Assembly (NCBI GenBank): GCA_019322895.1
Contig: JAHWHZ010000001.1
Span: forward strand, 459,528-523,527
Direction of reading: 5' to 3'
Length of the DNA stretch: 64,000 nt
Source: Candidatus Woesearchaeota archaeon
GTDB taxonomy: Archaea > Nanobdellota > Nanobdellia > Woesearchaeales > ARS49
The notes beneath the pieces are model-generated. The model did not search any database and had not been told where the DNA came from. It saw only the letters and a list, made by a program, of their open reading frames with translations. Positions 1 through 64,000 of this stretch are shown here, in pieces. How positions within the stretch are numbered: the stretch's first letter is position 1; every line of letters starts with the position of its first letter. The position numbers and the translations under genes were made by a program.

Positions 1-95
1 TTGATAATAAATTTAATCTTAGTGGCTGTGCTCGTGGCGCTTTATTTCCTTTTTAAATAACAAGCTTTTTAAATGCGTTCTTTTTAAAATAGGAT

Positions 96-629
96 ATGGC
101 AAAAAAATTAGTTCAAGCAGAATTTGCAAAAGAAAGAGTAATTACAGAGAACTCAAATGAAGCTAGAGATTTGTATAATACTAATAGGTTTGGCTCTCTG
201 CTGGACTCTGGAAGGGTTCAGTTGTCTTTGCTTGAAGCCTTGTACTTGATTGAAAAAAAGCGCTTAGAGGTTCTTGACGGCAGGAACAAGCCTATTCCTT
301 CTGAGAAGTTCATGAAAAAAGCAGCTAAGATAGAGCCTAATTTCTGGACAAGGTACGTTGTTTTCAAGGATTTGAGGAGCAGGGGGTATATTGTGAAGAC
401 TGCTCTTAAATTTGGGGCTGACTTCAGGGTTTATGAGCGCGGAGTTAAGCCTGGGGAAGACCATGCCAAGTGGGTTGTGTTTCCTGTTCATGAGATAACC
501 GGCTTGACCTGGCACGAATTTGCTGCAAAAAACAGGGTCGCCCACAGCACAAAGAAACGCCTCATGATAGGTGTTGTTGATGACGAGGGCGACGTGAGCT
601 ACTGGGAAGTCAGGTGGCTTAGACCATAA
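96..629 (+). CDS. endA: tRNA-splicing (intron) endonuclease, short homotetrameric type
   Basis: 177 aa. The C-terminal catalytic region KFGADFRVYERG...HAKWVV is typical of archaeal EndA. ATG start at 96. Confidence 0.75.
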   Translation: MAKKLVQAEFAKERVITENSNEARDLYNTNRFGSLLDSGRVQLSLLEALYLIEKKRLEVLDGRNKPIPSEKFMKKAAKIEPNFWTRYVVFKDLRSRGYIVKTALKFGADFRVYERGVKPGEDHAKWVVFPVHEITGLTWHEFAAKNRVAHSTKKRLMIGVVDDEGDVSYWEVRWLRP

Positions 630-671
630 TTCTATAGCACCATAATCTATTTATACAACGCGTGCTTTTCT

Positions 672-1637
672 GTGATTATGGAATTCCAGGATAAAATTCT
701 TGCAATGGCCCATCACAAGCCTTTATTGCCTACAGAGGTTGGCAAGGCTTTGGGCAAGGATTCTTTGATTGCTTCTGCAATGCTCTCTGCAATGGTGGAA
801 AAAGGCCTGTTAAAGATATCTCATATAAAAGTCGGAAGCTCTCCATTATATTATGATCCAAAGCATGGCGAGCAGCTTCAGAATTATGTCTCTTACTTGA
901 ATGAAAAAGATAGGAGAATCTATGAAATTCTTAAAGAAAAAAAGATTTTAAGAGAGGCAGCTCTTGATCCCTTGTCAAGGGTGTGCGTGAAAAATCTCAA
1001 GGATTTTGCAAGGCCTTTAGAGGTTTCTTTTGGAGAAAAGAAAGAGATTTTTTGGAAATGGTATATGCTTCCTGATACAGAGGCAGCTCCTTTGATTAAG
1101 CAGCTGCTTAATTTGCAGCCAGAATCAGAGCCAGCTCCCCCGCCGCAGCCCTCTCCTGAGCCAGAGCCGCAGCCAGAATCAGAGCCAGCTCCTGAACCAA
1201 AACCAGAGCTTACTCCAGTTGAAAAACCAAAATCAAAATCCAAGCCAAAATCTAAAAAGAAAGAGACTCAAAAGAAGATTGTTGATAAAATAAAGGAAAT
1301 TATTAAAAAACCCAAGACAATTAAGGGTTCTGATGCGTTTTATAAGCATCTCAGCAAGTATTTTGACAAGAACAAGATACGCATTATTGAGAAACTTAAT
1401 CAGAAAAGAAAGTCTGAATTCGAGTTTATAATTGATATACAGACTGAAATAGGCGCATTGACATACTATTGTCATGCAAAAGACAAAAAAAGAGTTGGTG
1501 AGGCTGACTTAAGCAATGCTTTTGTGCAGGGCCAGTTGATGAAACTGCCTGTGCTTTTCCTGACTACAGGAAATCTTACAAAACAAGCAGAGAAAATGAC
1601 TGAAAAATTCAAGGGTGTTGCTGTCAGAAAGATATAA
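672..1637 (+). CDS. hypothetical DNA-binding-like protein: N-terminal winged-helix-like region, Pro/Glu/Ser-rich PEPEP linker with Lys-rich stretch, C-terminal possible PD-(D/E)xK-like fold
   Basis: 321-aa ORF with a GTG start at 672 (ATG at 678). The low-complexity linker is PESEPAPPPQPSPEPEPQPESEPAPEPKPE...KSKSKPKSKKKE. The C-terminus reads EFEFIIDIQTEIGALTYYCHAKDKK. No confident family match from the sequence alone. Confidence 0.4.
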   Translation: MIMEFQDKILAMAHHKPLLPTEVGKALGKDSLIASAMLSAMVEKGLLKISHIKVGSSPLYYDPKHGEQLQNYVSYLNEKDRRIYEILKEKKILREAALDPLSRVCVKNLKDFARPLEVSFGEKKEIFWKWYMLPDTEAAPLIKQLLNLQPESEPAPPPQPSPEPEPQPESEPAPEPKPELTPVEKPKSKSKPKSKKKETQKKIVDKIKEIIKKPKTIKGSDAFYKHLSKYFDKNKIRIIEKLNQKRKSEFEFIIDIQTEIGALTYYCHAKDKKRVGEADLSNAFVQGQLMKLPVLFLTTGNLTKQAEKMTEKFKGVAVRKI

Positions 1638-2665
1638 TGGGTGTTAATTTAAGGGATCTTTTGATTAAAGAAGTAATAAGTTTAGATGATTTAAAGGGGA
1701 GGATTGTTGCAGTTGACAGCTTTAACATGCTGTATCAGTTCCTTACAACCATACGAACTCCTGACGGCAAGCCTCTGACAGACAGCTCAGGCAATGTTAC
1801 TTCTCATTTGATCGGATTATTCAACAGAACTACTAAATTTATGGCTAAAGGCATCAAGCCTGCATTTGTTTTTGATGGTGAGAAGCCCGAGCTTAAGACA
1901 GCTGAATTAGAGAAGCGCAAGAAGCTCAAGATAGAGGCAAAGATGAAATACAGGGAAGCCTTATCTAAGGAAGATGTTGCAGCCATGCGAAAATACGGCG
2001 GAAGGTTTGCATATCTGACAAAAGACATGGTTGACCAGGCAAAAGACCTGATAAAGGCCCTTGGTTTGCCTGTTATCCAGGCTCCTTCTGAAGGAGAGGC
2101 TCAGGCAGCGCATATTGTCAAGCAGAATAAGGCATGGGCAGTTATAAGCCAGGATTTCGACAGCCTTGTTCATGGTGCAGACAAGCTTGTGAGAAATCTT
2201 TCTATTGCAGGAAGAAGGAAAAAGATTGGCGCAATGGCTTACCAGACCATAAAGCCAGAGATTATTGATTTGGCCAAGAACCTAAATAATCTAGGAATTG
2301 ACCAGGATAAGTTGATTGCCTTGTCAATGCTTGTCGGCACAGATTATAATCCCGCAGGAATAAAAGGCATTGGCCCCAAAACTGCTATTAAGTTAGTTAA
2401 GGAATATGATGATTTTGATAAGTTGTTTGAGCATGTCAAGTGGGATGAGCATTATGATCTTCCTTGGACAGATATTTTTTATTTATTCAAGAAGATGAAA
2501 GTTACAAATAAGTATGAAATAAAATTCAAGACTCCTGACAAGCAAAAAATAGTTAAATTATTAGTTGATAAGCATGATTTTAATGTTGAAAGGGTTGAAA
2601 AGACTCTTCAGCCCGTATTAAAAGAAAGAGCAAAAAAACAGCAAAAAAAGTTAGGTGATTTTTAA
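1637..2665 (+). CDS. fen: flap endonuclease 1 (FEN1)
   Basis: 342 aa with XPG N- and I-domain motifs (GEAEAQAA, helix-hairpin-helix GIKGIGPKTA). The C-terminal PIP-like box is QQKKLGDF. The ATG overlaps the upstream stop (TAATG). Confidence 0.85.
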   Translation: MGVNLRDLLIKEVISLDDLKGRIVAVDSFNMLYQFLTTIRTPDGKPLTDSSGNVTSHLIGLFNRTTKFMAKGIKPAFVFDGEKPELKTAELEKRKKLKIEAKMKYREALSKEDVAAMRKYGGRFAYLTKDMVDQAKDLIKALGLPVIQAPSEGEAQAAHIVKQNKAWAVISQDFDSLVHGADKLVRNLSIAGRRKKIGAMAYQTIKPEIIDLAKNLNNLGIDQDKLIALSMLVGTDYNPAGIKGIGPKTAIKLVKEYDDFDKLFEHVKWDEHYDLPWTDIFYLFKKMKVTNKYEIKFKTPDKQKIVKLLVDKHDFNVERVEKTLQPVLKERAKKQQKKLGDF

Positions 2666-2667
2666 TA

Positions 2668-3537
2668 ATGGAGTTATGGATACTGTTAGTATTGGTATCA
2701 GCAGTGTTAGGAGCGATAAGCCTTCTGTTCAAGAAAAAGGCATTGAAGAATGAGCATACTTCAGAATACTTGTCTTCTTTCAAGATATTAGAGCTTCTGA
2801 TTGTATTGCTGTTTGCTCCTTTTATTGTTTTTAAGATTCCCTTGACTGTTGCTGCATTCATATTTTTGATTTCATTGACAACTTCAGTTGCCTTGACATA
2901 TATCTCAAGATCCTACAGGCATGTTGATTTGTCTGTTGTCGCTCCATTAAGCAATCTTACTCCTTTATTTCTTGTGGTGCTTGCTTTTTTCTTGTTGGGC
3001 GAGCATGTAACATCAAAACACATGATAGGCATAGGCTTGCTTCTTTTTGGAACATATTACTTGGAGTCAGAGCACAGCGCAGGACACTGGCTCTCCCCGA
3101 TTATCACATTATTTCGAACAAGAAACATTGCATTCCTTTTGTTTGGTTTTTTCTTGTCGGCAATAATTGCAATAGGCGAGAAATTCCTCATAGGAATCAT
3201 ATCACCATTCACCCTTCTCTTTTATCATTACTGCTTCCAGACATTCTGTTTCCTGGCAATCACCCTGTTCTTTTACGGAGGATTCAAGGATATTGTCCAC
3301 AGCTATAAGACATCTTGGAAATGGCTGTTAGGCAATGCCTTTTTTGCCAATCTTTCTAACCTGACTTATTTTTTCGCTATTTCTATGACTTTTGTCAGCC
3401 TTGCTGCTCCAGTAAAAAAGATATCCACTTTATTTGCAGTGGTTTTAAGTGGCAAGTTTTTTAAGGAACAAAGGATATTCCACAAGGCATTGGCATGCGG
3501 TATCATGCTTGCAGGTGTTTTTGTTATCGCGATATAA
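2668..3537 (+). CDS. polytopic membrane protein, EamA/DMT-superfamily-like transporter
   Basis: 289 aa with about 10 predicted hydrophobic helices arranged as a duplicated 5-TM pattern. Confidence 0.45.
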   Translation: MELWILLVLVSAVLGAISLLFKKKALKNEHTSEYLSSFKILELLIVLLFAPFIVFKIPLTVAAFIFLISLTTSVALTYISRSYRHVDLSVVAPLSNLTPLFLVVLAFFLLGEHVTSKHMIGIGLLLFGTYYLESEHSAGHWLSPIITLFRTRNIAFLLFGFFLSAIIAIGEKFLIGIISPFTLLFYHYCFQTFCFLAITLFFYGGFKDIVHSYKTSWKWLLGNAFFANLSNLTYFFAISMTFVSLAAPVKKISTLFAVVLSGKFFKEQRIFHKALACGIMLAGVFVIAI

Positions 3538-3538
3538 A

Positions 3539-4366
3539 ATGGCATCTTTAAAACAAGCACTAAAGAAAAAATTGACAAAGAAAGAGCTGTCTGCAATGCA
3601 CTCCAGCTTTGATGTAGTTGGAAGCATAGCGATTATAGAGATTCCTGATGAACTAAAGAAAAAAGAGAAGATAATTGCCCAGACAATGATTGGTTTGTTC
3701 AAGCCTGTCAAGACAGTTGTCAAGAAAAGCGGCATTCATTATGGAAAATACAGGAGGCAGAAGTTAAAGGTTCTTGCAGGTGAAAAGAAAAAAGTTGCTG
3801 AATACAAGGAATCTGGTGTTCAGATGAAAGTTGACTTGGAAAAATGTTATTTCAGTTCAAGATTAGGCACAGAAAGACTGCGGATCGCAAAGCAAGTCAA
3901 GCCAAAAGAAAAGATTTTAGTGATGTTTTCAGGCGTTGCTCCTTATCCTTTGGTTTTAGCAAGGAATTCAAAGCCAGAAATCATCTGCGGCATTGAACTT
4001 AATCCAGTTGCGCACAAATTTGCTGAGGAGAATGTCAAGCTTAACAAGATGCAGGATAAGATAAAGCTGTACAAGGGCGATGTTGTCAAGGTTGTTCCTA
4101 AGCTAAAGAAGAAGTTTGACAGGATTCTTATGCCAATGCCAAAGACATCAATTACATTTCTGGAAACTGCTTTCAAGGCAGCGAAAAGAGGCGCAATCAT
4201 TCATTTCTATACTTTTGGAAGGGAGAAAGAGTTCAAGGAAATAAGGGACAAGATTAAAGCAGAGTGCAAGAAACACAAAAAGAAGTGCAGGATTCTTAGA
4301 ACAGTAAAGGCAGGCCATTATGCCCCAGGCGTTTATAGGGTGTGTGTGGATTTCAAATTGCAATGA
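3539..4366 (+). CDS. Trm5/Taw2 (Met-10+) family tRNA methyltransferase
   Basis: SAM-binding motif MFSGVAPYPL and an NLPK-like motif LMPMPK. The start is set at ATG 3539, immediately after the upstream stop. The tracker's 3449 start would overlap the previous gene by 89 nt. Confidence 0.6.
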   Translation: MASLKQALKKKLTKKELSAMHSSFDVVGSIAIIEIPDELKKKEKIIAQTMIGLFKPVKTVVKKSGIHYGKYRRQKLKVLAGEKKKVAEYKESGVQMKVDLEKCYFSSRLGTERLRIAKQVKPKEKILVMFSGVAPYPLVLARNSKPEIICGIELNPVAHKFAEENVKLNKMQDKIKLYKGDVVKVVPKLKKKFDRILMPMPKTSITFLETAFKAAKRGAIIHFYTFGREKEFKEIRDKIKAECKKHKKKCRILRTVKAGHYAPGVYRVCVDFKLQ

Positions 4367-4581
4367 CGCGCTTTGTCTGCTTCTTTAATTGCTTGTTTCT
4401 CAGATTTATCAGATACTGTTCAGCAACTGAAGACTCCGCCAGGCGTCATTGATATTTCCGATTACTTTAAATACTCTTATTCTATACAATATTCCAGTGC
4501 AAAGCGCAATGACGAGGTGAATCCCAATCGAGGCCTAGAAATAGGTCAGTGAGATATTTTGGAAGACCGAGCGCGCACAAA

Positions 4582-5769
4582 TTATCCAAACATTTCTTTG
4601 TATTCTATGTCTTCTTTTTCAGCAACTTTCTCAATTGCGTGATAGAAATCTTCTTCTTTTACCTTGGTCCTGTTCTCGCGGATTGCAAAATATCCTGCTT
4701 CTGTTACCGCTGCTTTTATCTGCGCTCCGCTGAAGCCATTCATTGCTTTTGCGATTTTGTCTGCATCAATCTTGCAAAGGCTCATTGTAGAAGCATGTAT
4801 CTTGAATATTTCTTTTATTGCCTCTTCTGATGGCAATGGGACTTCTGTTAGCCTGTCCAGTCTTCCTGGCCTTGTTATTGCAGGGTCAAGGATGTCAATC
4901 CTGTTTGTGCACCCGATTATTTTTACATTGTCCAGCGGCTTGAAGCCGTCTATCTCAGCAAGAAGCTGCATGAATGTCCTTTGCACCTCTCTTTCGCCAG
5001 AGGTTCCGACATCCATTCTTGTTGCTGCTATTGCATCTAGTTCGTCTATGAATATGATTGACGGTGCTTTTTCTCTAGCCAGTTCAAATATTTCTTTCAC
5101 TAGCTTTGCTCCTTCGCCGATAAATTTCTGGACCAATTCTGAGCCGACAACTTCAATGAATGTTGAGTTTGTTGAGGCAGCCACTGCTTTTGCCAGCAAT
5201 GTCTTTCCTGTTCCAGGGTGGCCGTGCAATAGAATTCCTTTTGGCGGGTTTATTCCTACCTTTGTGAATAGTTTTGGTTTTAATAAAGGAAGCTCTATCA
5301 CTTCTTTTATTTCCTGCTCTTGGTCTCTAAGCCCACCTATGTCTGTCCATTGTGTGTTGGGCTTTTCAATTATGACAAATTTTTCAACATCAAATCTTTT
5401 TGTTTTAGATATTTTCTTCACTACCGTAAGATTTTTTTGTTCTGCAAGAACAGTATCTCCTGAAAGTACTTTTTCGCAGTCGTCTGCTATGTCAACAAGA
5501 AATTCATTTCCGTTAGGAAGCCTTACAAGAACCTTATCTTCAATCATTTCTTTTACTTCGCAAGAAATCAAGGGCGTTTTCCTGTATTTGCTCAATTCCT
5601 GCTCAAGGCTTGATACTGTTTCTTTTAAGACCCTATTTTCTTCCTCTAGATAATCGTGCTCTGTCGAATAGCCGTATACTATTTTTTTGACTTCATCATC
5701 TTTGCTTGTCATGGCGTTTTCTAGAGGTGGAAGCTTTATAAACTTTATGGTAAATTTTCCTCGCAACAT
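4582..5769 (-). CDS. pan: proteasome-activating nucleotidase (AAA+ ATPase)
   Basis: 395 aa with an N-terminal coiled coil, Walker A GHPGTGKTLLAKAVA, Walker B IIFIDELD and an AAA second region of homology. Confidence 0.85.
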   Translation of the reverse strand: MLRGKFTIKFIKLPPLENAMTSKDDEVKKIVYGYSTEHDYLEEENRVLKETVSSLEQELSKYRKTPLISCEVKEMIEDKVLVRLPNGNEFLVDIADDCEKVLSGDTVLAEQKNLTVVKKISKTKRFDVEKFVIIEKPNTQWTDIGGLRDQEQEIKEVIELPLLKPKLFTKVGINPPKGILLHGHPGTGKTLLAKAVAASTNSTFIEVVGSELVQKFIGEGAKLVKEIFELAREKAPSIIFIDELDAIAATRMDVGTSGEREVQRTFMQLLAEIDGFKPLDNVKIIGCTNRIDILDPAITRPGRLDRLTEVPLPSEEAIKEIFKIHASTMSLCKIDADKIAKAMNGFSGAQIKAAVTEAGYFAIRENRTKVKEEDFYHAIEKVAEKEDIEYKEMFG

Positions 5770-5799
5770 TTATATATCATTATTCAAAAATTATTTACA

Positions 5800-6867
5800 A
5801 TGACCACTGTGCGCATTAAAAAAGCTGCTAAAGTCCTGGTTGACTATTGCACCAAAGTGAAGGAAGGGGAAAGGGTTGTCATAACAGCTCCGCCTGTTGC
5901 TCAGCCGCTGGTTCTTGAGATTTATAAGATGTGTCTGCAAAGAGGAGCACACCCTGTAATAAGGACTCCTTTGCCAGGTGCTGCTTATTTGTTTTACAAA
6001 TATGCAAAAGGCCAGCAGCTCACGCGTTTTCCTAAGACTGCAATGTATGAGATGAAAAACACAGATGCTTATATCGCAATAAGAGCGCCTAGAAACACAA
6101 GCGAGTTTGCAAGTATTGATCCTAAGAAGATTGCAGAGCGAGCAAAGATTCTGAGGCCTATATCAAAATATCGTTTGCAGAATGTCAAATGGGTTGCTTT
6201 TGATTATCCTACGCCTGCTTATGCCCAGAATGCGGGCATGTCTTTGCATGATTATGAGGGTTTTGCTTTTAATGCAATAAACCTTAACTGGAAAAACCTG
6301 AACACGCGCCTGCAAAAGATTGCAGATAAAGTGAACCAGGCAAAAGAGGTTCATATCGTAGGCTCTGGGACTGATTTGTCTTTTACTGTAAAGACGACTA
6401 ACTGTGTTTTAGGAAACGGCACTAATAATATGCCCGGTGGCGAGGTTTTTACTGCTCCTGACAAATATTCTGTTAATGGATACATAACTTTCAATTATCC
6501 TGCTATCTACAGGAGCAATGAAGTCCGGGGAGTCTATCTGGAATTCAAGAAAGGCAAGGTTGTGAAAGAAGAAGCGCAGTCTGGCCTTGATTTCTTGAAG
6601 GCAATGCTTGACCTTGATGCTGGCTCTAGATATGTGGGCGAGTGGGGCATAGGCTGTAATTATAATATAAAGCAGTTTACAAAGAACACATTGTTTGATG
6701 AGAAGATTGGCGGAACAATCCATCTTGCCCTTGGGCACGGCTATAAAGAGTGCAATGCAAAAAACAGGTCTGCCTTGCATTGGGATTTAGTAAAGGACTT
6801 AAGAAGAAATGGAGCGATTTATCTGGACGGCAAATTGTTCCAGAAGAATGGAAGGTTCAGGCTTTAG
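5800..6867 (+). CDS. M29-family aminopeptidase (AmpS/PepS-like)
   Basis: 355 aa. The motifs NMPGGEVFTAPD and GTIHLALGHGY match the thermophilic-metalloprotease (M29) family. Confidence 0.6.
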   Translation: MTTVRIKKAAKVLVDYCTKVKEGERVVITAPPVAQPLVLEIYKMCLQRGAHPVIRTPLPGAAYLFYKYAKGQQLTRFPKTAMYEMKNTDAYIAIRAPRNTSEFASIDPKKIAERAKILRPISKYRLQNVKWVAFDYPTPAYAQNAGMSLHDYEGFAFNAINLNWKNLNTRLQKIADKVNQAKEVHIVGSGTDLSFTVKTTNCVLGNGTNNMPGGEVFTAPDKYSVNGYITFNYPAIYRSNEVRGVYLEFKKGKVVKEEAQSGLDFLKAMLDLDAGSRYVGEWGIGCNYNIKQFTKNTLFDEKIGGTIHLALGHGYKECNAKNRSALHWDLVKDLRRNGAIYLDGKLFQKNGRFRL

Positions 6868-7880
6868 TATGCTTCTTTTGCCAGTTTTTCAATCTCTTTT
6901 TTCTCTTTTCTGAAAGGCTCCAGCAGATTATTTATCTCTTTTGCAAGGGCGTTCTTCAGGTCAAGAGGATGGAGTTCTTTTGCAGCATATGCTTTTTCTA
7001 TCTCTTCATATGTCTTGAATTCTTTGTTGCCTCCGAATTTTTCAGGCCTCTCTACCACAAATGATTCTTTTTTGTCTTTTTTGATTACCATTATTACATA
7101 TTTCAGGAATGCAAGCACTCCATTGTCTTCTATAACGCCAGGTTCGCAATATGCGCTTTTTAGCTTGTCCATCACTGTTTTTTCATCGTCTGCAAGGCCT
7201 ATCTTGCTTCTTGGATCAGAGGCGCTCATCTTCTTGCCTATCAATCCAGGAATCATGGGTGTCATTACTTCTATTCGTGCCTTGTATCCTATCTTTGGAA
7301 GGAATTCGCGTGCAAACATGAGTATCTTTCTCTGGTCTACTCCGCCGTATTGTATGTCTACTTTCAGGTATTCTTCATCCAGTGCCTGCATTATTGGATA
7401 AATAAGGCCGCAAAGCTTTGGATTCTCGCCGAATTTTACAACTTCTGCCGCAGCCCTCTTGCAGTCATTTATGCTTGCCTCTGTTGACATCTTGAGCATG
7501 TCAAAGTAAAAATCTTTTTTCATCTGAAAGTCAGAGCCTTTCACTATCTCAAAATCTTTTATGTCTGCGCCTATTGCCTTGAACATCAAAGGCATCACTT
7601 TTGCGTAATATTTGTATCTTTTTTCCAGCACATCCCACGGCGTACCGTCTAATGCGCCGTGCAAATTTGCTAATAGCAGCTTTACCTTGAATCCTGCTCT
7701 CAAAAAGTCTGCAAGCTTGATTACAGGAAGAAAATATCCTATGTGAGGTTTTCCTGTGACTGCAGTTCCCAGATATACAGCAGGCTTTTTCTTTTTCTTC
7801 AGAAGTTCTTTTAGTTCTTTCTCTGTGACAATCTCTTGCGTGTTTCTTTTGATTAATTCAAGTTTCTCTTCTGCATTCAT
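6864..7880 (-). CDS. tyrS: tyrosyl-tRNA synthetase, archaeal type
   Basis: 338 aa with a class I HIGH-type motif (PHIGY), KMSAS (KMSKS) and strong similarity in layout to archaeal TyrRS (IKRNT...ELKELL N-terminus). Confidence 0.85.
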   Translation of the reverse strand: MNAEEKLELIKRNTQEIVTEKELKELLKKKKKPAVYLGTAVTGKPHIGYFLPVIKLADFLRAGFKVKLLLANLHGALDGTPWDVLEKRYKYYAKVMPLMFKAIGADIKDFEIVKGSDFQMKKDFYFDMLKMSTEASINDCKRAAAEVVKFGENPKLCGLIYPIMQALDEEYLKVDIQYGGVDQRKILMFAREFLPKIGYKARIEVMTPMIPGLIGKKMSASDPRSKIGLADDEKTVMDKLKSAYCEPGVIEDNGVLAFLKYVIMVIKKDKKESFVVERPEKFGGNKEFKTYEEIEKAYAAKELHPLDLKNALAKEINNLLEPFRKEKKEIEKLAKEAY

Positions 7881-7949
7881 ACTTATTGGCTTCTTTGTTT
7901 TAGTATAAAAAGGTTTCTGAGAAAATATATAAACTCACAGGGATTATGT

Positions 7950-8801
7950 TTGCTTATGCTTGCTGTAACATCTTTGACTGCATATCTATTCTGTTCTAGA
8001 AAGCTTTTTCTTGAAAAAGTGATGGGATATTCTGAGATTCCAAAAGCTCTGCTTGTAAAAGGGGCAATAAAGCACAAGGTATTTGAAGAGATGGAGAAAT
8101 ATGAGGCAGATATTGTTTCTTCTTTTCAAAAAGGCGTCACAAAAGAGCAGATTCTTGAGAAATACACTTCTATTTATTCTGAGGTTCTTCGCAGGGCAAT
8201 TTTGAACAGCAGGAAGCAGCTGGCACTGGCAAAACTTCTTCCTGTCGCAGCATTCAAGCAGTTTCATCCTTTATTTATTAAAGAAGCTGAGGCAAGAACA
8301 GAGAGTATCTTTAACTTCATCAAGGAAAAAAATATTTATGGCTTGGAATTGTGGGAGACTCTCATCCCAAAAATAAAGTCAGAATACAAGATTTCTGCAG
8401 AAGAATTAGGCATATCAGGAAAGATTGATCAGGTATTGGTTTATCAGGACGGCGTGGTCCCTATTGAGCTAAAGACTGGAAAAGCCCCGAAAGAAGGCGC
8501 CTGGGAAAACCACAAGATCCAGCTTGCTGCTTATGCATTGCTGCTTGAAGACAGGTTTAACGTGCCGATTACGTCTGGCTACGTTAAATATATTGATGAG
8601 AATATTTCCAGGAGAATTGATATAAATCCTTTTCTTAAAGATCAGGTAAAGGATTTAATCAAGAAAGTCAGGGAGCTGCTTGATTCAAAAAAACTGCCTA
8701 AAAAATGCACTAACACAAATAAATGCGAAAAGTGTGGTCTGAAAAAGATATGTTACAGTGATGATATCGCCGAAAAAGCGCAACATTTAAATAATAAATG
8801 A
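7950..8801 (+). CDS. Cas4-like PD-(D/E)xK nuclease with Fe-S cysteine cluster (DUF83 family), stand-alone
   Basis: N-terminal YLFCSRKLF (Cas4/RecB-like YxxCxRK motif), a central ELKTGK/QLAAY nuclease core and C-terminal CTNTNKCEKCGLKKIC. TTG start at 7950 (ATG at 7956). No CRISPR array or cas genes in the window. Confidence 0.6.
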   Translation: MLMLAVTSLTAYLFCSRKLFLEKVMGYSEIPKALLVKGAIKHKVFEEMEKYEADIVSSFQKGVTKEQILEKYTSIYSEVLRRAILNSRKQLALAKLLPVAAFKQFHPLFIKEAEARTESIFNFIKEKNIYGLELWETLIPKIKSEYKISAEELGISGKIDQVLVYQDGVVPIELKTGKAPKEGAWENHKIQLAAYALLLEDRFNVPITSGYVKYIDENISRRIDINPFLKDQVKDLIKKVRELLDSKKLPKKCTNTNKCEKCGLKKICYSDDIAEKAQHLNNK

Positions 8802-8845
8802 CCTATTCAAAACTCATAAAAAGAAAAGTTTGAGGGTGAAAAAAC

Positions 8846-9109
8846 ATGGCTGAAAATGATAAGCAATTCTCAAAGAAACTGATTGGCAAAACAGTAGTTA
8901 GCAAGGCAGGAAAGCGTTTTGGAGAAGTGGGGGACATAATTTTTGAGACCAAATCTGGTGAATTAATCAATCTCGTATTGAAAAGCCCTACAAGCTATAC
9001 TGAAAAGCTGGAACTGGAAAAAAACAAGGAAGGAAAGCTATTGATACCTTTTTCTGCAGTGATTGCCATGGGCGATTTCATGGTCATTTCTGAAGAAGAC
9101 ATCATTTAA
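8846..9109 (+). CDS. PRC-barrel domain protein
   Basis: 87-aa small archaeal PRC-barrel pattern (LIGKTVVSKAGKRFGEVGDIIFE). SD-like GAGGGTGA lies 6 nt upstream. Confidence 0.55.
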   Translation: MAENDKQFSKKLIGKTVVSKAGKRFGEVGDIIFETKSGELINLVLKSPTSYTEKLELEKNKEGKLLIPFSAVIAMGDFMVISEEDII

Positions 9110-9188
9110 ACCTTAGTTTTGCCTTTTTATTCGCAAACCAAAACTATTTAAATCAGTCTATGCTAGCTTATTTTCATAGGGGGAAATC

Positions 9189-10145
9189 ATGAATCAAAGT
9201 GTTATCTGGACAGAGAAATACAGGCCTTCTGTTTTTGAGGAGATAAAAGGCCAGAAAGAGATAGTATCCAAAGTTAAGGCTTTTGTTGAGCAGAAAAATC
9301 TTCCGCATCTATTGTTTGCAGGACCTGCAGGCATTGGCAAGAGCACGCTGGCATTAGTTACCGCCAGGCAGATGTTTGGCGAGGGATGGAAGCAGAATTT
9401 TCTTGAGCTTAATGCTTCTGATGAAAGAGGAATAGATGTTGTAAGGGTTAAGGTAAAGGATTTTGCAAGGACAAAGGCAATCGGCGATGTTCCTTTCAAG
9501 ATAATCTTTCTAGATGAATGTGATGCTTTGACAAGAGATGCACAGCAGGCCTTGAGGAGAACCATGGAGAATTATGCTTCTACCTGCAGATTTATTCTTG
9601 CGTGCAATTATTCTTCAAAGATAATTGACCCTATACAGTCAAGGTGCGCCATGTTCCGCTTCAGGCCTCTTGAAAAAGAGCACATGCTCGCGCTGGTTAA
9701 TTTTATTGTTGAAAAAGAGAAGCTGAAGGTTGATGATGATGCCAAATCTGCTTTGATTGAGGTCTCAGGAGGAGACTGCAGGAAATTAGAGAATGTTCTG
9801 CAGAGCTGTGCTTCTGTGACAGACAAGATCACGCACGAAGTTGTTTATTCCATGGCTTCGACTGCGCAGCCACAGGAAATCAAGGAATTATTGAGCATTG
9901 CAGTCAAAGGAGATTTTCTTGCGTCAAGAAAGCAGTTGTTGGATATCATGCTTCGCTATGGTCTTTCTGGCCTGGATGTCATAAAGCAGATACAGAAAGA
10001 GATATGGGAATTAGATATTGATGCCAGGCAAAAGGTTGCTTTAGTCGACAAGTGCGGAGAGATTGAGTTCAGGCTGGTTGAAGGCTCTGATGAATACCTG
10101 CAGTTAGAGGCATTGCTTGCTCAGATCTGTGCTGTCAAGAATTAG
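9189..10145 (+). CDS. rfcS: replication factor C small subunit
   Basis: Walker A GPAGIGKST, DEAD-box-like LDECD, SRC motif (SRCAMFRF) and a clamp-loader fold arrangement. Confidence 0.85.
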   Translation: MNQSVIWTEKYRPSVFEEIKGQKEIVSKVKAFVEQKNLPHLLFAGPAGIGKSTLALVTARQMFGEGWKQNFLELNASDERGIDVVRVKVKDFARTKAIGDVPFKIIFLDECDALTRDAQQALRRTMENYASTCRFILACNYSSKIIDPIQSRCAMFRFRPLEKEHMLALVNFIVEKEKLKVDDDAKSALIEVSGGDCRKLENVLQSCASVTDKITHEVVYSMASTAQPQEIKELLSIAVKGDFLASRKQLLDIMLRYGLSGLDVIKQIQKEIWELDIDARQKVALVDKCGEIEFRLVEGSDEYLQLEALLAQICAVKN

Positions 10146-11074
10146 TCTGCTAAAAGCCATTTATAATATTCTTTTGTCATGTTTGTATATTGTTTCTTCA
10201 CTTCGTCATGCCCAAGATCTATGTTTAAAGATAATCTTGTAAAATCCAGGACAGTCTCTCTTACAAGGCCAGACATCGGTTTATCATCATCTTGTTGGAT
10301 CTTTTCAGAAGCCGCATAAAATTCAAAAACAAGAGGTTTTTCACTGTCATATTTATCAGCATCAACTATGCATACTGCAATGCAGGGTTTTGCACCGTGC
10401 TGTGTTCTTGCATACTCGCGGTAATCCATCAGGCTCATGCCTTTAGCAGTTCTATGAGTATCTCTTAATTCTCTTAAAAGAGCAATGTCAAATCTATTAT
10501 CTTCAGTAACAGGTGCAATATGTATGTGTGCGTGCCCGGCATTTTGATATGTGTCGGGCATTCCTCTTTGATAAGTTGGTTTTTCTTTTCCATTTAATCT
10601 TGTTCCCCGAACATGGCCGTATCTGTCTTTTAAGACACCGTCTTCTTTGCCATAATCACTTGCTGTCTTTCCAATACCATTATTGGCCCATACAGCCACT
10701 TTTTTATAATCTGCATTCAGAAGCTTTTCAACAATAGTTTTCAGGCTTTTTTCCCTGTTTTCAAAGACAAGTTCTGCTAAAGGCGAAGGATCAAGCGCAT
10801 GGTCTGGCGCTGCTGCAAAAGCATTTTTATCCCTGAAAATACTTTCAATCTTGTCTTTTGTATCAAAATCTTCTGTTCTTAGTATTGAGGATTTTCCCCT
10901 CTTGCGCATTATCGGTCTTGAGATATAGAGAATATGAAGCATTGTTGCAATGCCTGCCATTGGAACTATGACTGCTTCTGGAAATTCATGTATGATATCC
11001 AGTCCAAAGCATTCATACCTGCCTTTGAAATTTTTTGGCAGGCAGAGTTTCCCGCAAACATTAAGCAAATGCAT
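10142..11074 (-). CDS. HIT-superfamily-like protein (HxHxHxx motif) with N-terminal extension, GalT/Apa2/DcpS-like architecture
   Basis: Central HAHIHIAP histidine-triad motif with about 120 aa downstream. The N-terminal 40-60 aa may be caller over-extension. Confidence 0.35.
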   Translation of the reverse strand: MHLLNVCGKLCLPKNFKGRYECFGLDIIHEFPEAVIVPMAGIATMLHILYISRPIMRKRGKSSILRTEDFDTKDKIESIFRDKNAFAAAPDHALDPSPLAELVFENREKSLKTIVEKLLNADYKKVAVWANNGIGKTASDYGKEDGVLKDRYGHVRGTRLNGKEKPTYQRGMPDTYQNAGHAHIHIAPVTEDNRFDIALLRELRDTHRTAKGMSLMDYREYARTQHGAKPCIAVCIVDADKYDSEKPLVFEFYAASEKIQQDDDKPMSGLVRETVLDFTRLSLNIDLGHDEVKKQYTNMTKEYYKWLLAD

Positions 11075-11122
11075 GTTTAAGAATAAGAGGGGATTCTATA
11101 AAAAGATTAGGAAAAAAAATAA

Positions 11123-12103
11123 TTATTCAGAAGCATTTCCTGCTTCTGTTGGTGTTTCTGGAGCAGTCGGACCTTCTCCAGAGCTTTTGACTGTTATCGT
11201 TGTCTGCTGGTATTCCTCATAATCATATTCTGCATCTATTGTGATCAGCTGCTCAAAGTCTGTTCTTGTGTCAACTGTCTGCGTGCAAGTGATTATCTTT
11301 GACCCGTCAAAAAGAGTTACGTATCCTTCTGCTGTTTTTCCTGAGGTCTCAAGTCCTGTGCAGCTCAGTCCTGGAAGGTTTGTATCAACTTTTATATAGA
11401 CGCTATCCTTGTTTTTTCTTTGTGTCTTGTCGCACAAGGTTCTTTTTGCAAACACGTCTCCTCCGCCGACATTCTTTACTTCAAAGCTGAATCCTATCTT
11501 GTTTCTTGCACGCGCGCTTTCCTTGAAATCAGAGAACTGTATCGGGCCTCCTGAATTAAATGCTGGTTTGGCGCCTGTGATTTCGCAGATTCCTTCTGGT
11601 GCAGGATTAAGTATGTTTTCGCGCACACAAATCTTGCTTACTGCTTTTGTTCCATATAGATAGCACACTTCTGCTCTTAATGGCAGGTCAATCTGCGTGC
11701 CTGCTATTGGGGATATATGGTTCAGTTCCTTGAATTCAACAAAGACAGGAGCTCCTGGAAGTATGTTGCCTTGGGCATCTTTCATTGTCTCTGGAAGGTC
11801 ATCTTCAGGGCTTGCTGTCAGCTGCTCTTCAAGCTTGCCAAACTCTGCAGGGTTTATTCCAGATATCTTTACCCGCACATCTTCTTTTTGTACAGGAACT
11901 TCGCCTTTGTTTTCAAGCTTTAGAATAATATCAAAAGGGTCTCTTCCGCCATCAAAGATCTCTGCCCTGAAATCAACAAATTCTGATACAACGCCTGTGG
12001 TGCCGCCGATAAAAGGCGATACAATCTCTATCTGTTCTCCGCCTTGGCACCCAATCACAAAAATTAACAGCATTATTATTGCAAAGAAGCTTATTTTTTT
12101 CAT
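11123..12103 (-). CDS. secreted lipoprotein, paralog 3 of a 3-member tandem family
   Basis: Signal peptide plus lipobox-like VIGC. Shared family motifs are ACYxYxT, CID, SGGQGAP, NVGGGDVF and C-terminal YGY. Acidic Thr/Pro-rich C-terminal tail. Confidence 0.6.
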   Translation of the reverse strand: MKKISFFAIIMLLIFVIGCQGGEQIEIVSPFIGGTTGVVSEFVDFRAEIFDGGRDPFDIILKLENKGEVPVQKEDVRVKISGINPAEFGKLEEQLTASPEDDLPETMKDAQGNILPGAPVFVEFKELNHISPIAGTQIDLPLRAEVCYLYGTKAVSKICVRENILNPAPEGICEITGAKPAFNSGGPIQFSDFKESARARNKIGFSFEVKNVGGGDVFAKRTLCDKTQRKNKDSVYIKVDTNLPGLSCTGLETSGKTAEGYVTLFDGSKIITCTQTVDTRTDFEQLITIDAEYDYEEYQQTTITVKSSGEGPTAPETPTEAGNASE

Positions 12104-12170
12104 TTTATCAATCCTCGTAAATTATAAAGAAATCTTTGCCTCTCAATTATATAAATTTTTCTATTATTAA

Positions 12171-13127
12171 TTAATATACGGAAACAATTTCTATGTCTTT
12201 AAATATGCTGTTTTTATAGCCGTATGCAAGTGTTATGCTCATCGGAGTTGTATATGCATCTTGTCCTCTTGTCATGAATTCGCAGAAAACTGTTCCTTTG
12301 CCATTTGTCAGCCTTATATGATTGTTGTCTAATGGCTTGCAGGTTGGCTTTATTGACATGCCTGATATCATAACATCCCTTAATTCAACATAATCAATCT
12401 CATCAAAGCCTAATCCTGCTGTAAAAGGGCTGCATTTCTGGAGATACTGCGCTCCTGACCTGAATACATCGCCTCCGCCTACATTACTGACATGTATCTT
12501 GAATCTTGTCCTGCCCGGGCTTGGCTCAACTTCTATTGTAGAAACTGAAATCGGCGCCCCCTGGCCTCCACTTAATGAGATTGATGTTGGAGTGCAGATT
12601 TTTGCTCTTGTGGTTGGCGAGTAAGGATCAGGATCGATGCATATCGGTGCTGTTGCAATTGTTTCATAAGCATAGCACGCTGTTGCAAGAAGCCGTACAG
12701 GATATTTGTCAATGTTTTTTGGAGCCAACGGAGCAATAGTTCCTTTGAATCCCACTACATCCAGCCCCCCTTCTGTAACGAATTGTGTCTTTCCTTCTAT
12801 GTAAGGTATGTTTTCCCCCCACTCAAGTATTCCTGTAATTATAGACGGGTCAAACCCTGAAAGGTATATCTTGTCTCCTGGGCCGCCGACAGTATATGCT
12901 CCTCTGTTTTCTATCTCAACTAGCGCACTGAACTGTTCTGTGTCAAACAGCCTGTTTGGTGGAAGGTTTGGTGCAAAATTAAGGTTAAGCCCTTGTGTTC
13001 CTGTCCTGTATTGTGTCATAAGACTTGTTTCTTTGTCAGGCGCTCTAGGAGCGCACGCGCTTATTAAAACTCCAAGAACCAATAATATGAGGATGATTTT
13101 CTTCATTTTTACTCTTGTTTGATTCAA
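12171..13127 (-). CDS. secreted lipoprotein, paralog 2
   Basis: Signal peptide (possible internal start MKKIILILL at 13106) and lipobox LISAC. Carries the same conserved motifs as its neighbours (ATACYAYETIATAPICIDPDP, SGGQGAPISV, NVGGGDVF, LAYGY). Confidence 0.6.
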   Translation of the reverse strand: MNQTRVKMKKIILILLVLGVLISACAPRAPDKETSLMTQYRTGTQGLNLNFAPNLPPNRLFDTEQFSALVEIENRGAYTVGGPGDKIYLSGFDPSIITGILEWGENIPYIEGKTQFVTEGGLDVVGFKGTIAPLAPKNIDKYPVRLLATACYAYETIATAPICIDPDPYSPTTRAKICTPTSISLSGGQGAPISVSTIEVEPSPGRTRFKIHVSNVGGGDVFRSGAQYLQKCSPFTAGLGFDEIDYVELRDVMISGMSIKPTCKPLDNNHIRLTNGKGTVFCEFMTRGQDAYTTPMSITLAYGYKNSIFKDIEIVSVY

Positions 13128-13143
13128 GTTTTTAAATACTTTT

Positions 13144-14064
13144 TTATTTTATTTCTATTTTCTTGATTTCAAGCCCTTTTACCATCCGGTCCATGTAGCC
13201 GTAATTTACCTCAATTGATAATGGCGCAAGGTATGTTCCTTCTTCCTTGTAAATTCCGCCTTCAAGTGTGCATACAATCCTTTGGTCTTTTGTTAGCTTG
13301 ATTTTTTCTGGCCTGCAGTTCAGCTCAACATCAGATAATGCTGCTCTTAATTCAACCTTGTTCCAGGTCTCTTCACCAAGTGGCTTGCCTGTACATGCAT
13401 CAAAAACCTTGTCTTTCACCATTGCCTGTCCTTTTCCTAAATTTTCAAGCTTGATTATGAACTCGGGCTGTATTCTTTCAGGATCCTCATGCACCAGCAT
13501 TTTAGGCTCTACAGATGTGACTGCCACAGGAGCGCCCTGCCCTCCTGAGAATGTTATTTTTTGTGTTTTACAGGGCTTTGTTCTTACAATGTTTGTTATG
13601 TCCGTATCAATGCACACAAGCGCAGTTGCTTCTGTCTTGTAGGGATAGCATGCGCTGGCAACTATTGCTGTCTCAAAGTGCTCGAATTGCGGAGGCAGCA
13701 TTCGTGCCTGTGCCCTGAAGCTTTTTGTTGTTTCAGTTCCTTCAGGATAAAAGACAGATTTTCCTGCTAAGTCAAACTTGTCATTGCTTTCTGAAGTAAA
13801 ATAAATCTGCTGCTCTTCATACCCTATTGAGATCATCCCATTTTGTATGTCTGCTGCTCCTTTGTTGTATATTTTTGGCATGATTTCAAAATAGCGCCCT
13901 TCATAGACTTCTGAAGGAGGCAGTTCAGGCAGGAATTCCATGACAACTCCTTGTGTTCCTTTGTGGATTTCAGGAACCTTTATTTCTTCTTTTTTTGTTT
14001 GCATGTACGTACAACTAGCTAAAATCGCAAGTATAATCATCATTGAAAAAATTATTTTTTTCAT
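13144..14064 (-). CDS. secreted lipoprotein, paralog 1
   Basis: Signal peptide plus ILASC lipobox. Motifs ASACYPYKTEATALVCIDTD, SGGQGAPVAV and VNYGY. Confidence 0.6.
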   Translation of the reverse strand: MKKIIFSMMIILAILASCTYMQTKKEEIKVPEIHKGTQGVVMEFLPELPPSEVYEGRYFEIMPKIYNKGAADIQNGMISIGYEEQQIYFTSESNDKFDLAGKSVFYPEGTETTKSFRAQARMLPPQFEHFETAIVASACYPYKTEATALVCIDTDITNIVRTKPCKTQKITFSGGQGAPVAVTSVEPKMLVHEDPERIQPEFIIKLENLGKGQAMVKDKVFDACTGKPLGEETWNKVELRAALSDVELNCRPEKIKLTKDQRIVCTLEGGIYKEEGTYLAPLSIEVNYGYMDRMVKGLEIKKIEIK

Positions 14065-15569
14065 GTTGTTGCTTCTTGTTTTTCTACTGTTATTGAGCGC
14101 TGTGTTGAATAACTGTAATCATATCTCGTGGTGACCTTTATGTTTCTGATTGATACAGGGTCCTCTCCCATTAAATCATCAAAGTCTGTTATTTTAGTAA
14201 ATGCCCTGAATGTGAAGCCAACAATGTCTTTTTCCTTGTTGACCTGGTCAAGCAGTTTCTTTGGAAGCAGATAAGCGGTTTCAACTCCGTCATCGCAGAA
14301 CTCTGCATCTTTTTCATCAAGTTCTTCGCATGGAGTTGCCTCGACTTCAATTCCATTTATGTTGTCTATTTCCATTCCTTTCGGAGTCAAAAGAATAAGG
14401 TATTCTATCTTTTTGAGCTCTCCTATCCACGCATTATCAATGGTTACACCGATTGTAGGTCCTTGCTCAGAGACTGTTGTATATGCTATCCCTACTGGCT
14501 GTGTTTCAACACCTGCTCCGACTCCAATCATGACAGGCCCTGCTGTGTAGATTGTTTTAGTCTGTTTTTGCGGGAAGTCAGCCAAGGGGTCGATGCCTTC
14601 TCTTCGGTACTCCCTTAACCTGTCTTTTTCAATCAAGTAAACACGTTTGTAAGCTCTTGTTGTGAATTCGAAGTTTGCAGCCAGCTTGAATACATAGCTT
14701 TTTGCTTTCAGGTCCTTGAATATGCAGTCAATTGCCTGTTCTTCTGTAGTGTAAACCTTGAATTCTTTTTTCGGGATGACTTGGTCTGCAGTTATCTTGT
14801 CTGCAGTGCACGTCAATTTGATATCCAGAGGATCTTCCATTGTTTCTGCTTTTAATGTTGAATAAACTGTTGCCGGCTCGCCTTCATAGAATGTCGGATG
14901 CGCTGCCTTCAGCGGCTCAATAAATACCCCGAGCATTTTCTTGGCGCCTTCGTCCACCTGGCCGGTATAATAGTCTCCCGACGCAATCTTGATGCTCCGC
15001 TCTACCTCTTTTTCAACAGTCTCTTTTATGCCTACAAGAGTATCCCAGACATGATAAGCTGCATCAACAGTTGCTCTTACTAGATATCTTATTGTTATTG
15101 CAGGCGAGATTGTGGGGATCGTGTATCCTTGCTGCCCTGCATATTCTTGTATCTGTGGCATGAATGAGAATGTGAGCAGCATGATCCAGAACAAAAGATA
15201 GATTGTGCTTATCCAGGGATATTCTTCTGAATGGAAAAACAGCAGATAGATGATCCACACTGGATTAAATACCATTATTATACCGGCAATTGCACTATAT
15301 TGTGCAAGAAGACTATACAGCAATGGCATGACAAGTGCGCTTAAGATAAAGCAGACTAATATCGGCTTCCAGTCATGATATTTTTGCTGGAGCCTGTATG
15401 CAATCACGGCATAAAGCGCAAAAAACAAGGCCCACGTGTATAAGTTGATTGCTCCTTTATAATAACGCGTGAACACGTCAAACAAATGCACTGCGCCCAC
15501 TATCAGGATAATTCCAATACCTAATGCTGTGCTTTGTATTTTTTCAGTGTCAACCATTTCATTTAGCAC
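14061..15569 (-). CDS. polytopic membrane protein with large extracytoplasmic C-terminal domain
   Basis: 502 aa with about 5 N-terminal TM helices and a roughly 330-aa soluble domain. The start overlaps the upstream gene by 11 nt and the stop overlaps the downstream start by 4 nt. Confidence 0.55.
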   Translation of the reverse strand: MLNEMVDTEKIQSTALGIGIILIVGAVHLFDVFTRYYKGAINLYTWALFFALYAVIAYRLQQKYHDWKPILVCFILSALVMPLLYSLLAQYSAIAGIIMVFNPVWIIYLLFFHSEEYPWISTIYLLFWIMLLTFSFMPQIQEYAGQQGYTIPTISPAITIRYLVRATVDAAYHVWDTLVGIKETVEKEVERSIKIASGDYYTGQVDEGAKKMLGVFIEPLKAAHPTFYEGEPATVYSTLKAETMEDPLDIKLTCTADKITADQVIPKKEFKVYTTEEQAIDCIFKDLKAKSYVFKLAANFEFTTRAYKRVYLIEKDRLREYRREGIDPLADFPQKQTKTIYTAGPVMIGVGAGVETQPVGIAYTTVSEQGPTIGVTIDNAWIGELKKIEYLILLTPKGMEIDNINGIEVEATPCEELDEKDAEFCDDGVETAYLLPKKLLDQVNKEKDIVGFTFRAFTKITDFDDLMGEDPVSIRNIKVTTRYDYSYSTQRSITVEKQEATT

Positions 15570-16725
15570 TTATCTCAAGTTTTACGATGTTGAGTTCTGT
15601 CAATGGCGTTAATTCCACATAATTGTTTCCTTCTTCAATTATGTTTGATATGTCTGCCCTGTACGTAGGAGTTCTCTGGTCTATCATGTATAATCTGCCA
15701 TTCACATTTAAGCGCGCATTTTTTAATTTATTGTCATCAATGAATTTTATTACCAGTTCTGCATCTTGTATGCCGTCTGCTATTTGTTCATAAAGCACGC
15801 TGTTAACATTGAAGTAATCCATGAAGCCTTTTGTAGGGTCTAATATTGTCTTTAGTCTTATCTGTTCAACAGACGCACTGCCAGATGACAGCATTATTTC
15901 AACCATATTCTTGCCTGCTTTAAGGTCTTCTTTGTAGATGTCTTTCCTGTTCAGGCTTTCGCAGTTAGGCACGCCTGAGAATATGCTCTTGTCATTTATG
16001 CTTATTGTCATTGTGCCTACAGATAGTTGGTCGCATAATGGATAAAAGTCCATCCAGGCCCTTTCAAGATTGTTGTGCTCAACCTGGCTTATTGGCAGGT
16101 CAATCATTCCAGAAAGCTTGCTTTTGTCAAGCACATCTCCGATTATCTTGACATCTGTCAATTCGTATTTCCTTGTAGGTATGCCGAATCCTTCTGCCTG
16201 GAAGCTTATTGTGTTCTTTTTCTGAAGGTAATTCTTGCTTATTGGTATTGGCGGAGGGTTTGTCTGTCTTATCTCTCCTTCAAACACATCCATATCATTG
16301 AATCGTACTTTTAATGCGCCTTCGTGAACTGGCGCTGCAAAGCTGACATACACATTTTGCGTGTTTGCAGGGTCTGCTATGCCGAATGTGTGAGCTTTTC
16401 GGTCTGTCTTGTAGATTGTTTTCTTTATTGTGAACGGATTTATTGTGGTCAGTATCTCTGCACCGCGAGATTCGTGCAAGTAAAGGTTTGGAAGATAGTG
16501 GTCAAACTCATTTTCAGCCACAAATTCAATTTTTCCTATCGGTGCTTGCAGCAATACTTTTTTTTCAATAACTTCTCCGGTCTCTGAAAGATTTTCATCT
16601 GCAAAAAGTGCAGCTCTTTCTCCTGGAGGTAAAAATATTATATAGAAAACTAACAGCAAGGCTATTATTCCTATGAGCGAGGCTGCAGTGGCGCCTACTG
16701 GTGCTCCATCAGCTCTTTTTTTCAT
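15559..16725 (-). CDS. signal-anchored secreted protein, first gene of surface operon
   Basis: 388 aa with one N-terminal hydrophobic helix (AASLIGIIALLLVFYIIFL) and no recognisable domain. Confidence 0.55.
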   Translation of the reverse strand: MKKRADGAPVGATAASLIGIIALLLVFYIIFLPPGERAALFADENLSETGEVIEKKVLLQAPIGKIEFVAENEFDHYLPNLYLHESRGAEILTTINPFTIKKTIYKTDRKAHTFGIADPANTQNVYVSFAAPVHEGALKVRFNDMDVFEGEIRQTNPPPIPISKNYLQKKNTISFQAEGFGIPTRKYELTDVKIIGDVLDKSKLSGMIDLPISQVEHNNLERAWMDFYPLCDQLSVGTMTISINDKSIFSGVPNCESLNRKDIYKEDLKAGKNMVEIMLSSGSASVEQIRLKTILDPTKGFMDYFNVNSVLYEQIADGIQDAELVIKFIDDNKLKNARLNVNGRLYMIDQRTPTYRADISNIIEEGNNYVELTPLTELNIVKLEISAK

Positions 16726-16834
16726 TGAATCACCCTTTTTTCTTTTGTTAGTATATTACTAACTAGAGTATATATAAATGTTTTTCTTTTTATAGGGGTA
16801 AGTTTTAAATGCTGATGTGGTTTTTATTTGTGTT

Positions 16835-17890
16835 ATGAAGATAATCAGTTCAAATTTCAAGAAAGGAGAAGCAAAGGTAAAAGTTGAGAACCTTGATGAT
16901 CTTTGGTATCTTAGCCAGGTGATTGATGCAGGCGATACTGTAAAAGGCAAGACCTTCCGCAAGATCAAGGTAGGCAGTGCTGAAAAAGAAGCTGTCAGGA
17001 AGACTGTTTTTATTGTTTTGCAAGTTGAGAAAGTTGAGTTTTCCAAGACAACAAACAGGCTGCGCGTCTTAGGCACGATATTAGAAGGGCCTGAAGATGT
17101 GCAAAAAGGAAGTTATCACACATTTAATATTGAAGTTGATACTATTATTACGATTATAAAGGAAGAGTGGCCTTCTTATCAGATAAACCGCCTGAAAGAA
17201 GCTGCACAGGCAAGGCTTTTGAAGATATTGATTTGTGTTTTTGACAGGGAAGATGCTTATTTTGCCTTGATGAAGCGCGCAGGCTATGAGTTATTGACGC
17301 ACATCCATGGAGAGGTTGCAAAGAAAGCTGTGGACACTCCCGTCAAATCAACTTTTTATTCCCAGATAATAAAACAGCTTGAGGAGTATGACAAGCGCTA
17401 CAAGCTTGACAAGATTATTCTGGCAAGCCCGGCTTTCTGGAAAGAGGAATTGCTGAAGGTATTGCAGGACAAGGAGCTTAAAAGCAAGATTGTGCAGGCA
17501 ACATGTTCTTCTGCTGACGAGTCTGCAATTAATGAGGTGCTTAAGCGCGAAGAAGTGCAGAAAGCACTTAAAGAAGAAAGAGTGAGTGAGGAGCTTGCGC
17601 TTGTTGAGCAGGTGCTTGCAGAGATATCTAAACAAGGACTTGCTGCTTATGGCATGGAAGAGGTCGCAGAAGCAGTCAATGCAGGGGCTGTCAAGGATTT
17701 GCTTGTTACAGACGCATTGATAATGAAATTAAGGGATGAAGACAAGTTCAAGCATTTAGATGCACTGATGAAGCTTGCAGACAAGAGCAAGGCAAAGATC
17801 CATATCATTTCTATAGAGCATGCAGGCGGCAAGAAACTAGAGGGTCTTGGCGGTATTGCAGCACTGCTGAGATTTAAATTATCCTATTAA
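16835..17890 (+). CDS. pelA: Pelota/Dom34 (mRNA surveillance, aRF1-like)
   Basis: N-terminal MKIISSNFKKGEAKVKVENLDDLWYLSQVI is a Pelota hallmark, with a three-domain eRF1-like layout. The start is set at ATG 16835 rather than the tracker's 16817. Confidence 0.8.
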   Translation: MKIISSNFKKGEAKVKVENLDDLWYLSQVIDAGDTVKGKTFRKIKVGSAEKEAVRKTVFIVLQVEKVEFSKTTNRLRVLGTILEGPEDVQKGSYHTFNIEVDTIITIIKEEWPSYQINRLKEAAQARLLKILICVFDREDAYFALMKRAGYELLTHIHGEVAKKAVDTPVKSTFYSQIIKQLEEYDKRYKLDKIILASPAFWKEELLKVLQDKELKSKIVQATCSSADESAINEVLKREEVQKALKEERVSEELALVEQVLAEISKQGLAAYGMEEVAEAVNAGAVKDLLVTDALIMKLRDEDKFKHLDALMKLADKSKAKIHIISIEHAGGKKLEGLGGIAALLRFKLSY

Positions 17891-18096
17891 CTATCGAATA
17901 TAATTTTCAAAATCTATTCTAAATGACATAAATGTTTATATATATGCCATCATTTCTTTACTCCAGAATAGCAACGGACAAACAAGGGGTTTTGTTTGCG
18001 CTATTATTCCCCTCTTTGTAGTGCATCAAAACCGTAACATATAAATAGTGGTTCAGATTTACCTCAAGCAAATAATAAAAAAGGGGGGAGGTATAA

Positions 18097-18894
18097 ATGA
18101 TAGTAAAAGAAGAATTTTTAAGTAAATTACGTCGGTTTTTTTCTCTGAACTTGTATGAAGTGAAGATTTGGGCGTCATTGTTGTCCAGAGGTGTTGCGAC
18201 TGCTGGAGAGCTTTCTGATATCGCTAATGTTCCAAGATCAAGAAGCTATGATGTTCTTGAGAGCCTCGAGAAAAAAGGCTTTGTCATAATGAAGCTGGGC
18301 AAGCCGATAAAGTATATTGCTGTCCCTCCTACAGAGGTTATTGAGCGCGTCAAGAAGAACATGCACGAAGAGGCCCAGATGAAAGTAAAGAGGCTCGAGG
18401 ACTTGAAAAACACAGATGTTCTAGGCGAGCTTCAGACACTTCACAAGCAGGGCATTGAAGTGATTGAGCCGACTGACTTGAGCGGAAGCATCAAGGGAAG
18501 ACACAATCTATACAATCATTTAGAACTTACTATCAAGAATGCGCAAAAATCTGTTACAATAATGACTACTTCTCAAGGTCTTATGAGAAAAGTGGAAGGA
18601 TTAAAGCCAGTCTTTGAAAAATTGAAAAAGAAAGGAGTGAAGATAAAAATCGCTGCACCTTTGACAAGGGAGACAAAAAAGACTGTAAGCGAGATTGGTT
18701 CTGTGGCAGACGTGCGTAATGCAGATTCCAAGGCAAGATTCTGCATTGTTGACGGCAAAGAGATTGTCTTTATGGTATTGGACGATAAGGAGGTTCACCC
18801 GACATATGATGTTGGAATCTGGGTGAATTCCCCGTTTTTCGCCAAAGCCCTGGAGACCTTGTTTGATACAGCATGGAAGGGCCTAAAGAAATAA
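18097..18894 (+). CDS. TrmB-family transcriptional regulator
   Basis: N-terminal TrmB wHTH (LYEVKIWASLLSRGVATAGELSDIANVPRSRSYDVLESLEKKGFV) plus a TrmB C-terminal domain. Strong SD GGGGGAGG upstream. Confidence 0.6.
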   Translation: MIVKEEFLSKLRRFFSLNLYEVKIWASLLSRGVATAGELSDIANVPRSRSYDVLESLEKKGFVIMKLGKPIKYIAVPPTEVIERVKKNMHEEAQMKVKRLEDLKNTDVLGELQTLHKQGIEVIEPTDLSGSIKGRHNLYNHLELTIKNAQKSVTIMTTSQGLMRKVEGLKPVFEKLKKKGVKIKIAAPLTRETKKTVSEIGSVADVRNADSKARFCIVDGKEIVFMVLDDKEVHPTYDVGIWVNSPFFAKALETLFDTAWKGLKK

Positions 18895-18922
18895 AATTTC
18901 TTTTTTTCTTTTTTGAATTACT

Positions 18923-20446
18923 ATGGACTTGAAAAAACTAGCTGAGACGTTGCATCCTTTGGAAAGGAAGGTTTTGCCGGTTCTTAATAAATTCAAGACC
19001 CTTCCTCAGATTGTTTCTGCAACAGGATTAAAGGAAATAGAAGTCATGCGCGCATTGCAATGGCTGCAGAACAAGAAAGTAATCAAGATTGATACAGAAT
19101 TAAAGGAAGTAGTCAACCTTGACAAGAATGGCGAAAAATATCTGAAAGAAACACTTCCTGAAAGGCGTTTTATAGAAGTTTTAAAAGATAAGGAGATGAC
19201 AATCACCCGGCTTGAAAAGAGCAGCAAGCTGGCAAAGAACGAACTCAATACCTGCCTCGGCGCTTTAAGAAAAAAAGCGATGATTCTCATAATCAAGAAC
19301 AAGGAGCTGAGAGTAAAGCTGACAGACCAGGGAAAAAAATACCTGAAAAAAGAGTTTCCTGAAGAAATATTTTTGAAAAAGCCTTTTCCTGTTGAAATAA
19401 AAAAACTTGCTCCTGAAGACAAGTTTGCGCTGGACAACCTAAAGAAAAGAAAGAACATAGTGAAGGTTGAGCTTCAAAAAATCAAGAAAGTTGAGCTGCT
19501 GAAGCCAGGCCAGCAGTTGATTGATATGGGCATTAGCGATGAGAAAGTCATTGATACACTCACACCGCAGATGCTGCGCACAGGCGCATGGCGTGACAAG
19601 ACTTTTCGCAGGTATGATGTGCAAATTAATGTTCCTAAGATTTATTGCGGAAAAAAGCAGAACTATAGGCGTTTTCTTGATAATGTCCGCGAGAAATTCA
19701 TTGAACTGGGCTTTAAGGAGATGACAGGCCCTCTTGTTGAGTCAGAGTTCTGGGACATGGATGCTTTGTACATGCCGCAGTTTCATTCCGCAAGAGCAAT
19801 CCATGATGCATATTATGTTGAATCAAGAAAGCCTGCAAAGCTTGATGAATCCTTGGTCAAGAAAGTCAAGTCAGCCCATGAAAATGGCGGCAAGACAGGA
19901 AGCATAGGCTGGCAGTATGATTTTGATGTGAAAAGAACGCATAACCTGTTATTAAGGACGCAGGGAACAGCGTGTTCTGCGCGGATGCTTGCTTCAAAAG
20001 ACTTGAAGATTCCTGGAAAGTATTTTGGCATTGCGCGATGCTTCAGGCCAGATGTTGTTGATGCAACCCATGCAGTTGATTTTTATCAGACAGAAGGCAT
20101 TATCATTGAAGAGGGACTTAACATGAGGCATCTTTTTGCCCTGCTGAAGATGTTTGCAGAGGAATTTGCAGGCGCAGAAGAAGTAAAGCTTGTTCCTGGA
20201 TATTTTCCTTTTACAGAACCGAGTGTTGAATTGTTTGCAAAACATCCTGAAATGGGCTGGATAGAATTAGGCGGGGCAGGTATTTTCAGGCCAGAGGTTG
20301 TTGTGCCTTTGCTTGGAAAAAACATTCCGGTGCTTGCCTGGGGCATAGGCATTGACAGGATTGCCATGTTCAAGCTGGGAATAAAGGATATCAGAAAATT
20401 ATTTTCACACGATTTAGATTATTTGAGGAATGCAAAGGTGATTTAA
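18923..20446 (+). CDS. pheS: phenylalanyl-tRNA synthetase alpha subunit (archaeal)
   Basis: Class II motifs (FRPDVVDATHAVDFYQTEG, GAGIFRPEV) and an N-terminal wH repeat region. Confidence 0.85.
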   Translation: MDLKKLAETLHPLERKVLPVLNKFKTLPQIVSATGLKEIEVMRALQWLQNKKVIKIDTELKEVVNLDKNGEKYLKETLPERRFIEVLKDKEMTITRLEKSSKLAKNELNTCLGALRKKAMILIIKNKELRVKLTDQGKKYLKKEFPEEIFLKKPFPVEIKKLAPEDKFALDNLKKRKNIVKVELQKIKKVELLKPGQQLIDMGISDEKVIDTLTPQMLRTGAWRDKTFRRYDVQINVPKIYCGKKQNYRRFLDNVREKFIELGFKEMTGPLVESEFWDMDALYMPQFHSARAIHDAYYVESRKPAKLDESLVKKVKSAHENGGKTGSIGWQYDFDVKRTHNLLLRTQGTACSARMLASKDLKIPGKYFGIARCFRPDVVDATHAVDFYQTEGIIIEEGLNMRHLFALLKMFAEEFAGAEEVKLVPGYFPFTEPSVELFAKHPEMGWIELGGAGIFRPEVVVPLLGKNIPVLAWGIGIDRIAMFKLGIKDIRKLFSHDLDYLRNAKVI

Positions 20447-22095
20447 TGCCAACATGCACATTTTCATTAAAGGATTTGAACTCCCTGGTCAAAAAGACCT
20501 TGAAGAAGTCTGAGCTAAAAGATTTGCTGGCATATGCCAAGGCAGAGCTTGAGGATATTTCAGATGATGAGATGACTGTGCAGTTCAATGACACAAATCT
20601 TCCTTATCTCTGGTCTGTTGAAGGACTGGCCATCTTTTTGAGAGGTGTTGTAGGAAAAGAAAAAGGCATTCCAAAGATAAAGATTCATAAAAGTCCAGAA
20701 TATAAGGTGCAGGTTGATTCCTCTCTAAAGACAATAAGGCCTTATATTGCTGCTTTTGTTGCAAAAGGCAAAAAGATAAATGATCATTTCTTGAAGCAGC
20801 TTATCCAGATGCAAGAAAAATTCTGCGAAGCATATGGCAGGAGAAGAGAAAAGATTGCAATCGGCGTCTATCCTGCAAAGAAAATCACATTTCCTGTCTT
20901 TTACAAGGCTGTTCCGCCGAGGAGCGCGAGATTTGTTCCGCTGGACTTCATGAAAGAGCTGGATCTCGCGCAGATACTTGACCAGCATCCTACTGGAAAA
21001 GAGTATGCTTGGATTTTGAAGAATTGCAAGAAGTATCCTCTGCTGATTGATTACAAGAAAGAAGTGCTTAGCTTTCCTCCAATTATCAATTCAGAGACAA
21101 CAGGCAGGCTAAGCATGGAAGATGAAGAGGTTTTTTTCGAGGCAACTGGCACTGATCTGGATTCAGTGAATCTTGCTGCAAATATCTTTGCGCAGCTGTT
21201 CTTTGAAAGAGGATTTAATATTTCTTCTGTCAATATAGGATACGCCAGGAAGCCTACAACAACTCCTGATTTCAAGACAGAGGCAATGAAGATAAAGAAA
21301 GAGGATATCACAAATATCATCGGCATTGATTTCAAGGATTCTGAAATAAAGAAGCTGTTAGAGATGGCAAGATACGATTTTGCAAATTACAAGGTCACGG
21401 TTCCTGCTATCAGGCGTGATGTGATGCATCCTGTAGATATCATAGAGGATGTTGCCATAATGTACGGCTATGACAATATTGAGCCGCTTGATTTAAAAAC
21501 ATACACCCGGGGAGATACTTTTGATATCCAGCGCTTTATTGATACTGTTCGCGAGATAATGGTTGGAGAAGGTTATCAGGAGATTGCAAGCCCGATTCTT
21601 TCAAACAAGGAATTGCTGTTAAACAAGATGAATATAAAGGATTTTGGGTGTGTTGAGATAAAGAATTACACTTCATTGAACTATTCTGTCTTGCGTACAT
21701 GGCTCATTCCAGGGCTTATGGATGTATTGATGAGAAACAAGCACGTGGATTATCCTCAGAAGATGTTTGAGCAGGGAACAGTAACAGTCAATAAAGAAGG
21801 CAGTATCATGGATTATGAGAGGATTGCTGCCTTGTCCTGTCATGCAAGTGTTGATTATACTGAGATAAAGCAGGTTATTGATTACTTGTTCAAGATGCTT
21901 GGAATAGAATATGAGATTGAAGACGCTGAGCACAAGGCATTTATTTCAGGCAGAGTTGCAAGAATTTCTGTCAAGGGAAAGAAAGTTGCATTTATCGGAG
22001 AGATTAGTCCAATTGTATTGAACTCTTTTGGCGTGGATATGCCTGCAGCTGCTTTTGAGCTGAATCTCACAGAGTTATTTAATGCCTTGAAGTGA
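20446..22095 (+). CDS. pheT: phenylalanyl-tRNA synthetase beta subunit (archaeal)
   Basis: 549 aa with a B3/B4 and B5 layout. The start overlaps the pheS stop (ATGA-type coupling). Confidence 0.85.
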   Translation: MPTCTFSLKDLNSLVKKTLKKSELKDLLAYAKAELEDISDDEMTVQFNDTNLPYLWSVEGLAIFLRGVVGKEKGIPKIKIHKSPEYKVQVDSSLKTIRPYIAAFVAKGKKINDHFLKQLIQMQEKFCEAYGRRREKIAIGVYPAKKITFPVFYKAVPPRSARFVPLDFMKELDLAQILDQHPTGKEYAWILKNCKKYPLLIDYKKEVLSFPPIINSETTGRLSMEDEEVFFEATGTDLDSVNLAANIFAQLFFERGFNISSVNIGYARKPTTTPDFKTEAMKIKKEDITNIIGIDFKDSEIKKLLEMARYDFANYKVTVPAIRRDVMHPVDIIEDVAIMYGYDNIEPLDLKTYTRGDTFDIQRFIDTVREIMVGEGYQEIASPILSNKELLLNKMNIKDFGCVEIKNYTSLNYSVLRTWLIPGLMDVLMRNKHVDYPQKMFEQGTVTVNKEGSIMDYERIAALSCHASVDYTEIKQVIDYLFKMLGIEYEIEDAEHKAFISGRVARISVKGKKVAFIGEISPIVLNSFGVDMPAAAFELNLTELFNALK

Positions 22096-22500
22096 TTATT
22101 TCTTTTCTTCCTTTGTTTCAGCCTTTTTTGCAGTCTTTTTCTTTACAGCTTTTTTCTCTGTTTTTGCTGCTTTCTTGACTGATTTTTTCTCAGGCTCTGC
22201 AGCCGGCTTTGCCAGCTTGCTTCTTCTGAGTCTTCTTGGCCTTATTTTCTTTGCTTTTGGTTTTGTTTCCCTTGCTTCCAGGCCAATCTTCTTGAATGCA
22301 GCCTTGACATCAGCATGGCTTGCTTTTTTCTTGATGTCAATCTTTTCTTCTAAAGGCTCTAGATGTAGAACATTGCATTTTCTTCTTCTTGTCTCGCCGT
22401 CAATCATGACAAAAGTCTTATCAAGAACTTCAACAATAACACATTTTTTGCCAGAATCCCTTCCGGCAATCTTCACGCACAATCTTCCGGTTTCAATCAT
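22096..22500 (-). CDS. rpl14e: 50S ribosomal protein L14e with Lys/Ala-rich C-terminal extension
   Basis: KOW core MIETGRLCVKIAGRDSGKKCVIVEVLDKTFVMIDG. The start is set at the internal Met (22500). The tracker's 39-aa N-terminal extension is hydrophobic nonsense. Confidence 0.8.
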   Translation of the reverse strand: MIETGRLCVKIAGRDSGKKCVIVEVLDKTFVMIDGETRRRKCNVLHLEPLEEKIDIKKKASHADVKAAFKKIGLEARETKPKAKKIRPRRLRRSKLAKPAAEPEKKSVKKAAKTEKKAVKKKTAKKAETKEEKK

Positions 22501-22679
22501 TTTCTGCCTCCAAAACTTATTTTTGGAGACCAGCAGAATCTTTGATTCTGCGCTGCCTCCATTTCCAAGAGTAGCAGTCGCCTTAATAGCAAATTGCAGG
22601 CAAAACACCATCAGCATTTTTGCAATTTGCTATTTAGCGAATCTCACAAATGTTTAATACTTGCTGGGATTCGCTATAA

Positions 22680-22955
22680 CTACTTGGAGATTTTTCTTGT
22701 TTTTTCAACTATTTTCCTGCGAGCGCATCTGGTGCACAATACTCCGCCATATGCGCGCTCAGGCCTTTTCTTGGTCTTTGGCATATTCTTCATCTTTAGA
22801 GGAAGTTCTCTAGGCACACCTGCCAATACTTTCTTGCACTCAGCACATTTTGCTTTTGAAGGCTTTCGCCTCTTGTACTGGACTTTGGTATTTCCTCCAG
22901 GAGTCTTTACTTTGACTCTCCTGAATGTCCTTGATTTTTTTCTGCCTTCGACCAT
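22680..22955 (-). CDS. rpl34e: 50S ribosomal protein L34e
   Basis: MVEGRKKSRTFRRVKVKTPGG...CAECKK...CTRCARR (L34e Zn-ribbon). The start is set at 22955. The tracker's extension would cover a conserved intergenic repeat. Confidence 0.8.
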   Translation of the reverse strand: MVEGRKKSRTFRRVKVKTPGGNTKVQYKRRKPSKAKCAECKKVLAGVPRELPLKMKNMPKTKKRPERAYGGVLCTRCARRKIVEKTRKISK

Positions 22956-23014
22956 GCTCTTGAGAATTACTGGTTCATTTAAAAAGCTTTTGTATCTTTG
23001 TATGTTTAGCAATA

Positions 23015-23072
23015 TTTCCAATAGCGCCTTGCGAAGTCTTGTGGCATAAATGCGGAATAACATAAATCTGGA
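23015..23072. repeat. intergenic repeat element, copy B (core CCAATAgcGCCTTGCGAAGT...AATGCGGA...CATAAATCTGGAAT)
   Basis: Roughly 60-nt direct homology to 46237-46296. Shares the GCCTTGCGAAGT core with 29459-29476 and with the reverse complement of 52788-52805. Confidence 0.7.
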
Positions 23073-23178
23073 ATAAAAGCGATTAAAAAAGTAGATGTAG
23101 CGCGCTATTGGTTAGCACCTGGTGCAGTCTTTTTAAACATAAGGTTTATAAAGCCTCTGCATTGCTTTATTAACTAAA

Positions 23179-24321
23179 ATGAGAGTATATTTAGACAACG
23201 CAGCAACTACAAAAACAGCGCCTGAAGTAGTTGAGGCCATGCATCCTTATTTTACTGAAAAGTATGGCAATGCATCCAGCATACACTCTTTTGGAGAAGA
23301 AGCTAAAGAAGCATTGGAAAATGCAAGAGAACAGCTGGCTAAATATATTAATGCAGAGCCAGAAGAGATTATTTTCACAAGCGGCGGGACTGAAAGCGAT
23401 AACCTTGCTATTAAAGGAACTGCTTATGCCTTGAAAGACAAAGGAAAGCATATCATAACAAGCAAGTTTGAGCATCATGCTGTTTTAGAGACCTGTCAGG
23501 CCTTGGAAAAAGAAGGTTTTGAAGTTACATATATAGGCATAAGCAAGGACGGCTTTGTTGATATAGCTGCATTGAAGAATGCAATAAGGGATGACACAAT
23601 CCTTGCTACTATAATGCATGCTAATAATGAGATTGGAACAATACAAGACATTGAAAAAATCGGGGAAATCTGCAGGGAAAAAGGAATTATCTTTCACACA
23701 GATGCTGTCCAGTCATTAGGAAAAATTCCGATAGACGTAAAAAATATGCGCCTGGATCTTGCTTCTTTTTCAGCACACAAGCTTCATGGCCCAAAAGGCA
23801 TTGGTGCATTGTATGTCAGGAAAAAAGACAAGATAACAAAATTATTTTACGGCGGCGCACAGGAGTTCAATCTTCGCCCAGGGACAGAGAATGTTTCAGG
23901 TGCAGTTGGTTTTGCAAAAGCAATAGAGCTTATGTCTGAGCAGGATATCAAGAATATGACTGAATTTCAGGATTATTTGATTGATGCATTGCTGCAGATT
24001 CCAGAGGCCTGTCTTAATGGCTCTAGAGAAAAAAGGCTTTGCAATACTGTTAATGTTTCTTTTTCACATATTGAGGGGGAATCTGTATTGCTTGGCTTGG
24101 ATGACAAAGGTATTGCAGTCTCAACAGGTTCTGCATGCACTTCACAGAAGTTGGAGCCAAGCCATGTCTTGATTGCAATGGGCATTAAGCCAGAAGATGC
24201 GCACGGCAGCATAAGATTTTCATTGAGCAAATACACAACAAAAGAAGAATTAGATTATGCAATAAATGCAGTAAAAGCAGTTGTAGAAAACTTAAGAAAG
24301 ATTTCACCTTTAGGCAAATAA
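23179..24321 (+). CDS. iscS: cysteine desulfurase (IscS/NifS)
   Basis: 380 aa with the PLP-binding SAHKLHGPKG and active-site SSGSACTS loop. Confidence 0.85.
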   Translation: MRVYLDNAATTKTAPEVVEAMHPYFTEKYGNASSIHSFGEEAKEALENAREQLAKYINAEPEEIIFTSGGTESDNLAIKGTAYALKDKGKHIITSKFEHHAVLETCQALEKEGFEVTYIGISKDGFVDIAALKNAIRDDTILATIMHANNEIGTIQDIEKIGEICREKGIIFHTDAVQSLGKIPIDVKNMRLDLASFSAHKLHGPKGIGALYVRKKDKITKLFYGGAQEFNLRPGTENVSGAVGFAKAIELMSEQDIKNMTEFQDYLIDALLQIPEACLNGSREKRLCNTVNVSFSHIEGESVLLGLDDKGIAVSTGSACTSQKLEPSHVLIAMGIKPEDAHGSIRFSLSKYTTKEELDYAINAVKAVVENLRKISPLGK

Positions 24322-24322
24322 A

Positions 24323-24694
24323 ATGTATTCAGAAAAAGTGCTTAAGCATTTCAAGAAACCGCACAATGTAGGCAAGATTGAAGATGCTGACGGAATTGGA
24401 ACAGTAGGCAACAGGGCCTGCGGCGATGTCATGAAATTATACATCAAGGTAGAGGATAACAAGATTGTTGACATAAAGTTTGAGACAATGGGGTGTGCAG
24501 CTGCCATAAGTTCTTCTGATATGTTATGTGAAATGGCTAAGGGAAAAACTATCGAGGAGGCCTTAAAAATTACTAAAGACGATTTAATTAAGGAGTTAGA
24601 AGGATTGCCGCCAGTAAAAATTCATTGTTCCGTACTGGCTGTCGACGCATTACATGAAGCGATTAAAGAATACAAACAAAAACAAAAGAAATAA
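24323..24694 (+). CDS. iscU: Fe-S cluster scaffold IscU/NifU N-terminal domain
   Basis: 123 aa with three conserved Cys (GNRACGD, MGCAAAIS, KIHCSVLA). Confidence 0.85.
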   Translation: MYSEKVLKHFKKPHNVGKIEDADGIGTVGNRACGDVMKLYIKVEDNKIVDIKFETMGCAAAISSSDMLCEMAKGKTIEEALKITKDDLIKELEGLPPVKIHCSVLAVDALHEAIKEYKQKQKK

Positions 24695-24757
24695 TTTCTA
24701 CTAGCCACTGGACATTCTCTCGCAGTCTATTTAAAGACTAAATGCTCGAATATTATG

Positions 24758-24840
24758 AAAAGAGAATACGCAGAACTGCTAAATAATGTTTTTCGGTCTG
24801 CGACGCGAAAATCAATTACGCAGTTCTGCTCAGGCGTTCT
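24758..24840. repeat. long imperfect inverted repeat/hairpin upstream of the endonuclease gene
   Basis: AAAAGAGAATACGCAGAACTGC ... GCAGTTCTGCTCAGGCGTTCTCTTTT. Perfect 10-bp arms GCAGAACTGC/GCAGTTCTGC plus flanking AAAAGAGA/TCTCTTTT arms, with a loop of about 45 nt. Confidence 0.6.
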
Positions 24841-24915
24841 CTTTTCTCGAAAAAGTTGAGCTTTCCTATCAACTGCGGAAATCTCAACTACAAGATTGGG
24901 ATTTCGAGGTGTACT

Positions 24916-25785
24916 ATGGCTTTTAAAAAAGGAAACGTTCCTTGGAATAAAAATAAAAAAGGAGTTATGCCGATTCCTTGGAATAAAGGATTATCTAAAA
25001 ATAATTCTAAAATTGCTGAAATTTGTCAAAGAATCAGTCAAACTAAAAAATCACAATATCTGCATGGCGAACTTGTTGTTTGGAATAAAGGAAAAAATAA
25101 ATTTATTGATAAAAGATTAGCACAGCAAGGAAAAAAATCTTCTGAAACTAAGAAAAGAAGATACACAGCAGGTGACTTAGTTATTTGGAATAAAGGTAAG
25201 AAAAATGTACAAACTCCTTGGAATAAAGGCAGAGAAGGACTGCAAAAAGCATGGAATAAAGGATTAAATAAAGAAAATAATTCATTTATTCGTAAACAAG
25301 CAGAGTCTTTGAAAGGCAGCTGGGATGTAAAGTATGGAATACAGCATGCAGAGAAAAGAAAAGCAAAAGTTCGAGCGGCTCGTTTAAAGCAAACCTTTAA
25401 TAAAATCAGTAGCATAGAACTGACGACTAAAAAAATTCTTTTAAGTATAGGATGCAAAGAAAAACAAAGTATCAATAACTGCAAATCTTGGCTAGATTTT
25501 GCCTGTCAGCAATCTATTGAAGGAATTTGTGTGCCTGATTTCGTTTTTCCTCTGCAAAGTTTAATTATAAATTGTGATGGTGATTATTGGCATGGAAATC
25601 CTAAGCTCTTTAATGAATTAGATTACATTCAGAAAAAAACAAGAAAAAGAGATATTAGACAAAATGAACTACTTAAAGAAAAAGGCTGGCTTGTTCTGCG
25701 CTTCTGGGAACACTTCATTAAAGAAAACGAAGAAAGATACGCGAACGATTTAGCGAATATATTAGAGATACAATTAACTTTATAA
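24916..25785 (+). CDS. homing-endonuclease-like protein: six NUMOD3-type WNKG DNA-binding repeats fused to a Vsr/DUF559-type endonuclease domain
   Basis: Repeats VPWNKNKKG, IPWNKGLSK, VVWNKGKNK, VIWNKGKKN, TPWNKGREG, KAWNKGLNK. The C-terminus VPDFVFPLQSLIINCDGDYWHGN...RKRDIRQNELLKEKGWLVLRFWEHF matches the Vsr catalytic core. ATG 24916 has GAGGTG 4 nt upstream, and the tracker's TTG at 24856 is an alternative start. Confidence 0.6.
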   Translation: MAFKKGNVPWNKNKKGVMPIPWNKGLSKNNSKIAEICQRISQTKKSQYLHGELVVWNKGKNKFIDKRLAQQGKKSSETKKRRYTAGDLVIWNKGKKNVQTPWNKGREGLQKAWNKGLNKENNSFIRKQAESLKGSWDVKYGIQHAEKRKAKVRAARLKQTFNKISSIELTTKKILLSIGCKEKQSINNCKSWLDFACQQSIEGICVPDFVFPLQSLIINCDGDYWHGNPKLFNELDYIQKKTRKRDIRQNELLKEKGWLVLRFWEHFIKENEERYANDLANILEIQLTL

Positions 25786-25808
25786 ACTCGATTTCTTTTT
25801 CTAGCATT

Positions 25809-26654
25809 ATGATCATAATTCGCTTTGCTGAAATCGGCCTTAAAGGCAGGAACCGGGCTTTCTTTGAAAAAACTCTTGTGAATAACATAAAATCTTGCCT
25901 TGATGCTCATAAAATAATATACAAGAACATCAAAAGGCCCATGGGCAGGGTCTTGATTGCCACAGATGATTCTTGCAAATGCTTGGAATGTGTTTTTGGT
26001 ATTGCCTCTTTTTCAGATGCAGTCAATGCAGGCTTTAACATGGAGTCTGTAAAAAAAGAGGCTTTGAAATTAGCAAAAGATCTTACTCCGAAAAAATCTT
26101 TTAGGATAACCTGCCAAAGACTGGACAAGAGATTTCCCATGACTTCTCAGGAATTTGATGTAGAGCTTGGCGCTTTTATCCAGGAAAAGACAAATGCAAA
26201 AGTCAAGATGAAAGGGTTTGATTTGAATATCCGGGCAGAGATCATTGATAATTTTGTTTACTTGTTCACTGAGAAGATCAAAGGCCTTGGAGGCCTGCCA
26301 GTTGGTGTTGAAGGAAAAGTTATTGTTCTTCTTGAGAATGAAGCTTCCTTGCTTGCAGGATTGTTCATGATGAAGCGCGGATGCCATATAATTCCAGCAG
26401 CTTTTAAAGAGATGGATATCTCTTTGCTGCAGAAATATGCTTTTGGCACAAGGGTTGAACTGAAGATAATCAAAAATATTTCAGATATTGATGCATTGGC
26501 TAAAGAGCATAAGGCAAAAGCAGTGGCTGTCAGTGATTTATTGGACACGATGAAAGAATATGATATGAATACCAAGGTGTTCAGGCCTTTGATTGCTTAT
26601 GAACCTAAAGAGATTGCAGAGGAATTAAATGGTTTCAGACAAAGAGTTTGTTAA
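25809..26654 (+). CDS. ThiI-like THUMP-domain protein with degenerate PP-loop (predicted catalytically inactive tRNA-binding module)
   Basis: N-terminal ferredoxin-like plus THUMP. The region GKVIVLLENEASLLAGLFMMKRGCHII aligns to the ThiI [25 protein letters not shown], but SGGxDS is replaced by ENEAS. The protein is about 100 aa shorter than ThiI and has no rhodanese domain. Confidence 0.55.
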   Translation: MIIIRFAEIGLKGRNRAFFEKTLVNNIKSCLDAHKIIYKNIKRPMGRVLIATDDSCKCLECVFGIASFSDAVNAGFNMESVKKEALKLAKDLTPKKSFRITCQRLDKRFPMTSQEFDVELGAFIQEKTNAKVKMKGFDLNIRAEIIDNFVYLFTEKIKGLGGLPVGVEGKVIVLLENEASLLAGLFMMKRGCHIIPAAFKEMDISLLQKYAFGTRVELKIIKNISDIDALAKEHKAKAVAVSDLLDTMKEYDMNTKVFRPLIAYEPKEIAEELNGFRQRVC

Positions 26655-27495
26655 GAAGTTTGAGCAGAAAGTAAAAAATACAATAAAGAAATTCAAGCTG
26701 ATTAGTCCTAAGGACAAGATTCTTGTCGCGGTTTCAGGAGGAAAAGACAGCACAACTGTTTTGTATCTGTTAAATAAGTTTGGCTATGATATTGAGGCAG
26801 TGACAGTTGATGTTGGTGTGGGTGATTATTCTGAAGTTAATCTGAAAAATCTGAAGGCTTTTTGTGCAGAGAAAAATATCAAGCTGCATAAGCTGTCTTT
26901 TATAAAAAATTTTAATTGTTCTATTGATCAGATACAGCCCTTGCTGAAGAAAAAAGGAATTAATCTAAGATCCTGTGCTGTTTGCGGTGTTCTCAGAAGA
27001 TATTTAATCAACAAGTTTGTGAGAAAGGCCAAGGCAACAAAAGTTGCTACAGGCCACAATGCTTCTGATGAGGCTCAGGTTTACTTGATGAATGTTTTAA
27101 AGAACAAGCAGGAATTGAATTCACGATTAGGCCCTATGCCTGGCTTAATAAGAAGCAAATTGTTTGTTCCAAGAATAAAGCCATTGTATCTTATCACAGA
27201 AGATGATGTTGAGCGCTATTCAAAGATAATGAATTTTCCTGTCAAGTATGGAAGATGCCCCTGCGCTCATGATGCTTATAGGAATTATATCAGGAATTTC
27301 TTGAATGATTACAAGAAGACAAATCCAGATGTTCACTTGAATATTGTCAGGAATTTCTTGAAAGAATTGCCTGGATTAAAAAAAAGATTTGCAACAAAAA
27401 AAAAGCCGAATGTTTGTGCAAAGTGCGGAGAGCCTGCCAAAGAAAAGATATGCAGGACCTGCCAGATATTATCTCATCTTAAGAAATGCCTTTAA
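26629..27495 (+). CDS. TtuA/TtcA/NcsA-family PP-loop tRNA thiolase with C-terminal Zn ribbon
   Basis: PP-loop SGGKDS, Fe-S ligand candidates CAVCG and CPCAHD, C-terminal CAKCGEPAKEKICRTC. Overlaps the upstream THUMP gene by 26 nt. Confidence 0.65.
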   Translation: MVSDKEFVKKFEQKVKNTIKKFKLISPKDKILVAVSGGKDSTTVLYLLNKFGYDIEAVTVDVGVGDYSEVNLKNLKAFCAEKNIKLHKLSFIKNFNCSIDQIQPLLKKKGINLRSCAVCGVLRRYLINKFVRKAKATKVATGHNASDEAQVYLMNVLKNKQELNSRLGPMPGLIRSKLFVPRIKPLYLITEDDVERYSKIMNFPVKYGRCPCAHDAYRNYIRNFLNDYKKTNPDVHLNIVRNFLKELPGLKKRFATKKKPNVCAKCGEPAKEKICRTCQILSHLKKCL

Positions 27496-28158
27496 TTCTT
27501 TTAGTTCTTTTTTGCCTAATTGTCTCTTTTTTCCTGGGCGCAATCCTTTTAGTTTTATGTTGGCCACCTGAGTTCTTTTAAGTTCCTGGACCTTGTATCC
27601 TAGCTTTGCAAAGATTCTCTTGACTATGTGCTTTTTTCCTTCGTGTATTATTATCTCAATCCCTTTTGGCAGTGACCTGTATCTTTTTATCTTTACTTTC
27701 TTTCCGTCAAGGACTATTTTTTGCAATTTGCTGAAATCCTTGAATTTTTTGTCTAATACTGCGTGGTATGTCTTGAATGTCATATATCTTGGATGCATTA
27801 TCCTGTTTGCCAGTTCGCCGTCATTTGTAAGAATCAATAATCCTTCTGTATTCTCATCAAGCCTTCCTACTGGAAATACTTTTTCTTTTATCTTTATGAG
27901 CTCCATTATTGTTTTCTTGCCTTTTTGCTTGAGAGAAGTCACATATCCTTTTGGCTTGTTGAAGGCAAAATACACTTTTTCCTCTGGCTGGATTATTTCT
28001 CCATCTAGTGTAATTACATCCAGCACAGCATCTGCTTTATCTCCTAGTTTTATCTTCTTTCCATTTACCTTGACCCTGCCCTGCGCTATGAGTTCCTCGC
28101 TTTTTCTTCTTGAGGCAATCCCTGCAGCAGCAAGTATCTTTTGCACTCTTTCTTCCAT
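27469..28158 (-). CDS. RsuA/RluB-family pseudouridine synthase with S4 domain
   Basis: N-terminal S4 (RVQKILAAAGIASRRKSEELIAQGRVKVNG) and catalytic VGRLDENTEGLLILTNDGELANRIMHP. Confidence 0.75.
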   Translation of the reverse strand: MEERVQKILAAAGIASRRKSEELIAQGRVKVNGKKIKLGDKADAVLDVITLDGEIIQPEEKVYFAFNKPKGYVTSLKQKGKKTIMELIKIKEKVFPVGRLDENTEGLLILTNDGELANRIMHPRYMTFKTYHAVLDKKFKDFSKLQKIVLDGKKVKIKRYRSLPKGIEIIIHEGKKHIVKRIFAKLGYKVQELKRTQVANIKLKGLRPGKKRQLGKKELKELKAFLKMR

Positions 28159-28210
28159 AACACTAGGATATAACAGAAGATTTAAATAATTAACTCAATA
28201 AGGCGGTCTT

Positions 28211-28807
28211 ATGATTGATGTAGTGTTTCCAGATAAAAATGAGAAGGAATTTGTTGAGATAGCTGAAAAGCTGGGATATTCAGGATTGATATTTGTTTAT
28301 GAGCATAAATTTGAATCTGGTGCTGAAAAAATCAAGACAAAGCTAAAATTGCACGATGCCTTGTCAGTTCAGCACAAAAAAATCATTTCTGCAAAAAACA
28401 AGTCAAAGTTTGTATTTGCAAAAGCAATAGAAGATAATCGTTTTGCTTTTGAAAAAGCACGACCTGCAATGGTTTTTGCATTAGAAGAAGCACAGAAAAG
28501 GGATTTCATGCATCAGAGAGGCTCTGGACTCAATCATATATTTTGCAGGCTTGCAAAAGAAAACAATGTCAAGATAGGTTTTTCCTTTAATTCAATCCTT
28601 AATTCAAGAGGGATGTCAAGAGCGCAGATAATCGGCAGGATGCAGCAGAACATCATGCTCTGCAGGAAATACAAGTGTAAGATGGTTATTGCTTCTTTTG
28701 CAAAAGATCCTTATGAGATGCGCTCTCCAAAAGATTTGATTTCTTTTTTTACAGAGATAGGAATGCACCAGAAAGAAGCAAAAGACTCATTAAATATGTT
28801 TAAATGA
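28211..28807 (+). CDS. RNase P protein component Rpp30/Rnp3-like (TIM-barrel)
   Basis: 198 aa. The conserved C-terminal ASFAKDPYEMRSPKDLISF resembles the Rpp30 signature. Call is tentative. Confidence 0.45.
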   Translation: MIDVVFPDKNEKEFVEIAEKLGYSGLIFVYEHKFESGAEKIKTKLKLHDALSVQHKKIISAKNKSKFVFAKAIEDNRFAFEKARPAMVFALEEAQKRDFMHQRGSGLNHIFCRLAKENNVKIGFSFNSILNSRGMSRAQIIGRMQQNIMLCRKYKCKMVIASFAKDPYEMRSPKDLISFFTEIGMHQKEAKDSLNMFK

Positions 28808-29390
28808 TTAATTTAATACATCTTTGTTTTAATTGCGCATCAACTATGTTGTCGCAGAGAGGCTTGTGATTGAATTCCTGCGCAGCGATCATGTAAGAAG
28901 AATCTGCGCATTCTTGTTTAACTTGATTGTTCAGGAAATAATCTGCATTCCTGGTTGCCATTGCAATGCAGTCATCAATTATTTTTTGTGTATCACTTGA
29001 TTTCAGGCAGTAGCTTTGGTCTCCTGTTGTGTATGCCAAGCACATGTAATTATCTGGCCTACAGAGTGAGCTGTCTTTTGTTATTCCTGCAATGCATCTT
29101 TTTTTAGCATCTTCTGACAGGTCTTGACATACAGAAGGGTCTCTATTCACATTTGCAGCGCAGTATATCTTTGCCTCTCCTTTTAATTTATTGCAGTATC
29201 CTATATCCCCTGTTTTTTCTGCCAGGACAGTATAGTACACTTCACCTCTTTCACCAATGCATATGTCATAGTTTTCCTCAAAAACAACTTTATATGCTGG
29301 TTTTTTGACAAGCAAGGTGAACACTAGCGCAAGAATTACGATTAATAACAGCAATAAAAGCAATACAATGATTGTTTTTCTTCTTTCCAT
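28800..29390 (-). CDS. membrane-anchored Cys-rich extracellular protein
   Basis: N-terminal poly-Leu TM anchor followed by about 16 cysteines in a recurring xYCxK/xCxD pattern. Transcribed divergently from the large surface-protein cluster. Confidence 0.5.
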   Translation of the reverse strand: MERRKTIIVLLLLLLLIVILALVFTLLVKKPAYKVVFEENYDICIGERGEVYYTVLAEKTGDIGYCNKLKGEAKIYCAANVNRDPSVCQDLSEDAKKRCIAGITKDSSLCRPDNYMCLAYTTGDQSYCLKSSDTQKIIDDCIAMATRNADYFLNNQVKQECADSSYMIAAQEFNHKPLCDNIVDAQLKQRCIKLII

Positions 29391-29456
29391 CTTGCCTCTT
29401 TTTATAAGATTGTTTTTTGTCTTTGACTATTTAAAACTTTCTTTGCAAGGTAAGCG

Positions 29457-29556
29457 GCAATGCTGCCTGGCGAAGTTATCCAAATGACAAGCGGTTTCAG
29501 ATAAATCTGATGTATATGTGATTTAAGCAGCGTAACGTAGCGCAGTATTGCTGCAA
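29457..29556. repeat. intergenic repeat element, copy D (full-length, about 100 nt, terminal inverted repeats)
   Basis: The 5' end is GCAATGCTGCCTGGCGAAGT, the centre is GCGGTTTCAGATAAATCTGA (near-palindrome TCAGAT..ATCTGA) and the 3' end is AGCGCAGTATTGCTGC, the inverse of the 5' end. Homologous to the reverse complement of 52713-52806. Confidence 0.7.
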
Positions 29557-29635
29557 TACAATAAACTTAACTCAACTCTTTACCCAAAAGGTTTATATAT
29601 TAAATACTCGATATTAACGTTAAAAGAGGGTTTAT

Positions 29636-32600
29636 ATGGGAAGCAAACATACATTACTAGTTATTTTAGTGTTAATTCTGTTTTCTAGCACTGTTTATGC
29701 TGTTGATTTTGAGCTTGCATTTGGGTATCCAATGTATAATCTCTCTTATAGCAAACAGTTTTGGGGTGTTGCTGACACAACAGGCCCTTATTTTATCTTG
29801 GAAAATACAGGAATCTGGACTATTCATCCTACTGAAATCGAAGTGGAGGGTTTATTAGAGGTAGACCCGCCTTTTATTGCTGTAGAAGCCAGAGGGCACT
29901 ATACAGACAGATATGCTTGTGAAGGAAACAGGGGCGGCGGAGGATGTAATTCCCATTTGAAAGTTTTATTAGAATATAATCAAAAAGAGGTATGGGACAA
30001 TGTCCGGCGCGCAGACAATCCTCCTAACTGGTATGAAGATCCTATCAATGTTATTTCAGATTATGTAGAATATAAGAGAGTTTCTGGAAGAAAGGAGTGT
30101 ACTAATAGAGATCCTGATGTGAATTGCTGGCCTGACCAGGTAATTCAATTTTATTATGCTCCAATCATTGTAAAGGATTTTAACAATGTATTTGTTGAAG
30201 ATGAGACAAAATCTCTTGGAACTGTTGGAGAGATAATGGGAGAGGATTTTCCAGATGGTGTTAATGCAACTGTTTACACTGGAATTTTTTCAGAGAATAA
30301 ACAGGTTCTTTTCTGGATTGCTGATTATCCTGATTCTTCTGCAGATTATCCTGCGGAGCCTGAAAAAAATACTGCAGACAAGACAGATTATATACTTGCA
30401 TGCGCGGATTTTGACCAAAATAATAAATGCGATCACTTACAGTCTACTGTCCAGACCTGCTGGGATGAAGATGGTGCCTGGTTTGGCAGGAATTATCATG
30501 AAGGCCAGTTATATGGTGGAGGATTTGTGGAAGGATGTTGTGTTGATAATGACCCTCAAAAAATTGCGCGCCTGAATGCAGCAGGAATTGAAGCTTTTCA
30601 CTGCGGATATTATGATCACAGGCTCAAGGCATTGTGCGGTTATGATGAGCAGGGAAATCATCACTGGGCTTCCTTAGAGCAGGCAGGCAGTATTGCAGAT
30701 TTAAGAGGCTGTCCTGGTTTTAATATTGTATCAAATGGAAGAAGATTTTATGGATGTCGCGCCGGAAATTTAGGGTTTGCTACATTTGATACAAATGTTT
30801 CTGTTCAAAGGACATGGTATGACTGGGAAGGCAAGTGGCATGCAAAAGCTGAAAATGAAGACTTGTTTGAAGGCGCATTATATACTAATGCCAATGATTG
30901 GCTTAGAGATTATTTTGATGACAATGGAAAAACTGATTTATGTAGATTAACTGAGAGCATGTGCAATGCGGAGAATGCATATGAAAGCGCGTATAAGTGC
31001 GACTTTACTGATGATCCTAATACCGAAAGATATCAGGTTAATAGTGATGAAGCAACTGTTTATTGGGACTTATCTACAGATGACTGGCCTGATTTGTTTT
31101 GTCCATATAGGATAAGCATATATCCTCTGGAACACCAAACGAAGAGTATCTACAGTGCTTCTGGCACACACACTTATCTTTGTGATTCTACCACTGGAAA
31201 CTTGTTTGAATGTACAGGAGACCTGCCTTCTTTTACAAATCCTTATGAAAATCCTGGTGCAATTGCTGAGACAGGCAGGACAACTGTTGAGCTGGTTGGT
31301 GCAGGCGGCTGTCCTCCAGGAATATTGTCTTACTGGACTTTTGATGATACTGTGCAGGATTCTAAAGGAGATTTCAATGGATTGCTTTCTGGCGCAACTT
31401 ATGCAGAAGGCATTGTTAATAATGCCCTATTGTTTGATGGCAATGACAAGGTGACTGTTTCAGGAAATCTAACAACCCCTGCAAGTAATTTTACGATTGA
31501 GTCATGGATTTATCCTGAGCAGGTTGATGAAGGCACTTATTCAATATTAGAAAAGCCTGGCTCTTACAAGCTTGAGATAGTTGATAGAAGACTTAAGGCA
31601 GGAGTCAATATTGATGGAACCTGGGAAAACTTTGGACATGCATTAGTAAGCAAGAATGACTGGGCTCACATCGCTTTGATTTTTAATGGCAACACTGCGA
31701 GACTTTTCAAGAATGGCGACCCTGTCGGTCATGCTGACAAGACAGGAAGCATAACAAAAACAATCAATCCTTTGGTTATTGGCCAGAATTTCATAGGCAA
31801 GATTGATGAAGTCGCTCTTTATGATGAATCGCTTTCCTATACTCTCTTTAAGGCGCATAAGGATGCTGAAAGAAACTATTGCAATCTTTCCACCGGATTT
31901 ACACAAATAGAATATTGTGCATCAGATGGCTGGTGGACGTATGATTTAGATACAAAAGATGAAAGCTCTTGTGAAAAATCTGGATTCAAGTGGACAGGAC
32001 ATTTGTGCTGCTCAGAAGACAATGATGAAAATGAATTTTACAATGATTGGGATTCTCCTGCACTGCCTTTTGATTATAGCAGGAAATCTGCAAATGTAGA
32101 TTTATTGCCAGATTCAGATAATCCGACATTTATCACATTAAAACCTAGAAAATCAAGAATTACTATTTACGGTCCTGCAAGGTTTGAGATGCGCGTGTAT
32201 TCTTCTGAGAAATTCGGAACAACATATGATAGATGTGAAGAGATTGAAGATAAAACACGCATCATCGAAATAAAATCAGGAGAATCAAGAACATTCAGGG
32301 CAGAACAAGGGCCTGCAGAAGGAGGAGACAATTGCATTTACAGGGAGATAGAGCTTGAGTCAAAGCCATTTGAGGCTCTTGGCGGATGCTGGAACAAGAC
32401 TTTTGTGCCGATTGGGCATTTTGCAGAGCCGCACGTCATTAATTATCACGGCAAGTTTTACAGCTGCGGCATACCTGCATTAGATTTGATTGATACGCGT
32501 AATGGCAGCACGCTTGTTAAGTCTGTCAGTCCTACATGCAGTCACATAATGCTTCATGCAAGAGGGCCGTTACTGCACGCTGTCTGCAATCCTGGAAAGG

Positions 32601-32782
32601 ACTGGCAGTTCACAAACAATTCTGATGCAACAATGCAAAAAAGTGTTGCATGGGATATTGCAGGAACAAATGCAACTGAAATAGGGTGTTGCGGTCCTGA
32701 TGAGTGCTGGAATGGTTTTAATTGCGTTAAAATCGGCAGGTTCCAGGAAATAGATTCAGTCTCATATTTTTGCGGGGAATAA
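29636..32782 (+). CDS. large secreted Cys-rich surface protein with concanavalin-A-like/LamG domain
   Basis: 1048 aa with a signal peptide. The LamG_3-like segment is LSYWTFDDT...NGLLSGATY...LFDG...DWAHIALIFNGNTARLFKNGDPVG...KIDEVALYD. More than 50 Cys. Confidence 0.65.
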   Translation: MGSKHTLLVILVLILFSSTVYAVDFELAFGYPMYNLSYSKQFWGVADTTGPYFILENTGIWTIHPTEIEVEGLLEVDPPFIAVEARGHYTDRYACEGNRGGGGCNSHLKVLLEYNQKEVWDNVRRADNPPNWYEDPINVISDYVEYKRVSGRKECTNRDPDVNCWPDQVIQFYYAPIIVKDFNNVFVEDETKSLGTVGEIMGEDFPDGVNATVYTGIFSENKQVLFWIADYPDSSADYPAEPEKNTADKTDYILACADFDQNNKCDHLQSTVQTCWDEDGAWFGRNYHEGQLYGGGFVEGCCVDNDPQKIARLNAAGIEAFHCGYYDHRLKALCGYDEQGNHHWASLEQAGSIADLRGCPGFNIVSNGRRFYGCRAGNLGFATFDTNVSVQRTWYDWEGKWHAKAENEDLFEGALYTNANDWLRDYFDDNGKTDLCRLTESMCNAENAYESAYKCDFTDDPNTERYQVNSDEATVYWDLSTDDWPDLFCPYRISIYPLEHQTKSIYSASGTHTYLCDSTTGNLFECTGDLPSFTNPYENPGAIAETGRTTVELVGAGGCPPGILSYWTFDDTVQDSKGDFNGLLSGATYAEGIVNNALLFDGNDKVTVSGNLTTPASNFTIESWIYPEQVDEGTYSILEKPGSYKLEIVDRRLKAGVNIDGTWENFGHALVSKNDWAHIALIFNGNTARLFKNGDPVGHADKTGSITKTINPLVIGQNFIGKIDEVALYDESLSYTLFKAHKDAERNYCNLSTGFTQIEYCASDGWWTYDLDTKDESSCEKSGFKWTGHLCCSEDNDENEFYNDWDSPALPFDYSRKSANVDLLPDSDNPTFITLKPRKSRITIYGPARFEMRVYSSEKFGTTYDRCEEIEDKTRIIEIKSGESRTFRAEQGPAEGGDNCIYREIELESKPFEALGGCWNKTFVPIGHFAEPHVINYHGKFYSCGIPALDLIDTRNGSTLVKSVSPTCSHIMLHARGPLLHAVCNPGKDWQFTNNSDATMQKSVAWDIAGTNATEIGCCGPDECWNGFNCVKIGRFQEIDSVSYFCGE

Positions 32783-32797
32783 AAAAGAGGTGATTAG

Positions 32798-33922
32798 TTG
32801 AAAAAACCATTGATTTGGTTATGTATAATCATTTTGCTAGTTTTTGCTGTTTTTGCAGCAGACTGGTATGGGCCTCTTAGCTTAAAGCAAAATTGGGACA
32901 GGACAGAATCTGGCGTGTGTCCGAACATAAAGCAGTGTCTTGTGAGTGCAAGCCCGCAGGCAAAAGCCGAATATAATGACCAGCCAGGAAAATATTTTAC
33001 AGACCCTCCTGGCCCCAAATGCATTGCAGACAAGCAGCATATTCTTGATTATTACTGCGAAGAAGGCAGCTGGACAACAAGAACAAAACTTATTGCCTTG
33101 ACTTTGATGGATTTTGCAAGCACGCAGTCAAACAAGTTTGCCTTGTTCTGCGGAAATTACAAGGACGCTCTTAATCATTACCAGTATCTTGTGGGTTCTA
33201 ACACAGATACAAAATTAGTTGAAGACTTTCTGAAAGATTACAGATGCCCGCAATACAATACAACGACAAAAGAAGCATGCGTGAACAACATCTGTGTCTT
33301 GAAATACCAGGATGGAGTTGCAATAGGCACTAGCTTGAACACAAAAATAAATGATGACGAGCATTCGTTCCTGCTTGCATTGAATCATTCAAGTGATGCC
33401 TGCGACAATATAAATTCAGGCGAAAATTTTCAAAGATGCACAGACTGGAACAAAAGAGGAAGAGCATTTTATAACCCCGGCATAAATTCATTTATTTACT
33501 TGTCTACAGATGATACTCTTCCTTCTGCAAAATATTCTGCAGCATATAATGCATTCATCAAGAATAACCTGGAGTCAATAGAAGATTATGCAGCTAATAT
33601 CCAGGATTCAAATCTTAGTTTTGTCAAGAATACAAGATTATTCAATAATTTTTATTATTCCCAGCAAGGAAGCGGAAAAATAATTTTTGCATTTTTAGAA
33701 GAGGGTCAGGAACTTTTTGATTATGATTATGTCGGTGCAAGATACAAGGGTATTGACTTAGGTAATAATCCTTGCAGTGATGTGTTTGAGCAGTATGATG
33801 CCTGGTCATTTTGCGAAGAGACAAGCGGAGACATAAAGATAATCGCAAAGCAGACCCCTGACAAAAAAAGCCCGCTGGTTGAAGCATGGGCAGATTTGTC
33901 AGGAAAATTAAGGCCAAAATGA
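32798..33922 (+). CDS. secreted Cys-rich protein
   Basis: 374 aa. The TTG start at 32798 is preceded by AGAGGTGA at 5-nt spacing. Signal peptide MKKPLIWLCIIILLVFAVFA. Confidence 0.55.
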   Translation: MKKPLIWLCIIILLVFAVFAADWYGPLSLKQNWDRTESGVCPNIKQCLVSASPQAKAEYNDQPGKYFTDPPGPKCIADKQHILDYYCEEGSWTTRTKLIALTLMDFASTQSNKFALFCGNYKDALNHYQYLVGSNTDTKLVEDFLKDYRCPQYNTTTKEACVNNICVLKYQDGVAIGTSLNTKINDDEHSFLLALNHSSDACDNINSGENFQRCTDWNKRGRAFYNPGINSFIYLSTDDTLPSAKYSAAYNAFIKNNLESIEDYAANIQDSNLSFVKNTRLFNNFYYSQQGSGKIIFAFLEEGQELFDYDYVGARYKGIDLGNNPCSDVFEQYDAWSFCEETSGDIKIIAKQTPDKKSPLVEAWADLSGKLRPK

Positions 33923-35196
33923 GAAACGCACAGATAACATTGTTTTTGATTATTGGAATCGTTATTTTGCTGGGGGCTGGATTGTTGATTTACATGGTAT
34001 CAATAACACCTGAAAAAAAAGGAGAAGAAACAGTGGTTGGGCAGACTTTAAGGCAGCAGGCAGTGCAGCCTGTCAAGGATTACATAACTACTTGTCTTGA
34101 TATTGTTTCTTCAGATGCCCTTGAATTAGTTGGCAAGCAGGGCGGAAGATTGTATCAAGAGCAGGGAAGCATTATTCCTAATCCTTCTGTAGATAAGCTT
34201 GGAATTATTTTCATGGATTATGATGACTCGAAGCTATCGTATTCGATAGTTCCTCCAAAAGGCAATGTTGGCGCCTTGTTTTTTTCTGATGTTCCAGAAT
34301 ATCCTTGGCCCAGCTTCCCATATACAGCCAATGGAAACACCTCAGATCTTGGTTACTTTGGATTATCAAGGCTGCCGGCATTGTACAAGAATTTCAGCAC
34401 AGACTCTATACAACAGCAATTAGAGACATACATCTCAAACAATATCGCAAAATGCACTTTGTGGGATAATAAGTTCCCTGGCTTTAAGATTACAACAGGA
34501 ACACCTATGACAACAATGATTATTGCAGAGAATCTTACACACTTGCGGCAGGAAGAATATATTTCATTTGTGCTTGACTGGCCTGTTACAATAACAGAAG
34601 AAAGCAGTGGTGCCAGGATTACTTTAGATAGGTTCACGGTCAATTATCCTGTCGCATTTGGCAGGATGTATTATACAATCAAGAGCATAGTAGAAGCTGA
34701 AATATCTAACATGAGTTATGAGCCGATTACAACAGATGCTTATTTTATCACAATAAACAATAATGCTTACAACAAGGATGACATAATTGTTTACCAGGAC
34801 AAGAAATACAGTCTCAAGGGGGTTCCTTATGAATTCAGGATTGCAAGAAAGAACCGGGCTCCTGCACTTCATTTGATTGATCAGAAAGAGATAGACAAGT
34901 TTGCATATTGCGTGGATATTGTGAAGTTCTCTTTGCAGGGAAACAAGTTGTATGCAAGTCCTGACCTGGAAGACGGCGATCCTTTTCCATTAAACAGTAC
35001 AGCAATTGATCCAGACAATGATGTGATTTCCTTTAAGCTCAAGCCAACTACGCCAAAAGTGGATTCATATGCAGTTGCTTTGTACAAGGATAATCCTGCA
35101 AAAGGAGGATTGCTTTTCAAGGTCTATGCAGATGACGGCGAGCTTGAAGATTACCAGCAGATAAGGATAATTCCTAAAGGATGTGCAGAAGATTGA
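33919..35196 (+). CDS. membrane-anchored protein with class III (prepilin-like) signal-peptide-type N-terminus
   Basis: The start is set at ATG 33919 (MRNAQITLFLIIGIVILLGAGLL), which overlaps the upstream stop as ATGA. The tracker's start is 33886. Confidence 0.5.
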   Translation: MRNAQITLFLIIGIVILLGAGLLIYMVSITPEKKGEETVVGQTLRQQAVQPVKDYITTCLDIVSSDALELVGKQGGRLYQEQGSIIPNPSVDKLGIIFMDYDDSKLSYSIVPPKGNVGALFFSDVPEYPWPSFPYTANGNTSDLGYFGLSRLPALYKNFSTDSIQQQLETYISNNIAKCTLWDNKFPGFKITTGTPMTTMIIAENLTHLRQEEYISFVLDWPVTITEESSGARITLDRFTVNYPVAFGRMYYTIKSIVEAEISNMSYEPITTDAYFITINNNAYNKDDIIVYQDKKYSLKGVPYEFRIARKNRAPALHLIDQKEIDKFAYCVDIVKFSLQGNKLYASPDLEDGDPFPLNSTAIDPDNDVISFKLKPTTPKVDSYAVALYKDNPAKGGLLFKVYADDGELEDYQQIRIIPKGCAED

Positions 35197-38100
35197 ATAA
35201 AAAAATATTATTGATATCCATTATGATGATTTTAACAGCATTAGCTGCAGCTGTTTTTGCGCAGCAGTTTGGCTGCTGCTGTGATCCTATTGTCAGGACA
35301 GGCTCTATAATGAACCAGTCAGCATGCGTCTCCCCTTTTGTATTTGTTCCAATTCCTGCTTTTGGCTTTACTGGCTGCCCTGCTTTGTGCAATGCAACAA
35401 ACATAACTGCACCGCCTACAGTCCCGCCTAGCTGCACTGCTCCTGGATACAAGCCGCCTGTCTCAAATCTTTTTGTCTTGCCTGTTAAAGGCGAAAAAGC
35501 AGTCCAGATTGACTTTAATCTTCCCTGCCCTGTGAATCATGTCAAGATTTACCGCTGCCAAGGCTCTGGATGCACTAACTTTACCTTGTTGACAACCCTT
35601 GGCTCTTCTAATTCATACAAGGATGAGTCTGCTGACTTGCTATGGGACGAGGATTATAATTACAAGATTATTGCAAACTATAAAGTGTCTGGTGATTCAA
35701 CTCCAGCAACAGCAGAAGTAAATATAGGAGACTTGGAGTGCTGGTATCAGACAACAAATGACTTGTTTTGCATTGCTCCGTATTATTATGACCAGTTCAA
35801 GAGCTATCTTAAAAAATACGGCTACAAGATAGCTTCTGCAGATGATTTTAAGGCGGATTTTGATTCAGAAAGAGATTCTGTATTCAATGACTTTTATAGA
35901 AAATCCTGGCGCTGCAATGACATGAATCAATTGTCAAAGCCTTCTCCACAGGTTTCCTGCACAGAGGATGAAATATGCATCTCAGATGGAAGCACTGCAA
36001 AGTGTGTTGAGAGTGTTTCCTGCGATCTTGGAGGAGATTTTGGCCTGCAGTCTGATGTAGATGACTGCGAGGGAGAATATGGAGAAATCAAGTATTGCTT
36101 CTTGGACAAGTCAACTACTGTTGTAAACAAGTGCTATCCTTGCAATCCTCAGATGACTTGTTATGATTATCATTCAGAAGATGCCTGTCTTAGAGATAAT
36201 TGTGGCGCAGGCCAGTGTGCATGGACAGATGTGTTTCCTGATTTAGGAATAGGTGTTTGTTATGACGCGCGTTTTGATGCGTGCAGCTTGTGCCAGGCAA
36301 GGCCAAGCAGCAGTGCTTCAAACAAGGAAGGCTTTAATGAGGTGTTTGATGCTTGCACTGAGGAAAAAGCAAGAGCACTTTCTACAGATGAAATACCTTG
36401 CTTCTTCAATAAAAATACGCAGGAAGGCCAGAGCTGCGATTATGTTGATTGTACAGCTTATACGCAGACGCAGTGCAGTTCTCCTGCTGGAGGAATCCAG
36501 TTAAATTCAGACAATTCAATAAAAGTTGGCAGCAATGATGCCTGCCAGATAAATGTGTGCCAGTATTCCGTTGAGACAGGATGCGTGAAGAATGCAAATG
36601 GAGCATCAGGTGTTGGCTGGTCTGACTGCCTTGATGCAGAAGATCCTGAATTATGTGAAAAAGATTATTTTCCTCCTGAAACAATTGCTGTCTTGACTGG
36701 AGAAGCTCCTGGAAAGCACGATTATATTGACTTGATAATAAATGACATGACAAGCAGGACAGGCAAGACAAAAGAGATGCAGGGCGAGCCAGGATACAAG
36801 ACATACTTGTGCATTGTTTCAGCAAATAATTCCTGCAATATTGCTTCAGCATTTCCTATCACCACAACAAAATCAAGATTGATAATAAATGATTTGAACC
36901 TGCAGGACGGCCAGGATGTTGTTGGCAAATTCAGCGAGGGAAACAACAAGGTCAAGTTTTATTCTGTTGATCCTAACAAGAATCTGGAAGTCATAAAGGA
37001 AGTTATTGTTTTTGCATGTGACAAGTGTTCAGGCCCAAAAGCAATTAACATAACTGTTACAGGAGCAAATGAGGTTAATGGAAAGTTTTACACAAGGGTT
37101 TTGCAGCCTTCAATAAAGATTACTTTTGATGAGCCTGCAGAATTGATTGCCTCCAGCCTGGACAAGGCAGGTGTTTTGCAATCGCTAGCATCTTCTCCTA
37201 CTTCTGGATTGAATTACCAGTATACTTTCATGCCAAACAACCAGCTGTCAGAAGGAGTCTATAGGTTCTCAGTCAATGCAAAAGATGATAATGGTGTTTC
37301 AATGGATAATCCTGTTGTCTTTGACTTGTACATAGACACAACACCTCCGACTGTTGTGATTACTCCAGAGGATGGTGTAGAGTTTGAGACAAAAGATGTT
37401 GCAGTTGCCTTGAATTTCAGCGAGCCTGTCTTTTTCAACAAGACAACACTGGATGAGGTTGTCTTCATAAATGAGTTTGCAAAAGAATCATTTCCGATAT
37501 ATCTTTCAAGAGAGCTCAGCTCAGAAAACAGCAAGTATTTTTCAGGCATTGTAACAAATCTTAAGGCAGGATTAAAAATAGTCAATGTTGATGTCACTGA
37601 TTATGCAGGCAATGTCTTGAGAACAAAATCTTATTTCTCAGTTTTTGCAGGCCCTCCAAAAATCAGGATGGTACATCCGAGCTGGGGAATCTCGTCAGTA
37701 TTCTCTTTCAATGTAACAGTTGAATCGTCTACAAAAGCAAAGTGCAAGTATATCTATGATGTTCCTGCACCTCCGCCTGCAACACAGTTTGATAGTTTGA
37801 GTGATTTTGATTCAAGCGACGGCATATATCATGTAATCAATCAAGTCACGATTCCTTACGGCGATACTTCAACACATTCCCTGCACGTATACTGCAAAGC
37901 AGGAGAATTCAATATCTCAAGGCAGTCATTTAACTTGTTTATTGATTCAATAGCTCCAAAGATAGTTTCTGCTTACGCAAATCCAGACCCTATTGTTGAG
38001 CCAGTGGAAACAGGTGCAGAGATTTACTCAACAAGGCTGCAGGTGCAGACAGATGAAGAAGGATTCTGCAAGTACAGTGCAGACAAGCAGGACTTCAAGG

Positions 38101-39851
38101 AGATGGAAAGTTTCTTCCCTGGATTTGATGTGTATCCCAAGAAATCCCATTCAGTTGCAGTCAATGTTTCTGAAGTCAAGGGCTACACATATTATGTTGC
38201 CTGCAAAGACAAGGCAGAACTATTGTCATCATCAAAGCCGATCACATTCACTATTGACTTGACAGCCTTGTTTGCAATAAAGAGCACTACAGAGCCTTAT
38301 TCCAGCACAGAATTGTTTGACCTGCGTATTGAAAGCAATAAAAGGTCATTCTGCTTTTTTGGAGAAAATAAGAACAGCATCTCAAACTGCTTTGGGGCAT
38401 GTGAATTCACTAATGGCCATGCCCAGCCAATCACAAAGCCTGCTGGAACTTACACGTTCTTTGTTAAGTGCAATACCGGCTCTGGAGGGGAATCGAGCAA
38501 TGTGCTTAATATCACTGTGACAGTTGATACCAGCCCTCCTGTTATGGAGTATGTTGATGACAGCTCTACACTGCCTGGGGAGCCAGACATATCATGGTAT
38601 CCTGACAGGCTAAAGGTCAAGTTCAAGGGCAAGGATCCTGAGACAAAAGTCATAAAATATTATTATCTTTTAGAGACTGCATTTGCAAGAGAGCTTGTTG
38701 TGAACTGGACTCCAAGTCTTGAGCTAAATGGAACTTCTATCTTTGTAAAAGCAAACTTGTCTGACGGCCAGAGATATGTTTTTAGGGTAAGGCCTGTGAA
38801 TCTTGTCGGCCTGGTTGGAAATTTCAGTTCAAGTGACGGAGTGACAGTTGATTTGTCAAAAATGCCTCCTGTCTGTGCTAATGGAGAAAAAGATGCAAAT
38901 GAAACTGATATTGACTGCGGAGGCATGTGCGCAGGCTGTGCAGTAGGTAAAAATTGCCTGAAGAATAATGACTGTGAATCAGTGTATTGTGCAGAGAATG
39001 TTTGTGCAGAGCCTTCTTGTACAGATGGCGTAAGAAATGGCCAGGAGACTGATGTTGACTGCGGCGGTCCTGAGTGTCCGAAATGCATGCTTAACAAGAC
39101 ATGTGCAGAAAATACTGATTGTGATTCTGGCAGCTGCTTGTTTGGAAAATGTGCTGTTGATACCTGCAAAAATGGTGTTCTTGACAACACAGAGTCTGAT
39201 ATTGATTGCGGAGGTGCATGCCCATCAAGGTGCGGCAGTGGAATGAACTGCAACCTGCCAGGTGATTGCGCAGAAGAACTTGCCTGCATTGACAATACTT
39301 GTAGTGTTCCTCTTGACTTAGATGAAGATGGTGTTCCTGATTATCTTGATATCTGCCCTAATACTCTTCCAGGTGTTCCTGTTGATGCACAAGGATGCGA
39401 GATTGTTGAAGAGATTCCTGCTGCAGAAAAGCCTTCCTTCTTGTGGACTCTCATAAAGTTCTTGCTGATACTTGCAGTGCTTGGAGGCCTTGGATTTGGA
39501 GGATATTATGCTTACAAGAAAGGATATTTAGATAAAGTGATTGCAAAGTTCAAGAAAGCCCCTCCTGCTGCGCCTGAAATAAAGCCTGCTGCTGTAAAAG
39601 CAAGGCCAAAGCCTAAGCCAGTAGGGCCTACACCTGAAGAAAGGATTGCTGCCTTGCGAAAGTTTGCAAAAAAGAAGGAGCGGCCTGCAATAACAGAAGA
39701 GTTTGTTCCATTAGAGAAATTAAAAACTAAAAAAAGGCCTAAAACAAAGGCTTTTGAGAAGCTAAAGAAGCTTAAATCAAAGAAAAAAGCTTCTAAGAAA
39801 AAATCTAAAGAAGAGGCCATAGCAAAGCTGAGGAAGATAAGGAAAAAATGA
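35181..39851 (+). CDS. giant (1556 aa) type-I-membrane surface protein: Sec signal, Cys-rich modules, Ig-like regions, three or four novel 6-Cys tandem repeats, TSP-type-3-like Ca-binding motif, C-terminal TM and Lys-rich cytoplasmic tail
   Basis: Signal ...AAAVFAQQ. Repeats of the form CxxGxxNxxETD(I/V)DCGGxCxxC...C...DC.S..C....C at about 38866-39310. DLDEDGVPDYLDICPNT matches DxDxDGxxDxxDxCP. TM segment FLWTLIKFLLILAVLGGLGFGGYY. Tail KKAPPAAPEIKP...KKLKSKKKASKKKSKEE. Confidence 0.7.
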   Translation: MCRRLNKKILLISIMMILTALAAAVFAQQFGCCCDPIVRTGSIMNQSACVSPFVFVPIPAFGFTGCPALCNATNITAPPTVPPSCTAPGYKPPVSNLFVLPVKGEKAVQIDFNLPCPVNHVKIYRCQGSGCTNFTLLTTLGSSNSYKDESADLLWDEDYNYKIIANYKVSGDSTPATAEVNIGDLECWYQTTNDLFCIAPYYYDQFKSYLKKYGYKIASADDFKADFDSERDSVFNDFYRKSWRCNDMNQLSKPSPQVSCTEDEICISDGSTAKCVESVSCDLGGDFGLQSDVDDCEGEYGEIKYCFLDKSTTVVNKCYPCNPQMTCYDYHSEDACLRDNCGAGQCAWTDVFPDLGIGVCYDARFDACSLCQARPSSSASNKEGFNEVFDACTEEKARALSTDEIPCFFNKNTQEGQSCDYVDCTAYTQTQCSSPAGGIQLNSDNSIKVGSNDACQINVCQYSVETGCVKNANGASGVGWSDCLDAEDPELCEKDYFPPETIAVLTGEAPGKHDYIDLIINDMTSRTGKTKEMQGEPGYKTYLCIVSANNSCNIASAFPITTTKSRLIINDLNLQDGQDVVGKFSEGNNKVKFYSVDPNKNLEVIKEVIVFACDKCSGPKAINITVTGANEVNGKFYTRVLQPSIKITFDEPAELIASSLDKAGVLQSLASSPTSGLNYQYTFMPNNQLSEGVYRFSVNAKDDNGVSMDNPVVFDLYIDTTPPTVVITPEDGVEFETKDVAVALNFSEPVFFNKTTLDEVVFINEFAKESFPIYLSRELSSENSKYFSGIVTNLKAGLKIVNVDVTDYAGNVLRTKSYFSVFAGPPKIRMVHPSWGISSVFSFNVTVESSTKAKCKYIYDVPAPPPATQFDSLSDFDSSDGIYHVINQVTIPYGDTSTHSLHVYCKAGEFNISRQSFNLFIDSIAPKIVSAYANPDPIVEPVETGAEIYSTRLQVQTDEEGFCKYSADKQDFKEMESFFPGFDVYPKKSHSVAVNVSEVKGYTYYVACKDKAELLSSSKPITFTIDLTALFAIKSTTEPYSSTELFDLRIESNKRSFCFFGENKNSISNCFGACEFTNGHAQPITKPAGTYTFFVKCNTGSGGESSNVLNITVTVDTSPPVMEYVDDSSTLPGEPDISWYPDRLKVKFKGKDPETKVIKYYYLLETAFARELVVNWTPSLELNGTSIFVKANLSDGQRYVFRVRPVNLVGLVGNFSSSDGVTVDLSKMPPVCANGEKDANETDIDCGGMCAGCAVGKNCLKNNDCESVYCAENVCAEPSCTDGVRNGQETDVDCGGPECPKCMLNKTCAENTDCDSGSCLFGKCAVDTCKNGVLDNTESDIDCGGACPSRCGSGMNCNLPGDCAEELACIDNTCSVPLDLDEDGVPDYLDICPNTLPGVPVDAQGCEIVEEIPAAEKPSFLWTLIKFLLILAVLGGLGFGGYYAYKKGYLDKVIAKFKKAPPAAPEIKPAAVKARPKPKPVGPTPEERIAALRKFAKKKERPAITEEFVPLEKLKTKKRPKTKAFEKLKKLKSKKKASKKKSKEEAIAKLRKIRKK
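38866..39310 (+). repeat. tandem array of about 45-aa six-cysteine modules inside the giant surface protein
   Basis: PPVCANGEKDANETDIDCGGMCAGCAVGKNCLKNNDCESVYCAENVC / PSCTDGVRNGQETDVDCGGPECPKCMLNKTCAENTDCDSGSCLFGKC / DTCKNGVLDNTESDIDCGGACPSRCGSGMNCNLPGDCAEELACIDNTC. Confidence 0.6.
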
Positions 39852-40321
39852 AAAAAGCGCAGATGATAGGCCAGATATTTATTTTTGTAGTTGCTGCAAT
39901 AATTTTTATCCTTATCCTTATGTATGGGTATAAGGCAATCTCTAATTTTTTGCAGCGTTCTGAGCAGGTTGCATTGATTGATTTCAAGTCTGATTTAGAA
40001 TCTTCTGTAGAGGTCATCAAGAGGGATTATGGCAGTGTGAGAAAGCTTGAATTAAAGCTGCCAAAAAGATATACAGAGCTCTGCATAATTGATATAAACA
40101 ATTGCGAGCCGCTAAAGAAACAGAGGCCTTTGATGTATTCGACGTGTATTGCAGGCAGTGAGAATGTCATACTTGTTCCTAAGCAGGAAACTCCTATCTT
40201 TCTTCCAGACATAACTGTTTTAGGCGGCTACACTTGTGTTGATGTTGCCCACGGCAATGTTGTACTGGGCCTTAAGGGTCTTGGCAAGTCAACACAGATT
40301 TCAGGGTGGCCTGTTCCATAA
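39848..40321 (+). CDS. pilin-like protein with archaeal class III signal peptide
   Basis: MKKAQMIGQIFIFVVAAIIFILILM... The ATG overlaps the upstream stop (ATGA). Confidence 0.55.
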   Translation: MKKAQMIGQIFIFVVAAIIFILILMYGYKAISNFLQRSEQVALIDFKSDLESSVEVIKRDYGSVRKLELKLPKRYTELCIIDINNCEPLKKQRPLMYSTCIAGSENVILVPKQETPIFLPDITVLGGYTCVDVAHGNVVLGLKGLGKSTQISGWPVP

Positions 40322-41358
40322 TGAAAAAACGCGGTTTTGAGATGCAGTTTCACTGGATTTTTATTCTGATAGCTGGCGCTGTAATCCTTGCTTTCTTTTT
40401 TTCTGTAGTTGCCAAGCAAAAATCGCTTTCTGAGCAAAAGCTTTCCATAACCCTCTCAGAGAATATTGAAGCGGTTTTTTCTGGCGCAATTGAAAGCAAG
40501 GGAACTGCCCAGTTGCTTGCAATGCCTAAAGGGGGACTGTCTTTTTCCTGCTCAGAGGCTTGTGACTGTAATTTTTGGATTGATGACAAGGCAACTTCTT
40601 TCAGCGATAAGATCCTGTTTGCTCCCTCCTTGATTGAAGGCCAGGATGCTGTGGCCTGGTCAAATGAATGGAAGATGCCTTTTAGGATAACTAATTTCCT
40701 GTACATCACAAATCCTAATATCAAGTATTATCTTGTTTATGAGGCTGGCAAGAATGACCGCTTGTTTGATAGGATAAATAAGTCATTTCCACCTGGATTG
40801 AATGTGGCTGTTTTGAGAGACCCGAATGAAGTAGAGGATGTTCCTTATGAAGGTTATCCGGAGACTAAGTTTATATTTTTAGATGTGGTCAATCCTGAGA
40901 TTAACCTGATGGGCATGGACAGTGATTTCAAGAGAGAAGAGGTTTCTGCAATAAATATCCAGCCAAATGCAAATTCAATCACTTTTTACGAGAAAACGCC
41001 TAAAGAGATTGAATTTACATCCAAATCATCTCCTTTTGCAGGCGAGCCGTGGATATTTGCCGCAATATTCGCTGCAGATAAGCAGATGTATGATTGTGGC
41101 TTGCGGGCAGCTTTCCTTAAGCTGAGTCATGTTGCGCAGGTAATTTATGGCAGGGCAAAGATGATACAGGCCAACATAACCCAAATAAAACCTGAATGCA
41201 CATATTTGCTTGACAGTTTTGACGTGCTTATTGAAAGCTCAAAAAGTTTTGTAAATCAATTGGATTTTTCAAGTATTTCAGGCATAGCCCAGGCTGCTGA
41301 TGATATTGAGAGAGAAAACAAGAACATAATATTGTTATCCTGCCCAGAGATTTATTAA
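40321..41358 (+). CDS. pilin-like protein (class III signal peptide, 345 aa)
   Basis: MKKRG|FEMQFHWIFILIAGAVILAFFF. The start is set at ATG 40321, overlapping the upstream TAA by 1 nt. Confidence 0.55.
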   Translation: MKKRGFEMQFHWIFILIAGAVILAFFFSVVAKQKSLSEQKLSITLSENIEAVFSGAIESKGTAQLLAMPKGGLSFSCSEACDCNFWIDDKATSFSDKILFAPSLIEGQDAVAWSNEWKMPFRITNFLYITNPNIKYYLVYEAGKNDRLFDRINKSFPPGLNVAVLRDPNEVEDVPYEGYPETKFIFLDVVNPEINLMGMDSDFKREEVSAINIQPNANSITFYEKTPKEIEFTSKSSPFAGEPWIFAAIFAADKQMYDCGLRAAFLKLSHVAQVIYGRAKMIQANITQIKPECTYLLDSFDVLIESSKSFVNQLDFSSISGIAQAADDIERENKNIILLSCPEIY

Positions 41359-41359
41359 A

Positions 41360-41851
41360 ATGAGGCGAGCACAGATAAAGATGTTTGAAACAATGGCTGT
41401 GTTAGTGATATTCTTCTTTTTATTGGTCGGCGGTGCTGCTTTTTATTTTCAGATACAGAAAAGCAGCATAAAAAGAGATTTGGAGAGGCAGGAGCAGCTG
41501 CGTGCGTTTCAGGTTGTGCAGAAAGCGTTGTTTTTGCCAGAGCTTGACTGTTCTTTTGTGAGCATACAGAAAGATAATTGCTTTGATAAATTAAAAGTGA
41601 TTAATCTCCAAGAGCTTTTGAAGCAGGAAAAGTTTATGATTGATTATTTTAATGTGTTTGGTTTTTCCGAGATAAAGATAATGCAGCTTTATCCTGTTAA
41701 TGATACCTTTTCATATACTCTTTACCAGAACATTCCTGAAAAATATAAGTCCGTGATAAGCACGCAAAGCCCGATACTGCTGTTTGATGCAGTGCAGAAC
41801 AGGTATAATTTTGGTGTTGTTGAGGTTGATGTTTATGCAGAAGAGCAATAA
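41360..41851 (+). CDS. pilin-like protein (class III signal peptide)
   Basis: MRRAQIKMFETMAVLVIFFFLLVGG. Confidence 0.5.
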   Translation: MRRAQIKMFETMAVLVIFFFLLVGGAAFYFQIQKSSIKRDLERQEQLRAFQVVQKALFLPELDCSFVSIQKDNCFDKLKVINLQELLKQEKFMIDYFNVFGFSEIKIMQLYPVNDTFSYTLYQNIPEKYKSVISTQSPILLFDAVQNRYNFGVVEVDVYAEEQ

Positions 41852-42320
41852 GTCCCAGATGGAGATAATGGGTCTGGTAATTATAGTGATACTTGTTGCT
41901 ATTGGAATGCTTTTTGCAGTGCAGTTTTTGCTGAAAAAGCCTGCTGGAAGAGAGACTGCAGCTGTAAAGGAAAGCACGATTGCGGCAAATTTCCTTAACG
42001 CGATGCTTTCCACCACAACTGACTGCTATAACAGGAACATTCGCGAATTATTGCAGGACTGTGCTCTTACTGGCGGCACCACAAGATGCCCTGGCCAGAG
42101 AAACTCTTGTGATTATGCTGCAGACCAGATAAGAATAATGCTTGACAAGACATTGAGCACCTGGAACAAGGATTATTATTTCAGCATAAAAGGCGCTCCT
42201 GGTGTTGAGGCAATCTCTTTTGGCAATTCCTGCCCTGAATGTGAGAGAGAGGCAAAGATACATCCTGTTCCTGTCCGGCCTGGCTTTGAGATACAGCTTA
42301 CGCTTGAGATTTATAGTTAA
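41835..42320 (+). CDS. pilin-like protein (class III signal peptide), Cys-containing
   Basis: The start is set at ATG 41835 (MQKSNKSQMEIMGLVIIVILVAIGMLF). Four Cys in the globular part. Confidence 0.5.
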   Translation: MQKSNKSQMEIMGLVIIVILVAIGMLFAVQFLLKKPAGRETAAVKESTIAANFLNAMLSTTTDCYNRNIRELLQDCALTGGTTRCPGQRNSCDYAADQIRIMLDKTLSTWNKDYYFSIKGAPGVEAISFGNSCPECEREAKIHPVPVRPGFEIQLTLEIYS

Positions 42321-42350
42321 TCTTTATATATCGCTTTTTCTTTATATCTA

Positions 42351-44207
42351 ATGATGGGGGACAGCAGGATTAAAAGAGCATATAATTGGCTAGTGAAAAA
42401 GCCTTTGCGCACAGCAGGCATTGCAGGACTTATTGCATTGCCTTACAGTTTGTACAATGTTTTGAACTGGAAGATTTCTTTTATTGATTCAGAGGCGTCT
42501 GAGCTTTTTCAGGATCTTTTTGCAATAACCACTCCTGTATGGACAGCAGCCAGCACAGGCTTTTTTGCAGAATTGCTCAATACTTTTACTTATGAAGATA
42601 AATATCATCCAAGAACAAGATTAAGTGATTTCAAGAAGAGAAGGAAAATAAAAAAAGAACTTGCAAAAACTGATTTTGAGTCATTAATTGACAAGGAGTT
42701 TAAGTTGTTGAAGGCAGATAATGTCTTGAAGACGCTTTATGATGAAGGAATTAAAAGGCCAGGTATCACAGGAACTCCTGAAGGCACAGACAAGCTTGCT
42801 GAGCTGGCTGAAAAAGAAAAAAATCCAGCAATGCATTTTGATGCTGCATTTAATTATTTTGACCAGGATAAACATGATGAAGCTTTTATCCAGATGAGCA
42901 AGTTTCTTCAGCTTAATAAGGATATTTCTTTGCTTCATAAGCTTGATTTGACAATAAAAGACTTTTGCAACAGAACAGAAACTTTCTTGAATACCAGGAA
43001 TTCATTTCCCTTGTTTTATGCAGCCTTGATAGAGATATTGAAAAGAAATTATGACAGCGCCCTTTATTATTCTTCTTTTGCAAGAAAAACAGCTGAAGAA
43101 TTTGACAGTCCGATCAAGAAAGAAATATTTTGCCTTGACTCATTGATTCATCATGCACTGAATGCAAAGAATTCAAGCGAAATCTGGGCCAATTTTGTGA
43201 TAGAGACAAGAAAACAGCAGGCTCTTGAAAGGATTGCTGAAACAAAGAATCTTGTGAGGCAGGTGAAAGACAGCAGGTTCTTGTCAAAGACAATTGTGTT
43301 AAAAGACAAGCATGATAGAAAAGATCTTGAGGCAGAGGCAGAGATGACAAATTACATTAAAGGCATTCTTCCTACTAGAGATGAGCTCAAGAAGATAATC
43401 GGCGATGATATTGGAATAACATTTGATACTCCAGAGATGTTTTATCTTTCAGAAAAACCTGTCAATAATATGTATCCATTGGTCATGCGCCATGCTCCTG
43501 GAGAGACCTTGCTTGAGCAGTTTAAGAAAGAAAAATATTCTATGTTTCCTTTTATTGCTGTATGCCTGGCAAAGATTCATGCAGATGTCCCTGCTGAAAA
43601 AGTCAGGAAAAAGCAGCTTGAGATTATTCCTAAGTTAATGCGCAAGCTGACAGATCCTGATCTAAAGCTCTCAAAGGACCTGACTGAAAGAGTCCTTCGC
43701 AATTACAAGCCTGTGTTGAATCTTTTTAAGGACGCAACGTATGTCTATAATAAGGATGCGCATCCAGAAAACTGGCTGATACATGACAAGACAGTTATTG
43801 TTCTTGACTGCGAGAATAATTTCTTGGTCCCGCAGCAGTTTGACTTGGTTAATTTGCTTGAGTATTCAGATTACCTTACTGATATGCAGAAAGATTATGC
43901 AATAAAGCTGTATATTGATGCATATGAGGAATTCACAAATACCTTGATTGACAGGGAAAAGTTCAAGCTTACGTATTTAAATTCAGTGATTCAAAGAGCC
44001 ATCTCCTTGTGTACTGCCTGGTCTTCTGAATACAGGAAGTCAATGCATGCTGAAAGGCCTAAAGTAATTGCAAATGCCATTCACGCGATAGACAGGATGC
44101 AGAAAGAGCATAAAACATATTATTACAGGCATAAATTTAATTATTTGAATTTGCAGAGAGCTTTAGAAGAAATAAAGGAATTAGTCAGTGTTCAAGGCAA
44201 TCATTGA
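42351..44207 (+). CDS. hypothetical 618-aa protein; C-terminal region with protein-kinase-like (APH/ChoK-type) signature
   Basis: NKDAHPENWLIHDKTVIVLDCENNFLVPQQFDLVNLL resembles the HxDxxxxN ... DxE ... DL motifs of aminoglycoside/choline kinase-like folds. There is one N-terminal hydrophobic segment. Call is tentative. Confidence 0.3.
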   Translation: MMGDSRIKRAYNWLVKKPLRTAGIAGLIALPYSLYNVLNWKISFIDSEASELFQDLFAITTPVWTAASTGFFAELLNTFTYEDKYHPRTRLSDFKKRRKIKKELAKTDFESLIDKEFKLLKADNVLKTLYDEGIKRPGITGTPEGTDKLAELAEKEKNPAMHFDAAFNYFDQDKHDEAFIQMSKFLQLNKDISLLHKLDLTIKDFCNRTETFLNTRNSFPLFYAALIEILKRNYDSALYYSSFARKTAEEFDSPIKKEIFCLDSLIHHALNAKNSSEIWANFVIETRKQQALERIAETKNLVRQVKDSRFLSKTIVLKDKHDRKDLEAEAEMTNYIKGILPTRDELKKIIGDDIGITFDTPEMFYLSEKPVNNMYPLVMRHAPGETLLEQFKKEKYSMFPFIAVCLAKIHADVPAEKVRKKQLEIIPKLMRKLTDPDLKLSKDLTERVLRNYKPVLNLFKDATYVYNKDAHPENWLIHDKTVIVLDCENNFLVPQQFDLVNLLEYSDYLTDMQKDYAIKLYIDAYEEFTNTLIDREKFKLTYLNSVIQRAISLCTAWSSEYRKSMHAERPKVIANAIHAIDRMQKEHKTYYYRHKFNYLNLQRALEEIKELVSVQGNH

Positions 44208-45095
44208 TGCAGAGAAATCAACTATTTTCAGGACAGCGTTATTTAAGTAGTTAAGCATTCCTGCTTCTGCTCCTTTTTTTATGCTCACTGCCTTGTGCCC
44301 TTTTTCAAGCAGTTCTTTTTTCTTTTCATTCAGTTTATTTAACTGCTTTAAGTCAAATGAATAAAATAATTCGTAATATCTTCTCAGCAGGTCATTTGTT
44401 TCCTTGAATAAAGAAATGCTTTCTTTTGAAAGTTTTGCATTGCTTTCTGAGAGCAGTTTGCAGATATACTTGTAATCATCGCATACTTTTTCAAGGTTCC
44501 ATGCGATTACATAATAAAAGCAGGTTTTTGCATAATCAAGATGCCCTTTCTTGTTGAGTGTTCTTTGGCAGAAATTTGTTAATTGATTGTTTGTTTTTTC
44601 AAGTGCAAGAAGCTCTTTCAATTGCTTTTGCTGTCCCTGCTTGATGTATTCTATTGCACTGTCGCCCATTGATATTGTCACAAGCCACGCTCTTCTCAGG
44701 ATGTTGTCAAACTCCTGCTCTCTTTCCTGTGATATTGCTCGTAATACGCATCTTTTATTGCTTTGGTGCACAATTGCAAATCCAACAAAGAGGTCTTTCA
44801 CAAGCTCTTGTATGACTGCTGTCTTTTTCGGGTTTTCATAGAATAATTCTATCTCATCATAGCCTTTCTTGTGCAGGCTTGATAACAGCCATCTAAGGGT
44901 TCTTTCGTCTGTCTTTGTTATGTTGATGCTTGTCTTTTTTGTGTCTATTTCTTTTTTTGTTGAGAATATGATGTTTGTTGCCCTGTCTTTTACTTCCAGT
45001 TCATCTCCTTTTTTGATGCCGTACTTTTTTACCCACTTGCTTGGCAAACTCACCACAAAGGTTCTTCCTGCAAGCTGTATCACTTTTCTCTTCAT
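44181..45095 (-). CDS. transcription regulator: AbrB/SpoVT swapped-hairpin N-domain fused to PhoU-like domain
   Basis: MKRKVIQLAGRTFVVSLPSKWVKKYGIKKGDELEV (AbrB/MazE-type) plus a helical PhoU-like repeat region. Confidence 0.6.
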   Translation of the reverse strand: MKRKVIQLAGRTFVVSLPSKWVKKYGIKKGDELEVKDRATNIIFSTKKEIDTKKTSINITKTDERTLRWLLSSLHKKGYDEIELFYENPKKTAVIQELVKDLFVGFAIVHQSNKRCVLRAISQEREQEFDNILRRAWLVTISMGDSAIEYIKQGQQKQLKELLALEKTNNQLTNFCQRTLNKKGHLDYAKTCFYYVIAWNLEKVCDDYKYICKLLSESNAKLSKESISLFKETNDLLRRYYELFYSFDLKQLNKLNEKKKELLEKGHKAVSIKKGAEAGMLNYLNNAVLKIVDFSASMIALNTD

Positions 45096-45227
45096 ATTAC
45101 TTGCTTAAACTTTGGAATATATAAGTTTTTCTATATTATATAACTATAAGGCAATATATAAGACTTAAGAAAAAAGTATATAATAATCAAAGCTTATAGT
45201 ATTATATTGTTTAGGAGGTGATATATA

Positions 45228-45692
45228 ATGCTTAAGAAAAAAGATCTGGTATTAACAGCTTACTTAAGGCAGAATTCGCGGGCATCCTTGACAATATTAT
45301 CACGCAAGACAGGGGTTCCTGTAAGCACAATATTTGACAGGCTCAAGACAAATAAGATAATTGTAAAAAACACTGCCTTGCTGGACTTCAGTAAGATGGG
45401 ATATGGCGCGCGGGCCACTATACTATTGCGCGCAAAAAAGAATGAAAAGCAGAATCTTAAAGATTTTTTGATGGCATCCTTTAATGTAAACTCTTTGTAT
45501 AAGGTAAATAATGGCTTTGATTTCATGTTTGAGTGTATTTTCAGGGATATAAAAGAGCTTGAGGAGTTTGTGGATGCTATTGATGAGAAATTCTCTATCA
45601 GGTCCAAGGAAATTCATTATATAATCGATGAAATCAAGAAAGAGACTTTTCTCAGCCAGCCAGAGCTTGTAGAGCTGGTATATGCCCAATAA
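45228..45692 (+). CDS. Lrp/AsnC-family transcription regulator
   Basis: 154 aa with an HTH (SRASLTILSRKTGVPVSTIFDRLK) plus a RAM domain. GGAGGTGA SD upstream. Confidence 0.75.
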   Translation: MLKKKDLVLTAYLRQNSRASLTILSRKTGVPVSTIFDRLKTNKIIVKNTALLDFSKMGYGARATILLRAKKNEKQNLKDFLMASFNVNSLYKVNNGFDFMFECIFRDIKELEEFVDAIDEKFSIRSKEIHYIIDEIKKETFLSQPELVELVYAQ

Positions 45693-45754
45693 TCCCAAAA
45701 AGTTTATATATAACCAATTACAAATACAGTGTAAAGCTAGCAAGAGGTGTACTA

Positions 45755-46081
45755 ATGAGAAAAGCACAAGGATTGCCTATCACTACTATTATCATTGCTG
45801 CATTAGCACTAGTTGTGCTTGTAGTATTGTTTGCCATATTTACAGGCAGACTATCTATTTTTGGAAGAGGCATTTCCGAATGCCCTGGAATTTGTGTTGC
45901 CAAATATTCTGAAAGCGGTGCAACCACTAGTGGCGTGAAAACAGCAGATGCAACAGCTGCATGTCCTAATCCGCAACTGCAAAGGCCGCTGACAGGAACA
46001 TATATTGAAGTAGGACAGCCAGCTAACAGAAAAGCAGAAGATTTGGTTTTCTGCTCTAAGTGCTGCGTCTCCACAGTCTGA
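45755..46081 (+). CDS. small disulfide-rich pilin-like protein (candidate major pilin), paralog 1
   Basis: MRKAQG|LPITTIIIAALALVVLVVL class III signal, with an approximately 80-aa mature part containing 6 Cys. Confidence 0.55.
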   Translation: MRKAQGLPITTIIIAALALVVLVVLFAIFTGRLSIFGRGISECPGICVAKYSESGATTSGVKTADATAACPNPQLQRPLTGTYIEVGQPANRKAEDLVFCSKCCVSTV

Positions 46082-46236
46082 TGGTAGAGCTGAAGATTCC
46101 TTATTTGCAGGGCGTCACTCCTGCAAGACTTTTTACTTTATTGACTTTGATTGTTCTTTTGGTTATACTCATAACTAAATTCTTTGTTTTGAAAGAGCAT
46201 ATGAGCTTGATTCCGCCTTCTGTATTGCCTTAGGTT

Positions 46237-46296
46237 GCCAATACTGCCTTGCGAAGTTCTCAGATGAATATGCGGATTCTGATACCTCGGGAATAC
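46237..46296. repeat. intergenic repeat element, copy 46(+)
   Basis: GCCAATACTGCCTTGCGAAGTTCTCAGATGAATATGCGGATTCTGATACC. Collinear with copy B at 23015-23072. Confidence 0.7.
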
Positions 46297-46325
46297 TTCT
46301 TAATTATTTGTATGTGAAGTATTCC
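46290..46325. other. perfect 10-bp stem-loop (GGAATACTTC ... GAAGTATTCC) with 16-nt AT-rich loop
   Basis: Read directly: GGAATACTTCttaattatttgtatgtGAAGTATTCC. Confidence 0.7.
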
Positions 46326-46390
46326 GGATGGTGCTCAAGAACCCTTGGTTCTTGACAAATCTGGTTTGCAGGAGGCATCTAGTGCATAAC

Positions 46391-46505
46391 ACAGCGCAGC
46401 ATTGGCTTATGCATAGCACGCTTCGTTCTGCTTCTATTATCGCTTATGTCCAGATTTATGATAAGTGGAATATTGCTTAGATAACTTCGCTAGGTGCTAT
46501 GCATG
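46391..46505. repeat. intergenic repeat element, copy 46(-), inverted relative to the 46(+) copy
   Basis: AGCGCAGCATTGG...CGCTTCGTTCT...CCAGATTTATGATAAG...AACTTCGCTAGGTGC is collinear with 52713-52806. Together with 46237-46296 it forms about 25-bp imperfect terminal inverted repeats (GCGAAGTTCTCAGATGAATATGCGG vs the reverse complement GCGAAGTTATCTAAGCAATATTCC). Confidence 0.65.
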
Positions 46506-46553
46506 TATGTTCTGCCATAAAGTTTATATATGAGAATTAGATTTTATATCAGC

Positions 46554-46895
46554 ATGAAGAAAAGAGGCCAAGGATTGCCAATAACCACCATAATCATAGC
46601 TGCTCTTGCACTGATAGTTCTCGTGGTTCTTATTTTCATATTTTCAGGCAAAATAAGGGTTTTTAGCGGAGAGATGGTTAGCTGCACAAGCAAGGGGGGT
46701 TTTTGTACTTCAAAAGCTTGCGTATTTGGCTATCAATCAGAAATCAAGAATACAGATTGTCCTTCTGGCCAGAAATGTTGCCTTACAATTCTTGGCGCTC
46801 CTGCAGATTCTCCTTGCGCTAATGATGATGACTGTGCAAAAGGTTTAGAGTGTAAAAATAACAAGTGCACCGCAAAGACTGCAGCTAAAAAATAG
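46554..46895 (+). CDS. small disulfide-rich pilin-like protein (candidate major pilin), paralog 2
   Basis: MKKRGQG|LPITTIIIAALALIVLVVL has an N-terminus nearly identical to 45755. The mature part has 10 Cys (knottin-like spacing). The start is set at ATG 46554. Confidence 0.55.
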   Translation: MKKRGQGLPITTIIIAALALIVLVVLIFIFSGKIRVFSGEMVSCTSKGGFCTSKACVFGYQSEIKNTDCPSGQKCCLTILGAPADSPCANDDDCAKGLECKNNKCTAKTAAKK

Positions 46896-46952
46896 ACAAT
46901 ATTTCTTTTTTCACCAAAAACCTTTTATATATAATTCTTATTTTCTGAAGTA

Positions 46953-47060
46953 ATGAAAAAAAGAGGCGTGATTGAGCCAGAGATATTGATAGCAATAGTT
47001 TTGTCAGTCATTTTTCTCATAATCGCAATCTTGGTCTTGACAAGGAAGGGCATCATATGA
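46953..47060 (+). CDS. micro-ORF (35 aa) consisting only of a class III signal peptide plus TM helix
   Basis: MKKRGVIEPEILIAIVLSVIFLIIAILVLTRKGII. Its stop overlaps the next start (ATGA). Missed by the more than 60-aa ORF track. Confidence 0.3.
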   Translation: MKKRGVIEPEILIAIVLSVIFLIIAILVLTRKGII

Positions 47061-48025
47061 ACAAGAAAAGCCAGGCAGGAATCCCCACAAGCGTGCGTAT
47101 AATAGGCCTTGCAATAGCACTGTTAGCGCTTATACTTGTTTCAGGAGTGTTTGTTCAGTATATTTTTGGAGCTGTAAAGACAGGGGAATGCCAGTGGGAC
47201 CTGCTGTTCTCAGCCATCTCAACAGTGGCTGGCGGAGGCGCGATGGATATTCCTCCTGAATGCAAGGCAGAATACATCACCATAACAAAAAAAGATCTTG
47301 AAAAAGAGCTTGATACTGCTGCAGCAAGAATAAAAACATATGATTCAAATCCAGAAAAATATAAGAAGATACGCGCCGCAGGATTCCAGTATTACAAAAA
47401 TGAGCCAGAAAAGAATTACAGGGTTCAGATGGAATGGGCCTTGAACAAGATAGTTGCAGATAAGCTGCTTTCCTGCTGGAAAAAGGTATGGAAAGGAAGC
47501 CTGCCAATGTTTGATTATTGGTGGAAGCTTGTTGACTGGACCTGGTTTGGATTGAGTGAAGAAGATTATACCAAAAAGCAGTTAGAATATATTGATGAAC
47601 AATTTAATGCAGGAGTTTTAAAGATCTACGGCCCTCCTGCTTTCTGCATTATATGCTATCACTTGAATTTTGATAAGGATGTCAGGGGATTATTTCAAGA
47701 AGATATCAAATCCTTGAAGGTATGGATGGCAGGCAACAAGGCCCCGAATTCAGATAAAAGCTATCTTGAAGAACTGCTTGAAGGACAGACTTTTGAAAGC
47801 CCGCTGTATATCCCCCCATATGAATATAACATTCAAAAGCCAGTAGGGATTGTTTACAAAAGGCTTAATCCTCAGGCATTAAACGTGGTTAAAGACTGGA
47901 TTCTTAGCAACTTGGCTGGATATGAGAAAGCAAAGGCAGTGAATATTCTTGCTCTTGCAGATTATGATGTGGTAACTACTCCAGCTGGTAAAAATGGATT
48001 AGGGTGTTTTTATGTCATTGATTAA
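47057..48025 (+). CDS. pilin-like protein (class III signal peptide, 322 aa)
   Basis: MNKKSQAG|IPTSVRIIGLAIALLALILV. Confidence 0.5.
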   Translation: MNKKSQAGIPTSVRIIGLAIALLALILVSGVFVQYIFGAVKTGECQWDLLFSAISTVAGGGAMDIPPECKAEYITITKKDLEKELDTAAARIKTYDSNPEKYKKIRAAGFQYYKNEPEKNYRVQMEWALNKIVADKLLSCWKKVWKGSLPMFDYWWKLVDWTWFGLSEEDYTKKQLEYIDEQFNAGVLKIYGPPAFCIICYHLNFDKDVRGLFQEDIKSLKVWMAGNKAPNSDKSYLEELLEGQTFESPLYIPPYEYNIQKPVGIVYKRLNPQALNVVKDWILSNLAGYEKAKAVNILALADYDVVTTPAGKNGLGCFYVID

Positions 48026-48179
48026 GATGCAAAACAAGAAAGCAATGGAAATACCTGGATGGATTTATGTTGTAGGCTTGATAATCGGCTTGCTGGTCAT
48101 ATTGTTGATAATCTGGATTTCTGCAAAATCCGGCCAAAAGGCAACTGGTTTGCTGGATACCATCAAAGGATTACTATGA
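48012..48179 (+). CDS. micro-ORF (55 aa) with class III signal-peptide-like N-terminus
   Basis: MSLIKMQNKKA|MEIPGWIYVVGLIIGLLVILLIIW. Translationally coupled at both ends (14-nt overlap upstream, ATGA downstream). Confidence 0.3.
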   Translation: MSLIKMQNKKAMEIPGWIYVVGLIIGLLVILLIIWISAKSGQKATGLLDTIKGLL

Positions 48180-51100
48180 AAAAAAGAGGTGTAAGTGGGG
48201 CTTTTATGTGGGTTTCTATAGTTATAGGGCTCATTGTTATCTTGTCCATTGGAACAGTCCTTTACCAGGGAAGAGATTATCTCTCAGAAAAAATATTTGG
48301 AAAAAAATACATCTCTGCTGAAGAAAAAGAATTTGTTCCTTACGAAGTGGAGTTAGAAGGAGAAGTAAAGACAGCAGATGATTCTATGAAAGCTCTTGTT
48401 TGCGCTTTCAACAGTTTGGCTATTGAGAAAAAAGGCTGGCTCATTGAAGGAGTGTGTCCAGAAGGGTTTTATTCAAAAGAAGTAGAAGAGAAAAAGAAAA
48501 AAGAGGCAGAAGAGAAGAAAGCAGCAGAAGAAAAGAAAAAAGCAGAGGAAAAGAAAACAGAACCCACGCCTGCTCCAACAGGAGCAATGGTTTCAATAAC
48601 AGGCGCCGCAACTAAAGAGGATTGCGATGGTGCCTTGTATGGCCAGACTTGTGTTGAGTGCCGTGAAAGCGAGTTTGGCATGAAAACAATTACTTTGCCA
48701 GACAGCGAATATGATGCTACAAAAATGTTAGCTAAAGCTGCAGTTCAGTGCTGGAATGATTTTAAAGGTCCAAAAGGCAATAAAGGCGAAAAAAATATTC
48801 TTTGCAATAAGGTTGTCATACCAGGGACTGCACCTGGCTGGGTAATAACAAAAGAAGAGTTTAGAGAACGTCTAGAAAAATTTGAAGGAGAAGTAGGTTC
48901 TGACTTGGCAGGTCTTGGTACTGGAACACAGAATGTTGATTGGAAATTTGGCGAGGCAATTGTCTTAAATATTAAACAAGAATTTTATATCTGCGCTAAC
49001 GATGCTTACGATGCCAATCCGTTTGACGCAGATGAGATTTTCTTCACGCGAAATCTAAATGATTGTGAAGTTGAAACAAGAGGGCTTGCCGAAAAAGAAT
49101 TTACCTGCGAAATTAAAACTTTTGAGTTGCCGCAGGAGATTGGCAGCGACATCAGTCTTTTTAATTGGGCAGAAGAGTTCATTAACAAGTATAATGACCC
49201 GGAATATCTTGCGTATTACGAGTCTTTTCCAAGAGGAGAGGAAGCAGCATGGCATTTAGAAGAAGGCGATTTTATTGTTGATGTTATACTGTTCGGTGCA
49301 GTCATGAATACGTTGCCTGTGCTTGGAAAAGGTGTGCGCCAAGCTGGCGGATTATTTAGAAGAATATTCACTAAAAAAATTCTTGTGGAAGTGCCTGAAG
49401 ATATTGTTAAGAAAGCTTCTAAAAAAACCATAACAACAGTATTAGGGAAAACAGGCAAAGAGATTGGAACAGAACTCGGCGAACAAACTATAAAAGAACT
49501 GACAGATATGTTTGGCAAAGGCATGGAGCGCCAGCTAAAATCACAGATACTCTATGATAATATACTTAAAGAAGTGGGGGAAGATGCTGCAGAAACAGCC
49601 CGCCAGGCATTTCTCTCAAAATATTCTATCTATAAAGGAATGGGAAAGACAGACGACCAGATTGCAACTCTTCTGAAAAAAGAGATCCCAGAAGCAATTG
49701 GAAAGACACCTGATGAAGTCAGCGGACTAATCAAGAATGTGGATGACGTGATTAAGAAATCCCTGGCAGAGCTTAGCGAATCCGCTAGGAATAAGCAGAC
49801 TGCCAGGCAGTTTTTTACAAAATATCTCTTGAAAGAAGGCGGTGAAAGCCTCAATAAAGAAGCTATGGAAAATATATTAGCTACAGCCTTGACTAAAGAG
49901 ACATATGATAAGCTTGGCCCAGAAGCAGCAGAACAAATAATGCAGCGTTCCCTTTCATATACTGATGAAATTATTGATGTCACTAAAGGCACCGATGAAT
50001 TGTTAAAAACCCAGTCATTGATAGGCCGAACTTATGGTGCAGTTGTTGGCCAAGTTAATAAAGAATTCAACCTTTTTGCAAATATATTGAGCCAGCCAAA
50101 TAAAGATACCTTATCAAGATTTTTATTAGGAGTAACTCCCAAAGAAATTGGCGAAGCTGTTGCGCAAAAAGGAGGGGCATTAGGTGCTATCGGAGCAGCT
50201 GCAGCGCGTTATAATCCTATTCATATTTCAATAGGAACAGGAAAAATTGTTCCAATTCCTAGACCTTTGTTGGTACGTTCACTTGTTGGAACTGCATATA
50301 AGACTACGCGTACAGGCATTCGTTTTACCTCTGATGCTGCAGGGGCTGCATGGCATTCCAGGGCTGCGCGTTACACACTGGCATATCTCCTTGCAACGCA
50401 GATAGCTGAATCAGATGCAAAGAATGATAAATTAGGTTATAATGAGGAAAATACGCTTATCCTGCAAAAGCCTTATGATTTTGATGCTAAGGCAAAATAT
50501 TTTTTGTCAGATGAAACTAATAAGTATTACTTGAACTTGCACAAGTATCAGTATGGTGATGCGCGGTTCTTCCTTGCAAGTCCCTGCAAAGCAGACTTGA
50601 CAATACCTAAAACAGATTGTGATTGTAATATCTATTCTGGAGATTACATCTTGAAATCCAATAATCAGCCATTTGACCCTGCTTCTGTAAAATTCAAGAG
50701 CGATGACGCGATTCATACTGTGTATAAATATGATGAACTTTCAAAAGATGGTAAAAGAGCTGCAATGGATTATTGTTTAGTAAAAGACCAGGAGTTTGGT
50801 GTTTTATGCAACATATTTGTTATGAAGGATCCTGAAGCTTATGAAAAGTTTACAAAATATGTTTATAAGAATGTTTATAGCCCTGCAATTGATTTCATGC
50901 AAAAATATAAAGTAGATGAAGAAAAGATTGCTGATATCATTGAAAGAAAAGAAGGGGATGTATCGCTTACAATAGGCCACATAATTTCAGATGCTGGCGA
51001 AGAATTAAGGCCGCATTATGAATTTGGTGCTTTCTGCTTTTTTGCAGAAGGCGGTATTGGTCCTTGCTCAGTCAATATTCCTGGTGCGCTCACTGAGATG

Positions 51101-51700
51101 CTTGTAGAAACAAGAGCTCCTGAGCTTACATTAAGAAAAACTCCTTTGTCTTATGAAGAATTCAAAAAAGAGTTTGATAAGGTTATTGCAAGTGGTTATT
51201 ATGAGAATATTGCATTTTCAGTTTATCATAAACTGGGAGCGATTAGGAAAGGCGAAGGTATGTATTTCATGGATATGTATGACCCAAATGGATTCTTAGA
51301 TATTGCTACAAGACACACTTACTTAAATTACAATGTTGTTGAAGACAGCAAGATTGACAAAAAGAAGATTGCAAAGCTTTGTAATACTAGATTAGATGAG
51401 CGGGAGCCACACATAAAAAGTATGCTCGCAACAAAAGTATCTATTGCTTGTTTTAATGCCCAGCCAAGCATAGAAGGATATCCTGATTATAATAATGGCC
51501 ATAATTATTGCTTCAGCAGCGAGCATGCTGGAATTGAGACTGCCAAAGATATTGCCACAGGCATTTCTATTGCAATTGACTTTGGTGCAGGAATCATAAG
51601 TGGCGGCTTGGCAGAAGCGCCTGTAGCAGCTCTTACTGGCCTTGGTTCTGCATGGTTTGCTCATGAAATGGATAAAAAGAAATTCTGGCCAAATCATTAA
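48176..51700 (+). CDS. giant (1175 aa) pilin-like surface protein with Lys/Glu-rich repeat
   Basis: The start is set at ATG 48176 (MKKRG|VSGAFMWVSIVIGLIVILSIG). EKKKKEAEEKKAAEEKKKAEEKK is encoded by an approximately 85-nt pure polypurine tract. The remainder has no recognisable domain. Confidence 0.55.
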   Translation: MKKRGVSGAFMWVSIVIGLIVILSIGTVLYQGRDYLSEKIFGKKYISAEEKEFVPYEVELEGEVKTADDSMKALVCAFNSLAIEKKGWLIEGVCPEGFYSKEVEEKKKKEAEEKKAAEEKKKAEEKKTEPTPAPTGAMVSITGAATKEDCDGALYGQTCVECRESEFGMKTITLPDSEYDATKMLAKAAVQCWNDFKGPKGNKGEKNILCNKVVIPGTAPGWVITKEEFRERLEKFEGEVGSDLAGLGTGTQNVDWKFGEAIVLNIKQEFYICANDAYDANPFDADEIFFTRNLNDCEVETRGLAEKEFTCEIKTFELPQEIGSDISLFNWAEEFINKYNDPEYLAYYESFPRGEEAAWHLEEGDFIVDVILFGAVMNTLPVLGKGVRQAGGLFRRIFTKKILVEVPEDIVKKASKKTITTVLGKTGKEIGTELGEQTIKELTDMFGKGMERQLKSQILYDNILKEVGEDAAETARQAFLSKYSIYKGMGKTDDQIATLLKKEIPEAIGKTPDEVSGLIKNVDDVIKKSLAELSESARNKQTARQFFTKYLLKEGGESLNKEAMENILATALTKETYDKLGPEAAEQIMQRSLSYTDEIIDVTKGTDELLKTQSLIGRTYGAVVGQVNKEFNLFANILSQPNKDTLSRFLLGVTPKEIGEAVAQKGGALGAIGAAAARYNPIHISIGTGKIVPIPRPLLVRSLVGTAYKTTRTGIRFTSDAAGAAWHSRAARYTLAYLLATQIAESDAKNDKLGYNEENTLILQKPYDFDAKAKYFLSDETNKYYLNLHKYQYGDARFFLASPCKADLTIPKTDCDCNIYSGDYILKSNNQPFDPASVKFKSDDAIHTVYKYDELSKDGKRAAMDYCLVKDQEFGVLCNIFVMKDPEAYEKFTKYVYKNVYSPAIDFMQKYKVDEEKIADIIERKEGDVSLTIGHIISDAGEELRPHYEFGAFCFFAEGGIGPCSVNIPGALTEMLVETRAPELTLRKTPLSYEEFKKEFDKVIASGYYENIAFSVYHKLGAIRKGEGMYFMDMYDPNGFLDIATRHTYLNYNVVEDSKIDKKKIAKLCNTRLDEREPHIKSMLATKVSIACFNAQPSIEGYPDYNNGHNYCFSSEHAGIETAKDIATGISIAIDFGAGIISGGLAEAPVAALTGLGSAWFAHEMDKKKFWPNH

Positions 51701-52308
51701 CTTAATGACATCATCGTTCTTCCAGGAGCATGTTCTTTAGTTACATCTCCTACAAGTATTCCAAATGTTCTTATTCTTGCATCATCTGAAAATCTTTCTG
51801 CATCATCTATTATCTGGTCATGATACATTCCTGAATCTATCTCTTTGAATTCAAAAGGTCGCATCTTTGTGTACATCACTCCCCATTGAATGTTTGTGAA
51901 ATTCATTTGCTCTTTCCAGTCCTCATCAAGAAATATGTCAACAATCCACTGGCCGTCCTCTCTTTTCTCTGTCATGAAGCCTTCCATAATGCCGTCATCT
52001 GGGGTCATTTCAGTTGTTATTCTTATTTTGACTTCACCATCTTCAACAAATTGGTTTGTGAATTGCTGGCCTTTGTAATATCCTTCTAATTCAAATACAG
52101 TGCTTATCTCTGTATCTCTGTATTGCAGTCCCATGGAATCCATGAACATTCTTCTGCCTGTCGCTTTATCTATGTCTATTGTGCTGTCCTCCACCCAGGT
52201 CTCTGGCTCTTCAGGAGAATATGGCTTTGGCCTGGTTGATATATAGATTGATACTAAAAGAAGTATGAGTGTGATTATTATTCCTATTATCACCACTTTT
52301 TTTTCCAT
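51697..52308 (-). CDS. membrane-anchored hypothetical protein
   Basis: 203 aa with an N-terminal TM (VVIIGIIITLILLLVSIYI). It is the only minus-strand gene inside the pilin-like cluster and is convergent with the giant gene. Confidence 0.45.
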   Translation of the reverse strand: MEKKVVIIGIIITLILLLVSIYISTRPKPYSPEEPETWVEDSTIDIDKATGRRMFMDSMGLQYRDTEISTVFELEGYYKGQQFTNQFVEDGEVKIRITTEMTPDDGIMEGFMTEKREDGQWIVDIFLDEDWKEQMNFTNIQWGVMYTKMRPFEFKEIDSGMYHDQIIDDAERFSDDARIRTFGILVGDVTKEHAPGRTMMSLS

Positions 52309-52381
52309 GCCTTGCTTTATCTTATATGTTTATTTAAACTTTTTGGAAATATTTATATAGGTGTAAGCTTCTTTTATTTTT

Positions 52382-52711
52382 ATGAAAAAAAGAGCTGTTC
52401 AATTGTCTGTGCAGACAATGATTATTGTAGCTCTTGGCTTGATTGTTTTGCTTGTCTTGATTTTTCTTATCAGAGGCCAGATTCAGAAAGGTGCTGGACA
52501 GTATTTTGATATTGGCACGAAAATCGGCAAAGAGGCAGAGCTTGAGAAATGCCAGGGCGGATTCTTTACTACAAAACAATGTGCCACAAACTGCATAAAG
52601 GATCCTAAGCTGGATGAGAATTATTATTGGGAGGATATTGGCCCAAAAGACTGCAAGGCTCCTACGCCGGTATGCTGCCAAAGAGGAGATAAAAAAGCTT
52701 CTATAAAATGA
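52382..52711 (+). CDS. small Cys-containing pilin-like protein
   Basis: MKKRA|VQLSVQTMIIVALGLIVLLVLIFLI, with 6 Cys in the mature part. Confidence 0.5.
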   Translation: MKKRAVQLSVQTMIIVALGLIVLLVLIFLIRGQIQKGAGQYFDIGTKIGKEAELEKCQGGFFTTKQCATNCIKDPKLDENYYWEDIGPKDCKAPTPVCCQRGDKKASIK

Positions 52712-52712
52712 T

Positions 52713-52806
52713 GCAATGCTGCGCTTCGTTCTTATGCTGAAACCGCCTGTTACCTAGATTTATCAGAAATCACTCTTAACATTAAAGACTTCGCAAGGCA
52801 GCATTT
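52713..52806. repeat. intergenic repeat element, copy 52 (minus orientation relative to copy D)
   Basis: GCAATGCTGCGCTTCGTTCT...CTAGATTTATCAGAAATC...GACTTCGCAAGGCAGCATTTGC. Its reverse complement begins AAATGCTGCCTTGCGAAGT. It starts 1 nt after the upstream stop and ends 6 nt before a TATA-like TTTAAAAAT. Confidence 0.7.
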
Positions 52807-52858
52807 GCACGTTTAAAAATAAGAAACTTTTAAATAACAATTATGCTAATTCTTTATT

Positions 52859-53380
52859 ATGTCAAAAAAAGGGGCAGTAGCATTAGAATACTTGGTTGAT
52901 TTAATTCCAAGAATAATAATATTTGTAGGGCTTCTGGCTGCATTGGCTGTTTTGTTTAATGTTATAGTAAAGCAATCAGCAACAACTCCTGCTGAAGATG
53001 ACTTGAACAGGGTTTTTGAAAAAATAAAGCAATTGCAGCCATACAGAGCAGAAAAAGTGTTTACAACAGGCGATGATTATACATTAGTCTTGTACGGACA
53101 GGAGCATATTGATCTTCCTGAGCAGTGCAGCAAAGCAGCATGCTTGTGTGTTACAGATGCAAAAGGAAAAACATCATGTAAAAGACTTACTGATGTGAGC
53201 AAGCAGTGCGCCACCTCAAAATGCGCCGCAAGCCCGATGTGTTTTGATCCTATAAGCTCAAATAAAGTTTATATCAGGGGAACCGGCACGGTCCGAGAGC
53301 CAATTTACATTTGCAGGCACTGCACAGAATTAATGATTACAGATTCAGAAGCATTATGTAAAGGACATGCAGCAAAATGA
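52859..53380 (+). CDS. pilin-like protein, Cys-rich
   Basis: MSKKG|AVALEYLVDLIPRIIIFVGLLAALAVLF is a classic archaeal prepilin N-terminus, with 12 Cys. Confidence 0.55.
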   Translation: MSKKGAVALEYLVDLIPRIIIFVGLLAALAVLFNVIVKQSATTPAEDDLNRVFEKIKQLQPYRAEKVFTTGDDYTLVLYGQEHIDLPEQCSKAACLCVTDAKGKTSCKRLTDVSKQCATSKCAASPMCFDPISSNKVYIRGTGTVREPIYICRHCTELMITDSEALCKGHAAK

Positions 53381-54480
53381 TTTCTAAAAAAGGAACAATA
53401 GTGGACCTTGTCTTAATGCCTACTTTCACGACAATAATTGTTCTTGGCTTTATTTTGCTGAGCATCCTTGCTACAATCAAAGGCCTGCATGGTGATTTGC
53501 AGCCGGAAAAAGCATCAACTGCAATAAATTCAGGACTGCTAACAATAGGATTGCATGATCTTACAGGAAATATTGATTATATCTACGGCAACAGGAAGAA
53601 TTTCAGCTTTGATTTCCAGGACAATAAAATATTGGTTTACACAAAGAAAAAAGACAAGTCAGATGCAGTAACTTATGCTTTTGCAGAAGACGGCTCTTTA
53701 GGCAGGCTTACATTCATTCCAAAAACCCTTAATTTCACCAAAAAAACAATACGTGAGCTTCATTTTGTCAAGCAGGGCAATGTTGTTTTTGTGGACAGCC
53801 CTATTGTTAATGATAAATTCCGGGCAAATCTTGATTTGCTGGAGTGCTCAAGAGAAAAGACAACAGCACTAAAAAAAGATATAATTATAGATCCATCTCT
53901 TGGCTGGGACGCAAACCTTGAGAAAGAGGGTGTTCCTGCCGGCGAAAAAGGTTATATGAATCACAGACTGCAGATAACAGAGTCTGATGTTAATAGGATT
54001 ATTGCAGCAAGGCTTTTTGGCTATGGCAAGGACTTTTTTGCTGAAAAAGCACAGCACACAAGAAGCTTATCGCAGGATTCAAAGGTTGACTTAAATGAAA
54101 AAATAAACAAGGTACAGAAAAGCAAGGGAAACGCAGTAATCTCACTGCGCCTTGGCAGCTATGCTGATACAGATTTCAATCCAGTTATTGCTTATATCAA
54201 TGGAGAATCAAATGACATTAAGGCAAGCAGGAAACTTGCCTGCCTTATCCTTAATGCACTCTCAAGCAAGCTTCCTGAAATCACTGATATTGCGATTGTT
54301 CCTGTCAGCATAAGCCAGCTTGATAGATTTTCAGGAAATGACCCAAAAAGAGTGCTGCTAAAGGAGAAGATAGGATTGCAGTTAGTCATAGGCAATGTCC
54401 AGATAGAAAATAAGAATATGATTGTTGAAAAACAAGATGACATTGCAAGAGCAATATACGATGGCATTAAGGCTTATTAA
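53377..54480 (+). CDS. pilin-like protein (367 aa)
   Basis: MISKKG|TIVDLVLMPTFTTIIVLGFILLSIL. ATGA overlap with the upstream gene. Confidence 0.5.
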   Translation: MISKKGTIVDLVLMPTFTTIIVLGFILLSILATIKGLHGDLQPEKASTAINSGLLTIGLHDLTGNIDYIYGNRKNFSFDFQDNKILVYTKKKDKSDAVTYAFAEDGSLGRLTFIPKTLNFTKKTIRELHFVKQGNVVFVDSPIVNDKFRANLDLLECSREKTTALKKDIIIDPSLGWDANLEKEGVPAGEKGYMNHRLQITESDVNRIIAARLFGYGKDFFAEKAQHTRSLSQDSKVDLNEKINKVQKSKGNAVISLRLGSYADTDFNPVIAYINGESNDIKASRKLACLILNALSSKLPEITDIAIVPVSISQLDRFSGNDPKRVLLKEKIGLQLVIGNVQIENKNMIVEKQDDIARAIYDGIKAY

Positions 54481-54943
54481 AAACAAGAAAGGCGCGAAGC
54501 TTCATAATTTTCTGTATTTGATACTTTATGTAATCCTTACTTTTATTGTGGTTCTTTTGCTGGTGCAGATTCCTGAGAAAATGTTTAAAGCAAGGATGGA
54601 GCAGGGATATTTTCCTCAAACTGTAAACCAGGACAGGATAAGCACCATGTTTGCTTACAAAAATCCCTATTCTGGAAGATTAGACTTGCTAAAAGTTTCT
54701 TCAGCCAACATGATTCAAAACAAGACAGCAAAGAATCTTCTCAGCTTTCCTGAAGAAGAGGAAGTGGCATTATTTGTTTCATTAGACAATAAAAAGTCTT
54801 ATTATGACAGGAAATTTTACAAAAGAGCCAAGCCATTGGTTCCTGTAAGATATGTCAGCTTGCTAAATACGCGCAAGGTCCAGGCGCAGGATGACAAGTC
54901 CTGGAAAACATTAACAATAGAGCAGGTTTTCAGGAGAACATGA
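54461..54943 (+). CDS. pilin-like protein
   Basis: The start is set at ATG 54461 (MALRLIKNKKG|AKLHNFLYLILYVILTFIVVLLLV). Confidence 0.45.
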   Translation: MALRLIKNKKGAKLHNFLYLILYVILTFIVVLLLVQIPEKMFKARMEQGYFPQTVNQDRISTMFAYKNPYSGRLDLLKVSSANMIQNKTAKNLLSFPEEEEVALFVSLDNKKSYYDRKFYKRAKPLVPVRYVSLLNTRKVQAQDDKSWKTLTIEQVFRRT

Positions 54944-55338
54944 ATAAAAAAGGAGATATCAGGCCGGCACTTTACTTGTTTGCAATAATTGGCATTGGAT
55001 TTCTTTTTATCTTGTTTTATATCTGGCAGGGCGCTGCGTATGAGGCAGGCAAGGAAATAATAATTATCTCAGAAGAAGTGCACAAGAATCCGATGCTTAC
55101 AAAACTGCTTAGTTACAATGTAGATTCTGGCCGGACAATAGGTGATGCAATTGCATACGATGAATTAAGCAAAGCCTGCGTAGCTGCTAAAAAAATAATG
55201 GACAAGGAGAAATTCATCCTTTCCTTGGATGGAGTTGATTTTTGCTCTAGTGAGAAAGGGCCTGAAAAGCCTGCAAAGATAAAAGCACTTATCCCTGCTG
55301 AAGATAATCAGATAAAAGAGGTTGTTTTAGAAATATGA
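54940..55338 (+). CDS. pilin-like protein
   Basis: MNKKG|DIRPALYLFAIIGIGFLFILF. ATGA overlap. Confidence 0.5.
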   Translation: MNKKGDIRPALYLFAIIGIGFLFILFYIWQGAAYEAGKEIIIISEEVHKNPMLTKLLSYNVDSGRTIGDAIAYDELSKACVAAKKIMDKEKFILSLDGVDFCSSEKGPEKPAKIKALIPAEDNQIKEVVLEI

Positions 55339-56168
55339 GAAGATTATTGAAGAACAAGAAAGGGTTTAACTGGGCCTTCTTGATGCTGGGCGTAGTGTTG
55401 ATCTGCCTTGTTTACTTGTTTTTCCAGCTTAATTCAAAACTAGCAAGCTTATCAATTATAGGTCCAAATCAGATGCAGGTAATCAATGCAAAAAAGCAGT
55501 CAAGTGATGTATTCTTCTATCTCGATCAAGCAAGCAGGCTTTCTGCCTGCAATGCAATATATGATTTAGGTGAAAAAGGAGGGTTTGCAAGCAATATTGC
55601 GTGCAACAAGCCGCCTTTCATAGGCGTGATAGATACGCCGCACACATACTGGAATGCAGGAGATGAGAAATGCTATGAAAACATAAATTTCTATGCAGAA
55701 TTTGAAAAGTTGTTCAAGCAGCATTTCATTAATTATCTCAGGATTTACAATGCTTTTCCTGCTGCAGACATAGATATTGATCCTTTTAATTATGAATTCA
55801 TGATTACAGATGACTTGATTGTTGGTTCTGCAATAAAGAATGCAGAAATGTCATTTGTTTCTTTGGATGCAGGATCATTAAGCAAGTATGTTTTCAAGCC
55901 TTCTTTTGCAATTGATTTTAAGACAGGAATAAATGATTATTTCAAGACAGGCGAGGCAGTTGACAAGTTGCTTGACTGTGACAAGCCAATGGCACAATGC
56001 ATCAATGATTTGAATACTCCTGGCCTGTCCTGGCATTTTACGCAGTCCAGCATGCCTGGCATTTATTTGTTTGAAGTGACGCAGAACAGTATAAACTGCA
56101 GGTTTGCCGGGGCAAAGCCTAAAATCAAGTTTGCTTTGCAGAAGATGCCGCCTGTTCCAGGGCCTTGA
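55335..56168 (+). CDS. pilin-like protein
   Basis: MRRLLKNKKG|FNWAFLMLGVVLICLVYLFF. ATGA overlap. Confidence 0.5.
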   Translation: MRRLLKNKKGFNWAFLMLGVVLICLVYLFFQLNSKLASLSIIGPNQMQVINAKKQSSDVFFYLDQASRLSACNAIYDLGEKGGFASNIACNKPPFIGVIDTPHTYWNAGDEKCYENINFYAEFEKLFKQHFINYLRIYNAFPAADIDIDPFNYEFMITDDLIVGSAIKNAEMSFVSLDAGSLSKYVFKPSFAIDFKTGINDYFKTGEAVDKLLDCDKPMAQCINDLNTPGLSWHFTQSSMPGIYLFEVTQNSINCRFAGAKPKIKFALQKMPPVPGP

Positions 56169-56236
56169 AACAGTATTCTCTAAAATACAAAAGTATATAA
56201 ATAATTAGTTAACCATTTAATTAAGGGTGGATTTAG

Positions 56237-57226
56237 ATGATTAGAATTCCTTATGCAGAGATGATTGCTAAATTAAAAGAAAAAACAGGCATGTCTCAAG
56301 AGGAAGTAGAAGCTAAGATTAATGACAAGCTTAAGCAGCTTTCTGGCCTTATAAGCAAAGAAGGAGCAGCTCACATAATTGCAAATGAGCTTGGAGTAAA
56401 GCTGGTTGAGCCAGGAGGAAAGATAAAGGATATCTATGCTGGAATGCGCAATGTTGAGGTCAACGGCAAGATCCAGCAGGTTTATGAGATTAGGGAATTT
56501 ACAAGGCAGGATGGAAGCGCGGGAAAAGTAGGTAATTTCTTGATGGGTGATGAGACCGGAGTCATGCGCGTTGTCTGCTGGGGAGACAAGGCAGACGTTC
56601 TCTCTAAACTGAATGAAGGTGATATTGTTAGGGTCACCTGCGGCCTTTGCAGGGAAAACCAGGGCAGGTGCGAGATTCATCTTGGCGACAACAGCCAGGT
56701 TATCATTAATCCTAACGGCGTGTCTATAGGAGAGGTTCAAAACAAGAGAGCAGCTTCTATCAGGAAGCCCATTAAAGATCTTGCAGAAAATGACGAGAAC
56801 ATAGAGGTTCTTGGCACGATTGTTCAGGTTTTTGATCCAAAATTCTATGAAGTGTGTCCTGACTGCAATGCAAGAATAAAAGAAAACAATGGAGAATTTG
56901 CCTGCTTAAAGCACGGCAAGGTGAATCCAGATTATGCTTATGTCGTGAATGTATTCTTAGATGACGGGACAGAAAACATAAGATGCGTTCTTTTCAGAAA
57001 ACAGGCAGAGATGCTGTTAGGCAAGAAACCTGAAGATATGCTTACCTTCAGGACATCGCCTGAATCTTTTGAGTCCTTGAAGACAGAGATGCTTGGCAAT
57101 ATTGTCAAGTTTGTCGGCAGAGTGAGGAAAAATGATTTTTTTGACAGGCTGGAATTCATGGTTCAGCTGGTTTTTCCAGAACCAGATCCTGAAGAAGAGA
57201 TTCAAAGATTGAAAGTAGAACAATGA
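56237..57226 (+). CDS. rpa: replication protein A-like ssDNA-binding protein (OB folds plus Zn ribbon)
   Basis: RPA-type N-terminus (LSGLISKEGAAHIIANELGVKL), OB-fold segments and C4 Zn ribbon CPDCNARIKENNGEFACLKHG. Confidence 0.65.
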   Translation: MIRIPYAEMIAKLKEKTGMSQEEVEAKINDKLKQLSGLISKEGAAHIIANELGVKLVEPGGKIKDIYAGMRNVEVNGKIQQVYEIREFTRQDGSAGKVGNFLMGDETGVMRVVCWGDKADVLSKLNEGDIVRVTCGLCRENQGRCEIHLGDNSQVIINPNGVSIGEVQNKRAASIRKPIKDLAENDENIEVLGTIVQVFDPKFYEVCPDCNARIKENNGEFACLKHGKVNPDYAYVVNVFLDDGTENIRCVLFRKQAEMLLGKKPEDMLTFRTSPESFESLKTEMLGNIVKFVGRVRKNDFFDRLEFMVQLVFPEPDPEEEIQRLKVEQ

Positions 57227-57678
57227 TGGCCCACACTCACCTGGCTTTTGGACTGCTTTTCGGATTGTTGTCCTTGTCTTTTATTCATCCTGCAAACAAG
57301 TATGTGTTTCTTGGCATCGCGATTTTTTCTTCATTGCTTCCTGACCTTGACCATCCGCAGTCCAAGCTTGGAAGAAAACTGTTTGTCTCAAAAATATTCA
57401 ATGTATTCTTCGGCCACAGGGGTTTTTTTCATGCAGTGTGGATTCCTATTGCAGCATGGCTTATCTTGAGCTTGGGCTTTGGAATTTCATACGGCTCAGC
57501 AGTATTTGTGGGGTATTTTGCTCACCTGTTCTCAGACGGCCTCACAAAGGCAGGAGTAAATCTCATACATCCTTTAAAGCAGCTCAGGATGCAGGGATTC
57601 ATTGAAACAGGCGGCATTGCAGAGCATCTGACCTTTTTTGCAGTGGTGGTAGTGTCTATAATATTGATAGTCAGCTAG
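57223..57678 (+). CDS. membrane-bound metal-dependent hydrolase (DUF457/YdjM-like)
   Basis: 151 aa with 4 TM segments and conserved His/Asp (LPDLDHPQS, GHRGFFHA, HLFSDG). Confidence 0.55.
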   Translation: MMAHTHLAFGLLFGLLSLSFIHPANKYVFLGIAIFSSLLPDLDHPQSKLGRKLFVSKIFNVFFGHRGFFHAVWIPIAAWLILSLGFGISYGSAVFVGYFAHLFSDGLTKAGVNLIHPLKQLRMQGFIETGGIAEHLTFFAVVVVSIILIVS

Positions 57679-57818
57679 TCCACTGGTCACTGGACATCTT
57701 CTCGTAGCGTATTTAAACAATTTTAGCCACCCTTATTCTATCGCAAACCTCATCTCCTGGTTTAATCTTTCTTTTTCCAGGGGATTGAAACAAGATGCGA
57801 AAGCAAGAGGTGAAAAAA

Positions 57819-58085
57819 ATGAACAAACCTGAAAAAAAATACAAGGCAGGGGCAATAAGCGCAACTGTCTGGAAAAATGAAGGGCAAAAAAATGGAAAAA
57901 CTTTTGCTTTTCATACAATCTCGATTGGAAGAAACTATAAAGACAAGGATGGTGAGTGGAAGAACTCTTCTTCTTTGAGGCCTGCTGATTTGCCAAAAGC
58001 TGCACTGGTGCTTAACAAGGCTTATGAGTATCTGATAATGAGCTCAGCTGAAGAAGGAGTGGTGGAAGAGGAGCTTGCTGCATGA
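57819..58085 (+). CDS. PC4/Sub1-like small ssDNA-binding protein, paralog 1
   Basis: KKYKAGAISATVWKNEG...KDKDGEWKNSSSLRPADLPKAALVLNKAYEYL fits the PC4 C-terminal domain pattern. The start is set at ATG 57819, with AGAGGTGA 5 nt upstream. Confidence 0.45.
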   Translation: MNKPEKKYKAGAISATVWKNEGQKNGKTFAFHTISIGRNYKDKDGEWKNSSSLRPADLPKAALVLNKAYEYLIMSSAEEGVVEEELAA

Positions 58086-58243
58086 TTTCCGAAAAAAGAA
58101 CCGGATTTTTCGGTTATCCCTGTTTTTTAGGCAGGTATTTCGAAATAATTCCAGATTCTGTATTGCTTTTTCCGGAAAAATCTCAGCAAGGCATAATTAA
58201 AATGCCAGCCACCTGTTTTACAAAAATAAAAAAGGTGGTTTGC

Positions 58244-58474
58244 ATGGAAAAAAATACACCAGAAAAAAAGTTCAGGGCAGGAGCAATAAGCGCTACTGTC
58301 TGGAAAAACCAAAGCAAGGAAGGAAACGAGTTCAGCAGCGTATCTTTTGAAAAAGGATACAAGGATGCTGCAGGCGAGTGGAAATCAACCAACCACTTGA
58401 ACGTGAATGACCTGCCAAAGGCTTTGGTTGTGATCGGCAAGGCATTTGAGCACTTGTCACTTAAAGAGGCTTAA
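58244..58474 (+). CDS. PC4/Sub1-like small ssDNA-binding protein, paralog 2
   Basis: MEKNTPEKKFRAGAISATVWKNQSKEGNEFSSVSFEKGYKDAAGEWKSTNHLNVNDLPKALVVIGKAFEHL. The start is set at the internal ATG 58244 after GGTGG. Confidence 0.45.
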   Translation: MEKNTPEKKFRAGAISATVWKNQSKEGNEFSSVSFEKGYKDAAGEWKSTNHLNVNDLPKALVVIGKAFEHLSLKEA

Positions 58475-58497
58475 AGCCTCTTATTTTAATTTTTTAA
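58464..58497 (+). terminator. terminator-like palindrome plus T-tract after the second PC4-like gene
   Basis: AAGAGGCTTaAAGCCTCTT (9-nt perfect inverted arms spanning the stop codon) followed by ATTTTAATTTTTT. Confidence 0.4.
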
Positions 58498-58509
58498 GGT
58501 GGTGGTAAT

Positions 58510-59526
58510 ATGACAAAAAAACAAAAAGGTGATAATATGGAGCAAGAACTTGAACAGCCAGAAGTAGTTGAAAAGAAAGTACAATCCTTGGACCAGCTTC
58601 CAGGAGTAGGTCCTGCAACAATTGAAAAGCTTAACAATGCAGGATATTCTGACTTGATGAGCATTGCGGTAGCGACACCAGGCGAGCTTGTGGGCGCTGC
58701 TGAGATGTCAGAAGCAACTGCAAAGAAAGTTATTGCAATCGCAAGGGCAAATCTTGAGATGAATTTTGAGAGCGGAGATGATTTGCTGCAGAAAAGAGAG
58801 CAGATAACCAAGCTGAGCACTGGAAGCGAAGAGCTGGATAAATTATTTGGCGGTGGTGTTGAGTCAGCTGCAATCACAGAGGCTTTTGGACAGTATGGTT
58901 CTGGAAAAAGCCAGATAGCCCACGTTCTTGCTACAAGATGCGTGCTTCCTGTTGATAAGGGAGGTGCTGGCGGTGTTGCAGTATTCATTGATACAGAAGG
59001 AACTTTCAGGCCAGAGCGTATTGTTCAGATGGTCAAAGGTGTTGATAAGGATGCAGATCCCCAGGAATTCTTGAGAAACATAAAGGTGGCAAGGGCCCTT
59101 AATTCAGACCATCAGATGCTTCTTGCAGACAAGATTGCAGATTTGATCAAGAATAAAGGAGTGGATGTAAAATTAGTCATTGTTGATTCCTTGACATCGC
59201 ATTTCAGGGCAGAGTATATTGGCAGAGGAACCTTGGCAGAAAGGCAGCAGAAGCTTAACAAGCACATGCATACCTTGATTAGGCTTGCAGACAGGCATAA
59301 TGTTGCTGTTTATGTGACAAATCAGGTGATGTCAAAGCCAGACATGTTTTTCGGAGACCCTACACAGGCAATTGGAGGCCATGTAGTTGGCCACAACTCA
59401 ACTTACAGGGTTTATCTCAGGAGAGGGAAAAAAGGCACGCGGGTTGCCAAGATGATTGACGCCCCAAATCTTGCAGAAGATGAGGCAGTATTCATGATAG
59501 ACGAAGCAGGCATAAGAAATGCCTGA
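58510..59526 (+). CDS. radA: DNA repair and recombination protein RadA
   Basis: N-terminal HhH (LPGVGPATIEKLNNAGY), Walker A GQYGSGKSQ and an RecA/Rad51 core. An oligo-T tract follows directly after the stop. Confidence 0.85.
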   Translation: MTKKQKGDNMEQELEQPEVVEKKVQSLDQLPGVGPATIEKLNNAGYSDLMSIAVATPGELVGAAEMSEATAKKVIAIARANLEMNFESGDDLLQKREQITKLSTGSEELDKLFGGGVESAAITEAFGQYGSGKSQIAHVLATRCVLPVDKGGAGGVAVFIDTEGTFRPERIVQMVKGVDKDADPQEFLRNIKVARALNSDHQMLLADKIADLIKNKGVDVKLVIVDSLTSHFRAEYIGRGTLAERQQKLNKHMHTLIRLADRHNVAVYVTNQVMSKPDMFFGDPTQAIGGHVVGHNSTYRVYLRRGKKGTRVAKMIDAPNLAEDEAVFMIDEAGIRNA

Positions 59527-59623
59527 TTTTTTTGTTCTACAGATACCTTTATATATCTCATTCATATCTTGAGAGCTATTGTGCAGTGCACAAGATTAAA
59601 TAAATTAATAGGTGAAAAGAAAT

Positions 59624-60103
59624 ATGGAAAGAAGAAGTTATTCAGGATCCCGTAGAGGATTTGGATCCAGACCGCCTGTAAATCAGGGCGATGTATTAGA
59701 AGTAACCATAGAAGCTGTCGGCGAAAAAGGCGACGGAATTGCCAGGAAAGACGGATTTGTCTTGTTCATTCCTGGTGTCAAGGAAGGAGACCGCGTGAAA
59801 GTCAAGGTGACGCGCGTTCTAAGAAAGGTGGGATTTGCAGAAGTTGTTGGAGAAGGTGAAGCACCTGCTGAGGAAGCTCCTGCTCCAGAAGCAGAGATGC
59901 CTGCTGAAGAGCCTGAAGCAGAGCCAGAAACTCCTGTAGAAGACACAGAAGATTTTGGCGAAGAAGTCGCAGAAGAGGTGTCTGTGGAAGAAGCTCCTGC
60001 AGAAGAGGTTCCTGCTGAGGAAGCTCCAGAAGAACCTGAAGCTCCAGAAGAGCCTGCAGAAGAGGCTCCTGAAGAACCTGCTGAAGAAAAGCCTGCTGAA
60101 TAA
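59624..60103 (+). CDS. TRAM-domain protein with acidic Pro/Glu/Ala-rich tail
   Basis: TRAM core GDVLEVTIEAVGEKGDGIARKDGFVLFIPGVKEGDRVKVKVTRV. The tail is (PEE/AEE)n. ATG 59624 follows AGGTGA (the tracker's GTG 59612 lies inside the SD). Confidence 0.6.
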   Translation: MERRSYSGSRRGFGSRPPVNQGDVLEVTIEAVGEKGDGIARKDGFVLFIPGVKEGDRVKVKVTRVLRKVGFAEVVGEGEAPAEEAPAPEAEMPAEEPEAEPETPVEDTEDFGEEVAEEVSVEEAPAEEVPAEEAPEEPEAPEEPAEEAPEEPAEEKPAE

Positions 60104-60131
60104 GCAGTTAATTTTTTTTATCTTTTTTAAA

Positions 60132-60674
60132 ATGAGATTATTTATTGCATTTGATGTTTCTGAAGAAGTGAAAGATTATTTATCTGGCCTGCAAAAGCAG
60201 ATTCCTGAGGATTCTAAGGTCAATCTTGTCAAAGAATTTCATCAGACTATGAAATTTCTTGGCGATGTTGATGAAAACAAGGTTGACAAGATAAAGGCAT
60301 TGCTTTCTAATGTGGATTTCACTAAATTCACAGCAAAGACAGCTGAGCTGGGTGTTTTTCCTGATGAAAAGATGGTTCGTGTTGTTTGGATTGGCCTTGA
60401 GCCAAAGGATATAATAATTGGCTTGCAGCAAGAGATTGAATCTGCTCTTATGGACTTGTTTCCTAAAGACAAGCGCTTTCACCCGCATCTCACTCTAGCA
60501 AGAGTCAAGTTTGTCAAGGACAAGAAAAATTTCATGGAAAAGCTCAAGAAGATTTCTGTAAAAGAGATAGAGTTTCCAGTAAATTCTTTCAAGCTTATCA
60601 AGAGTACCCTCACAAGAGAAGGAGCTGTTTACGAGGATGTTGCTGAGTTTGCTTTGAAACCAAGAGAGAAATAA
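60132..60674 (+). CDS. RNA 2',3'-cyclic phosphodiesterase / 2'-5' RNA ligase family (ThpR/LigT, 2H)
   Basis: Two HxT motifs (FHQTMKF, HPHLTLAR). The start is set at ATG 60132 (MRLFIAFDV). The tracker's 59955 start adds a Lys/Leu-rich artefact overlapping the TRAM gene. Confidence 0.65.
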   Translation: MRLFIAFDVSEEVKDYLSGLQKQIPEDSKVNLVKEFHQTMKFLGDVDENKVDKIKALLSNVDFTKFTAKTAELGVFPDEKMVRVVWIGLEPKDIIIGLQQEIESALMDLFPKDKRFHPHLTLARVKFVKDKKNFMEKLKKISVKEIEFPVNSFKLIKSTLTREGAVYEDVAEFALKPREK

Positions 60675-61172
60675 TCACTGCCCTGCTGATAGGATTGCTT
60701 TTACTTCTCTTATTGAAAGGCCTTCGTCCTTGTAATGGTCAAATCCTTTTTCCTGGCTGTATTCTAAGAAAGCTAATAATTGAGGGCCAAATCCTCTGAC
60801 GATTGCCTGCAGATCTGTGTTTCTCTCATCTAAAGTCCTGTATCTTTTTGAGATTCTTCGCGCCAATCTGTCTCTTAATCTAAAAGAATATTCCTGCCCA
60901 ATATCTGTTAATATGTGGGAGAGTTCATGAGCAAAACCACCTTCTATAACATCAGTCGGCGCGTCTTTCATGGAATTATCAACTTCAATGCAATACCCTT
61001 CTGAAGTTAATCCGCAATATTCCAACAAAGCATCATCTAAGTCTTTGTATTCCACTTGAATATCTTCATCCATTAATTCAAGGAAACCTTTCTGTATTAT
61101 TCTATCCCGTATTTCATCTAAGTTTTGCATGTTAAATTTTAATTTTGATTTATATTTAAAGATTAACCGCAA
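60675..61172 (-). CDS. putative HExxH zinc metallopeptidase-like protein
   Basis: FAHELSHIL motif in an approximately 150-aa soluble protein. True start possibly at internal Met (61130). Confidence 0.35.
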   Translation of the reverse strand: MRLIFKYKSKLKFNMQNLDEIRDRIIQKGFLELMDEDIQVEYKDLDDALLEYCGLTSEGYCIEVDNSMKDAPTDVIEGGFAHELSHILTDIGQEYSFRLRDRLARRISKRYRTLDERNTDLQAIVRGFGPQLLAFLEYSQEKGFDHYKDEGLSIREVKAILSAGQ

Positions 61173-61282
61173 TCTTTATAAACAAACTCTGAATCCTTTA
61201 CTCTATTACCAAAGGCATTCAGTGGCTATATTGAATGCAAAAGACTGTTGAGGTTATAAAAATACGGTCGGAGGAAAATAAC

Positions 61283-61882
61283 ATGGCAGAACAATCATTT
61301 TTAGTACCGCAGGAAAAATACTTGAAGTCAGGAATACATATAGGTACAAAATTCAAGACTAAATATATGGCTCCTTTTATTTACAAGACAAGGCCAGACG
61401 GCCTCTCAGTTCTGAATCTTCAAAAGATTGATGAAAGAATAAAGGTTGCTGCTAACTTATTGTCTGCTTACGAGCCTGAGGACATATTGATTTCCTGCAG
61501 GCGTGAAAACGGCTGGAAAGCTGTCAAGGCATTTGGAAAGGCAACAGGAGTGAATGTTTTTGCAGGCAGGTATCCTCCAGGAATCTTGACTAATCCTGCT
61601 TTGGATAATTATATGGAAGTCAAGATTATTCTTGTGACAGATGCATGGCCTGACAGGAATGTAATCAAGGATGCAAAGGCAACAGGAATTCCTGTAATTG
61701 CATTATGCGATACAAACAACCAGGCAAATGACATAGACTTGGTTGTTCCATGCAATAACAAGGGAAAGAAATCCTTGGGATTGTTCTTTTACATCCTTGC
61801 AAGAGAATTCTTAAGGAACAAGAGCCTATTAGGAAGTTCAGAAGAGCCTAAGTTTACAGTAGATGATTTTACTGAAGAATAA
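61283..61882 (+). CDS. rps2: 30S ribosomal protein S2 (uS2)
   Basis: Core LKSGIHIGTKFKTKYMAPFIYKTRPDGLSVLNL...GIPVIALCDTNN. ATG 61283 follows GGAGG. Confidence 0.8.
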   Translation: MAEQSFLVPQEKYLKSGIHIGTKFKTKYMAPFIYKTRPDGLSVLNLQKIDERIKVAANLLSAYEPEDILISCRRENGWKAVKAFGKATGVNVFAGRYPPGILTNPALDNYMEVKIILVTDAWPDRNVIKDAKATGIPVIALCDTNNQANDIDLVVPCNNKGKKSLGLFFYILAREFLRNKSLLGSSEEPKFTVDDFTEE

Positions 61883-61884
61883 GC

Positions 61885-62556
61885 TTAGATTTTTTCAATT
61901 CCTTTTTTTACTATTCTGAATATTGCTTCTTTTTCTCCTGCTACTGAGCGGTGCTTTCTTAAGATTGCCTTTCGCAGCCCTTTTGATCCTGCTTGAAGCT
62001 CTATCAGGCACTTGCTGCCGTATTTCATTATGTCTCCGCCCACCATGTTCACCTTGTTTTTTTCTTCAAATGGAGTATATACGTGGTTTGATATCAGCAC
62101 AGGAATGTTTTTCTTGCGTGCAATCTCTGTCAAGCAGCACATCTGAACGCCAAGCTCCCTGTTTATCTCTTTGGCATCTTCATTTGACCTCTCAAGCCGG
62201 TAAAGCATGGATATTGTGTCAACAATTATCAGCCCTATCTTAGAATTGACAGCATCTTTTAGTTTTTCAAACACTTTTTTTTGCTCTTCAAATGTTGTTG
62301 GCTTGAAAAAGATGATGTTGTTGAGTATCTTCTCGTGTTTTGAAACCACTTGTTTAAGTCTTGCAATTGAGAATCCGCCTTCTGTATCTATGTATATCAC
62401 TTTTTTGCCGCTTTTTGCAGTCTCTACTGCAGCAAGCAATAACAGGTTGGTTTTTCCGCTTCCTGCAGGGCCGTAGATAGTGGTGATTGCGTCTTTTTCA
62501 TAGCCACCCTCAAGAAGCTCATCTAATATTCTTGTTCCGCAGGATATCTTTTCCAT
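61885..62556 (-). CDS. radB: RadB (archaeal RadA paralog)
   Basis: 223 aa with Walker A GPAGSGKTNL and a KaiC/RecA-like core without N-terminal HhH. Size typical for RadB. Confidence 0.7.
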   Translation of the reverse strand: MEKISCGTRILDELLEGGYEKDAITTIYGPAGSGKTNLLLLAAVETAKSGKKVIYIDTEGGFSIARLKQVVSKHEKILNNIIFFKPTTFEEQKKVFEKLKDAVNSKIGLIIVDTISMLYRLERSNEDAKEINRELGVQMCCLTEIARKKNIPVLISNHVYTPFEEKNKVNMVGGDIMKYGSKCLIELQAGSKGLRKAILRKHRSVAGEKEAIFRIVKKGIEKI

Positions 62557-62655
62557 GCATTTTGTGATGTTTTCTTTGTTTAAATACTTTGTGCCTTTAA
62601 AACCGGAACATTTGCGACCAAAACCTATTTAAACCGCGCTTTTTTAAGAAAATGT

Positions 62656-64000
62656 ATGGGGAGGCGTGCTAATACAGCAATCTTGATAATATTATTTTTA
62701 ATAGTACTTGCCACAAGATTGTATTTGGCATACAGCACTCCTGTATTCAGTTCAGATGACTCTTATTTTCATTTAAGGCAGATAGAGCACATCAAGGAGA
62801 CAGGAGCGCCTATTTTTCATGATGATTTAAGCTTTTCAGGGCGCACTAATATATTCAGCCCGGCATTTCATTATTTTATTGCAGTTTTTGCATTGTTTTT
62901 GCCCACCATGCTTGTTGCAAAGCTTATACTTAACATATTTGCAGCATCATTGATATTTTTTGTCTACCTGATTGCCAAAAAAATTACAAATAATTCATTT
63001 GTCTCTCTTTTTACTGCATTTTTATCTGGCTTTGTGCCTGTGTTTTTTGCAGAGACAATAACTGAATTAAATCCAGTGTGCATCGTGATTCCCTTGATGT
63101 TCCTTTTGATATATGCGTTCATGAACATACAAGACCAGAGATGGCTGTATTGCTATCTGGTGCTGCTGGTTTTCCTGTCTTTGATACATCCAATAATTCT
63201 TTTGTTTATCTTGGGCTTGATTATTTACTTGATTTTGATCTTGATAGAACGCCTCAAGCAAAACAGAGAAGAGCTGGAAATCTCGCTTTTTTCAATATTC
63301 TTTGTCCTTTGGGCACAGTTCATTCTTTACAAGAAGCTGATTGTTTTTCACGGTCCTGCTGTTATCTGGCAGAACATTCCTGCCCCCATCTTGAATAATT
63401 ACTTTGCCCACATAACTGTTCTTGAAGCAATATATAACATAGGGATTGTCCCGCTTATAGTTGGGCTTTATGTGATTTATCTTTTTTCTTTCAAGAAGAA
63501 AAATAGGCAGATATACCTGATAATTGCTTTTGCTGCTTCTGCAGGGCTGCTGCTCTGGCTAAGACTGATAAATGTCAATGTCGGCTTGATGATGTTTGGA
63601 ATTGTCCTGGTCATACTTTTTGCGCAGTGGCTGAATAAGTTTATAGTCTATGTAAAACAATCAAGGGCATCTAATTTTTTAAGCTTGTTTCTTGTCTTGA
63701 TTTTTGCAGGCCTGCTTGTTTTGTCAGTTTATCCTTCTATTGAGATGGCAAAGATTTCTTTGAGCGAGATAACGCCTGCTGAGATAACTGCGCTGGAATG
63801 GATTGAAGAACATACTCCTGAAGATGCAGTCATAATTGCAGCGCCGCAAGAAGGCAATCTTATAACAGCGATAGCAAAACGAAAAAATATTCTTGATACT
63901 TTTTTTCTGCTGCAGCCTGATGCCAAGCAAAGGTTTGATGATGTTAAGAGAGTTTATTCTGCTTGTCTTGAGATAGAGGTTGTTGAGATAATGGACAAGT
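62656..64000 (+). CDS. aglB: oligosaccharyltransferase AglB/STT3-like polytopic membrane protein (N-terminal part; continues beyond window)
   Basis: Found by manual translation. It is absent from the ORF track because no stop occurs before the window end. MGRRANTAILIILFLIVLATRLYLAYSTPVFSSDDSYFHLRQIEH matches the first-loop DxD...YxHxR signature of STT3/AglB, followed by multiple TM helices. Confidence 0.55.
   Translation, partial: MGRRANTAILIILFLIVLATRLYLAYSTPVFSSDDSYFHLRQIEHIKETGAPIFHDDLSFSGRTNIFSPAFHYFIAVFALFLPTMLVAKLILNIFAASLIFFVYLIAKKITNNSFVSLFTAFLSGFVPVFFAETITELNPVCIVIPLMFLLIYAFMNIQDQRWLYCYLVLLVFLSLIHPIILLFILGLIIYLILILIERLKQNREELEISLFSIFFVLWAQFILYKKLIVFHGPAVIWQNIPAPILNNYFAHITVLEAIYNIGIVPLIVGLYVIYLFSFKKKNRQIYLIIAFAASAGLLLWLRLINVNVGLMMFGIVLVILFAQWLNKFIVYVKQSRASNFLSLFLVLIFAGLLVLSVYPSIEMAKISLSEITPAEITALEWIEEHTPEDAVIIAAPQEGNLITAIAKRKNILDTFFLLQPDAKQRFDDVKRVYSACLEIEVVEIMDK

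What the first reader, a model, noticed from the sequence alone, without database searches (positions are those of the whole stretch)
11123..16725. Five-gene minus-strand operon: signal-anchored protein, polytopic membrane protein and three tandem paralogous lipoproteins of unknown family
All five genes are tightly packed, with 4- and 11-nt overlaps at the top. The three lipoproteins (326, 318 and 306 aa) share signature blocks (ACY-Y-T-A-x-CID, SGGQGAP, NVGGGDVF, C-terminal YGY) but are otherwise less than 30% identical, so the triplication is old. Each has a lipobox-like Cys after the signal peptide. I recognise no known domain. Together with the upstream membrane component this looks like a dedicated envelope or surface-layer assembly of a small-genome archaeon.
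Basis: seen in the sequence. Interest (0 to 1): 0.55.

Follow-up and report, generated by a model that had tools for sequence, protein, structure and literature searches.

The report
Woesearchaeal five-protein surface complex operon
Five tightly packed genes of a tiny-genome archaeon (Woesearchaeota) encode an uncharacterised membrane-anchored surface complex, and in many relatives its central subunit carries interchangeable enzymes that cut bacterial cell walls, so it is probably how these archaea hold on to or attack bacteria.

Summary
Five co-directional minus-strand genes (11123-16725) encode a signal-anchored protein (A), a five-helix membrane protein with a large ectodomain (M) and three paralogous lipobox proteins (L1-L3, 22-30% identical). 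No protein matches Pfam, NCBIfam, PHROGs or PDB sequences. AlphaFold models (pLDDT 92 and 81) show only generic tandem Ig-like beta-sandwiches. The window comes from a Woesearchaeota MAG. The order A-M-L-L-L is kept in 53 of 81 loci, all from Woesearchaeota/Nanoarchaeia, usually beside Pelota, TrmB and PheRS. Each lipoprotein position is its own orthologous group, so the triplication is ancient and the copies are non-redundant.

New here: the M family has 1186 representative clusters. About 20% of the sampled members carry a peptidoglycan hydrolase after the conserved core. The classes are unrelated: SLT, GH73/FlgJ-like, Amidase_2, Amidase_3, NlpC/P60 and M23. No other enzyme type was found. 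The window's M has no such module.

Best reading (inferred): a Woesearchaeales-specific surface platform that engages bacterial cell wall. The window holds its bare, non-catalytic form. A purely structural envelope role is not excluded.

The parts
15559..16725 (-). g1 = 'A' subunit, 388 aa. It has a basic N-terminus (MKKR), one N-terminal TM anchor (about aa 14-36, with the conserved FYIxFLPPxER boundary motif) and an ectodomain of about 350 aa with 2 conserved Cys.
   Evidence: ORF. TM. 38 homologs, all Woesearchaeota hypothetical proteins. Alignment A4. No Pfam, NCBIfam or PDB match. Present upstream of M in 53+ loci.
14061..15569 (-). g2 = 'M' subunit, 502 aa (498 aa from the ATG at 15557). 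It has about 5 TM helices (aa 11-140), a long helix (aa 156-196), the invariant SGDYYTGxVD loop, then two beta-sandwich domains (aa about 210-314 and 339-496). It carries no enzymatic module in this genome.
13144..14064 (-). g3 = lipoprotein L1, 306 aa. Signal peptide with lipobox LASC (Cys18), then two beta-sandwich domains and 6 further Cys.
   Evidence: Position-1 orthologous group in 53 loci.
12171..13127 (-). g4 = lipoprotein L2, 318 aa from TTG (more likely 311 aa from the ATG at 13106). Lipobox ISAC (Cys25). It is the best conserved of the three paralogs.
11123..12103 (-). g5 = lipoprotein L3, 326 aa. Lipobox VIGC (Cys19). It is the most divergent paralog and has a Pro/Thr/Glu-rich C-terminal tail.
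   Evidence: Position-3 orthologous group.
16771..16778 (-). TTTATATA, a candidate archaeal TATA box about 50 nt upstream of the g1 ATG. GGGTGA (16730-16735) is a Shine-Dalgarno-like site 5 nt before the ATG.
   Evidence: Read directly from the sequence. Not tested further.
12148..12155 (-). Second TTTATATA in the 67-nt g4-g5 spacer, a possible internal promoter for g5.
   Evidence: Read directly from the sequence. Not tested. In other lineages the cluster is split elsewhere, between L1 and L2.
11112..11119 (-). Run of eight T starting 4 nt after the g5 stop codon, a candidate archaeal oligo-T terminator that ends the unit.
   Evidence: Read directly from the sequence. The next gene (10142-11074) is conserved only in two close relatives.

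Best explanation
The five genes encode the subunits of one membrane-anchored extracellular complex specific to Woesearchaeales-type DPANN archaea. Translationally coupled genes give a type-II signal-anchored protein (A) and a polytopic protein (M). M's two Ig-like domains sit on a long helix above a five-helix bundle. Three ancient, non-interchangeable lipid-anchored paralogs (L1-L3) each carry two disulfide-rich Ig-like domains.

The complex is proposed to be a docking platform that engages the cell wall of bacteria. The conserved M core and its partners would provide anchoring and targeting. In roughly one lineage in five, M also carries a swappable peptidoglycan-cleaving module at its outward-facing C-terminus. 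In the window's organism M is the bare platform with no catalytic module. Here the complex would act as an adhesion or docking device, with any wall cleavage supplied in trans or absent.

Shown: the genes, their paralogy, membrane anchoring signals, predicted folds, conserved synteny, taxonomic restriction and the hydrolase fusions in relatives. Inferred: that the five products form one complex, that the core binds cell wall, and that the target is a bacterial host or prey.
For: 1. One unit. The gaps are -11, -4 and +16 nt. The order A-M-L-L-L is kept in 53 of 81 loci, down to about 33-35% identity for M and L2. The exceptions are truncated contigs, divergent M genes or a split between L1 and L2.
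2. Extracellular location. The lipobox Cys is invariant and present in 94% of 159 members. Each L has six further Cys. A has an N-terminal anchor and M a TM bundle. Lipoproteins and the lipidation enzyme AliA are reported in DPANN (PMC12462473).
3. Non-redundant paralogs. For each position, all 530 of the top-10 neighbours from other loci come from the same position.
4. Adhesin-like folds. The L2 model has pLDDT 92 and the M ectodomain about 90. Only tandem Ig-like sandwiches match: cadherins, MSCRAMM adhesins, RbmA and A2M MG domains.
5. Link to murein. 12 of about 66 M genes in GTDB loci carry SLT-like or GH73 modules. The GH73 type is closest to FlgJ (E=5e-11). The SLT motifs align with E. 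coli Slt70. Among 78 long representatives there are 21 SLT (best E 2e-31), 2 Amidase_2, 1 Amidase_3, 3 NlpC/P60, 2 M23 and 1 Glucosaminidase. The only other domains are FN3/PKD-type spacers, plus single hits to DUF4112 and DUF6442. No other enzyme class appears. In every architecture resolved, the hydrolase lies C-terminal to the core.
6. Same locus. An M23-bearing M lies in the same Pelota/TrmB/PheRS slot. GH73 occurs in two separate core lineages whose nearest neighbours carry SLT or nothing.
7. Literature. Large murein transglycosylases of Woesearchaeota are already read as tools against bacteria (PMC8204110, PMC9723730, PMC12352652).
Against: The window's own M has no hydrolase module. No SLT- or GH73-like ORF occurs elsewhere in the 64-kb window. 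The function here is therefore extrapolated from relatives. About half of the top 146 M representatives have almost no C-terminal extension (59 have under 30 aa, and 68 have under 100 aa), so the core must have a hydrolase-independent role.

No recognisable cell-wall-binding domain (LysM, SPOR, PG_binding, SH3b) was found in any subunit. The folds are generic. Complex formation rests on synteny and gene coupling only, because no multimer prediction could be run. The A subunit was not modelled. No host is known for this organism.
Confidence: 0.5

Rival explanations
1. It is a structural envelope or S-layer-like assembly. The three lipoproteins, with M and A, form the archaeon's own surface lattice or its membrane anchor. 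Exo-enzymes such as murein hydrolases are hung on this abundant scaffold in some lineages merely for display.
For: The cluster is near-universal in the sampled Woesearchaeota and sits in a housekeeping neighbourhood (Pelota, TrmB, PheRS, RFC). The subunits have tandem Ig-like domains and lipid or TM anchors, as many archaeal surface proteins do. About half of the M proteins have no enzyme.
Against: No similarity to any known S-layer family. If M were only a display anchor, other exo-enzymes would be expected, yet every enzymatic fusion found is a peptidoglycan hydrolase. The subunits are small (about 300 aa), and the design (five different chains, one of them polytopic) is unlike known S-layers. 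That last point rests on general knowledge and was not tested here.
Confidence: 0.25
2. It is a scavenging or uptake system. The TM bundle of M is a channel or permease for wall-derived fragments and the lipoproteins are substrate-capture proteins. The fused hydrolases generate the substrate, in analogy to permease-lytic-transglycosylase coupling.
For: M has a conserved TM bundle with invariant polar and aromatic residues (D31, Y53, Y124). Long forms have 8-9 TM helices. DPANN are auxotrophic scavengers (PMC9723730). An abstract listed reports coupling of AmpG1 import to lytic transglycosylase activity in Acinetobacter.
Against: The window's M has only about five TM helices and no match to any transporter family. 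The best PDB sequence hits have E>0.05. No ATPase or energising partner lies in the cluster. The lipoproteins are Ig-like sandwiches, not periplasmic-binding-protein folds.
Confidence: 0.1
3. It is a cell-cell fusion or bridging device related to class II fusogens (fusexin/HAP2), used to open cytoplasmic bridges to a host.
Against: The superpositions have rmsd values mostly of 4-17 A over about 110-145 residues and sit among hundreds of generic Ig-like hits of equal score. No three-domain fusogen architecture and no C-terminal TM is present. A fusion loop was not examined. There is no sequence similarity.
Confidence: 0.04
4. It is an autolysin or morphogenesis complex that remodels a murein-like wall made by the archaeon itself.
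For: Fusions cover glycan, amide and peptide bonds of peptidoglycan, as in bacterial wall-remodelling sets. The lipoprotein partners recall bacterial hydrolase regulators (general knowledge).
Against: Archaea, including DPANN, are not known to make murein (established knowledge, restated in PMC8204110, and PMC12352652). No Mur or PBP-like gene is annotated within +/-10 kb. The rest of the genome was not examined.
Confidence: 0.04

Closest known systems
Modular peptidoglycan hydrolases (endolysin/autolysin architecture: a swappable catalytic domain plus a conserved targeting domain), including the 'large murein transglycosylase' proteins reported in Woesearchaeota/Pacearchaeota (Castelle 2021 fam00969; Vigneron 2022)
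   Same: In relatives the M protein has a conserved non-catalytic part joined to interchangeable SLT, GH73, amidase, NlpC/P60 or M23 modules. Public annotations call them 'transglycosylase SLT domain-containing protein'.
   Different: The conserved part is an unannotated polytopic-membrane plus double-Ig core, not a known wall-binding domain. It is always encoded with A and, where contigs allow, with three lipoproteins. The window's member has no catalytic module at all, so it is not itself a hydrolase.
Dedicated wall-drilling enzymes of bacterial envelope machines (FlgJ of the flagellar rod; VirB1/EtgA-type SLT proteins of type IV and type III secretion)
   Same: The same two enzyme classes (GH73 closest to FlgJ; SLT) are attached to a multi-subunit membrane assembly.
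   Different: No homology of A, M core or L to any secretion, pilus or flagellar component. There is no ATPase. The wall to be breached would belong to another cell, not to the producer.
Tandem Ig-like surface adhesins (MSCRAMM Ace/CNA, RbmA, cadherin repeats, CARDB-type domains)
   Same: They are the best structural matches of both models, with two consecutive beta-sandwich domains on the cell surface.
Archaeal lipobox lipoproteins (AliA/AliB pathway, Haloferax volcanii)
   Same: L1-L3 have a basic n-region, a hydrophobic core and [LVI][ASTVI][GAS]C with an invariant Cys. DPANN are predicted to be rich in lipoproteins (PMC12462473).
   Different: Lipidation has not been shown for any Woesearchaeal protein. 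The mature domains have no relatives among characterised lipoproteins.

Membership tests
Lipobox lipoproteins (Sec signal peptide plus lipobox) | N-terminal basic residues, a hydrophobic h-region and [LVI][ASTVI][GAS]-Cys | tested here: met
   g3 has LASC, g4 ISAC and g5 VIGC. The Cys is invariant in 67 sequences. The pattern is present in 150 of 159 members.
Lipobox lipoproteins (Sec signal peptide plus lipobox) | Covalent lipid on the Cys, and a lipidation enzyme (AliA/arCOG02177) in the genome | not testable with these tools
   Only 64 kb of the genome is available. AliA is reported in DPANN with gaps (PMC12462473).
SLT / GH23 lytic transglycosylase | SLT domain with the catalytic Glu-Ser, GxMQ and AYNxG motifs | tested here: not met
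   The window's g2 and the other four proteins have no SLT hit. The domain is present only in relatives of g2.
GH73 glucosaminidase (FlgJ-like) | PF01832 domain | tested here: not met
   Absent from the window proteins. Present in the M orthologs of L065, L072 and L076 (E 2e-17 to 8e-21).
Archaeal S-layer proteins | Homology to a known S-layer family, or a demonstrated lattice | tested here: inconclusive
   No homology. Lattice formation cannot be tested computationally here.
Class II fusogens (fusexin / HAP2) | Three-domain beta architecture with a fusion loop and C-terminal TM; a whole-ectodomain structural match | tested here: not met
PapD-like chaperone (chaperone-usher pili) | Two-domain PapD fold plus usher and pilin partners | tested here: not met
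Type IV filament (class III signal peptide) proteins, considered for g1 | Conserved prepilin-peptidase cleavage motif before the hydrophobic segment, with an ATPase and platform nearby | tested here: inconclusive
   The Gly before the hydrophobic segment is not among the conserved columns of A4. No ATPase or platform gene lies in the neighbourhood. No dedicated predictor was available.

The most novel reading that the evidence does not exclude
The A-M-L1-L2-L3 cluster is the conserved core of a previously unrecognised host-contact organelle of Woesearchaeales. It would be a five-subunit surface machine that docks onto bacterial cell walls and carries lineage-specific, interchangeable murein-cutting 'warheads'. 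That would imply that this very large and widespread DPANN order is ancestrally specialised on bacterial (not archaeal) partners or prey, and would supply a genetic marker for that lifestyle.
Probability: 0.3. Interest if true: 0.85.

Novelty: categorically new. Interest (0 to 1): 0.62.

Why it matters
Woesearchaeota are among the most abundant and diverse uncultivated archaea, and neither their hosts nor their attachment mechanisms are known. Earlier genome surveys noted scattered 'large murein transglycosylases' and a block of lineage-specific hypothetical families. They did not connect the two.

This analysis shows that those hydrolases are decorations on a conserved membrane protein. That protein belongs to a fixed five-gene cluster found across the sampled members of the lineage, including genomes (like this one) with no hydrolase at all. 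This gives concrete, testable candidates for the contact apparatus: five small proteins that can be expressed, localised and used as bait. It also gives a marker to predict which DPANN interact with bacteria. If the cluster turns out to be only an envelope scaffold, it would still be the first defined surface architecture for this order.

Tried and rejected
1. Profile-profile comparison of the three families (L vs M, L vs A, M vs A) gave no relationship, with probability below 3%. The secondary-structure layouts of the L and M ectodomains look alike, and both end in a Y-x-Y hairpin. Homology therefore remains possible but unproven. Model coordinates could not be superposed with the available tools.
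2. PDB sequence searches with the L, M and A profiles found nothing significant. The SLT-like extension profile also found nothing in PDB. The SLT call therefore rests on Pfam and on hhalign against E. coli Slt70.
5. PHROGs gave no viral relatives.
6. The 310-aa gene downstream (g6) was tested as a sixth member. It was rejected because it is conserved only in two close relatives and is separated by an oligo-T run.
7. A search for stand-alone SLT/GH73-like ORFs in the window and in all locus flanks found none.
8. A weak 'DMT family transporter' name on one M ortholog and weak 7TMR-HD and MnhG hits were dismissed as hydrophobic-segment noise, far below thresholds.
9. The sigma-70 promoter/terminator scanner was not used because the organism is an archaeon. 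TATA-like and oligo-T elements were read by eye.
Full report
**1. The observation.**
Region 11123-16725 holds five co-directional minus-strand ORFs exactly as described.

| Gene | Coordinates | Length |
|---|---|---|
| g1 (A) | 15559-16725 | 388 aa |
| g2 (M) | 14061-15569 | 502 aa |
| g3 (L1) | 13144-14064 | 306 aa |
| g4 (L2) | 12171-13127 | 318 aa |
| g5 (L3) | 11123-12103 | 326 aa |

The spacings are -11, -4, +16 and +67 nt. Public gene calls on an identical contig start g2 four codons later (498 aa) and g4 at the internal ATG (311 aa).

The three lipoproteins are true paralogs. BLASTP gives g4-g3 E=5e-37 at 29% identity, g5-g4 E=1e-12 and g5-g3 E=2e-8. The quoted signature blocks exist, each exact in two of the three copies.

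Each lipoprotein starts MKK-hydrophobic-[LASC/ISAC/VIGC] and has six more cysteines. g1 has a single N-terminal anchor. g2 has about five TM helices and then a large ectodomain.

A TTTATATA box lies about 50 nt upstream of g1, with a GGGTGA before the ATG. A second TTTATATA lies before g5, and a T8 run follows the g5 stop. These were read by eye and not tested.

**2. Origin and distribution.**
Proteins 100% identical to g1 and g2 are annotated as hypothetical proteins of a Candidatus Woesearchaeota MAG, on a contig of 705,286 bp. The neighbours are RFC small subunit, Pelota, a TrmB-type regulator and PheRS.

All named homologs of g4 (301 hits), g2 and g1 are Woesearchaeota hypothetical proteins with no Pfam domain. 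The exceptions are one g2 ortholog named 'DMT family transporter' and one g2 homolog with an FN3-like domain.

A scan of one genome per GTDB species with the lipoprotein alignment confirmed 111 loci. The 80 kept are all Woesearchaeota/Nanoarchaeia MAGs, some under a bulk-submission 'uncultured Methanosarcinales' title.

I searched the six-frame ORFs of these loci with HMMs of the three families. The order A-M-L-L-L appeared in 53 of 81 sources. It holds even at 34% identity of M, and is often still next to Pelota, TrmB and PheRS.

The exceptions fall into three groups: contig ends, M genes too divergent for the profile (L073, L077, L080), and a split between L1 and L2 (L030, L056, L045, L055, L057). 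The 310-aa gene downstream of g5 is conserved in only two close relatives and is not part of the unit.

**3. The triplication.**
In the 53 complete loci, the ten nearest neighbours from other loci of every L protein come from the same position: 530 of 530 for each of the three positions. L1, L2 and L3 are therefore three orthologous groups that predate the radiation of these lineages. They are kept separately, as expected for non-interchangeable subunits.

**4. What the proteins look like.**
There is no significant hit in Pfam, NCBIfam, PHROGs or PDB sequences for any of the five. Profile-profile comparison finds no relationship among the three families.

**5. The functional lead: what is fused to M in relatives.**
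M genes in the GTDB loci range from 1.5 to 3.7 kb. In the long forms the family core is followed by a C-terminal extension. Twelve of about 66 M genes carry a peptidoglycan-hydrolase module there.

- **SLT-like modules (9 loci).** They are above Pfam's gathering score in L066 and L074 and sub-threshold in five others. The catalytic Glu and the G-x-MQ-x-N motif are invariant, and an AYNGWGC-type motif is in the consensus. hhalign places these motifs on the ES, GLMQI and NIxIG motifs of E. coli Slt70 (E=6e-5).
- **GH73 glucosaminidase modules (3 loci).** E-values are 2e-17 to 8e-21. The closest solved relatives are FlgJ (E=5e-11).

These modules occur nowhere else in the loci or in the window.

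An exhaustive HMMER search of 1.84 billion representative proteins with the M alignment found 1186 clusters at E of 1e-3 or better, 654 of them at 1e-30 or better. Of the 146 top representatives that reach the end of the core, 78 have a C-terminal extension of at least 100 aa. Pfam on those 78 gave the following counts.

| Pfam family | Members | Best E-value |
|---|---|---|
| SLT | 21 | 1.9e-31 |
| NlpC/P60 | 3 | 2.1e-14 |
| Amidase_2 | 2 | 1.1e-29 |
| Peptidase_M23 | 2 | 4.1e-17 |
| Amidase_3 | 1 | 5.6e-20 |
| Glucosaminidase | 1 | 2.3e-8 |
| Lysozyme_like | 1 | 2.7e-5 |
| SLT_2 | 1 | 2.8e-4 |

The only other domains found were FN3/Pur_ac_phosph_N and PKD modules, plus single hits to two domains of unknown function. 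No nuclease, lipase, general protease or other glycosidase appeared. In every architecture resolved, the hydrolase lies C-terminal to the core.

NCBI and IMG name these proteins 'transglycosylase SLT domain-containing protein [Candidatus Woesearchaeota archaeon]' or 'murein DD-endopeptidase MepM/NlpD'. An M23-bearing member sits in the same Pelota/TrmB/PheRS | A-M slot as the window's g2. GH73 occurs in two separate core lineages whose nearest neighbours carry SLT or nothing. Both points indicate repeated gain or exchange of modules on a constant scaffold.

**6. Interpretation.**
Six unrelated enzyme classes, together cutting the glycan, amide and peptide bonds of murein, have been recruited to the same position of the same protein. 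No other enzyme type was recruited there. This is a strong guilt-by-fusion argument that the M core works at bacterial peptidoglycan.

Archaea do not make murein (established knowledge, restated in PMC8204110 and PMC12352652). The wall in question should therefore belong to bacteria.

The literature already reads the 'large murein transglycosylases' of Woesearchaeota and Pacearchaeota as tools for attachment to or attack on bacteria. It also lists a module of 51 lineage-specific unknown families (PMC8204110, PMC9723730, PMC10936187, PMC12352652). In the papers I could search, I found no description of the conserved core or of the five-gene cluster.

My best explanation is that A, M and L1-L3 form one extracellular, membrane-anchored docking platform for bacterial cell wall. 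The window shows its bare, non-catalytic version. The steps 'one complex', 'core binds wall' and 'bacterial partner' are inferences.

**7. Rivals.**
- **Purely structural envelope scaffold.** It remains plausible, at about 0.25. About half of all M proteins lack an enzyme, and the cluster is near-universal and sits among housekeeping genes.
- **Uptake system.** It is less likely: there are few TM helices, no transporter similarity, no ATPase, and the L fold is unlike binding proteins.
- **Autolysin role.** It contradicts the absence of murein in archaea.

**8. Verdict.**
All five families are unassigned, and the architecture has no described counterpart, so I rate it categorically new. The caveat is that the function is inferred from relatives. 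Interest is moderate to high. It converts a vague idea (that some Woesearchaeota may attack bacteria) into a defined five-protein candidate apparatus with clear experiments.

Noticed in passing
window 29636-39851 (+) and 48059-51700 (+): A run of very large ORFs. One of 1048 aa has a ConA-like lectin/Laminin_G_3 domain (E=3e-19). Two of 374 and 436 aa have no Pfam hit. One of 1556 aa has Big_13, Big_3_3 and Y_Y_Y-like Ig domains. A separate 1213-aa ORF also has no Pfam hit. These are probably further surface or adhesion proteins of the same organism.
   Followed up: partly
window 10142-11074 (-): A 310-aa ORF directly downstream of g5 on the same strand. It has no family hit and is conserved only in two close relatives (L004, L005). 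It is separated from g5 by an oligo-T run, so it looks like a lineage-specific add-on rather than a sixth subunit.
   Followed up: yes
L060:4624-6150 (third lipoprotein of that locus): This L3 ortholog carries a 189-aa C-terminal extension. It has a Pro/Thr linker and three Cys-rich repeats of about 55 aa (CPGG..C..SRE.L..CSG.W.Y..N.QY..WC....GESR.YCY.C) of unknown family. In the same locus M carries an SLT-like module.
   Followed up: no
L030, L056, L045, L055, L057: In several lineages the cluster is split, or interrupted by inserted genes, between L1 and L2. This gives an A-M-L1 block and an L2-L3 block. In the window, A, M and L1 are the most tightly coupled genes (-11 and -4 nt), and a TATA-like box precedes g5.
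   Followed up: partly
L019, L021, L029, L064-L068, L074, L079 (M genes): Many M orthologs also have N-terminal extensions that add TM helices, up to 8-9 in total against about 5 in the window. Single representatives hit the membrane families DUF4112 and DUF6442. The meaning is unknown.
   Followed up: no
window 7950-8801 (+) region; L082:9253-10098: A Cas4/PD-(D/E)xK-type nuclease gene (Csa1, Cas_Cas4, PDDEXK_1 hits) sits near the RFC gene. No CRISPR-Cas genes are annotated within the +/-10 kb shown.
   Followed up: no
record titles of L003, L006, L012 and others: Many MAG contigs that clearly carry this Woesearchaeal cluster are deposited under the organism name 'uncultured Methanosarcinales archaeon' (bulk TPA assemblies). 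This looks like a mislabel.
   Followed up: no

What the first reader, a model, noticed from the sequence alone, without database searches (positions are those of the whole stretch)
24758..25785. Homing-endonuclease-like gene (NUMOD3 x6 plus Vsr-type nuclease) inserted between iscS-iscU and the tRNA-thiolation genes, preceded by a long inverted repeat
The six W-N-K-G repeats are of the nuclease-associated NUMOD3 type used by free-standing homing endonucleases for DNA binding. The C-terminus carries the Vsr/DUF559 catalytic core (CDGDYWHG ... RD ... GWLVLRFWE). The gene splits an otherwise coherent sulfur-relay cluster (iscS, iscU | HEG | thiI-like, ttuA-like). An approximately 80-nt imperfect hairpin (24758-24840, 10-bp perfect core) lies in its 5' region. 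This looks like a selfish mobile endonuclease, unusual for a streamlined archaeal genome, or a domesticated site-specific nicking enzyme.
Basis: partly seen in the sequence, partly recalled or inferred. Interest (0 to 1): 0.65.

Follow-up and report, generated by a model that had tools for sequence, protein, structure and literature searches.

The report
Mobile endonuclease cassette with shared leader
This is most likely a selfish "homing endonuclease" gene cassette that some closely related Woesearchaeota carry between two sulfur-metabolism genes and others lack, and its hairpin-containing upstream region turns out to be a portable promoter and leader shared with unrelated endonuclease genes elsewhere in these genomes.

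Summary
There is an intact 289-aa ORF (ATG 24916 to 25785) with six W-N-K repeats. Its C-terminal domain is Vsr/DUF559-type by Pfam, by a PDB profile search and by a predicted-fold match to Vsr and the homing endonuclease I-Bth0305I. A ~90-nt hairpin (24757-24846) lies upstream.

The ORF and 221 nt of upstream DNA form a 1,114-bp insert. Relatives L006 and L008 have iscU and the thiI-like gene overlapping (ATGA). L005 and L007 hold a GNAT gene in that slot. Four other lineages carry the ORF there under purifying selection (dN/dS 0.12-0.20), one of them with a nonsense codon. The ORF is AT-rich (GC3 0.22 against 0.33-0.44). The wider family is large, multi-copy in viral contigs and found in varied contexts.

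The main new point is that the hairpin belongs to a ~230-nt module: CCACTGGACA, a TATA-like box, hairpin 1, a covarying hairpin 2 and a ribosome-binding site. The same module precedes at least five other genes at other chromosomal sites. Three of those gene types are confirmed LAGLIDADG endonucleases. The promoter part of the module also recurs upstream of the host radA cluster.

Verdict: a free-standing EDxHD-type homing endonuclease cassette, which is a known kind. The leader shared across endonuclease families appears undescribed. Direct NUMOD3 membership was not met.

The parts
24695..25808 (+). Whole insert (1,114 bp) relative to the empty iscU/thiI junction: leader, endonuclease ORF and 23-nt tail.
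   Evidence: In L006 and L008 the iscU stop overlaps the thiI ATG (AAAAAATGATTAT). In the window, L001, L004 and L003 the insert sits exactly between the last iscU sense codon and the thiI ATG.
24705..24714 (+). CCACTGGACA, an upstream promoter element and putative transcription-factor site.
   Evidence: Near-invariant in all 12 aligned leaders. CCACTGGWCA occurs only twice in the window, against 0.12 expected.
24728..24735 (+). TATTTAAA, an archaeal TATA-like box. The transcription start is predicted near 24757 (inference).
   Evidence: TATWTAAA is conserved at a fixed 13-nt spacing from CACTGGACA. The block of near-invariant sequence starts about 25 nt downstream.
24757..24846 (+).
   Evidence: Arms found and fold. 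94.5% of cells pair across 10 leaders, against 39-51% in slid controls. Most pairs are invariant and only 1 is compensatory. The 3' arm is deleted in L003. A 56-nt apical insertion is present in L015.
24854..24889 (+). Hairpin 2 (GTTGAGCTTTCC / GGAAATCTCAAC).
   Evidence: 4 of 10 pairs show compensatory double changes across leaders.
24878..24905 (+). Alternative hairpin. The 3' arm of hairpin 2 pairs with TTGGGATTTC, which abuts the ribosome-binding site.
   Evidence: Inverted repeat I5. It is chosen in the minimum-energy fold. A regulatory role is inferred.
24906..24911 (+). GAGGTG, a Shine-Dalgarno-like site 4 nt before the ATG.
   Evidence: Sequence. Conserved as GAGGTG or GGAGG in all leaders.
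24916..25785 (+). Endonuclease ORF of 289 aa.
   Evidence: dN/dS is 0.12-0.20. GC is 0.313 and GC3 0.221, against 0.33-0.44 in neighbours.
24916..25320 (+). N-terminal W-N-K-G / NUMOD3-like repeat region, the putative DNA-binding arm.
   Evidence: Six WNK motifs. Helices at residues 31-49, 66-85 and 123-133 in the model. BLASTP against the NUMOD3-bearing region of P0075 gives 8e-13. This is the fastest-evolving part, 73-80% nt identity to L004.
25360..25770 (+). Vsr-like (EDxHD/DUF559) nuclease domain, residues ~149-285.
   Evidence: TIGR00632 aligns residues 149-266. Foldseek gives 1cw0 TMt 0.61, 3r3p 0.68 and 3hrl 0.68. Family positions E168, D208, G222 and H226 are invariant and D246 is nearly invariant.
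25779..25786 (+). TTTATAAA at the cassette's 3' end, overlapping the ORF stop. Possibly a TATA box giving a leaderless thiI-ttuA transcript (inference).
   Evidence: TAACTTTATAAAC is conserved in all four occupied lineages, including the distant L003, and lies 30 nt before the thiI ATG.
24323..24694 (+). iscU, the left flank and the candidate location of the cleavage target (inference).
   Evidence: NifU_N E=1.8e-48. A 49%-identical homologue (P0006, L039) also lies directly 3' of an iscU gene whose other neighbours differ.
25809..26654 (+). ThiI-like gene (ThiI_fer + THUMP), the right flank.
57680..57717 (+). Second copy of the promoter part of the leader (CCACTGGTCACTGGACA-N13-TATTTAAA), upstream of two small unknown proteins and radA.
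   Evidence: nhmmer E=7.8e-6. Exact pattern match, 2 found against 0.02 expected. Conserved at the same host locus in L036 and L038, and partly in L037.

Best explanation
The region 24695-25808 is a free-standing homing-endonuclease cassette in a Woesearchaeota (DPANN) chromosome.

The protein has an N-terminal arm of W-N-K-G / NUMOD3-like repeats, inferred to bind DNA. Its C-terminal nuclease is Vsr-like and of the EDxHD type, as in I-Bth0305I.

The proposed mechanism is inferred by analogy with intronless homing in phage. The enzyme cuts a site in or near the 3' end of iscU in genomes that lack the cassette. Recombinational repair from a cassette-bearing copy then copies the cassette into the iscU|thiI junction.

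The cassette carries its own expression signals. Upstream is a ~220-nt module: CCACTGGACA, a TATA-like box, a 5'-terminal 90-nt hairpin, and a second hairpin that covaries. The 3' arm of that second hairpin can instead pair next to the ribosome-binding site, which suggests translational throttling. At the 3' end is a TATA-like box that could restore expression of the downstream thiI-ttuA genes.

The upstream module is portable. It also precedes LAGLIDADG-type endonuclease genes inserted between other housekeeping genes. Its promoter half matches the host promoter upstream of the radA cluster.

Shown here: fold and motifs, insertion polymorphism, purifying selection, atypical composition, the shared leader, and covariation in hairpin 2. 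Inferred: cleavage, the target site, the transcription start and the regulatory role.
For: (1) Nuclease. DUF559 scores above its cut-off. The family profile hits Vsr at 1.6e-14, DUF559 3hrl at 9e-12 and I-Bth0305I 3r3p at 7.5e-11. The AF2 model has pLDDT 84.9, above 90 in the C-terminal domain. Its top Foldseek hits are Vsr, I-Bth0305I and 3hrl, with TMt 0.61-0.68. E168, D208 and H226 are invariant and D246 nearly invariant in 59 relatives, and all are present here. This matches the EDxHD motif and the 'N-terminal NUMOD + C-terminal Vsr-like' architecture described in PMC3239194 and PMC2677866.

(2) Insertion polymorphism. L006 and L008 have overlapping iscU and thiI. L005 and L007 have a GNAT gene in the slot. 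The window, L001/L002, L004 and L003 have the ORF. On the host-gene tree the carriers are not monophyletic, so at least two gain or loss events are needed.

(3) A homing-endonuclease life-cycle signature. The gene is intact and under purifying selection, with dN/dS 0.12-0.20. One lineage, L004 (identical to L017), has a single nonsense codon.

(4) Foreign composition. GC3 is 0.22 against 0.33-0.44 in neighbours.

(5) Family behaviour. There are 3,654 50%-identity clusters at E<=1e-3. 509 stretches of viral contigs encode relatives, with at least 4 copies in one 168-kb viral contig. Contexts are varied and include virus-like ones. A 49%-identical homologue again sits next to iscU, but with different neighbours.

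(6) Leader. A 26-nt motif from the leader finds 10 metagenome loci. Two are this cassette and eight precede other genes. Those genes are LAGLIDADG by Pfam (L014, L018, L021), by NCBIfam intein-endonuclease similarity, or by fold (the L023 type matches I-Tsp061I at TMt 0.71 and I-DmoI at 0.65-0.68). They lie between other housekeeping genes such as gatD|gatE. Hairpin 2 has 4 of 10 compensatory pairs. Hairpins upstream of free-standing Vsr-like and GIY-YIG endonuclease genes, and control elements carried in with the gene, are documented in PMC2677866.
Against: - No biochemical evidence of cleavage or homing exists, and the target site is unknown.
- The gene is syntenic in four lineages, including one as distant as ~60% amino-acid identity. 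Its divergence tracks that of its neighbours. That pattern is also what a vertically inherited host gene would show.
- Pfam NUMOD3 is not matched by this protein or its close orthologues.
- Hairpin 1 is almost invariant, so its pairing is not supported by covariation. Four leaders carry an A.C mismatch at one stem position and two carry one at another. L003 lacks the 3' arm altogether yet keeps an intact ORF.
- Only one cassette lies in the 64-kb window.
- Two of the five other leader-linked gene types (L015 and L016/L022) have no confirmed LAGLIDADG assignment.
Confidence: 0.78

Rival explanations
1. Domesticated host gene. A Vsr-like or NUMOD DNA-binding nuclease or regulator has been retained for a cellular function such as repair, recombination or regulation of the adjacent tRNA-thiolation genes. 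It is inherited vertically and lost in some lineages.
For: The gene occupies the same slot in four lineages, with dN/dS 0.12-0.20, comparable to neighbours at 0.05-0.27. Its divergence tracks that of its neighbours. The promoter motif is shared with the host radA cluster.
Against: Equally close relatives have a precise empty site or another gene in the slot. One lineage has a nonsense allele. GC3 is far below that of neighbours. Relatives are abundant and multi-copy in viral contigs. The leader is shared with LAGLIDADG endonuclease genes inserted elsewhere. The gene has no functional link to Fe-S or tRNA thiolation.
Confidence: 0.12
2. A Vsr-type very-short-patch repair nickase, or a restriction/defence nuclease, as database names such as 'very short patch repair endonuclease' and 'DUF559' suggest.
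For: Weak matches to TIGR00632 vsr (8e-10), to Pfam Vsr and to PADLOC 'Vsr Type II nicking endonuclease' (E=0.017).
Against: All scores are far below the curated cut-offs: 39 against 97.85 bits, and 17.6 against 27 bits. The Vsr His/Cys-rich segment FTHGCFWHHH is replaced by CDGDYWHGN (alignment). No cytosine methyltransferase or restriction-modification partner flanks the gene, whose neighbours are iscU and thiI-like. The N-terminal repeat arm is not a feature of Vsr.
Confidence: 0.04
3. Concerning the hairpin only. The long inverted repeat acts at the DNA level rather than as an RNA structure. It would be two copies of a palindromic operator (GCAGAACTGC and GCAGTTCTGC, about 50 bp apart) just downstream of the transcription start, bound by a repressor.
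For: Each core is itself a near-palindrome, GCAG-WW-CTGC. The 5' arm is invariant in 12 leaders, while the 3' arm carries mismatches and is absent in L003. No covariation supports stems P1 or P2.
Against: 94.5% of cells pair, against 39-51% in slid controls. The apical stem has one compensatory pair (C-G to U-A). A 56-nt insertion in L015 falls exactly in the apical loop, as expected for an RNA hairpin. The neighbouring hairpin 2 clearly covaries.
Confidence: 0.3
4. The hairpin region is an independent element that merely lies next to the ORF. It could be a small non-coding RNA gene, a miniature inverted-repeat transposable element, or the terminator of the iscSU operon.
For: The hairpin is a stable structure with z = -5.35. 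It has inverted termini resembling a miniature transposable element.
Against: In all 10 metagenome hits and all orthologues the element sits at a fixed distance between a promoter and the start codon of an endonuclease-type gene, and no solo copies were seen. It is absent from empty sites. No Rfam family matches. No terminator-like site was found. A short ORF within the leader shows non-synonymous-type substitutions (alignment).
Confidence: 0.06

Closest known systems
EDxHD (Vsr-like) homing endonucleases: I-Bth0305I and the free-standing Vsr-like endonuclease genes of 'fractured genes' (Dassa et al. 2009, PMC2677866; Taylor et al. 2011, PMC3239194)
   Same: The domain order matches, with an N-terminal NUMOD-type DNA-binding region followed by a C-terminal Vsr-like nuclease. 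The E, D, H and D catalytic positions are conserved. The profile hits the 3r3p sequence at 7.5e-11 and the fold matches at TMt 0.68. The gene is a free-standing insertion between conserved genes, has a hairpin in its 5' UTR and brings its own control elements.
   Different: The host is an archaeal (Woesearchaeota) chromosome rather than a phage. The insert lies between two genes, not inside a gene, intron or intein. The N-terminal repeats are W-N-K-G / NUMOD3-like, whereas I-Bth0305I has two NUMOD2 helix-turn-helix units. The 230-nt leader has an archaeal-type promoter and is shared with LAGLIDADG genes. Activity is untested.
Free-standing phage homing endonucleases with regulated expression (T4 seg/mob genes; mobE of Aeromonas phage Aeh1, whose ribosome-binding site is sequestered by a hairpin, as cited in PMC2677866)
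   Same: The gene is inserted between conserved genes. A hairpin lies at or next to the ribosome-binding site. In the LAGLIDADG leaders a small stem holds GGAGG, and in the EDxHD leaders an alternative pairing abuts GAGGTG. The inferred mode of spread is intronless homing.
   Different: The elements share no sequence similarity. Here one near-identical leader serves several nuclease families. The regulation is only predicted.
E. coli Vsr (very short patch repair endonuclease; PDB 1cw0)
   Same: It is the best structural and profile match for the catalytic domain. Positions equivalent to D51, H69 and D97 are conserved.
   Different: Scores fall below the family cut-offs. The His/Cys-rich FTHGCFWHHH segment is absent. 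No methyltransferase partner is present. There is an extra 145-aa repeat arm.
Archaeal LAGLIDADG homing endonucleases (I-DmoI, I-Tsp061I)
   Same: The other genes that carry the same leader fold like these enzymes or match them.
   Different: The known archaeal examples are encoded in introns or inteins. The genes found here are free-standing, lie between protein-coding genes and have their own promoter and leader. They are unrelated in sequence and fold to the window ORF.

Membership tests
EDxHD / Vsr-like homing endonucleases | C-terminal catalytic domain with the Vsr-like fold | tested here: met
   Profile against PDB: 1cw0 1.6e-14 and 3r3p 7.5e-11. Foldseek: 1cw0, 1vsr, 3r3p and 3hrl are the top four hits, probability 0.99-1.0, TMt 0.61-0.68.
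EDxHD / Vsr-like homing endonucleases | Conserved E, D, xH and D catalytic residues | tested here: met
   E168, D208 and H226 are invariant and D246 is at least 90% conserved in 59 relatives. All are present in the window protein. The profile-to-Vsr alignment covers the Vsr segments containing D51, H69 and D97; the residue numbering was mapped by hand.
EDxHD / Vsr-like homing endonucleases | N-terminal NUMOD-type DNA-binding region | tested here: inconclusive
   There is no Pfam NUMOD hit for this protein. 35 of 59 relatives with the same architecture match NUMOD3. The N-terminus aligns to the NUMOD3-bearing region of P0075 at 8e-13.
EDxHD / Vsr-like homing endonucleases | Presence/absence polymorphism at a defined site in otherwise collinear genomes | tested here: met
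   Occupied in the window, L001/2, L003 and L004. Empty in L006 and L008. A different gene is present in L005 and L007.
EDxHD / Vsr-like homing endonucleases | Site-specific cleavage of the cassette-free allele, and homing | not testable with these tools
   This requires a biochemical or genetic assay.
Vsr mismatch-repair endonuclease (TIGR00632 / PF03852) | Score above the curated family cut-off | tested here: not met
   TIGR00632 scores 39 bits against 97.85. PF03852 scores 17.6 bits against 27.
Vsr mismatch-repair endonuclease (TIGR00632 / PF03852) | Association with a cytosine-5 DNA methyltransferase | tested here: not met
   The immediate neighbours are iscU and a thiI-like gene in all occupied loci. 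The wider genome was not examined.
NUMOD3 (PF07460) | Match to the Pfam model at or above the gathering score | tested here: not met
   No match even at E<=10 for the full protein or the N-terminal 145 aa. The orthologues P0001, P0002 and P0005 also fail to match.
DUF559 (PF04480) | Match above the gathering score | tested here: met
   32.2 bits against 20.6, E=1e-7, residues 208-282.
Known RNA families (Rfam 15) | Covariance-model match of the leader | tested here: not met
   No hit at gathering thresholds across the whole window. The only hit at E<=10 in 24650-24960 is a sub-threshold CyaR match, E=0.29 and 19.9 bits against 47.
Anti-phage defence systems (PADLOC) | Significant match to a defence-system component | tested here: not met
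   The only hit is PDLC03397 Vsr at E=0.017 and 13.3 bits.

The most novel reading that the evidence does not exclude
Woesearchaeota carry a portable ~230-nt expression module. It has a promoter with a CCACTGGACA element shared with the host radA/recombination gene cluster, followed by a two-hairpin 5' UTR. The module is exchanged among unrelated free-standing homing endonuclease genes of the EDxHD and several LAGLIDADG types. It would tie endonuclease expression to the host's recombination programme, so that the nuclease is made when repair by homologous recombination, and therefore homing, is possible.
Probability: 0.3. Interest if true: 0.65.

Novelty: new variant of a known kind. Interest (0 to 1): 0.5.

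Why it matters
Free-standing homing endonuclease genes are well documented in phage, but little is known about them in archaeal chromosomes, especially in the reduced genomes of DPANN archaea.

This locus provides a clean natural experiment, with empty, occupied, decaying and alternatively occupied alleles of one junction among close relatives.

It also reveals a single, highly conserved promoter and leader that serves endonuclease genes from unrelated nuclease families. That points to modular exchange of regulatory DNA between selfish elements, and to a possible regulatory link with the host RadA cluster. Both ideas can be tested directly.

On the practical side, proteins annotated as 'DUF559' or 'very short patch repair endonuclease' in DPANN genomes are probably mostly mobile endonucleases. 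The leader motif is a simple handle for finding more of them.

Tried and rejected
- Pfam NUMOD3 on the full protein and the N-terminal half at E<=10 gave no hit.
- Rfam at gathering thresholds on the whole window, and at E<=10 on the leader, gave nothing usable.
- No tRNA or tmRNA was found in the window.
- A tblastn search for further copies of the ORF family in the window found none. A search for further full leaders, allowing 3 mismatches, also found none.
- The leader motif was absent from viral contigs.
- The bacterial-type promoter and terminator scan was uninformative for an archaeon, and no terminator-like site was found.
- PADLOC gave no defence-system assignment.
- A conserved upstream peptide in the leader (ATG at 24755) was considered and rejected. 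Substitutions fall at codon positions 1 and 2, the frame relative to the endonuclease varies, and the predicted transcription start lies inside that ATG (alignment).
- Target-site duplication at the cassette ends (CTAGC on both sides) was considered. It is not consistent across orthologues and was dropped.
- A co-conversion tract around the cassette was sought by sliding identity to L004. Only a local peak over the iscU 3' end appeared, which is not decisive.
- The flanking genes of the LAGLIDADG cassettes were searched for in the window to test for empty sites. None is present.
- Sequence searches for the L015 and L016/L022 proteins, and for the two small proteins upstream of radA, gave no assignment.
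Full report
**1. What is at the coordinates**

The + strand carries an ORF that runs to the stop at 25785. The mechanical start is TTG 24856. ATG 24916 is preceded by GAGGTG (24906-24911) and is the start used by all orthologues, which gives 289 aa.

W-N-K motifs lie at residues 10, 22, 56, 91, 102 and 113.

The upstream inverted repeat is real. Nested arms lie at 24757-24766/24837-24846 (10 of 10), at 24770-24784/24815-24829 (perfect core GCAGAACTGC/GCAGTTCTGC) and at 24787-24795/24806-24814. A second hairpin lies at 24854-24866/24877-24889. Folding 24750-24925 as RNA gives -54.9 kcal/mol with z = -5.35.

The neighbours are iscS, iscU, a ThiI_fer+THUMP protein and a TtuA-like PP-loop protein. 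The organism is a Woesearchaeota (DPANN) archaeon. The closest homologues and syntenic loci are Woesearchaeota MAGs, and a window protein is 100% identical to one from an NCBI Woesearchaeota assembly.

**2. The protein**

The C-terminal ~135 residues match DUF559 above the Pfam cut-off and match Vsr weakly.

A profile of 59 relatives hits the sequences of Vsr (1cw0, 1.6e-14), a DUF559 structure (3hrl) and the catalytic domain of the homing endonuclease I-Bth0305I (3r3p, 7.5e-11). An AlphaFold model has pLDDT 84.9, above 90 throughout the nuclease domain. Foldseek returns exactly these structures as its top four hits.

E168, D208, G222 and H226 are invariant in the family, and D221, D223, W225, D246, R262 and W264 are nearly so. 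This is the EDxHD signature described for I-Bth0305I and for the metagenomic Vsr-like homing endonucleases. Those enzymes also have NUMOD-type DNA-binding motifs at the N-terminus and the nuclease at the C-terminus (PMC3239194, PMC2677866).

The protein is not a bona fide Vsr. Its scores are far below the curated cut-offs, and the His/Cys-rich Vsr segment is replaced.

**3. The repeats**

Pfam NUMOD3 does not match this protein or its close orthologues. However, 35 of 59 relatives with the same architecture do match NUMOD3, with a best E-value of 1.3e-48. The window N-terminus also aligns with the NUMOD3-bearing region of one of them.

In the model, helices follow three of the WNKG motifs. I read WNKG as the linker between NUMOD3-like helices. 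This subfamily seems to retain about three degenerate units plus three bare linkers.

This region evolves fastest, at 73-80% nucleotide identity to L004 compared with 83-90% for the nuclease domain.

**4. Is it an insertion?**

Yes. The three closest homologues all lie between iscU and the thiI-like gene.

A scan of species-representative genomes with the ThiI-like protein found further Woesearchaeota loci. In L006 and L008 the iscU stop overlaps the thiI start (AAAAAATGATT). In L005 and L007 a 162-aa GNAT acetyltransferase fills the slot instead. These genomes are as close to the window as the carrier L001 is, at 73-82% identity over concatenated iscS, iscU, thiI and ttuA compared with 83%.

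On the host tree the carriers (window + L004 + L001, and the distant L003) are separated by non-carriers, so at least two gains or two losses are required. Relative to the empty site, the insert is 24695-25808.

**5. Selection and decay**

The ORF is under purifying selection, with dN/dS 0.12-0.20 against 0.05-0.27 for neighbours. Its divergence roughly tracks that of its neighbours.

L004 (identical to L017) has a single in-frame TAA at codon 70.

The ORF has GC3 of 0.22 against 0.33-0.44 in the flanking genes.

Together with the empty sites, this fits the invasion, maintenance, decay and loss cycle of homing endonuclease genes better than it fits a housekeeping role.

**6. Family behaviour**

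- The family has 3,654 50%-identity clusters at E<=1e-3, but only 5 at E<=1e-30.
- Named hits come from Woese-, Pace-, Aenigm- and Nanoarchaeota.
- 509 stretches of viral contigs encode relatives, with at least four copies in one 168-kb viral contig.
- Two relatives lie in virus-like gene arrays, and one lies beside PD-(D/E)xK, UvrD and restriction-modification genes.
- A 49%-identical homologue (L039) again lies immediately 3' of an iscU gene whose other neighbours differ. A 51%-identical one (L040) lies elsewhere.

The recurring link to iscU suggests, as an inference only, that the target lies in the conserved 3' end of iscU.

**7. The hairpin belongs to a portable leader**

The iscU-to-ORF spacer is far more conserved than synonymous sites.

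A 26-nt motif from the spacer found 10 metagenome loci. Two are this cassette. Eight carry the same ~230-nt element in front of different genes.

The element consists of:
- CCACTGGACA, then a 13-nt spacer;
- TATWTAAA;
- about 20 nt later, an invariant GAAAAGAGAACACGCAGAACTGC... that opens hairpin 1;
- hairpin 2;
- GGAGG or GAGGTG, and the ATG.

The downstream genes fall into five types. Three are LAGLIDADG endonucleases:
- L014/L019 and L018/L021 match PF14528. L014 also resembles intein endonuclease domains.
- The L023 type gives a model with pLDDT 92 (predicted for P0242, its 84%-identical homologue) that matches I-Tsp061I and I-DmoI.

The other two types (L015 and L016/L022) show LAGLIDADG-like motifs by eye only.

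These cassettes lie between other housekeeping genes, for example gatD|gatE and tatD-like|radical-SAM-like. Some overlap the downstream gene.

No copy of the leader occurs in empty sites, in viral contigs or elsewhere in the window.

**8. Structure evidence for the leader**

Hairpin 2 has compensatory double substitutions at 4 of 10 pairs.

Hairpin 1 pairs in 94.5% of cells, against 39-51% for slid controls. It is nearly invariant, has only one compensatory pair, and carries A.C mismatches at two stem positions (in four and in two of the ten leaders). L003 lacks its 3' arm, and in L015 a 56-nt insert sits in its apex. A DNA-level role therefore cannot be excluded, such as two GCAG-WW-CTGC operators just after the start site.

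In the LAGLIDADG leaders a short stem holds the GGAGG. In the EDxHD leaders the 3' arm of hairpin 2 can instead pair immediately 5' of GAGGTG. This resembles the hairpins that sequester ribosome-binding sites of phage homing endonuclease genes, and the 5'-UTR hairpins reported for 15 of 16 free-standing endonuclease genes in PMC2677866.

The conserved TTTATAAA at the cassette's 3' end, 30 nt before the thiI ATG, could drive a leaderless thiI-ttuA transcript. That too is an inference.

**9. Link to a host promoter**

The promoter half of the leader recurs once more in the window, at 57680-57717 (nhmmer E=7.8e-6; pattern found twice against 0.02 expected). It lies upstream of two small uncharacterised paralogous proteins followed by radA, and downstream of RPA-like and YdjM-like genes.

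The motif is conserved at that host locus in relatives. These include L036, which comes from the same MAG as the cassette-free L007.

The endonuclease cassettes may therefore use a host promoter type associated with recombination genes. This rests on one host locus and is a hypothesis.

**10. Verdict**

This is a free-standing EDxHD-type homing endonuclease cassette. The gene itself is a new member of a known kind. What appears undescribed is the near-identical promoter and leader module shared across unrelated endonuclease families in an archaeal lineage. Literature searches found no report of it. Cleavage activity, the target site and the regulatory mechanism remain to be shown.

Noticed in passing
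window 57680-58474 (promoter 57680-57717; ORFs 57819-58085 and 58229-58474; radA 58510-59526): The promoter half of the endonuclease leader recurs upstream of two small paralogous proteins of about 88 and 81 aa. Neither matches Pfam, NCBIfam or PDB sequences. They sit between RPA-like/YdjM-like genes and radA. The 5' UTR there also holds a conserved hairpin (CTCCTGG...CCAGGGG). The small protein has 269 homologues, mostly from Woesearchaeota.
   Followed up: partly
window 25809-27495: The 'ThiI-like' protein has the ferredoxin-like and THUMP domains, but its C-terminal part lacks a PP-loop motif. Its gene overlaps that of a TtuA/NcsA-like PP-loop protein. This may be a split arrangement in which tRNA binding and adenylation/thiolation are carried by separate proteins.
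   Followed up: partly
L005 3506-3994 and L007 ~3516-4003: In two relatives the same iscU|thiI slot holds a GNAT acetyltransferase gene whose start overlaps the iscU stop (in L007 its stop also overlaps the thiI-like start). The sister genome L006 has the slot empty. This junction seems to be a hot spot for gene gain and loss.
   Followed up: partly
L015 2184-2397: This copy of the leader has a 56-nt insertion exactly in the apical part of hairpin 1. The insertion is itself hairpin-forming (AAAAAAATCCTTCGGATTTTTT).
   Followed up: no
L003 5907-6001: The most distant cassette has a 61-nt deletion that removes the 3' arm of hairpin 1 and the 5' arm of hairpin 2. What remains is the arrangement in which the CUC-containing segment pairs with the ribosome-binding site (fold). 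The ORF is intact.
   Followed up: partly
L039 449-1831: A 49%-identical homologue of the ORF lies directly downstream of a longer iscU (156 aa) in a different gene neighbourhood, with a DUF523-like gene upstream and a dehydrogenase-like gene downstream. Its spacer is a short 63 nt and lacks the long leader.
   Followed up: partly
L044, L055, L057, L071 (IMGVR_UViG_3300032046_005540, 168 kb): One viral contig carries at least four separate relatives of the ORF's nuclease domain.
   Followed up: no
window ~22996-23145, and ~26401 compared with L004: The spacer between the L34e gene and iscS cannot be aligned between the window and its closest relative L004. L004's thiI-like gene carries an insertion of about 150 nt (332 against 281 aa).
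   Followed up: no
L014 3133-3187, L019 1550-1604, L023 9329-9345: The 3' ends of the LAGLIDADG genes overlap the start of the downstream host gene by 17-55 nt. The same was reported for phage free-standing endonuclease genes in PMC2677866.
   Followed up: no

What the first reader, a model, noticed from the sequence alone, without database searches (positions are those of the whole stretch)
25809..27495. Split tRNA-thiolation system: ThiI-like THUMP protein with destroyed PP-loop coupled to a TtuA/NcsA-type PP-loop enzyme
The first ORF aligns to ThiI through the THUMP domain and into the PP-loop, but the ATP-binding SGGxDS is ENEAS and the adenylation domain is truncated, so the protein cannot adenylate. 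It overlaps by 26 nt an intact SGGKDS/Cys-cluster/Zn-ribbon thiolase of the TtuA/TtcA type that itself lacks any tRNA-binding THUMP. Together, and directly downstream of iscS-iscU, they look like a two-subunit enzyme in which recognition and catalysis are on separate polypeptides. I am not aware of this arrangement having been described for s4U or s2-type tRNA thiolation.
Basis: partly seen in the sequence, partly recalled or inferred. Interest (0 to 1): 0.6.

Follow-up and report, generated by a model that had tools for sequence, protein, structure and literature searches.

The report
Inactive ThiI-like gene beside tRNA thiolase
In this Woesearchaeota genome, a conserved but catalytically dead copy of the tRNA 4-thiouridine enzyme ThiI overlaps an intact TtuA/NcsA-type tRNA thiolase gene; the pairing is real and undescribed, but whether the two proteins work as one enzyme is unproven, and related archaea encode a better-fitting catalytic partner.

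Summary
ORF1 (25809-26654, 281 aa) has ThiI's ferredoxin-like and THUMP domains. Its PP-loop domain is stripped: ENEAS replaces SGGxDS, and the CxxC segment, the TGENLGQVASQT motif and the catalytic-Cys tail are gone. ORF2 (26629-27495, 288 aa) overlaps it by 26 nt. ORF2 is an intact TtuA/NcsA-family PP-loop/[4Fe-4S] thiolase that lacks only the N-terminal zinc finger.

ORF1 is not a pseudogene. It belongs to a large archaeal family (349 clusters at 50% identity with E<=1e-30) whose solved member is the orphan P. horikoshii protein PH1313 (1VBK).

The two-subunit reading is only partly supported. A TtuA-like gene lies within 5 kb in 28/59 dead-ThiI loci against 0/21 canonical ThiI loci. However, RNase P p30, MCM, TBP and iscS are conserved neighbours too. 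Four of six TtuA-like genes checked have no THUMP neighbour. Co-evolution does not exceed the synteny baseline.

I also found a stand-alone, THUMP-less catalytic "mini-ThiI" family in related DPANN archaea. In Undinarchaeota it overlaps the dead-ThiI gene by 4 nt.

Best reading: ORF1 is a non-catalytic tRNA-docking subunit that acts in trans, and ORF2 is an autonomous thiolase sharing an iscS-iscU operon. Which protein is ORF1's catalytic partner in this genome is unresolved.

The parts
23179..24321 (+). Cysteine desulfurase (NifS/IscS type), first gene of the sulfur/Fe-S supply pair upstream
   Evidence: Pfam Aminotran_5 E 2e-99. TIGR03402 NifS scores 543 bits, above its cut-off of 530.75.
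24323..24694 (+). Fe-S scaffold NifU/IscU
   Evidence: Pfam NifU_N E 2e-48. TIGR03419 scores 188.9 bits, above its cut-off. In relatives L001 and L170 this gene overlaps the ThiI-like gene by 4 nt.
25809..26654 (+). ORF1: PH1313-type, catalytically dead ThiI paralogue (281 aa)
   Evidence: Best PDB sequence match is 1VBK PH1313, E 1e-42. AF2 model pLDDT 90.2. Top Foldseek hit is 1VBK with TMq 0.85, followed by ThiI structures 2C5S and 4KR7. The family holds 349 clusters (50% identity) at E<=1e-30.
25809..26015 (+). N-terminal ferredoxin-like domain (residues 1-69), carrying the invariant E8-x-x-L11-K12-G13-x-N15 loop
   Evidence: Pfam ThiI_fer 1-69. Invariant columns. The loop corresponds to the TmThiI Arg10-Lys19 RNA-binding 'bottom' loop, which reaches the partner subunit's active site (PMC4041423; mapping from the alignment).
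26037..26270 (+). THUMP domain (residues 77-154), the 3'-CCA/acceptor-stem binding module
   Evidence: Pfam THUMP E 6e-12. Invariant F98, R104 and K107 lie in or just after the stretch that aligns to the CCA-binding strand of TmThiI (Thr102-Lys109).
26304..26651 (+). Degenerate PPase-like domain (residues 166-281). ENEAS at 26334-26348 replaces the PP-loop; the MKRGC and RPL motifs are retained
   Evidence: The AF2 model shows a compact alternating beta/alpha core here.
26629..26654 (+). 26-nt overlap of ORF1 and ORF2, with an AGAGGA SD-like element at about 26617-26622
   Evidence: The same -26 overlap occurs in L001-L003. Other overlaps (-16, -25, -37, -44, -4) occur in diverged lineages.
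26629..27495 (+). ORF2: TtuA/NcsA-family PP-loop [4Fe-4S] tRNA thiolase without the N-terminal zinc finger (288 aa)
   Evidence: PDB matches: PhTtuA E 1.6e-40, TtTtuA 2.4e-34, MmNcsA 2e-30. NCBIfam: TtuA-Pyrococcus 187 bits, NcsA 138 bits, both below cut-off. TIGR00269 C-terminal domain scores 80 bits, above its cut-off of 62.75.
26734..26751 (+). Intact PP-loop SGGKDS of ORF2
26974..27264 (+). Cluster cysteines C116, C119 (26974-26985) and C210 (27256-27258) of ORF2
   Evidence: They align to the CxxC + C cysteines of PhTtuA and TtTtuA in the HMMER alignments. Positions.
27415..27462 (+). C-terminal zinc ribbon CAKC...CRTC of ORF2

Best explanation
The locus is the distal part of an iscS-iscU-linked tRNA-thiolation gene cluster that encodes two different things.

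ORF1 is a PH1313-type pseudo-enzyme. It keeps ThiI's tRNA-recognition module (ferredoxin-like plus THUMP domains, which clamp the 3'-CCA end and acceptor stem). It also keeps a stripped PPase-like core that can no longer bind ATP, hold an Fe-S cluster or carry sulfur.

Canonical ThiI already works in trans: the THUMP module of one subunit presents U8 to the PPase of the other, and the dimer forms through the PPase domains. I therefore infer that ORF1 is the non-catalytic tRNA-docking subunit of a two-polypeptide sulfurtransferase.

The catalytic partner that fits best on domain logic is the stand-alone, THUMP-less ThiI-type PPase ('mini-ThiI': SGGIDS plus CxxC plus CC). It is found in related DPANN archaea. 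Together the two would make s4U8, in analogy to Ctu1/Ctu2.

ORF2 is a self-sufficient TtuA/NcsA-type [4Fe-4S] 2-thiouridine synthetase. It is co-transcribed because it needs the same Fe-S and sulfur supply.

Shown: the domain content, the loss of catalytic motifs, family conservation, gene linkage, and the existence and operonic coupling of mini-ThiI in relatives.

Inferred: tRNA binding by ORF1, heterodimer formation, the identity of the partner in this genome, and the tRNA position modified by ORF2.

My split for ORF1's partner in this genome is mini-ThiI about 0.3, ORF2 about 0.25, none or other about 0.45. The 0.45 confidence below refers to the overall picture: a dead docking subunit plus an autonomous TtuA-like enzyme.
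For: - ORF1 has lost the catalytic motifs but kept NFLD and THUMP.
- The family is large, of uniform length and free of fusions. Its invariant residues fall at the RNA-contacting positions of TmThiI, including the NFLD loop that reaches into the partner's active site.
- The fold matches PH1313, which crystallised as a dimer.
- ThiI works in trans, with a PPase-PPase dimer interface (PMC4041423).
- The mini-ThiI family matches Pfam ThiI over 4-196/197 at 225 bits and has no NFLD or THUMP. At least 120 clusters occur in Woese-/Nanoarchaeota.
- In Undinarchaeota L060 and L079 the mini-ThiI gene overlaps the dead-ThiI gene by 4 nt, with an AAGGAGGT SD. In L030 and L065 it lies 2-3 kb away.
- A canonical full-length ThiI occupies the same syntenic slot in L032.
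- ORF2 has every catalytic feature of TtuA/NcsA.
- TtuA-like genes stand without a THUMP neighbour in 4 of 6 look-ups. In nine loci they pair with a ThiF-type E1, as expected for a TtuA/NcsA system.
- Precedents exist for dead-paralogue or THUMP-adaptor subunits: Ctu1/Ctu2 (PMC10067955) and Tan1/THUMPD1 with Kre33/NAT10 (PMC9957541).
Against: - No mini-ThiI lies in the 64-kb window.
- None of the 120 best mini-ThiI clusters is recorded on the window's 705,286-bp contig, or on the 395-kb contig of a close relative. This is weak negative evidence, because the list is truncated.
- Mini-ThiI lies within 5 kb of the dead-ThiI gene in only 4/59 loci. None of four mini-ThiI contexts had a THUMP gene within 6-8 kb.
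- In this clade ORF2 is the gene translationally coupled to ORF1. Loss of ORF2's N-terminal zinc finger correlates with tight overlap (9/10 versus 10/23, p=0.02), which is what a functional hand-over to the THUMP protein would predict.
- PH1313-type proteins also occur in Thermococci and Thermoplasmata. The published reviews report THUMP-containing ThiI/TtuI in Pyrococcus and Thermoplasma, so a docking role there is not obviously needed.
Confidence: 0.45

Rival explanations
1. ORF1 and ORF2 form a hetero-oligomeric enzyme. ORF1's THUMP module docks the tRNA 3' end, and ORF2's PP-loop/[4Fe-4S] site adenylates and thiolates a uridine. The THUMP subunit replaces the tRNA-binding role of ORF2's lost N-terminal zinc finger.
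For: - The 26-nt overlap with an internal SD is conserved in all close relatives.
- Independent overlaps of -16, -25, -37, -44 and -4 nt occur in lineages only 36-45% identical in ORF1.
- A TtuA-like gene lies within 5 kb in 28/59 dead-ThiI loci against 0/21 canonical loci, p=2.7e-5.
- Zinc-finger loss is enriched among tightly overlapping pairs. In a rough NJ tree, zinc-finger-containing forms nest among finger-less ones, which suggests several losses.
- No mini-ThiI was seen on the large contigs of this clade.
- A THUMP module guiding a catalytic domain to U54/55 has a precedent in Pus10, and THUMP adaptors have one in Tan1.
Against: - Most canonical-ThiI control loci come from other phyla. 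The DPANN-only control is 0/6, p=0.03.
- RNase P p30 (30 loci), MCM, TBP and iscS are linked about as often, so much of the signal is shared synteny.
- There is no excess co-evolution (r 0.756 versus 0.739).
- Zinc-finger-less TtuA-like genes in L167, L168 and L171 keep the syntenic slot without any ThiI-like gene or remnant. L169 lacks one too.
- 31/59 dead-ThiI loci have no TtuA-like gene within 5 kb.
- No THUMP-TtuA fusion appears among the best 120-150 hits of either family.
- TtuA and NcsA are active alone in vitro according to the literature.
- TtuA-type chemistry targets C2, whereas the ThiI ruler presents U8 for C4 thiolation.
Confidence: 0.25
2. ORF1 acts without a catalytic partner. 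It would be a homodimeric tRNA-binding protein, for example a tRNA chaperone, a 3'-end sensor or regulator, or a sulfur-relay adaptor for IscS. ORF2 is an unrelated, autonomous thiolase. Their adjacency is inherited synteny.
For: - PH1313 crystallised as a homodimer and has no confirmed activity.
- The family also occurs in Thermococci and Thermoplasmata, groups for which the literature reports complete ThiI/TtuI.
- Both candidate partners are usually unlinked to it.
- iscU directly overlaps the ThiI-like gene in L001 and L170. This parallels the nifZ-thiI pairing of B. subtilis.
Against: - The NFLD loop that inserts into the partner's active site in ThiI is invariant in the family, although the protein has no active site of its own.
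- THUMP-less catalytic ThiI proteins in the same phyla would be left without a recognition module.
- The Undinarchaeota operon links the two families directly.
Confidence: 0.2
3. ORF1 is a decaying pseudogene of ThiI.
For: All catalytic motifs are lost and the domain is truncated.
Against: - The reading frame is intact. More than 120 homologous clusters have the same 245-300 aa length, down to 35% identity.
- 349 clusters at 50% identity reach E<=1e-30.
- There are 31 invariant columns among 20 diverse members.
- The AF2 model is confident, pLDDT 90.
- A solved homologue exists (1VBK).
Confidence: 0.02

Closest known systems
PH1313 of Pyrococcus horikoshii (PDB 1VBK), the 'ThiI-like protein'
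   Same: Same three-part architecture: NFLD, THUMP and a shortened PPase-like domain. The PP-loop position is likewise degenerate (HDELS versus ENEAS). Sequence E 1e-42 over residues 2-258. Foldseek TMq 0.85.
   Different: Only 31% identical. PH1313 is 307 aa and comes from a hyperthermophilic euryarchaeon. Its gene neighbourhood was not examined here. Its function is unconfirmed, so membership does not supply a mechanism.
ThiI/TtuI tRNA U8 4-sulfurtransferase, including the archaeal [4Fe-4S] class (M. maripaludis, P. furiosus)
   Same: NFLD and THUMP are homologous, and the RNA-contacting residues are conserved. The C-terminal domain derives from the ThiI PPase. The trans-acting dimer logic of ThiI is the basis of the proposed mechanism.
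   Different: There is no SGGxDS, no CxxC+C, no catalytic Cys loop and no TGENLGQVASQT motif. About 85 residues of the PPase domain are missing. TIGR00342 scores 146 bits against a cut-off of 264.5. ORF1 is not a ThiI enzyme.
TtuA (PH0300, T. thermophilus TtuA) and NcsA (M. maripaludis): [4Fe-4S] tRNA 2-thiouridine synthetases
   Same: ORF2 shares the PP-loop, the three cluster cysteines, the C-terminal zinc finger and the TIGR00269 C-terminal domain. It aligns to nearly the whole of PhTtuA (residues 23-290).
   Different: ORF2 lacks the N-terminal zinc finger. It scores far below both equivalog cut-offs (187 versus 450 for TtuA; 138 versus 500 for NcsA). Its target position (U34, U54 or other) and its sulfur donor are unknown. 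Relatives sit next to a ThiF-type E1, which this window lacks.
Ctu1/Ctu2 (Ncs6/Ncs2), the eukaryotic U34 thiolase
   Same: A catalytic PP-loop/[4Fe-4S] subunit pairs with a diverged paralogue that has lost the cluster cysteines. The paralogue is thought to orient the tRNA. The dimer mimics the ancestral homodimer (PMC10067955). This is the closest conceptual precedent for a dead ThiI plus a catalytic PPase.
   Different: It belongs to a different subfamily (TtuA/NcsA type, not ThiI type). Ctu2 has no THUMP domain. No interaction has been shown for the proteins studied here.
Tan1/THUMPD1 with Kre33/NAT10
   Same: An NFLD-THUMP protein without catalytic activity serves as a tRNA adaptor for a separately encoded modification enzyme (PMC9957541).
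   Different: Tan1 has no PPase-like third domain, and its partner is an acetyltransferase. ORF1 derives from ThiI (Pfam ThiI_fer, TIGR00342).

Membership tests
ThiI/TtuI (tRNA U8 4-sulfurtransferase) | N-terminal ferredoxin-like domain plus THUMP domain | tested here: met
   Pfam ThiI_fer 1-69 and THUMP 77-154. The model superposes on 2C5S and 4KR7.
ThiI/TtuI (tRNA U8 4-sulfurtransferase) | PP-loop SGGxDS ATP-binding motif | tested here: not met
   ENEAS at residues 176-180. All 20 aligned family members lack the motif.
ThiI/TtuI (tRNA U8 4-sulfurtransferase) | Complete PPase domain with the catalytic Cys (Cys344 equivalent), or CxxC+C for the [4Fe-4S] class | tested here: not met
   The CxxC segment and the C-terminal ~70 residues are deleted. 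Pfam ThiI scores 16.5 bits against a 20.5 cut-off; TIGR00342 scores 146 against 264.5.
PH1313-type ThiI-like proteins (no curated family; defined here by 1VBK) | NFLD + THUMP + shortened PPase-like domain with a degenerate PP-loop, about 250-310 aa | tested here: met
   phmmer E 1e-42 to 1VBK over residues 2-258. Foldseek rank 1, TMq 0.85. At least 145 of the 150 best representative clusters are 205-300 aa and match the whole of ORF1.
TtuA/NcsA/Ctu1 (TIGR00269-type PP-loop thiolases), for ORF2 | PP-loop SGGKDS, three cysteines for a [4Fe-4S] cluster, C-terminal zinc finger | tested here: met
   Alignments to 3VRH/5MKO, 5GHA and 6SCY. Motif positions. TIGR00269 scores 80.3 bits against a cut-off of 62.75.
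TtuA/NcsA/Ctu1 (TIGR00269-type PP-loop thiolases), for ORF2 | N-terminal zinc finger | tested here: not met
   The match begins at PhTtuA residue 23 and at model position 23. There is no Cys before the PP-loop. Some orthologues in related loci keep the finger.
TtuA (U54) or NcsA (U34) equivalogs, for ORF2 | Score above the NCBIfam equivalog cut-off, which assigns the target position | tested here: not met
   NF049949 TtuA scores 187 against 450. NF047749 NcsA scores 138 against 500. TtcA scores 98 against 272.
Two-subunit thiolase (catalytic plus dead paralogue, Ctu1/Ctu2-like), ORF1+ORF2 | Physical complex of the two proteins | not testable with these tools
No natural fusion was found.
Two-subunit thiolase (catalytic plus dead paralogue, Ctu1/Ctu2-like), ORF1+ORF2 | Consistent co-occurrence or co-evolution of the two genes | tested here: inconclusive
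   28/59 versus 0/21 linkage. Against this, 4 of 6 reverse look-ups lack a THUMP gene, and the mirror-tree correlation shows no excess. Genome-wide profiles were not obtainable.
Split ThiI (dead THUMP subunit plus stand-alone ThiI PPase) | A THUMP-less catalytic ThiI PPase encoded in the same genome | tested here: inconclusive
   Absent from the 64-kb window. Present and operonic in Undinarchaeota L060 and L079, and 2-3 kb away in Woesearchaeota L030 and L065. The rest of this genome could not be read.

The most novel reading that the evidence does not exclude
PH1313-type dead ThiI proteins are a general class of trans-acting tRNA-docking subunits. In most DPANN lineages they would pair with a THUMP-less ThiI PPase to form a split s4U8 synthetase. 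In the clade of this window, the docking subunit would have been captured by a TtuA-type [4Fe-4S] thiolase that shed its own N-terminal zinc finger. The result would be a THUMP-guided TtuA-type enzyme with a possibly new target position. This would also assign a function to the orphan structure 1VBK.
Probability: 0.2. Interest if true: 0.75.

Novelty: new variant of a known kind. Interest (0 to 1): 0.5.

Why it matters
tRNA thiolation enzymes are well studied, yet PH1313 has had a crystal structure since 2005 without a confirmed activity. How archaea with tiny genomes make s4U8 and s2U is also not documented; I found no paper on ThiI in DPANN.

This locus, together with the stand-alone mini-ThiI family found here, suggests that recognition and catalysis in ThiI have been split between two genes in several archaeal phyla. 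That would be a prokaryotic parallel to the eukaryotic Ctu1/Ctu2 and Tan1/NAT10 arrangements.

If the dead subunit serves the TtuA-like enzyme in this clade, it would show that a THUMP ruler can be re-used by a different catalytic family. Both ideas can be tested directly with recombinant proteins.

If neither holds, the locus is simply an Fe-S/tRNA-thiolation operon containing one pseudo-enzyme of unknown role.

Tried and rejected
1. Complex prediction.
2. Search for natural THUMP-TtuA fusions. None appeared in the best 120 hits of ORF1, the best 120 of ORF2, or the best 150 representative clusters.
3. Mirror-tree co-evolution over 21 loci. ThiI-like/TtuA-like r=0.756 against ThiI-like/p30 r=0.739. 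The partial correlations are similar, so there is no usable signal.
4. Metagenome scan with a mini-ThiI profile. It added only unlinked mini-ThiI examples and nothing from the window's lineage.
5. Extending the window's contig through edge genes. One protein was not on record. The other gave about 5 kb of new sequence with nothing relevant.
6. Looking for a mini-ThiI, a ThiF-type E1 or a second PP-loop protein in the window. None was found.
7. A small ORF upstream of mini-ThiI as a possible ubiquitin-like sulfur carrier. It has no C-terminal GG, so the idea was dropped.
8. An NJ tree of the NFLD-THUMP region, to ask whether the dead forms are monophyletic. The tree is star-like, with canonical DPANN ThiIs interspersed, and too poorly resolved to use.
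9. The pseudogene hypothesis. Rejected on family conservation.
Full report
**Source and setting.** The window comes from a Candidatus Woesearchaeota MAG. ORF1 is identical to NCBI protein KY346_02940, recorded on a 705,286-bp contig. Local gene order on the + strand:
- nifS/iscS, 23179-24321
- nifU/iscU, 24323-24694
- a Vsr/DUF559-like ORF, 24856-25785
- ORF1, 25809-26654
- ORF2, 26629-27495

Downstream lie a convergent RsuA-type pseudouridine synthase (27469-28158, - strand) and RNase P p30 (28211-28807).

**Checking the observation.** ORF1 (281 aa) matches Pfam ThiI_fer (residues 1-69) and THUMP (77-154). It matches the ThiI PP-loop family only below threshold, at residues 166-201. TIGR00342 aligns only to model positions 1-205 of 373.

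The PP-loop position reads ENEAS (residues 176-180). I aligned ORF1 with canonical archaeal ThiIs and with stand-alone ThiI PPase proteins. Besides SGGxDS, ORF1 has lost three elements:
- the ~28-residue segment carrying CxxC;
- the TGENLGQVASQT motif;
- the C-terminal ~70 residues with the catalytic cysteine.

ORF2 (288 aa) overlaps ORF1 by 26 nt, with an AGAGGA element upstream of its ATG. It aligns to residues 23-290 of P. horikoshii TtuA (E 1.6e-40). The PP-loop SGGKDS, the three cluster cysteines (C116, C119, C210) and the C-terminal zinc ribbon are all in place. The N-terminal zinc finger is missing.

- a Vsr-like ORF separates iscU from ORF1;
- absence of THUMP is normal for any TtuA-type enzyme;
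- overlapping genes are common in this window.

**ORF1 is a conserved protein, not a wreck.**
- The word-indexed search returned 2,755 hits. The best 120 are all 187-332 aa, mostly 260-290 aa, come from Woese- and Nanoarchaeota, and nearly all lack a Pfam ThiI hit.
- The exhaustive search of 50%-identity representatives found 349 clusters at E<=1e-30. At least 145 of the best 150 are short proteins that match ORF1 end to end.
- Twenty diverse members share 31 invariant columns. Using the HMMER alignment to T. maritima ThiI, several of these map onto residues that contact RNA in the ThiI-RNA crystal structure (PMC4041423).
  - R5, K12 and R14 correspond to Arg10, Lys17 and Lys19 of the NFLD loop.
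  - G46-R47 correspond to the Trp44-Arg46 loop.
  - R99 corresponds to Lys104 on the CCA-binding strand.
- The best solved homologue is PH1313 of P. horikoshii (1VBK, E 1e-42), which itself has HDELS in place of the PP-loop.
- An AF2 model of ORF1 (pLDDT 90.2) superposes best on 1VBK (TMq 0.85), then on ThiI structures.
- The THUMP review by Hori calls PH1313 a 'ThiI-like protein' that lacks conserved ThiI residues and has no confirmed activity (PMC9957541).

**Is the pairing with ORF2 more than chance?** I fetched 80 loci from GTDB species representatives. Of these, 59 encode a dead-PP-loop form and 21 a canonical ThiI.
- A TtuA-like ORF lies within 5 kb in 28/59 dead-form loci and 0/21 canonical loci (p=2.7e-5).
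- It is immediately downstream on the same strand in 13 loci.
- Overlaps are -26 (three loci), -16, -25, -37, -44 and -4 nt. They occur in lineages whose ORF1 homologues are only 36-69% identical to the window's.

Three caveats weaken this.
- Most canonical controls come from other phyla. With DPANN canonical ThiIs only, the contrast is 0/6 (p=0.03).
- The region is a conserved syntenic block. RNase P p30 occurs in 30 loci, iscS in 23, TBP in 18, and MCM and iscU are also frequent.
- Pairwise-distance correlation between the ThiI-like and TtuA-like proteins (r=0.756) is no better than between the ThiI-like protein and p30 (r=0.739).

**The reverse test.** I looked up six TtuA-like proteins, chosen only for long contigs. 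All are zinc-finger-less and 53-56% identical to ORF2.
- One has the THUMP gene overlapping it, in a tight HTH-iscS-iscU-THUMP-TtuA-p30 operon (L170).
- One has the THUMP gene 0.9 kb away (L172).
- Four have no THUMP gene within 4-5 kb (L167, L168, L169, L171).
- L167, L168 and L171 keep the TBP/MCM or iscS-iscU...p30 frame, and L171 shows no remnant of a ThiI-like gene.

In nine other loci the TtuA-like gene keeps its zinc finger and sits next to a ThiF-family E1. That is the usual companion of TtuA/NcsA systems. Each gene is therefore often found in the block without the other.

One feature does favour a functional link. Zinc-finger-less forms make up 9/10 tightly overlapping pairs but only 10/23 of the rest (p=0.02). 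A rough tree suggests more than one loss.

**A third family changes the picture.** Clustering the neighbours revealed proteins of 208-221 aa that are the ThiI PPase domain alone.
- They match Pfam ThiI over 4-196/197 at 225 bits.
- They carry SGGIDS, CxxC and a CC pair, as in the [4Fe-4S] class of TtuI.
- They have no NFLD or THUMP.

In two Undinarchaeota genomes the gene ends in an ATGA overlap with the start of the dead-ThiI gene, preceded by AAGGAGGT. In two Woesearchaeota it lies 2-3 kb upstream. A search with one member returned at least 120 clusters of 190-250 aa from Woese- and Nanoarchaeota.

What this protein lacks is exactly what ORF1 keeps, and the reverse. ThiI is known to act in trans. 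The NFLD/THUMP of one subunit holds the acceptor stem and CCA end, and U8 enters the PPase site of the other subunit. The dimer is built from the PPase domains (PMC4041423). A heterodimer of dead ThiI and mini-ThiI would reproduce one functional half of that dimer. A canonical full-length ThiI occupies the same syntenic slot in Woesearchaeote L032.

The weak points of this idea:
- Mini-ThiI is usually unlinked to the dead-ThiI gene. It lies within 5 kb in 4/59 loci, and none of four mini-ThiI contexts had a THUMP gene within 6-8 kb.
- It is not in the window.
- None of the listed clusters sits on the large contigs of the window's clade. That list is truncated at 120 of 7,855 hits.

**Mechanism, and how sure I am.**

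Shown:
- ORF1 cannot adenylate.
- ORF1 retains the RNA-recognition module.
- ORF2 has all the catalytic features of a [4Fe-4S] TtuA/NcsA enzyme.
- The two genes are probably co-transcribed with iscS-iscU. Relatives have 4-nt overlaps throughout the operon.

Inferred:
- ORF1 binds the tRNA 3' end and presents a uridine to a catalytic PP-loop subunit encoded by another gene.

I rate that general role at about 0.55. For the partner in this genome I put mini-ThiI at about 0.3, ORF2 at about 0.25, and none or unknown at about 0.45. ORF2 is most simply an autonomous 2-thiouridine synthetase. Its target, U34 or U54, is not assignable, because it scores far below both NCBIfam equivalogs.

Precedents for dead-paralogue or adaptor subunits:
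- Ctu1/Ctu2 (PMC10067955)
- Tan1/THUMPD1 with Kre33/NAT10 (PMC9957541)

**Novelty.** I found no paper on this pairing, on THUMP-less ThiI proteins, or on ThiI in DPANN. The library searched covers open-access papers only. The ORF1 family is structurally known but functionally orphan. ORF2 is a zinc-finger-less variant of a known family. The arrangement is best described as a new variant of known tRNA-thiolation systems. It offers a testable hypothesis that would also explain 1VBK.

**Limits.**
- Only 64 kb of the genome could be read.
- Genome-wide co-occurrence could not be computed.
- Complex prediction was not possible.
- The trees are rough NJ trees.
- The locus sample is phylogenetically non-independent.

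Noticed in passing
window 24856-25785 (+): A 309-aa ORF lies between iscU and ORF1. It has six N-terminal 'WNKG' repeats and a C-terminal Vsr/DUF559-type endonuclease domain (Pfam DUF559 E 1e-7; TIGR00632 Vsr 38 bits, below cut-off). Relatives L001 and L170 have no such gene, and there iscU overlaps the ThiI-like gene by 4 nt. It looks like a mobile or homing-endonuclease-like insertion into the operon.
   Followed up: partly
L060 4324-4989, L079 4345-4989, L065 2094-2720 (-), L030 1157-1783 (-): A family of stand-alone ThiI PPase-only proteins ('mini-ThiI'), about 205-220 aa, with SGGIDS + CxxC + CC and no NFLD or THUMP. At least 120 clusters occur in Woese-/Nanoarchaeota. In Undinarchaeota the gene overlaps the dead-ThiI gene by 4 nt. 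Short ThiI-type ORFs (201-245 aa) also turned up in other metagenome contigs, including one from human gut (L095).
   Followed up: partly
L034 9075-10037 (-), L084 6941-8011, L173 4935-5996: ThiF-family E1-like genes sit directly beside the TtuA-like gene in nine Woesearchaeota loci. They also sit directly upstream of mini-ThiI in two of four contexts. This hints that both thiolases use an E1-activated sulfur carrier. No E1 homologue is in the window.
   Followed up: partly
window 26649-26651 (ORF1 Cys281, inside the ORF1/ORF2 overlap): ORF1 ends in F-R-Q-R-V-C. A C-terminal cysteine in an F-[RK]-x-x-[VI]-C motif is kept at or near the C-terminus in 7 of the 20 aligned family members (P0001, P0016, P0027, P0031, P0042, P0048, P0050, which are the seven most similar to ORF1) and is absent from the more distant ones. 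MAFFT places it in the column of the catalytic Cys of canonical ThiI. It could be a remnant of a persulfide or ligand cysteine, or it could simply be constrained by the overlapping ORF2 start.
   Followed up: no
L007 5737-6996, L018, L026 (immediately downstream of the dead-ThiI gene): A MiaB/MtaB-like methylthiotransferase (UPF0004 + radical SAM + TRAM) follows the ThiI-like gene in three loci that lack a TtuA-like neighbour. This is another sulfur-dependent tRNA modification enzyme in the same neighbourhood.
   Followed up: no
L032 4947-6131: One Woesearchaeote has a canonical full-length ThiI (394 aa, STGIDS PP-loop variant, CxxC present) in the same TBP/MCM...p30 slot that the dead ThiI occupies elsewhere. 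Its N-terminal half is 47% identical to ORF1, and its C-terminal half is the canonical ThiI closest to mini-ThiI (159 bits).
   Followed up: partly
window 27469-28158 (-) and 28211-28807 (+): An RsuA-type pseudouridine synthase (S4 + PseudoU_synth_2 domains) converges on ORF2 and overlaps its 3' end by 27 nt. RNase P subunit p30 follows. The p30 gene is a conserved neighbour in 30 of 80 related loci.
   Followed up: no
window 32798-35196 and 39848-41358: Four consecutive-strand ORFs (374, 436, 157 and 350 aa) have no Pfam match at E<=0.001. They flank very large ORFs (29636-32782, 1048 aa; 35181-39851, 1556 aa) that were not analysed.
   Followed up: no
L171 1-840 (-): The MCM gene of one relative carries an intein with a LAGLIDADG endonuclease (Pfam Intein_splicing and LAGLIDADG_3 in the precomputed annotation).
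   Followed up: no
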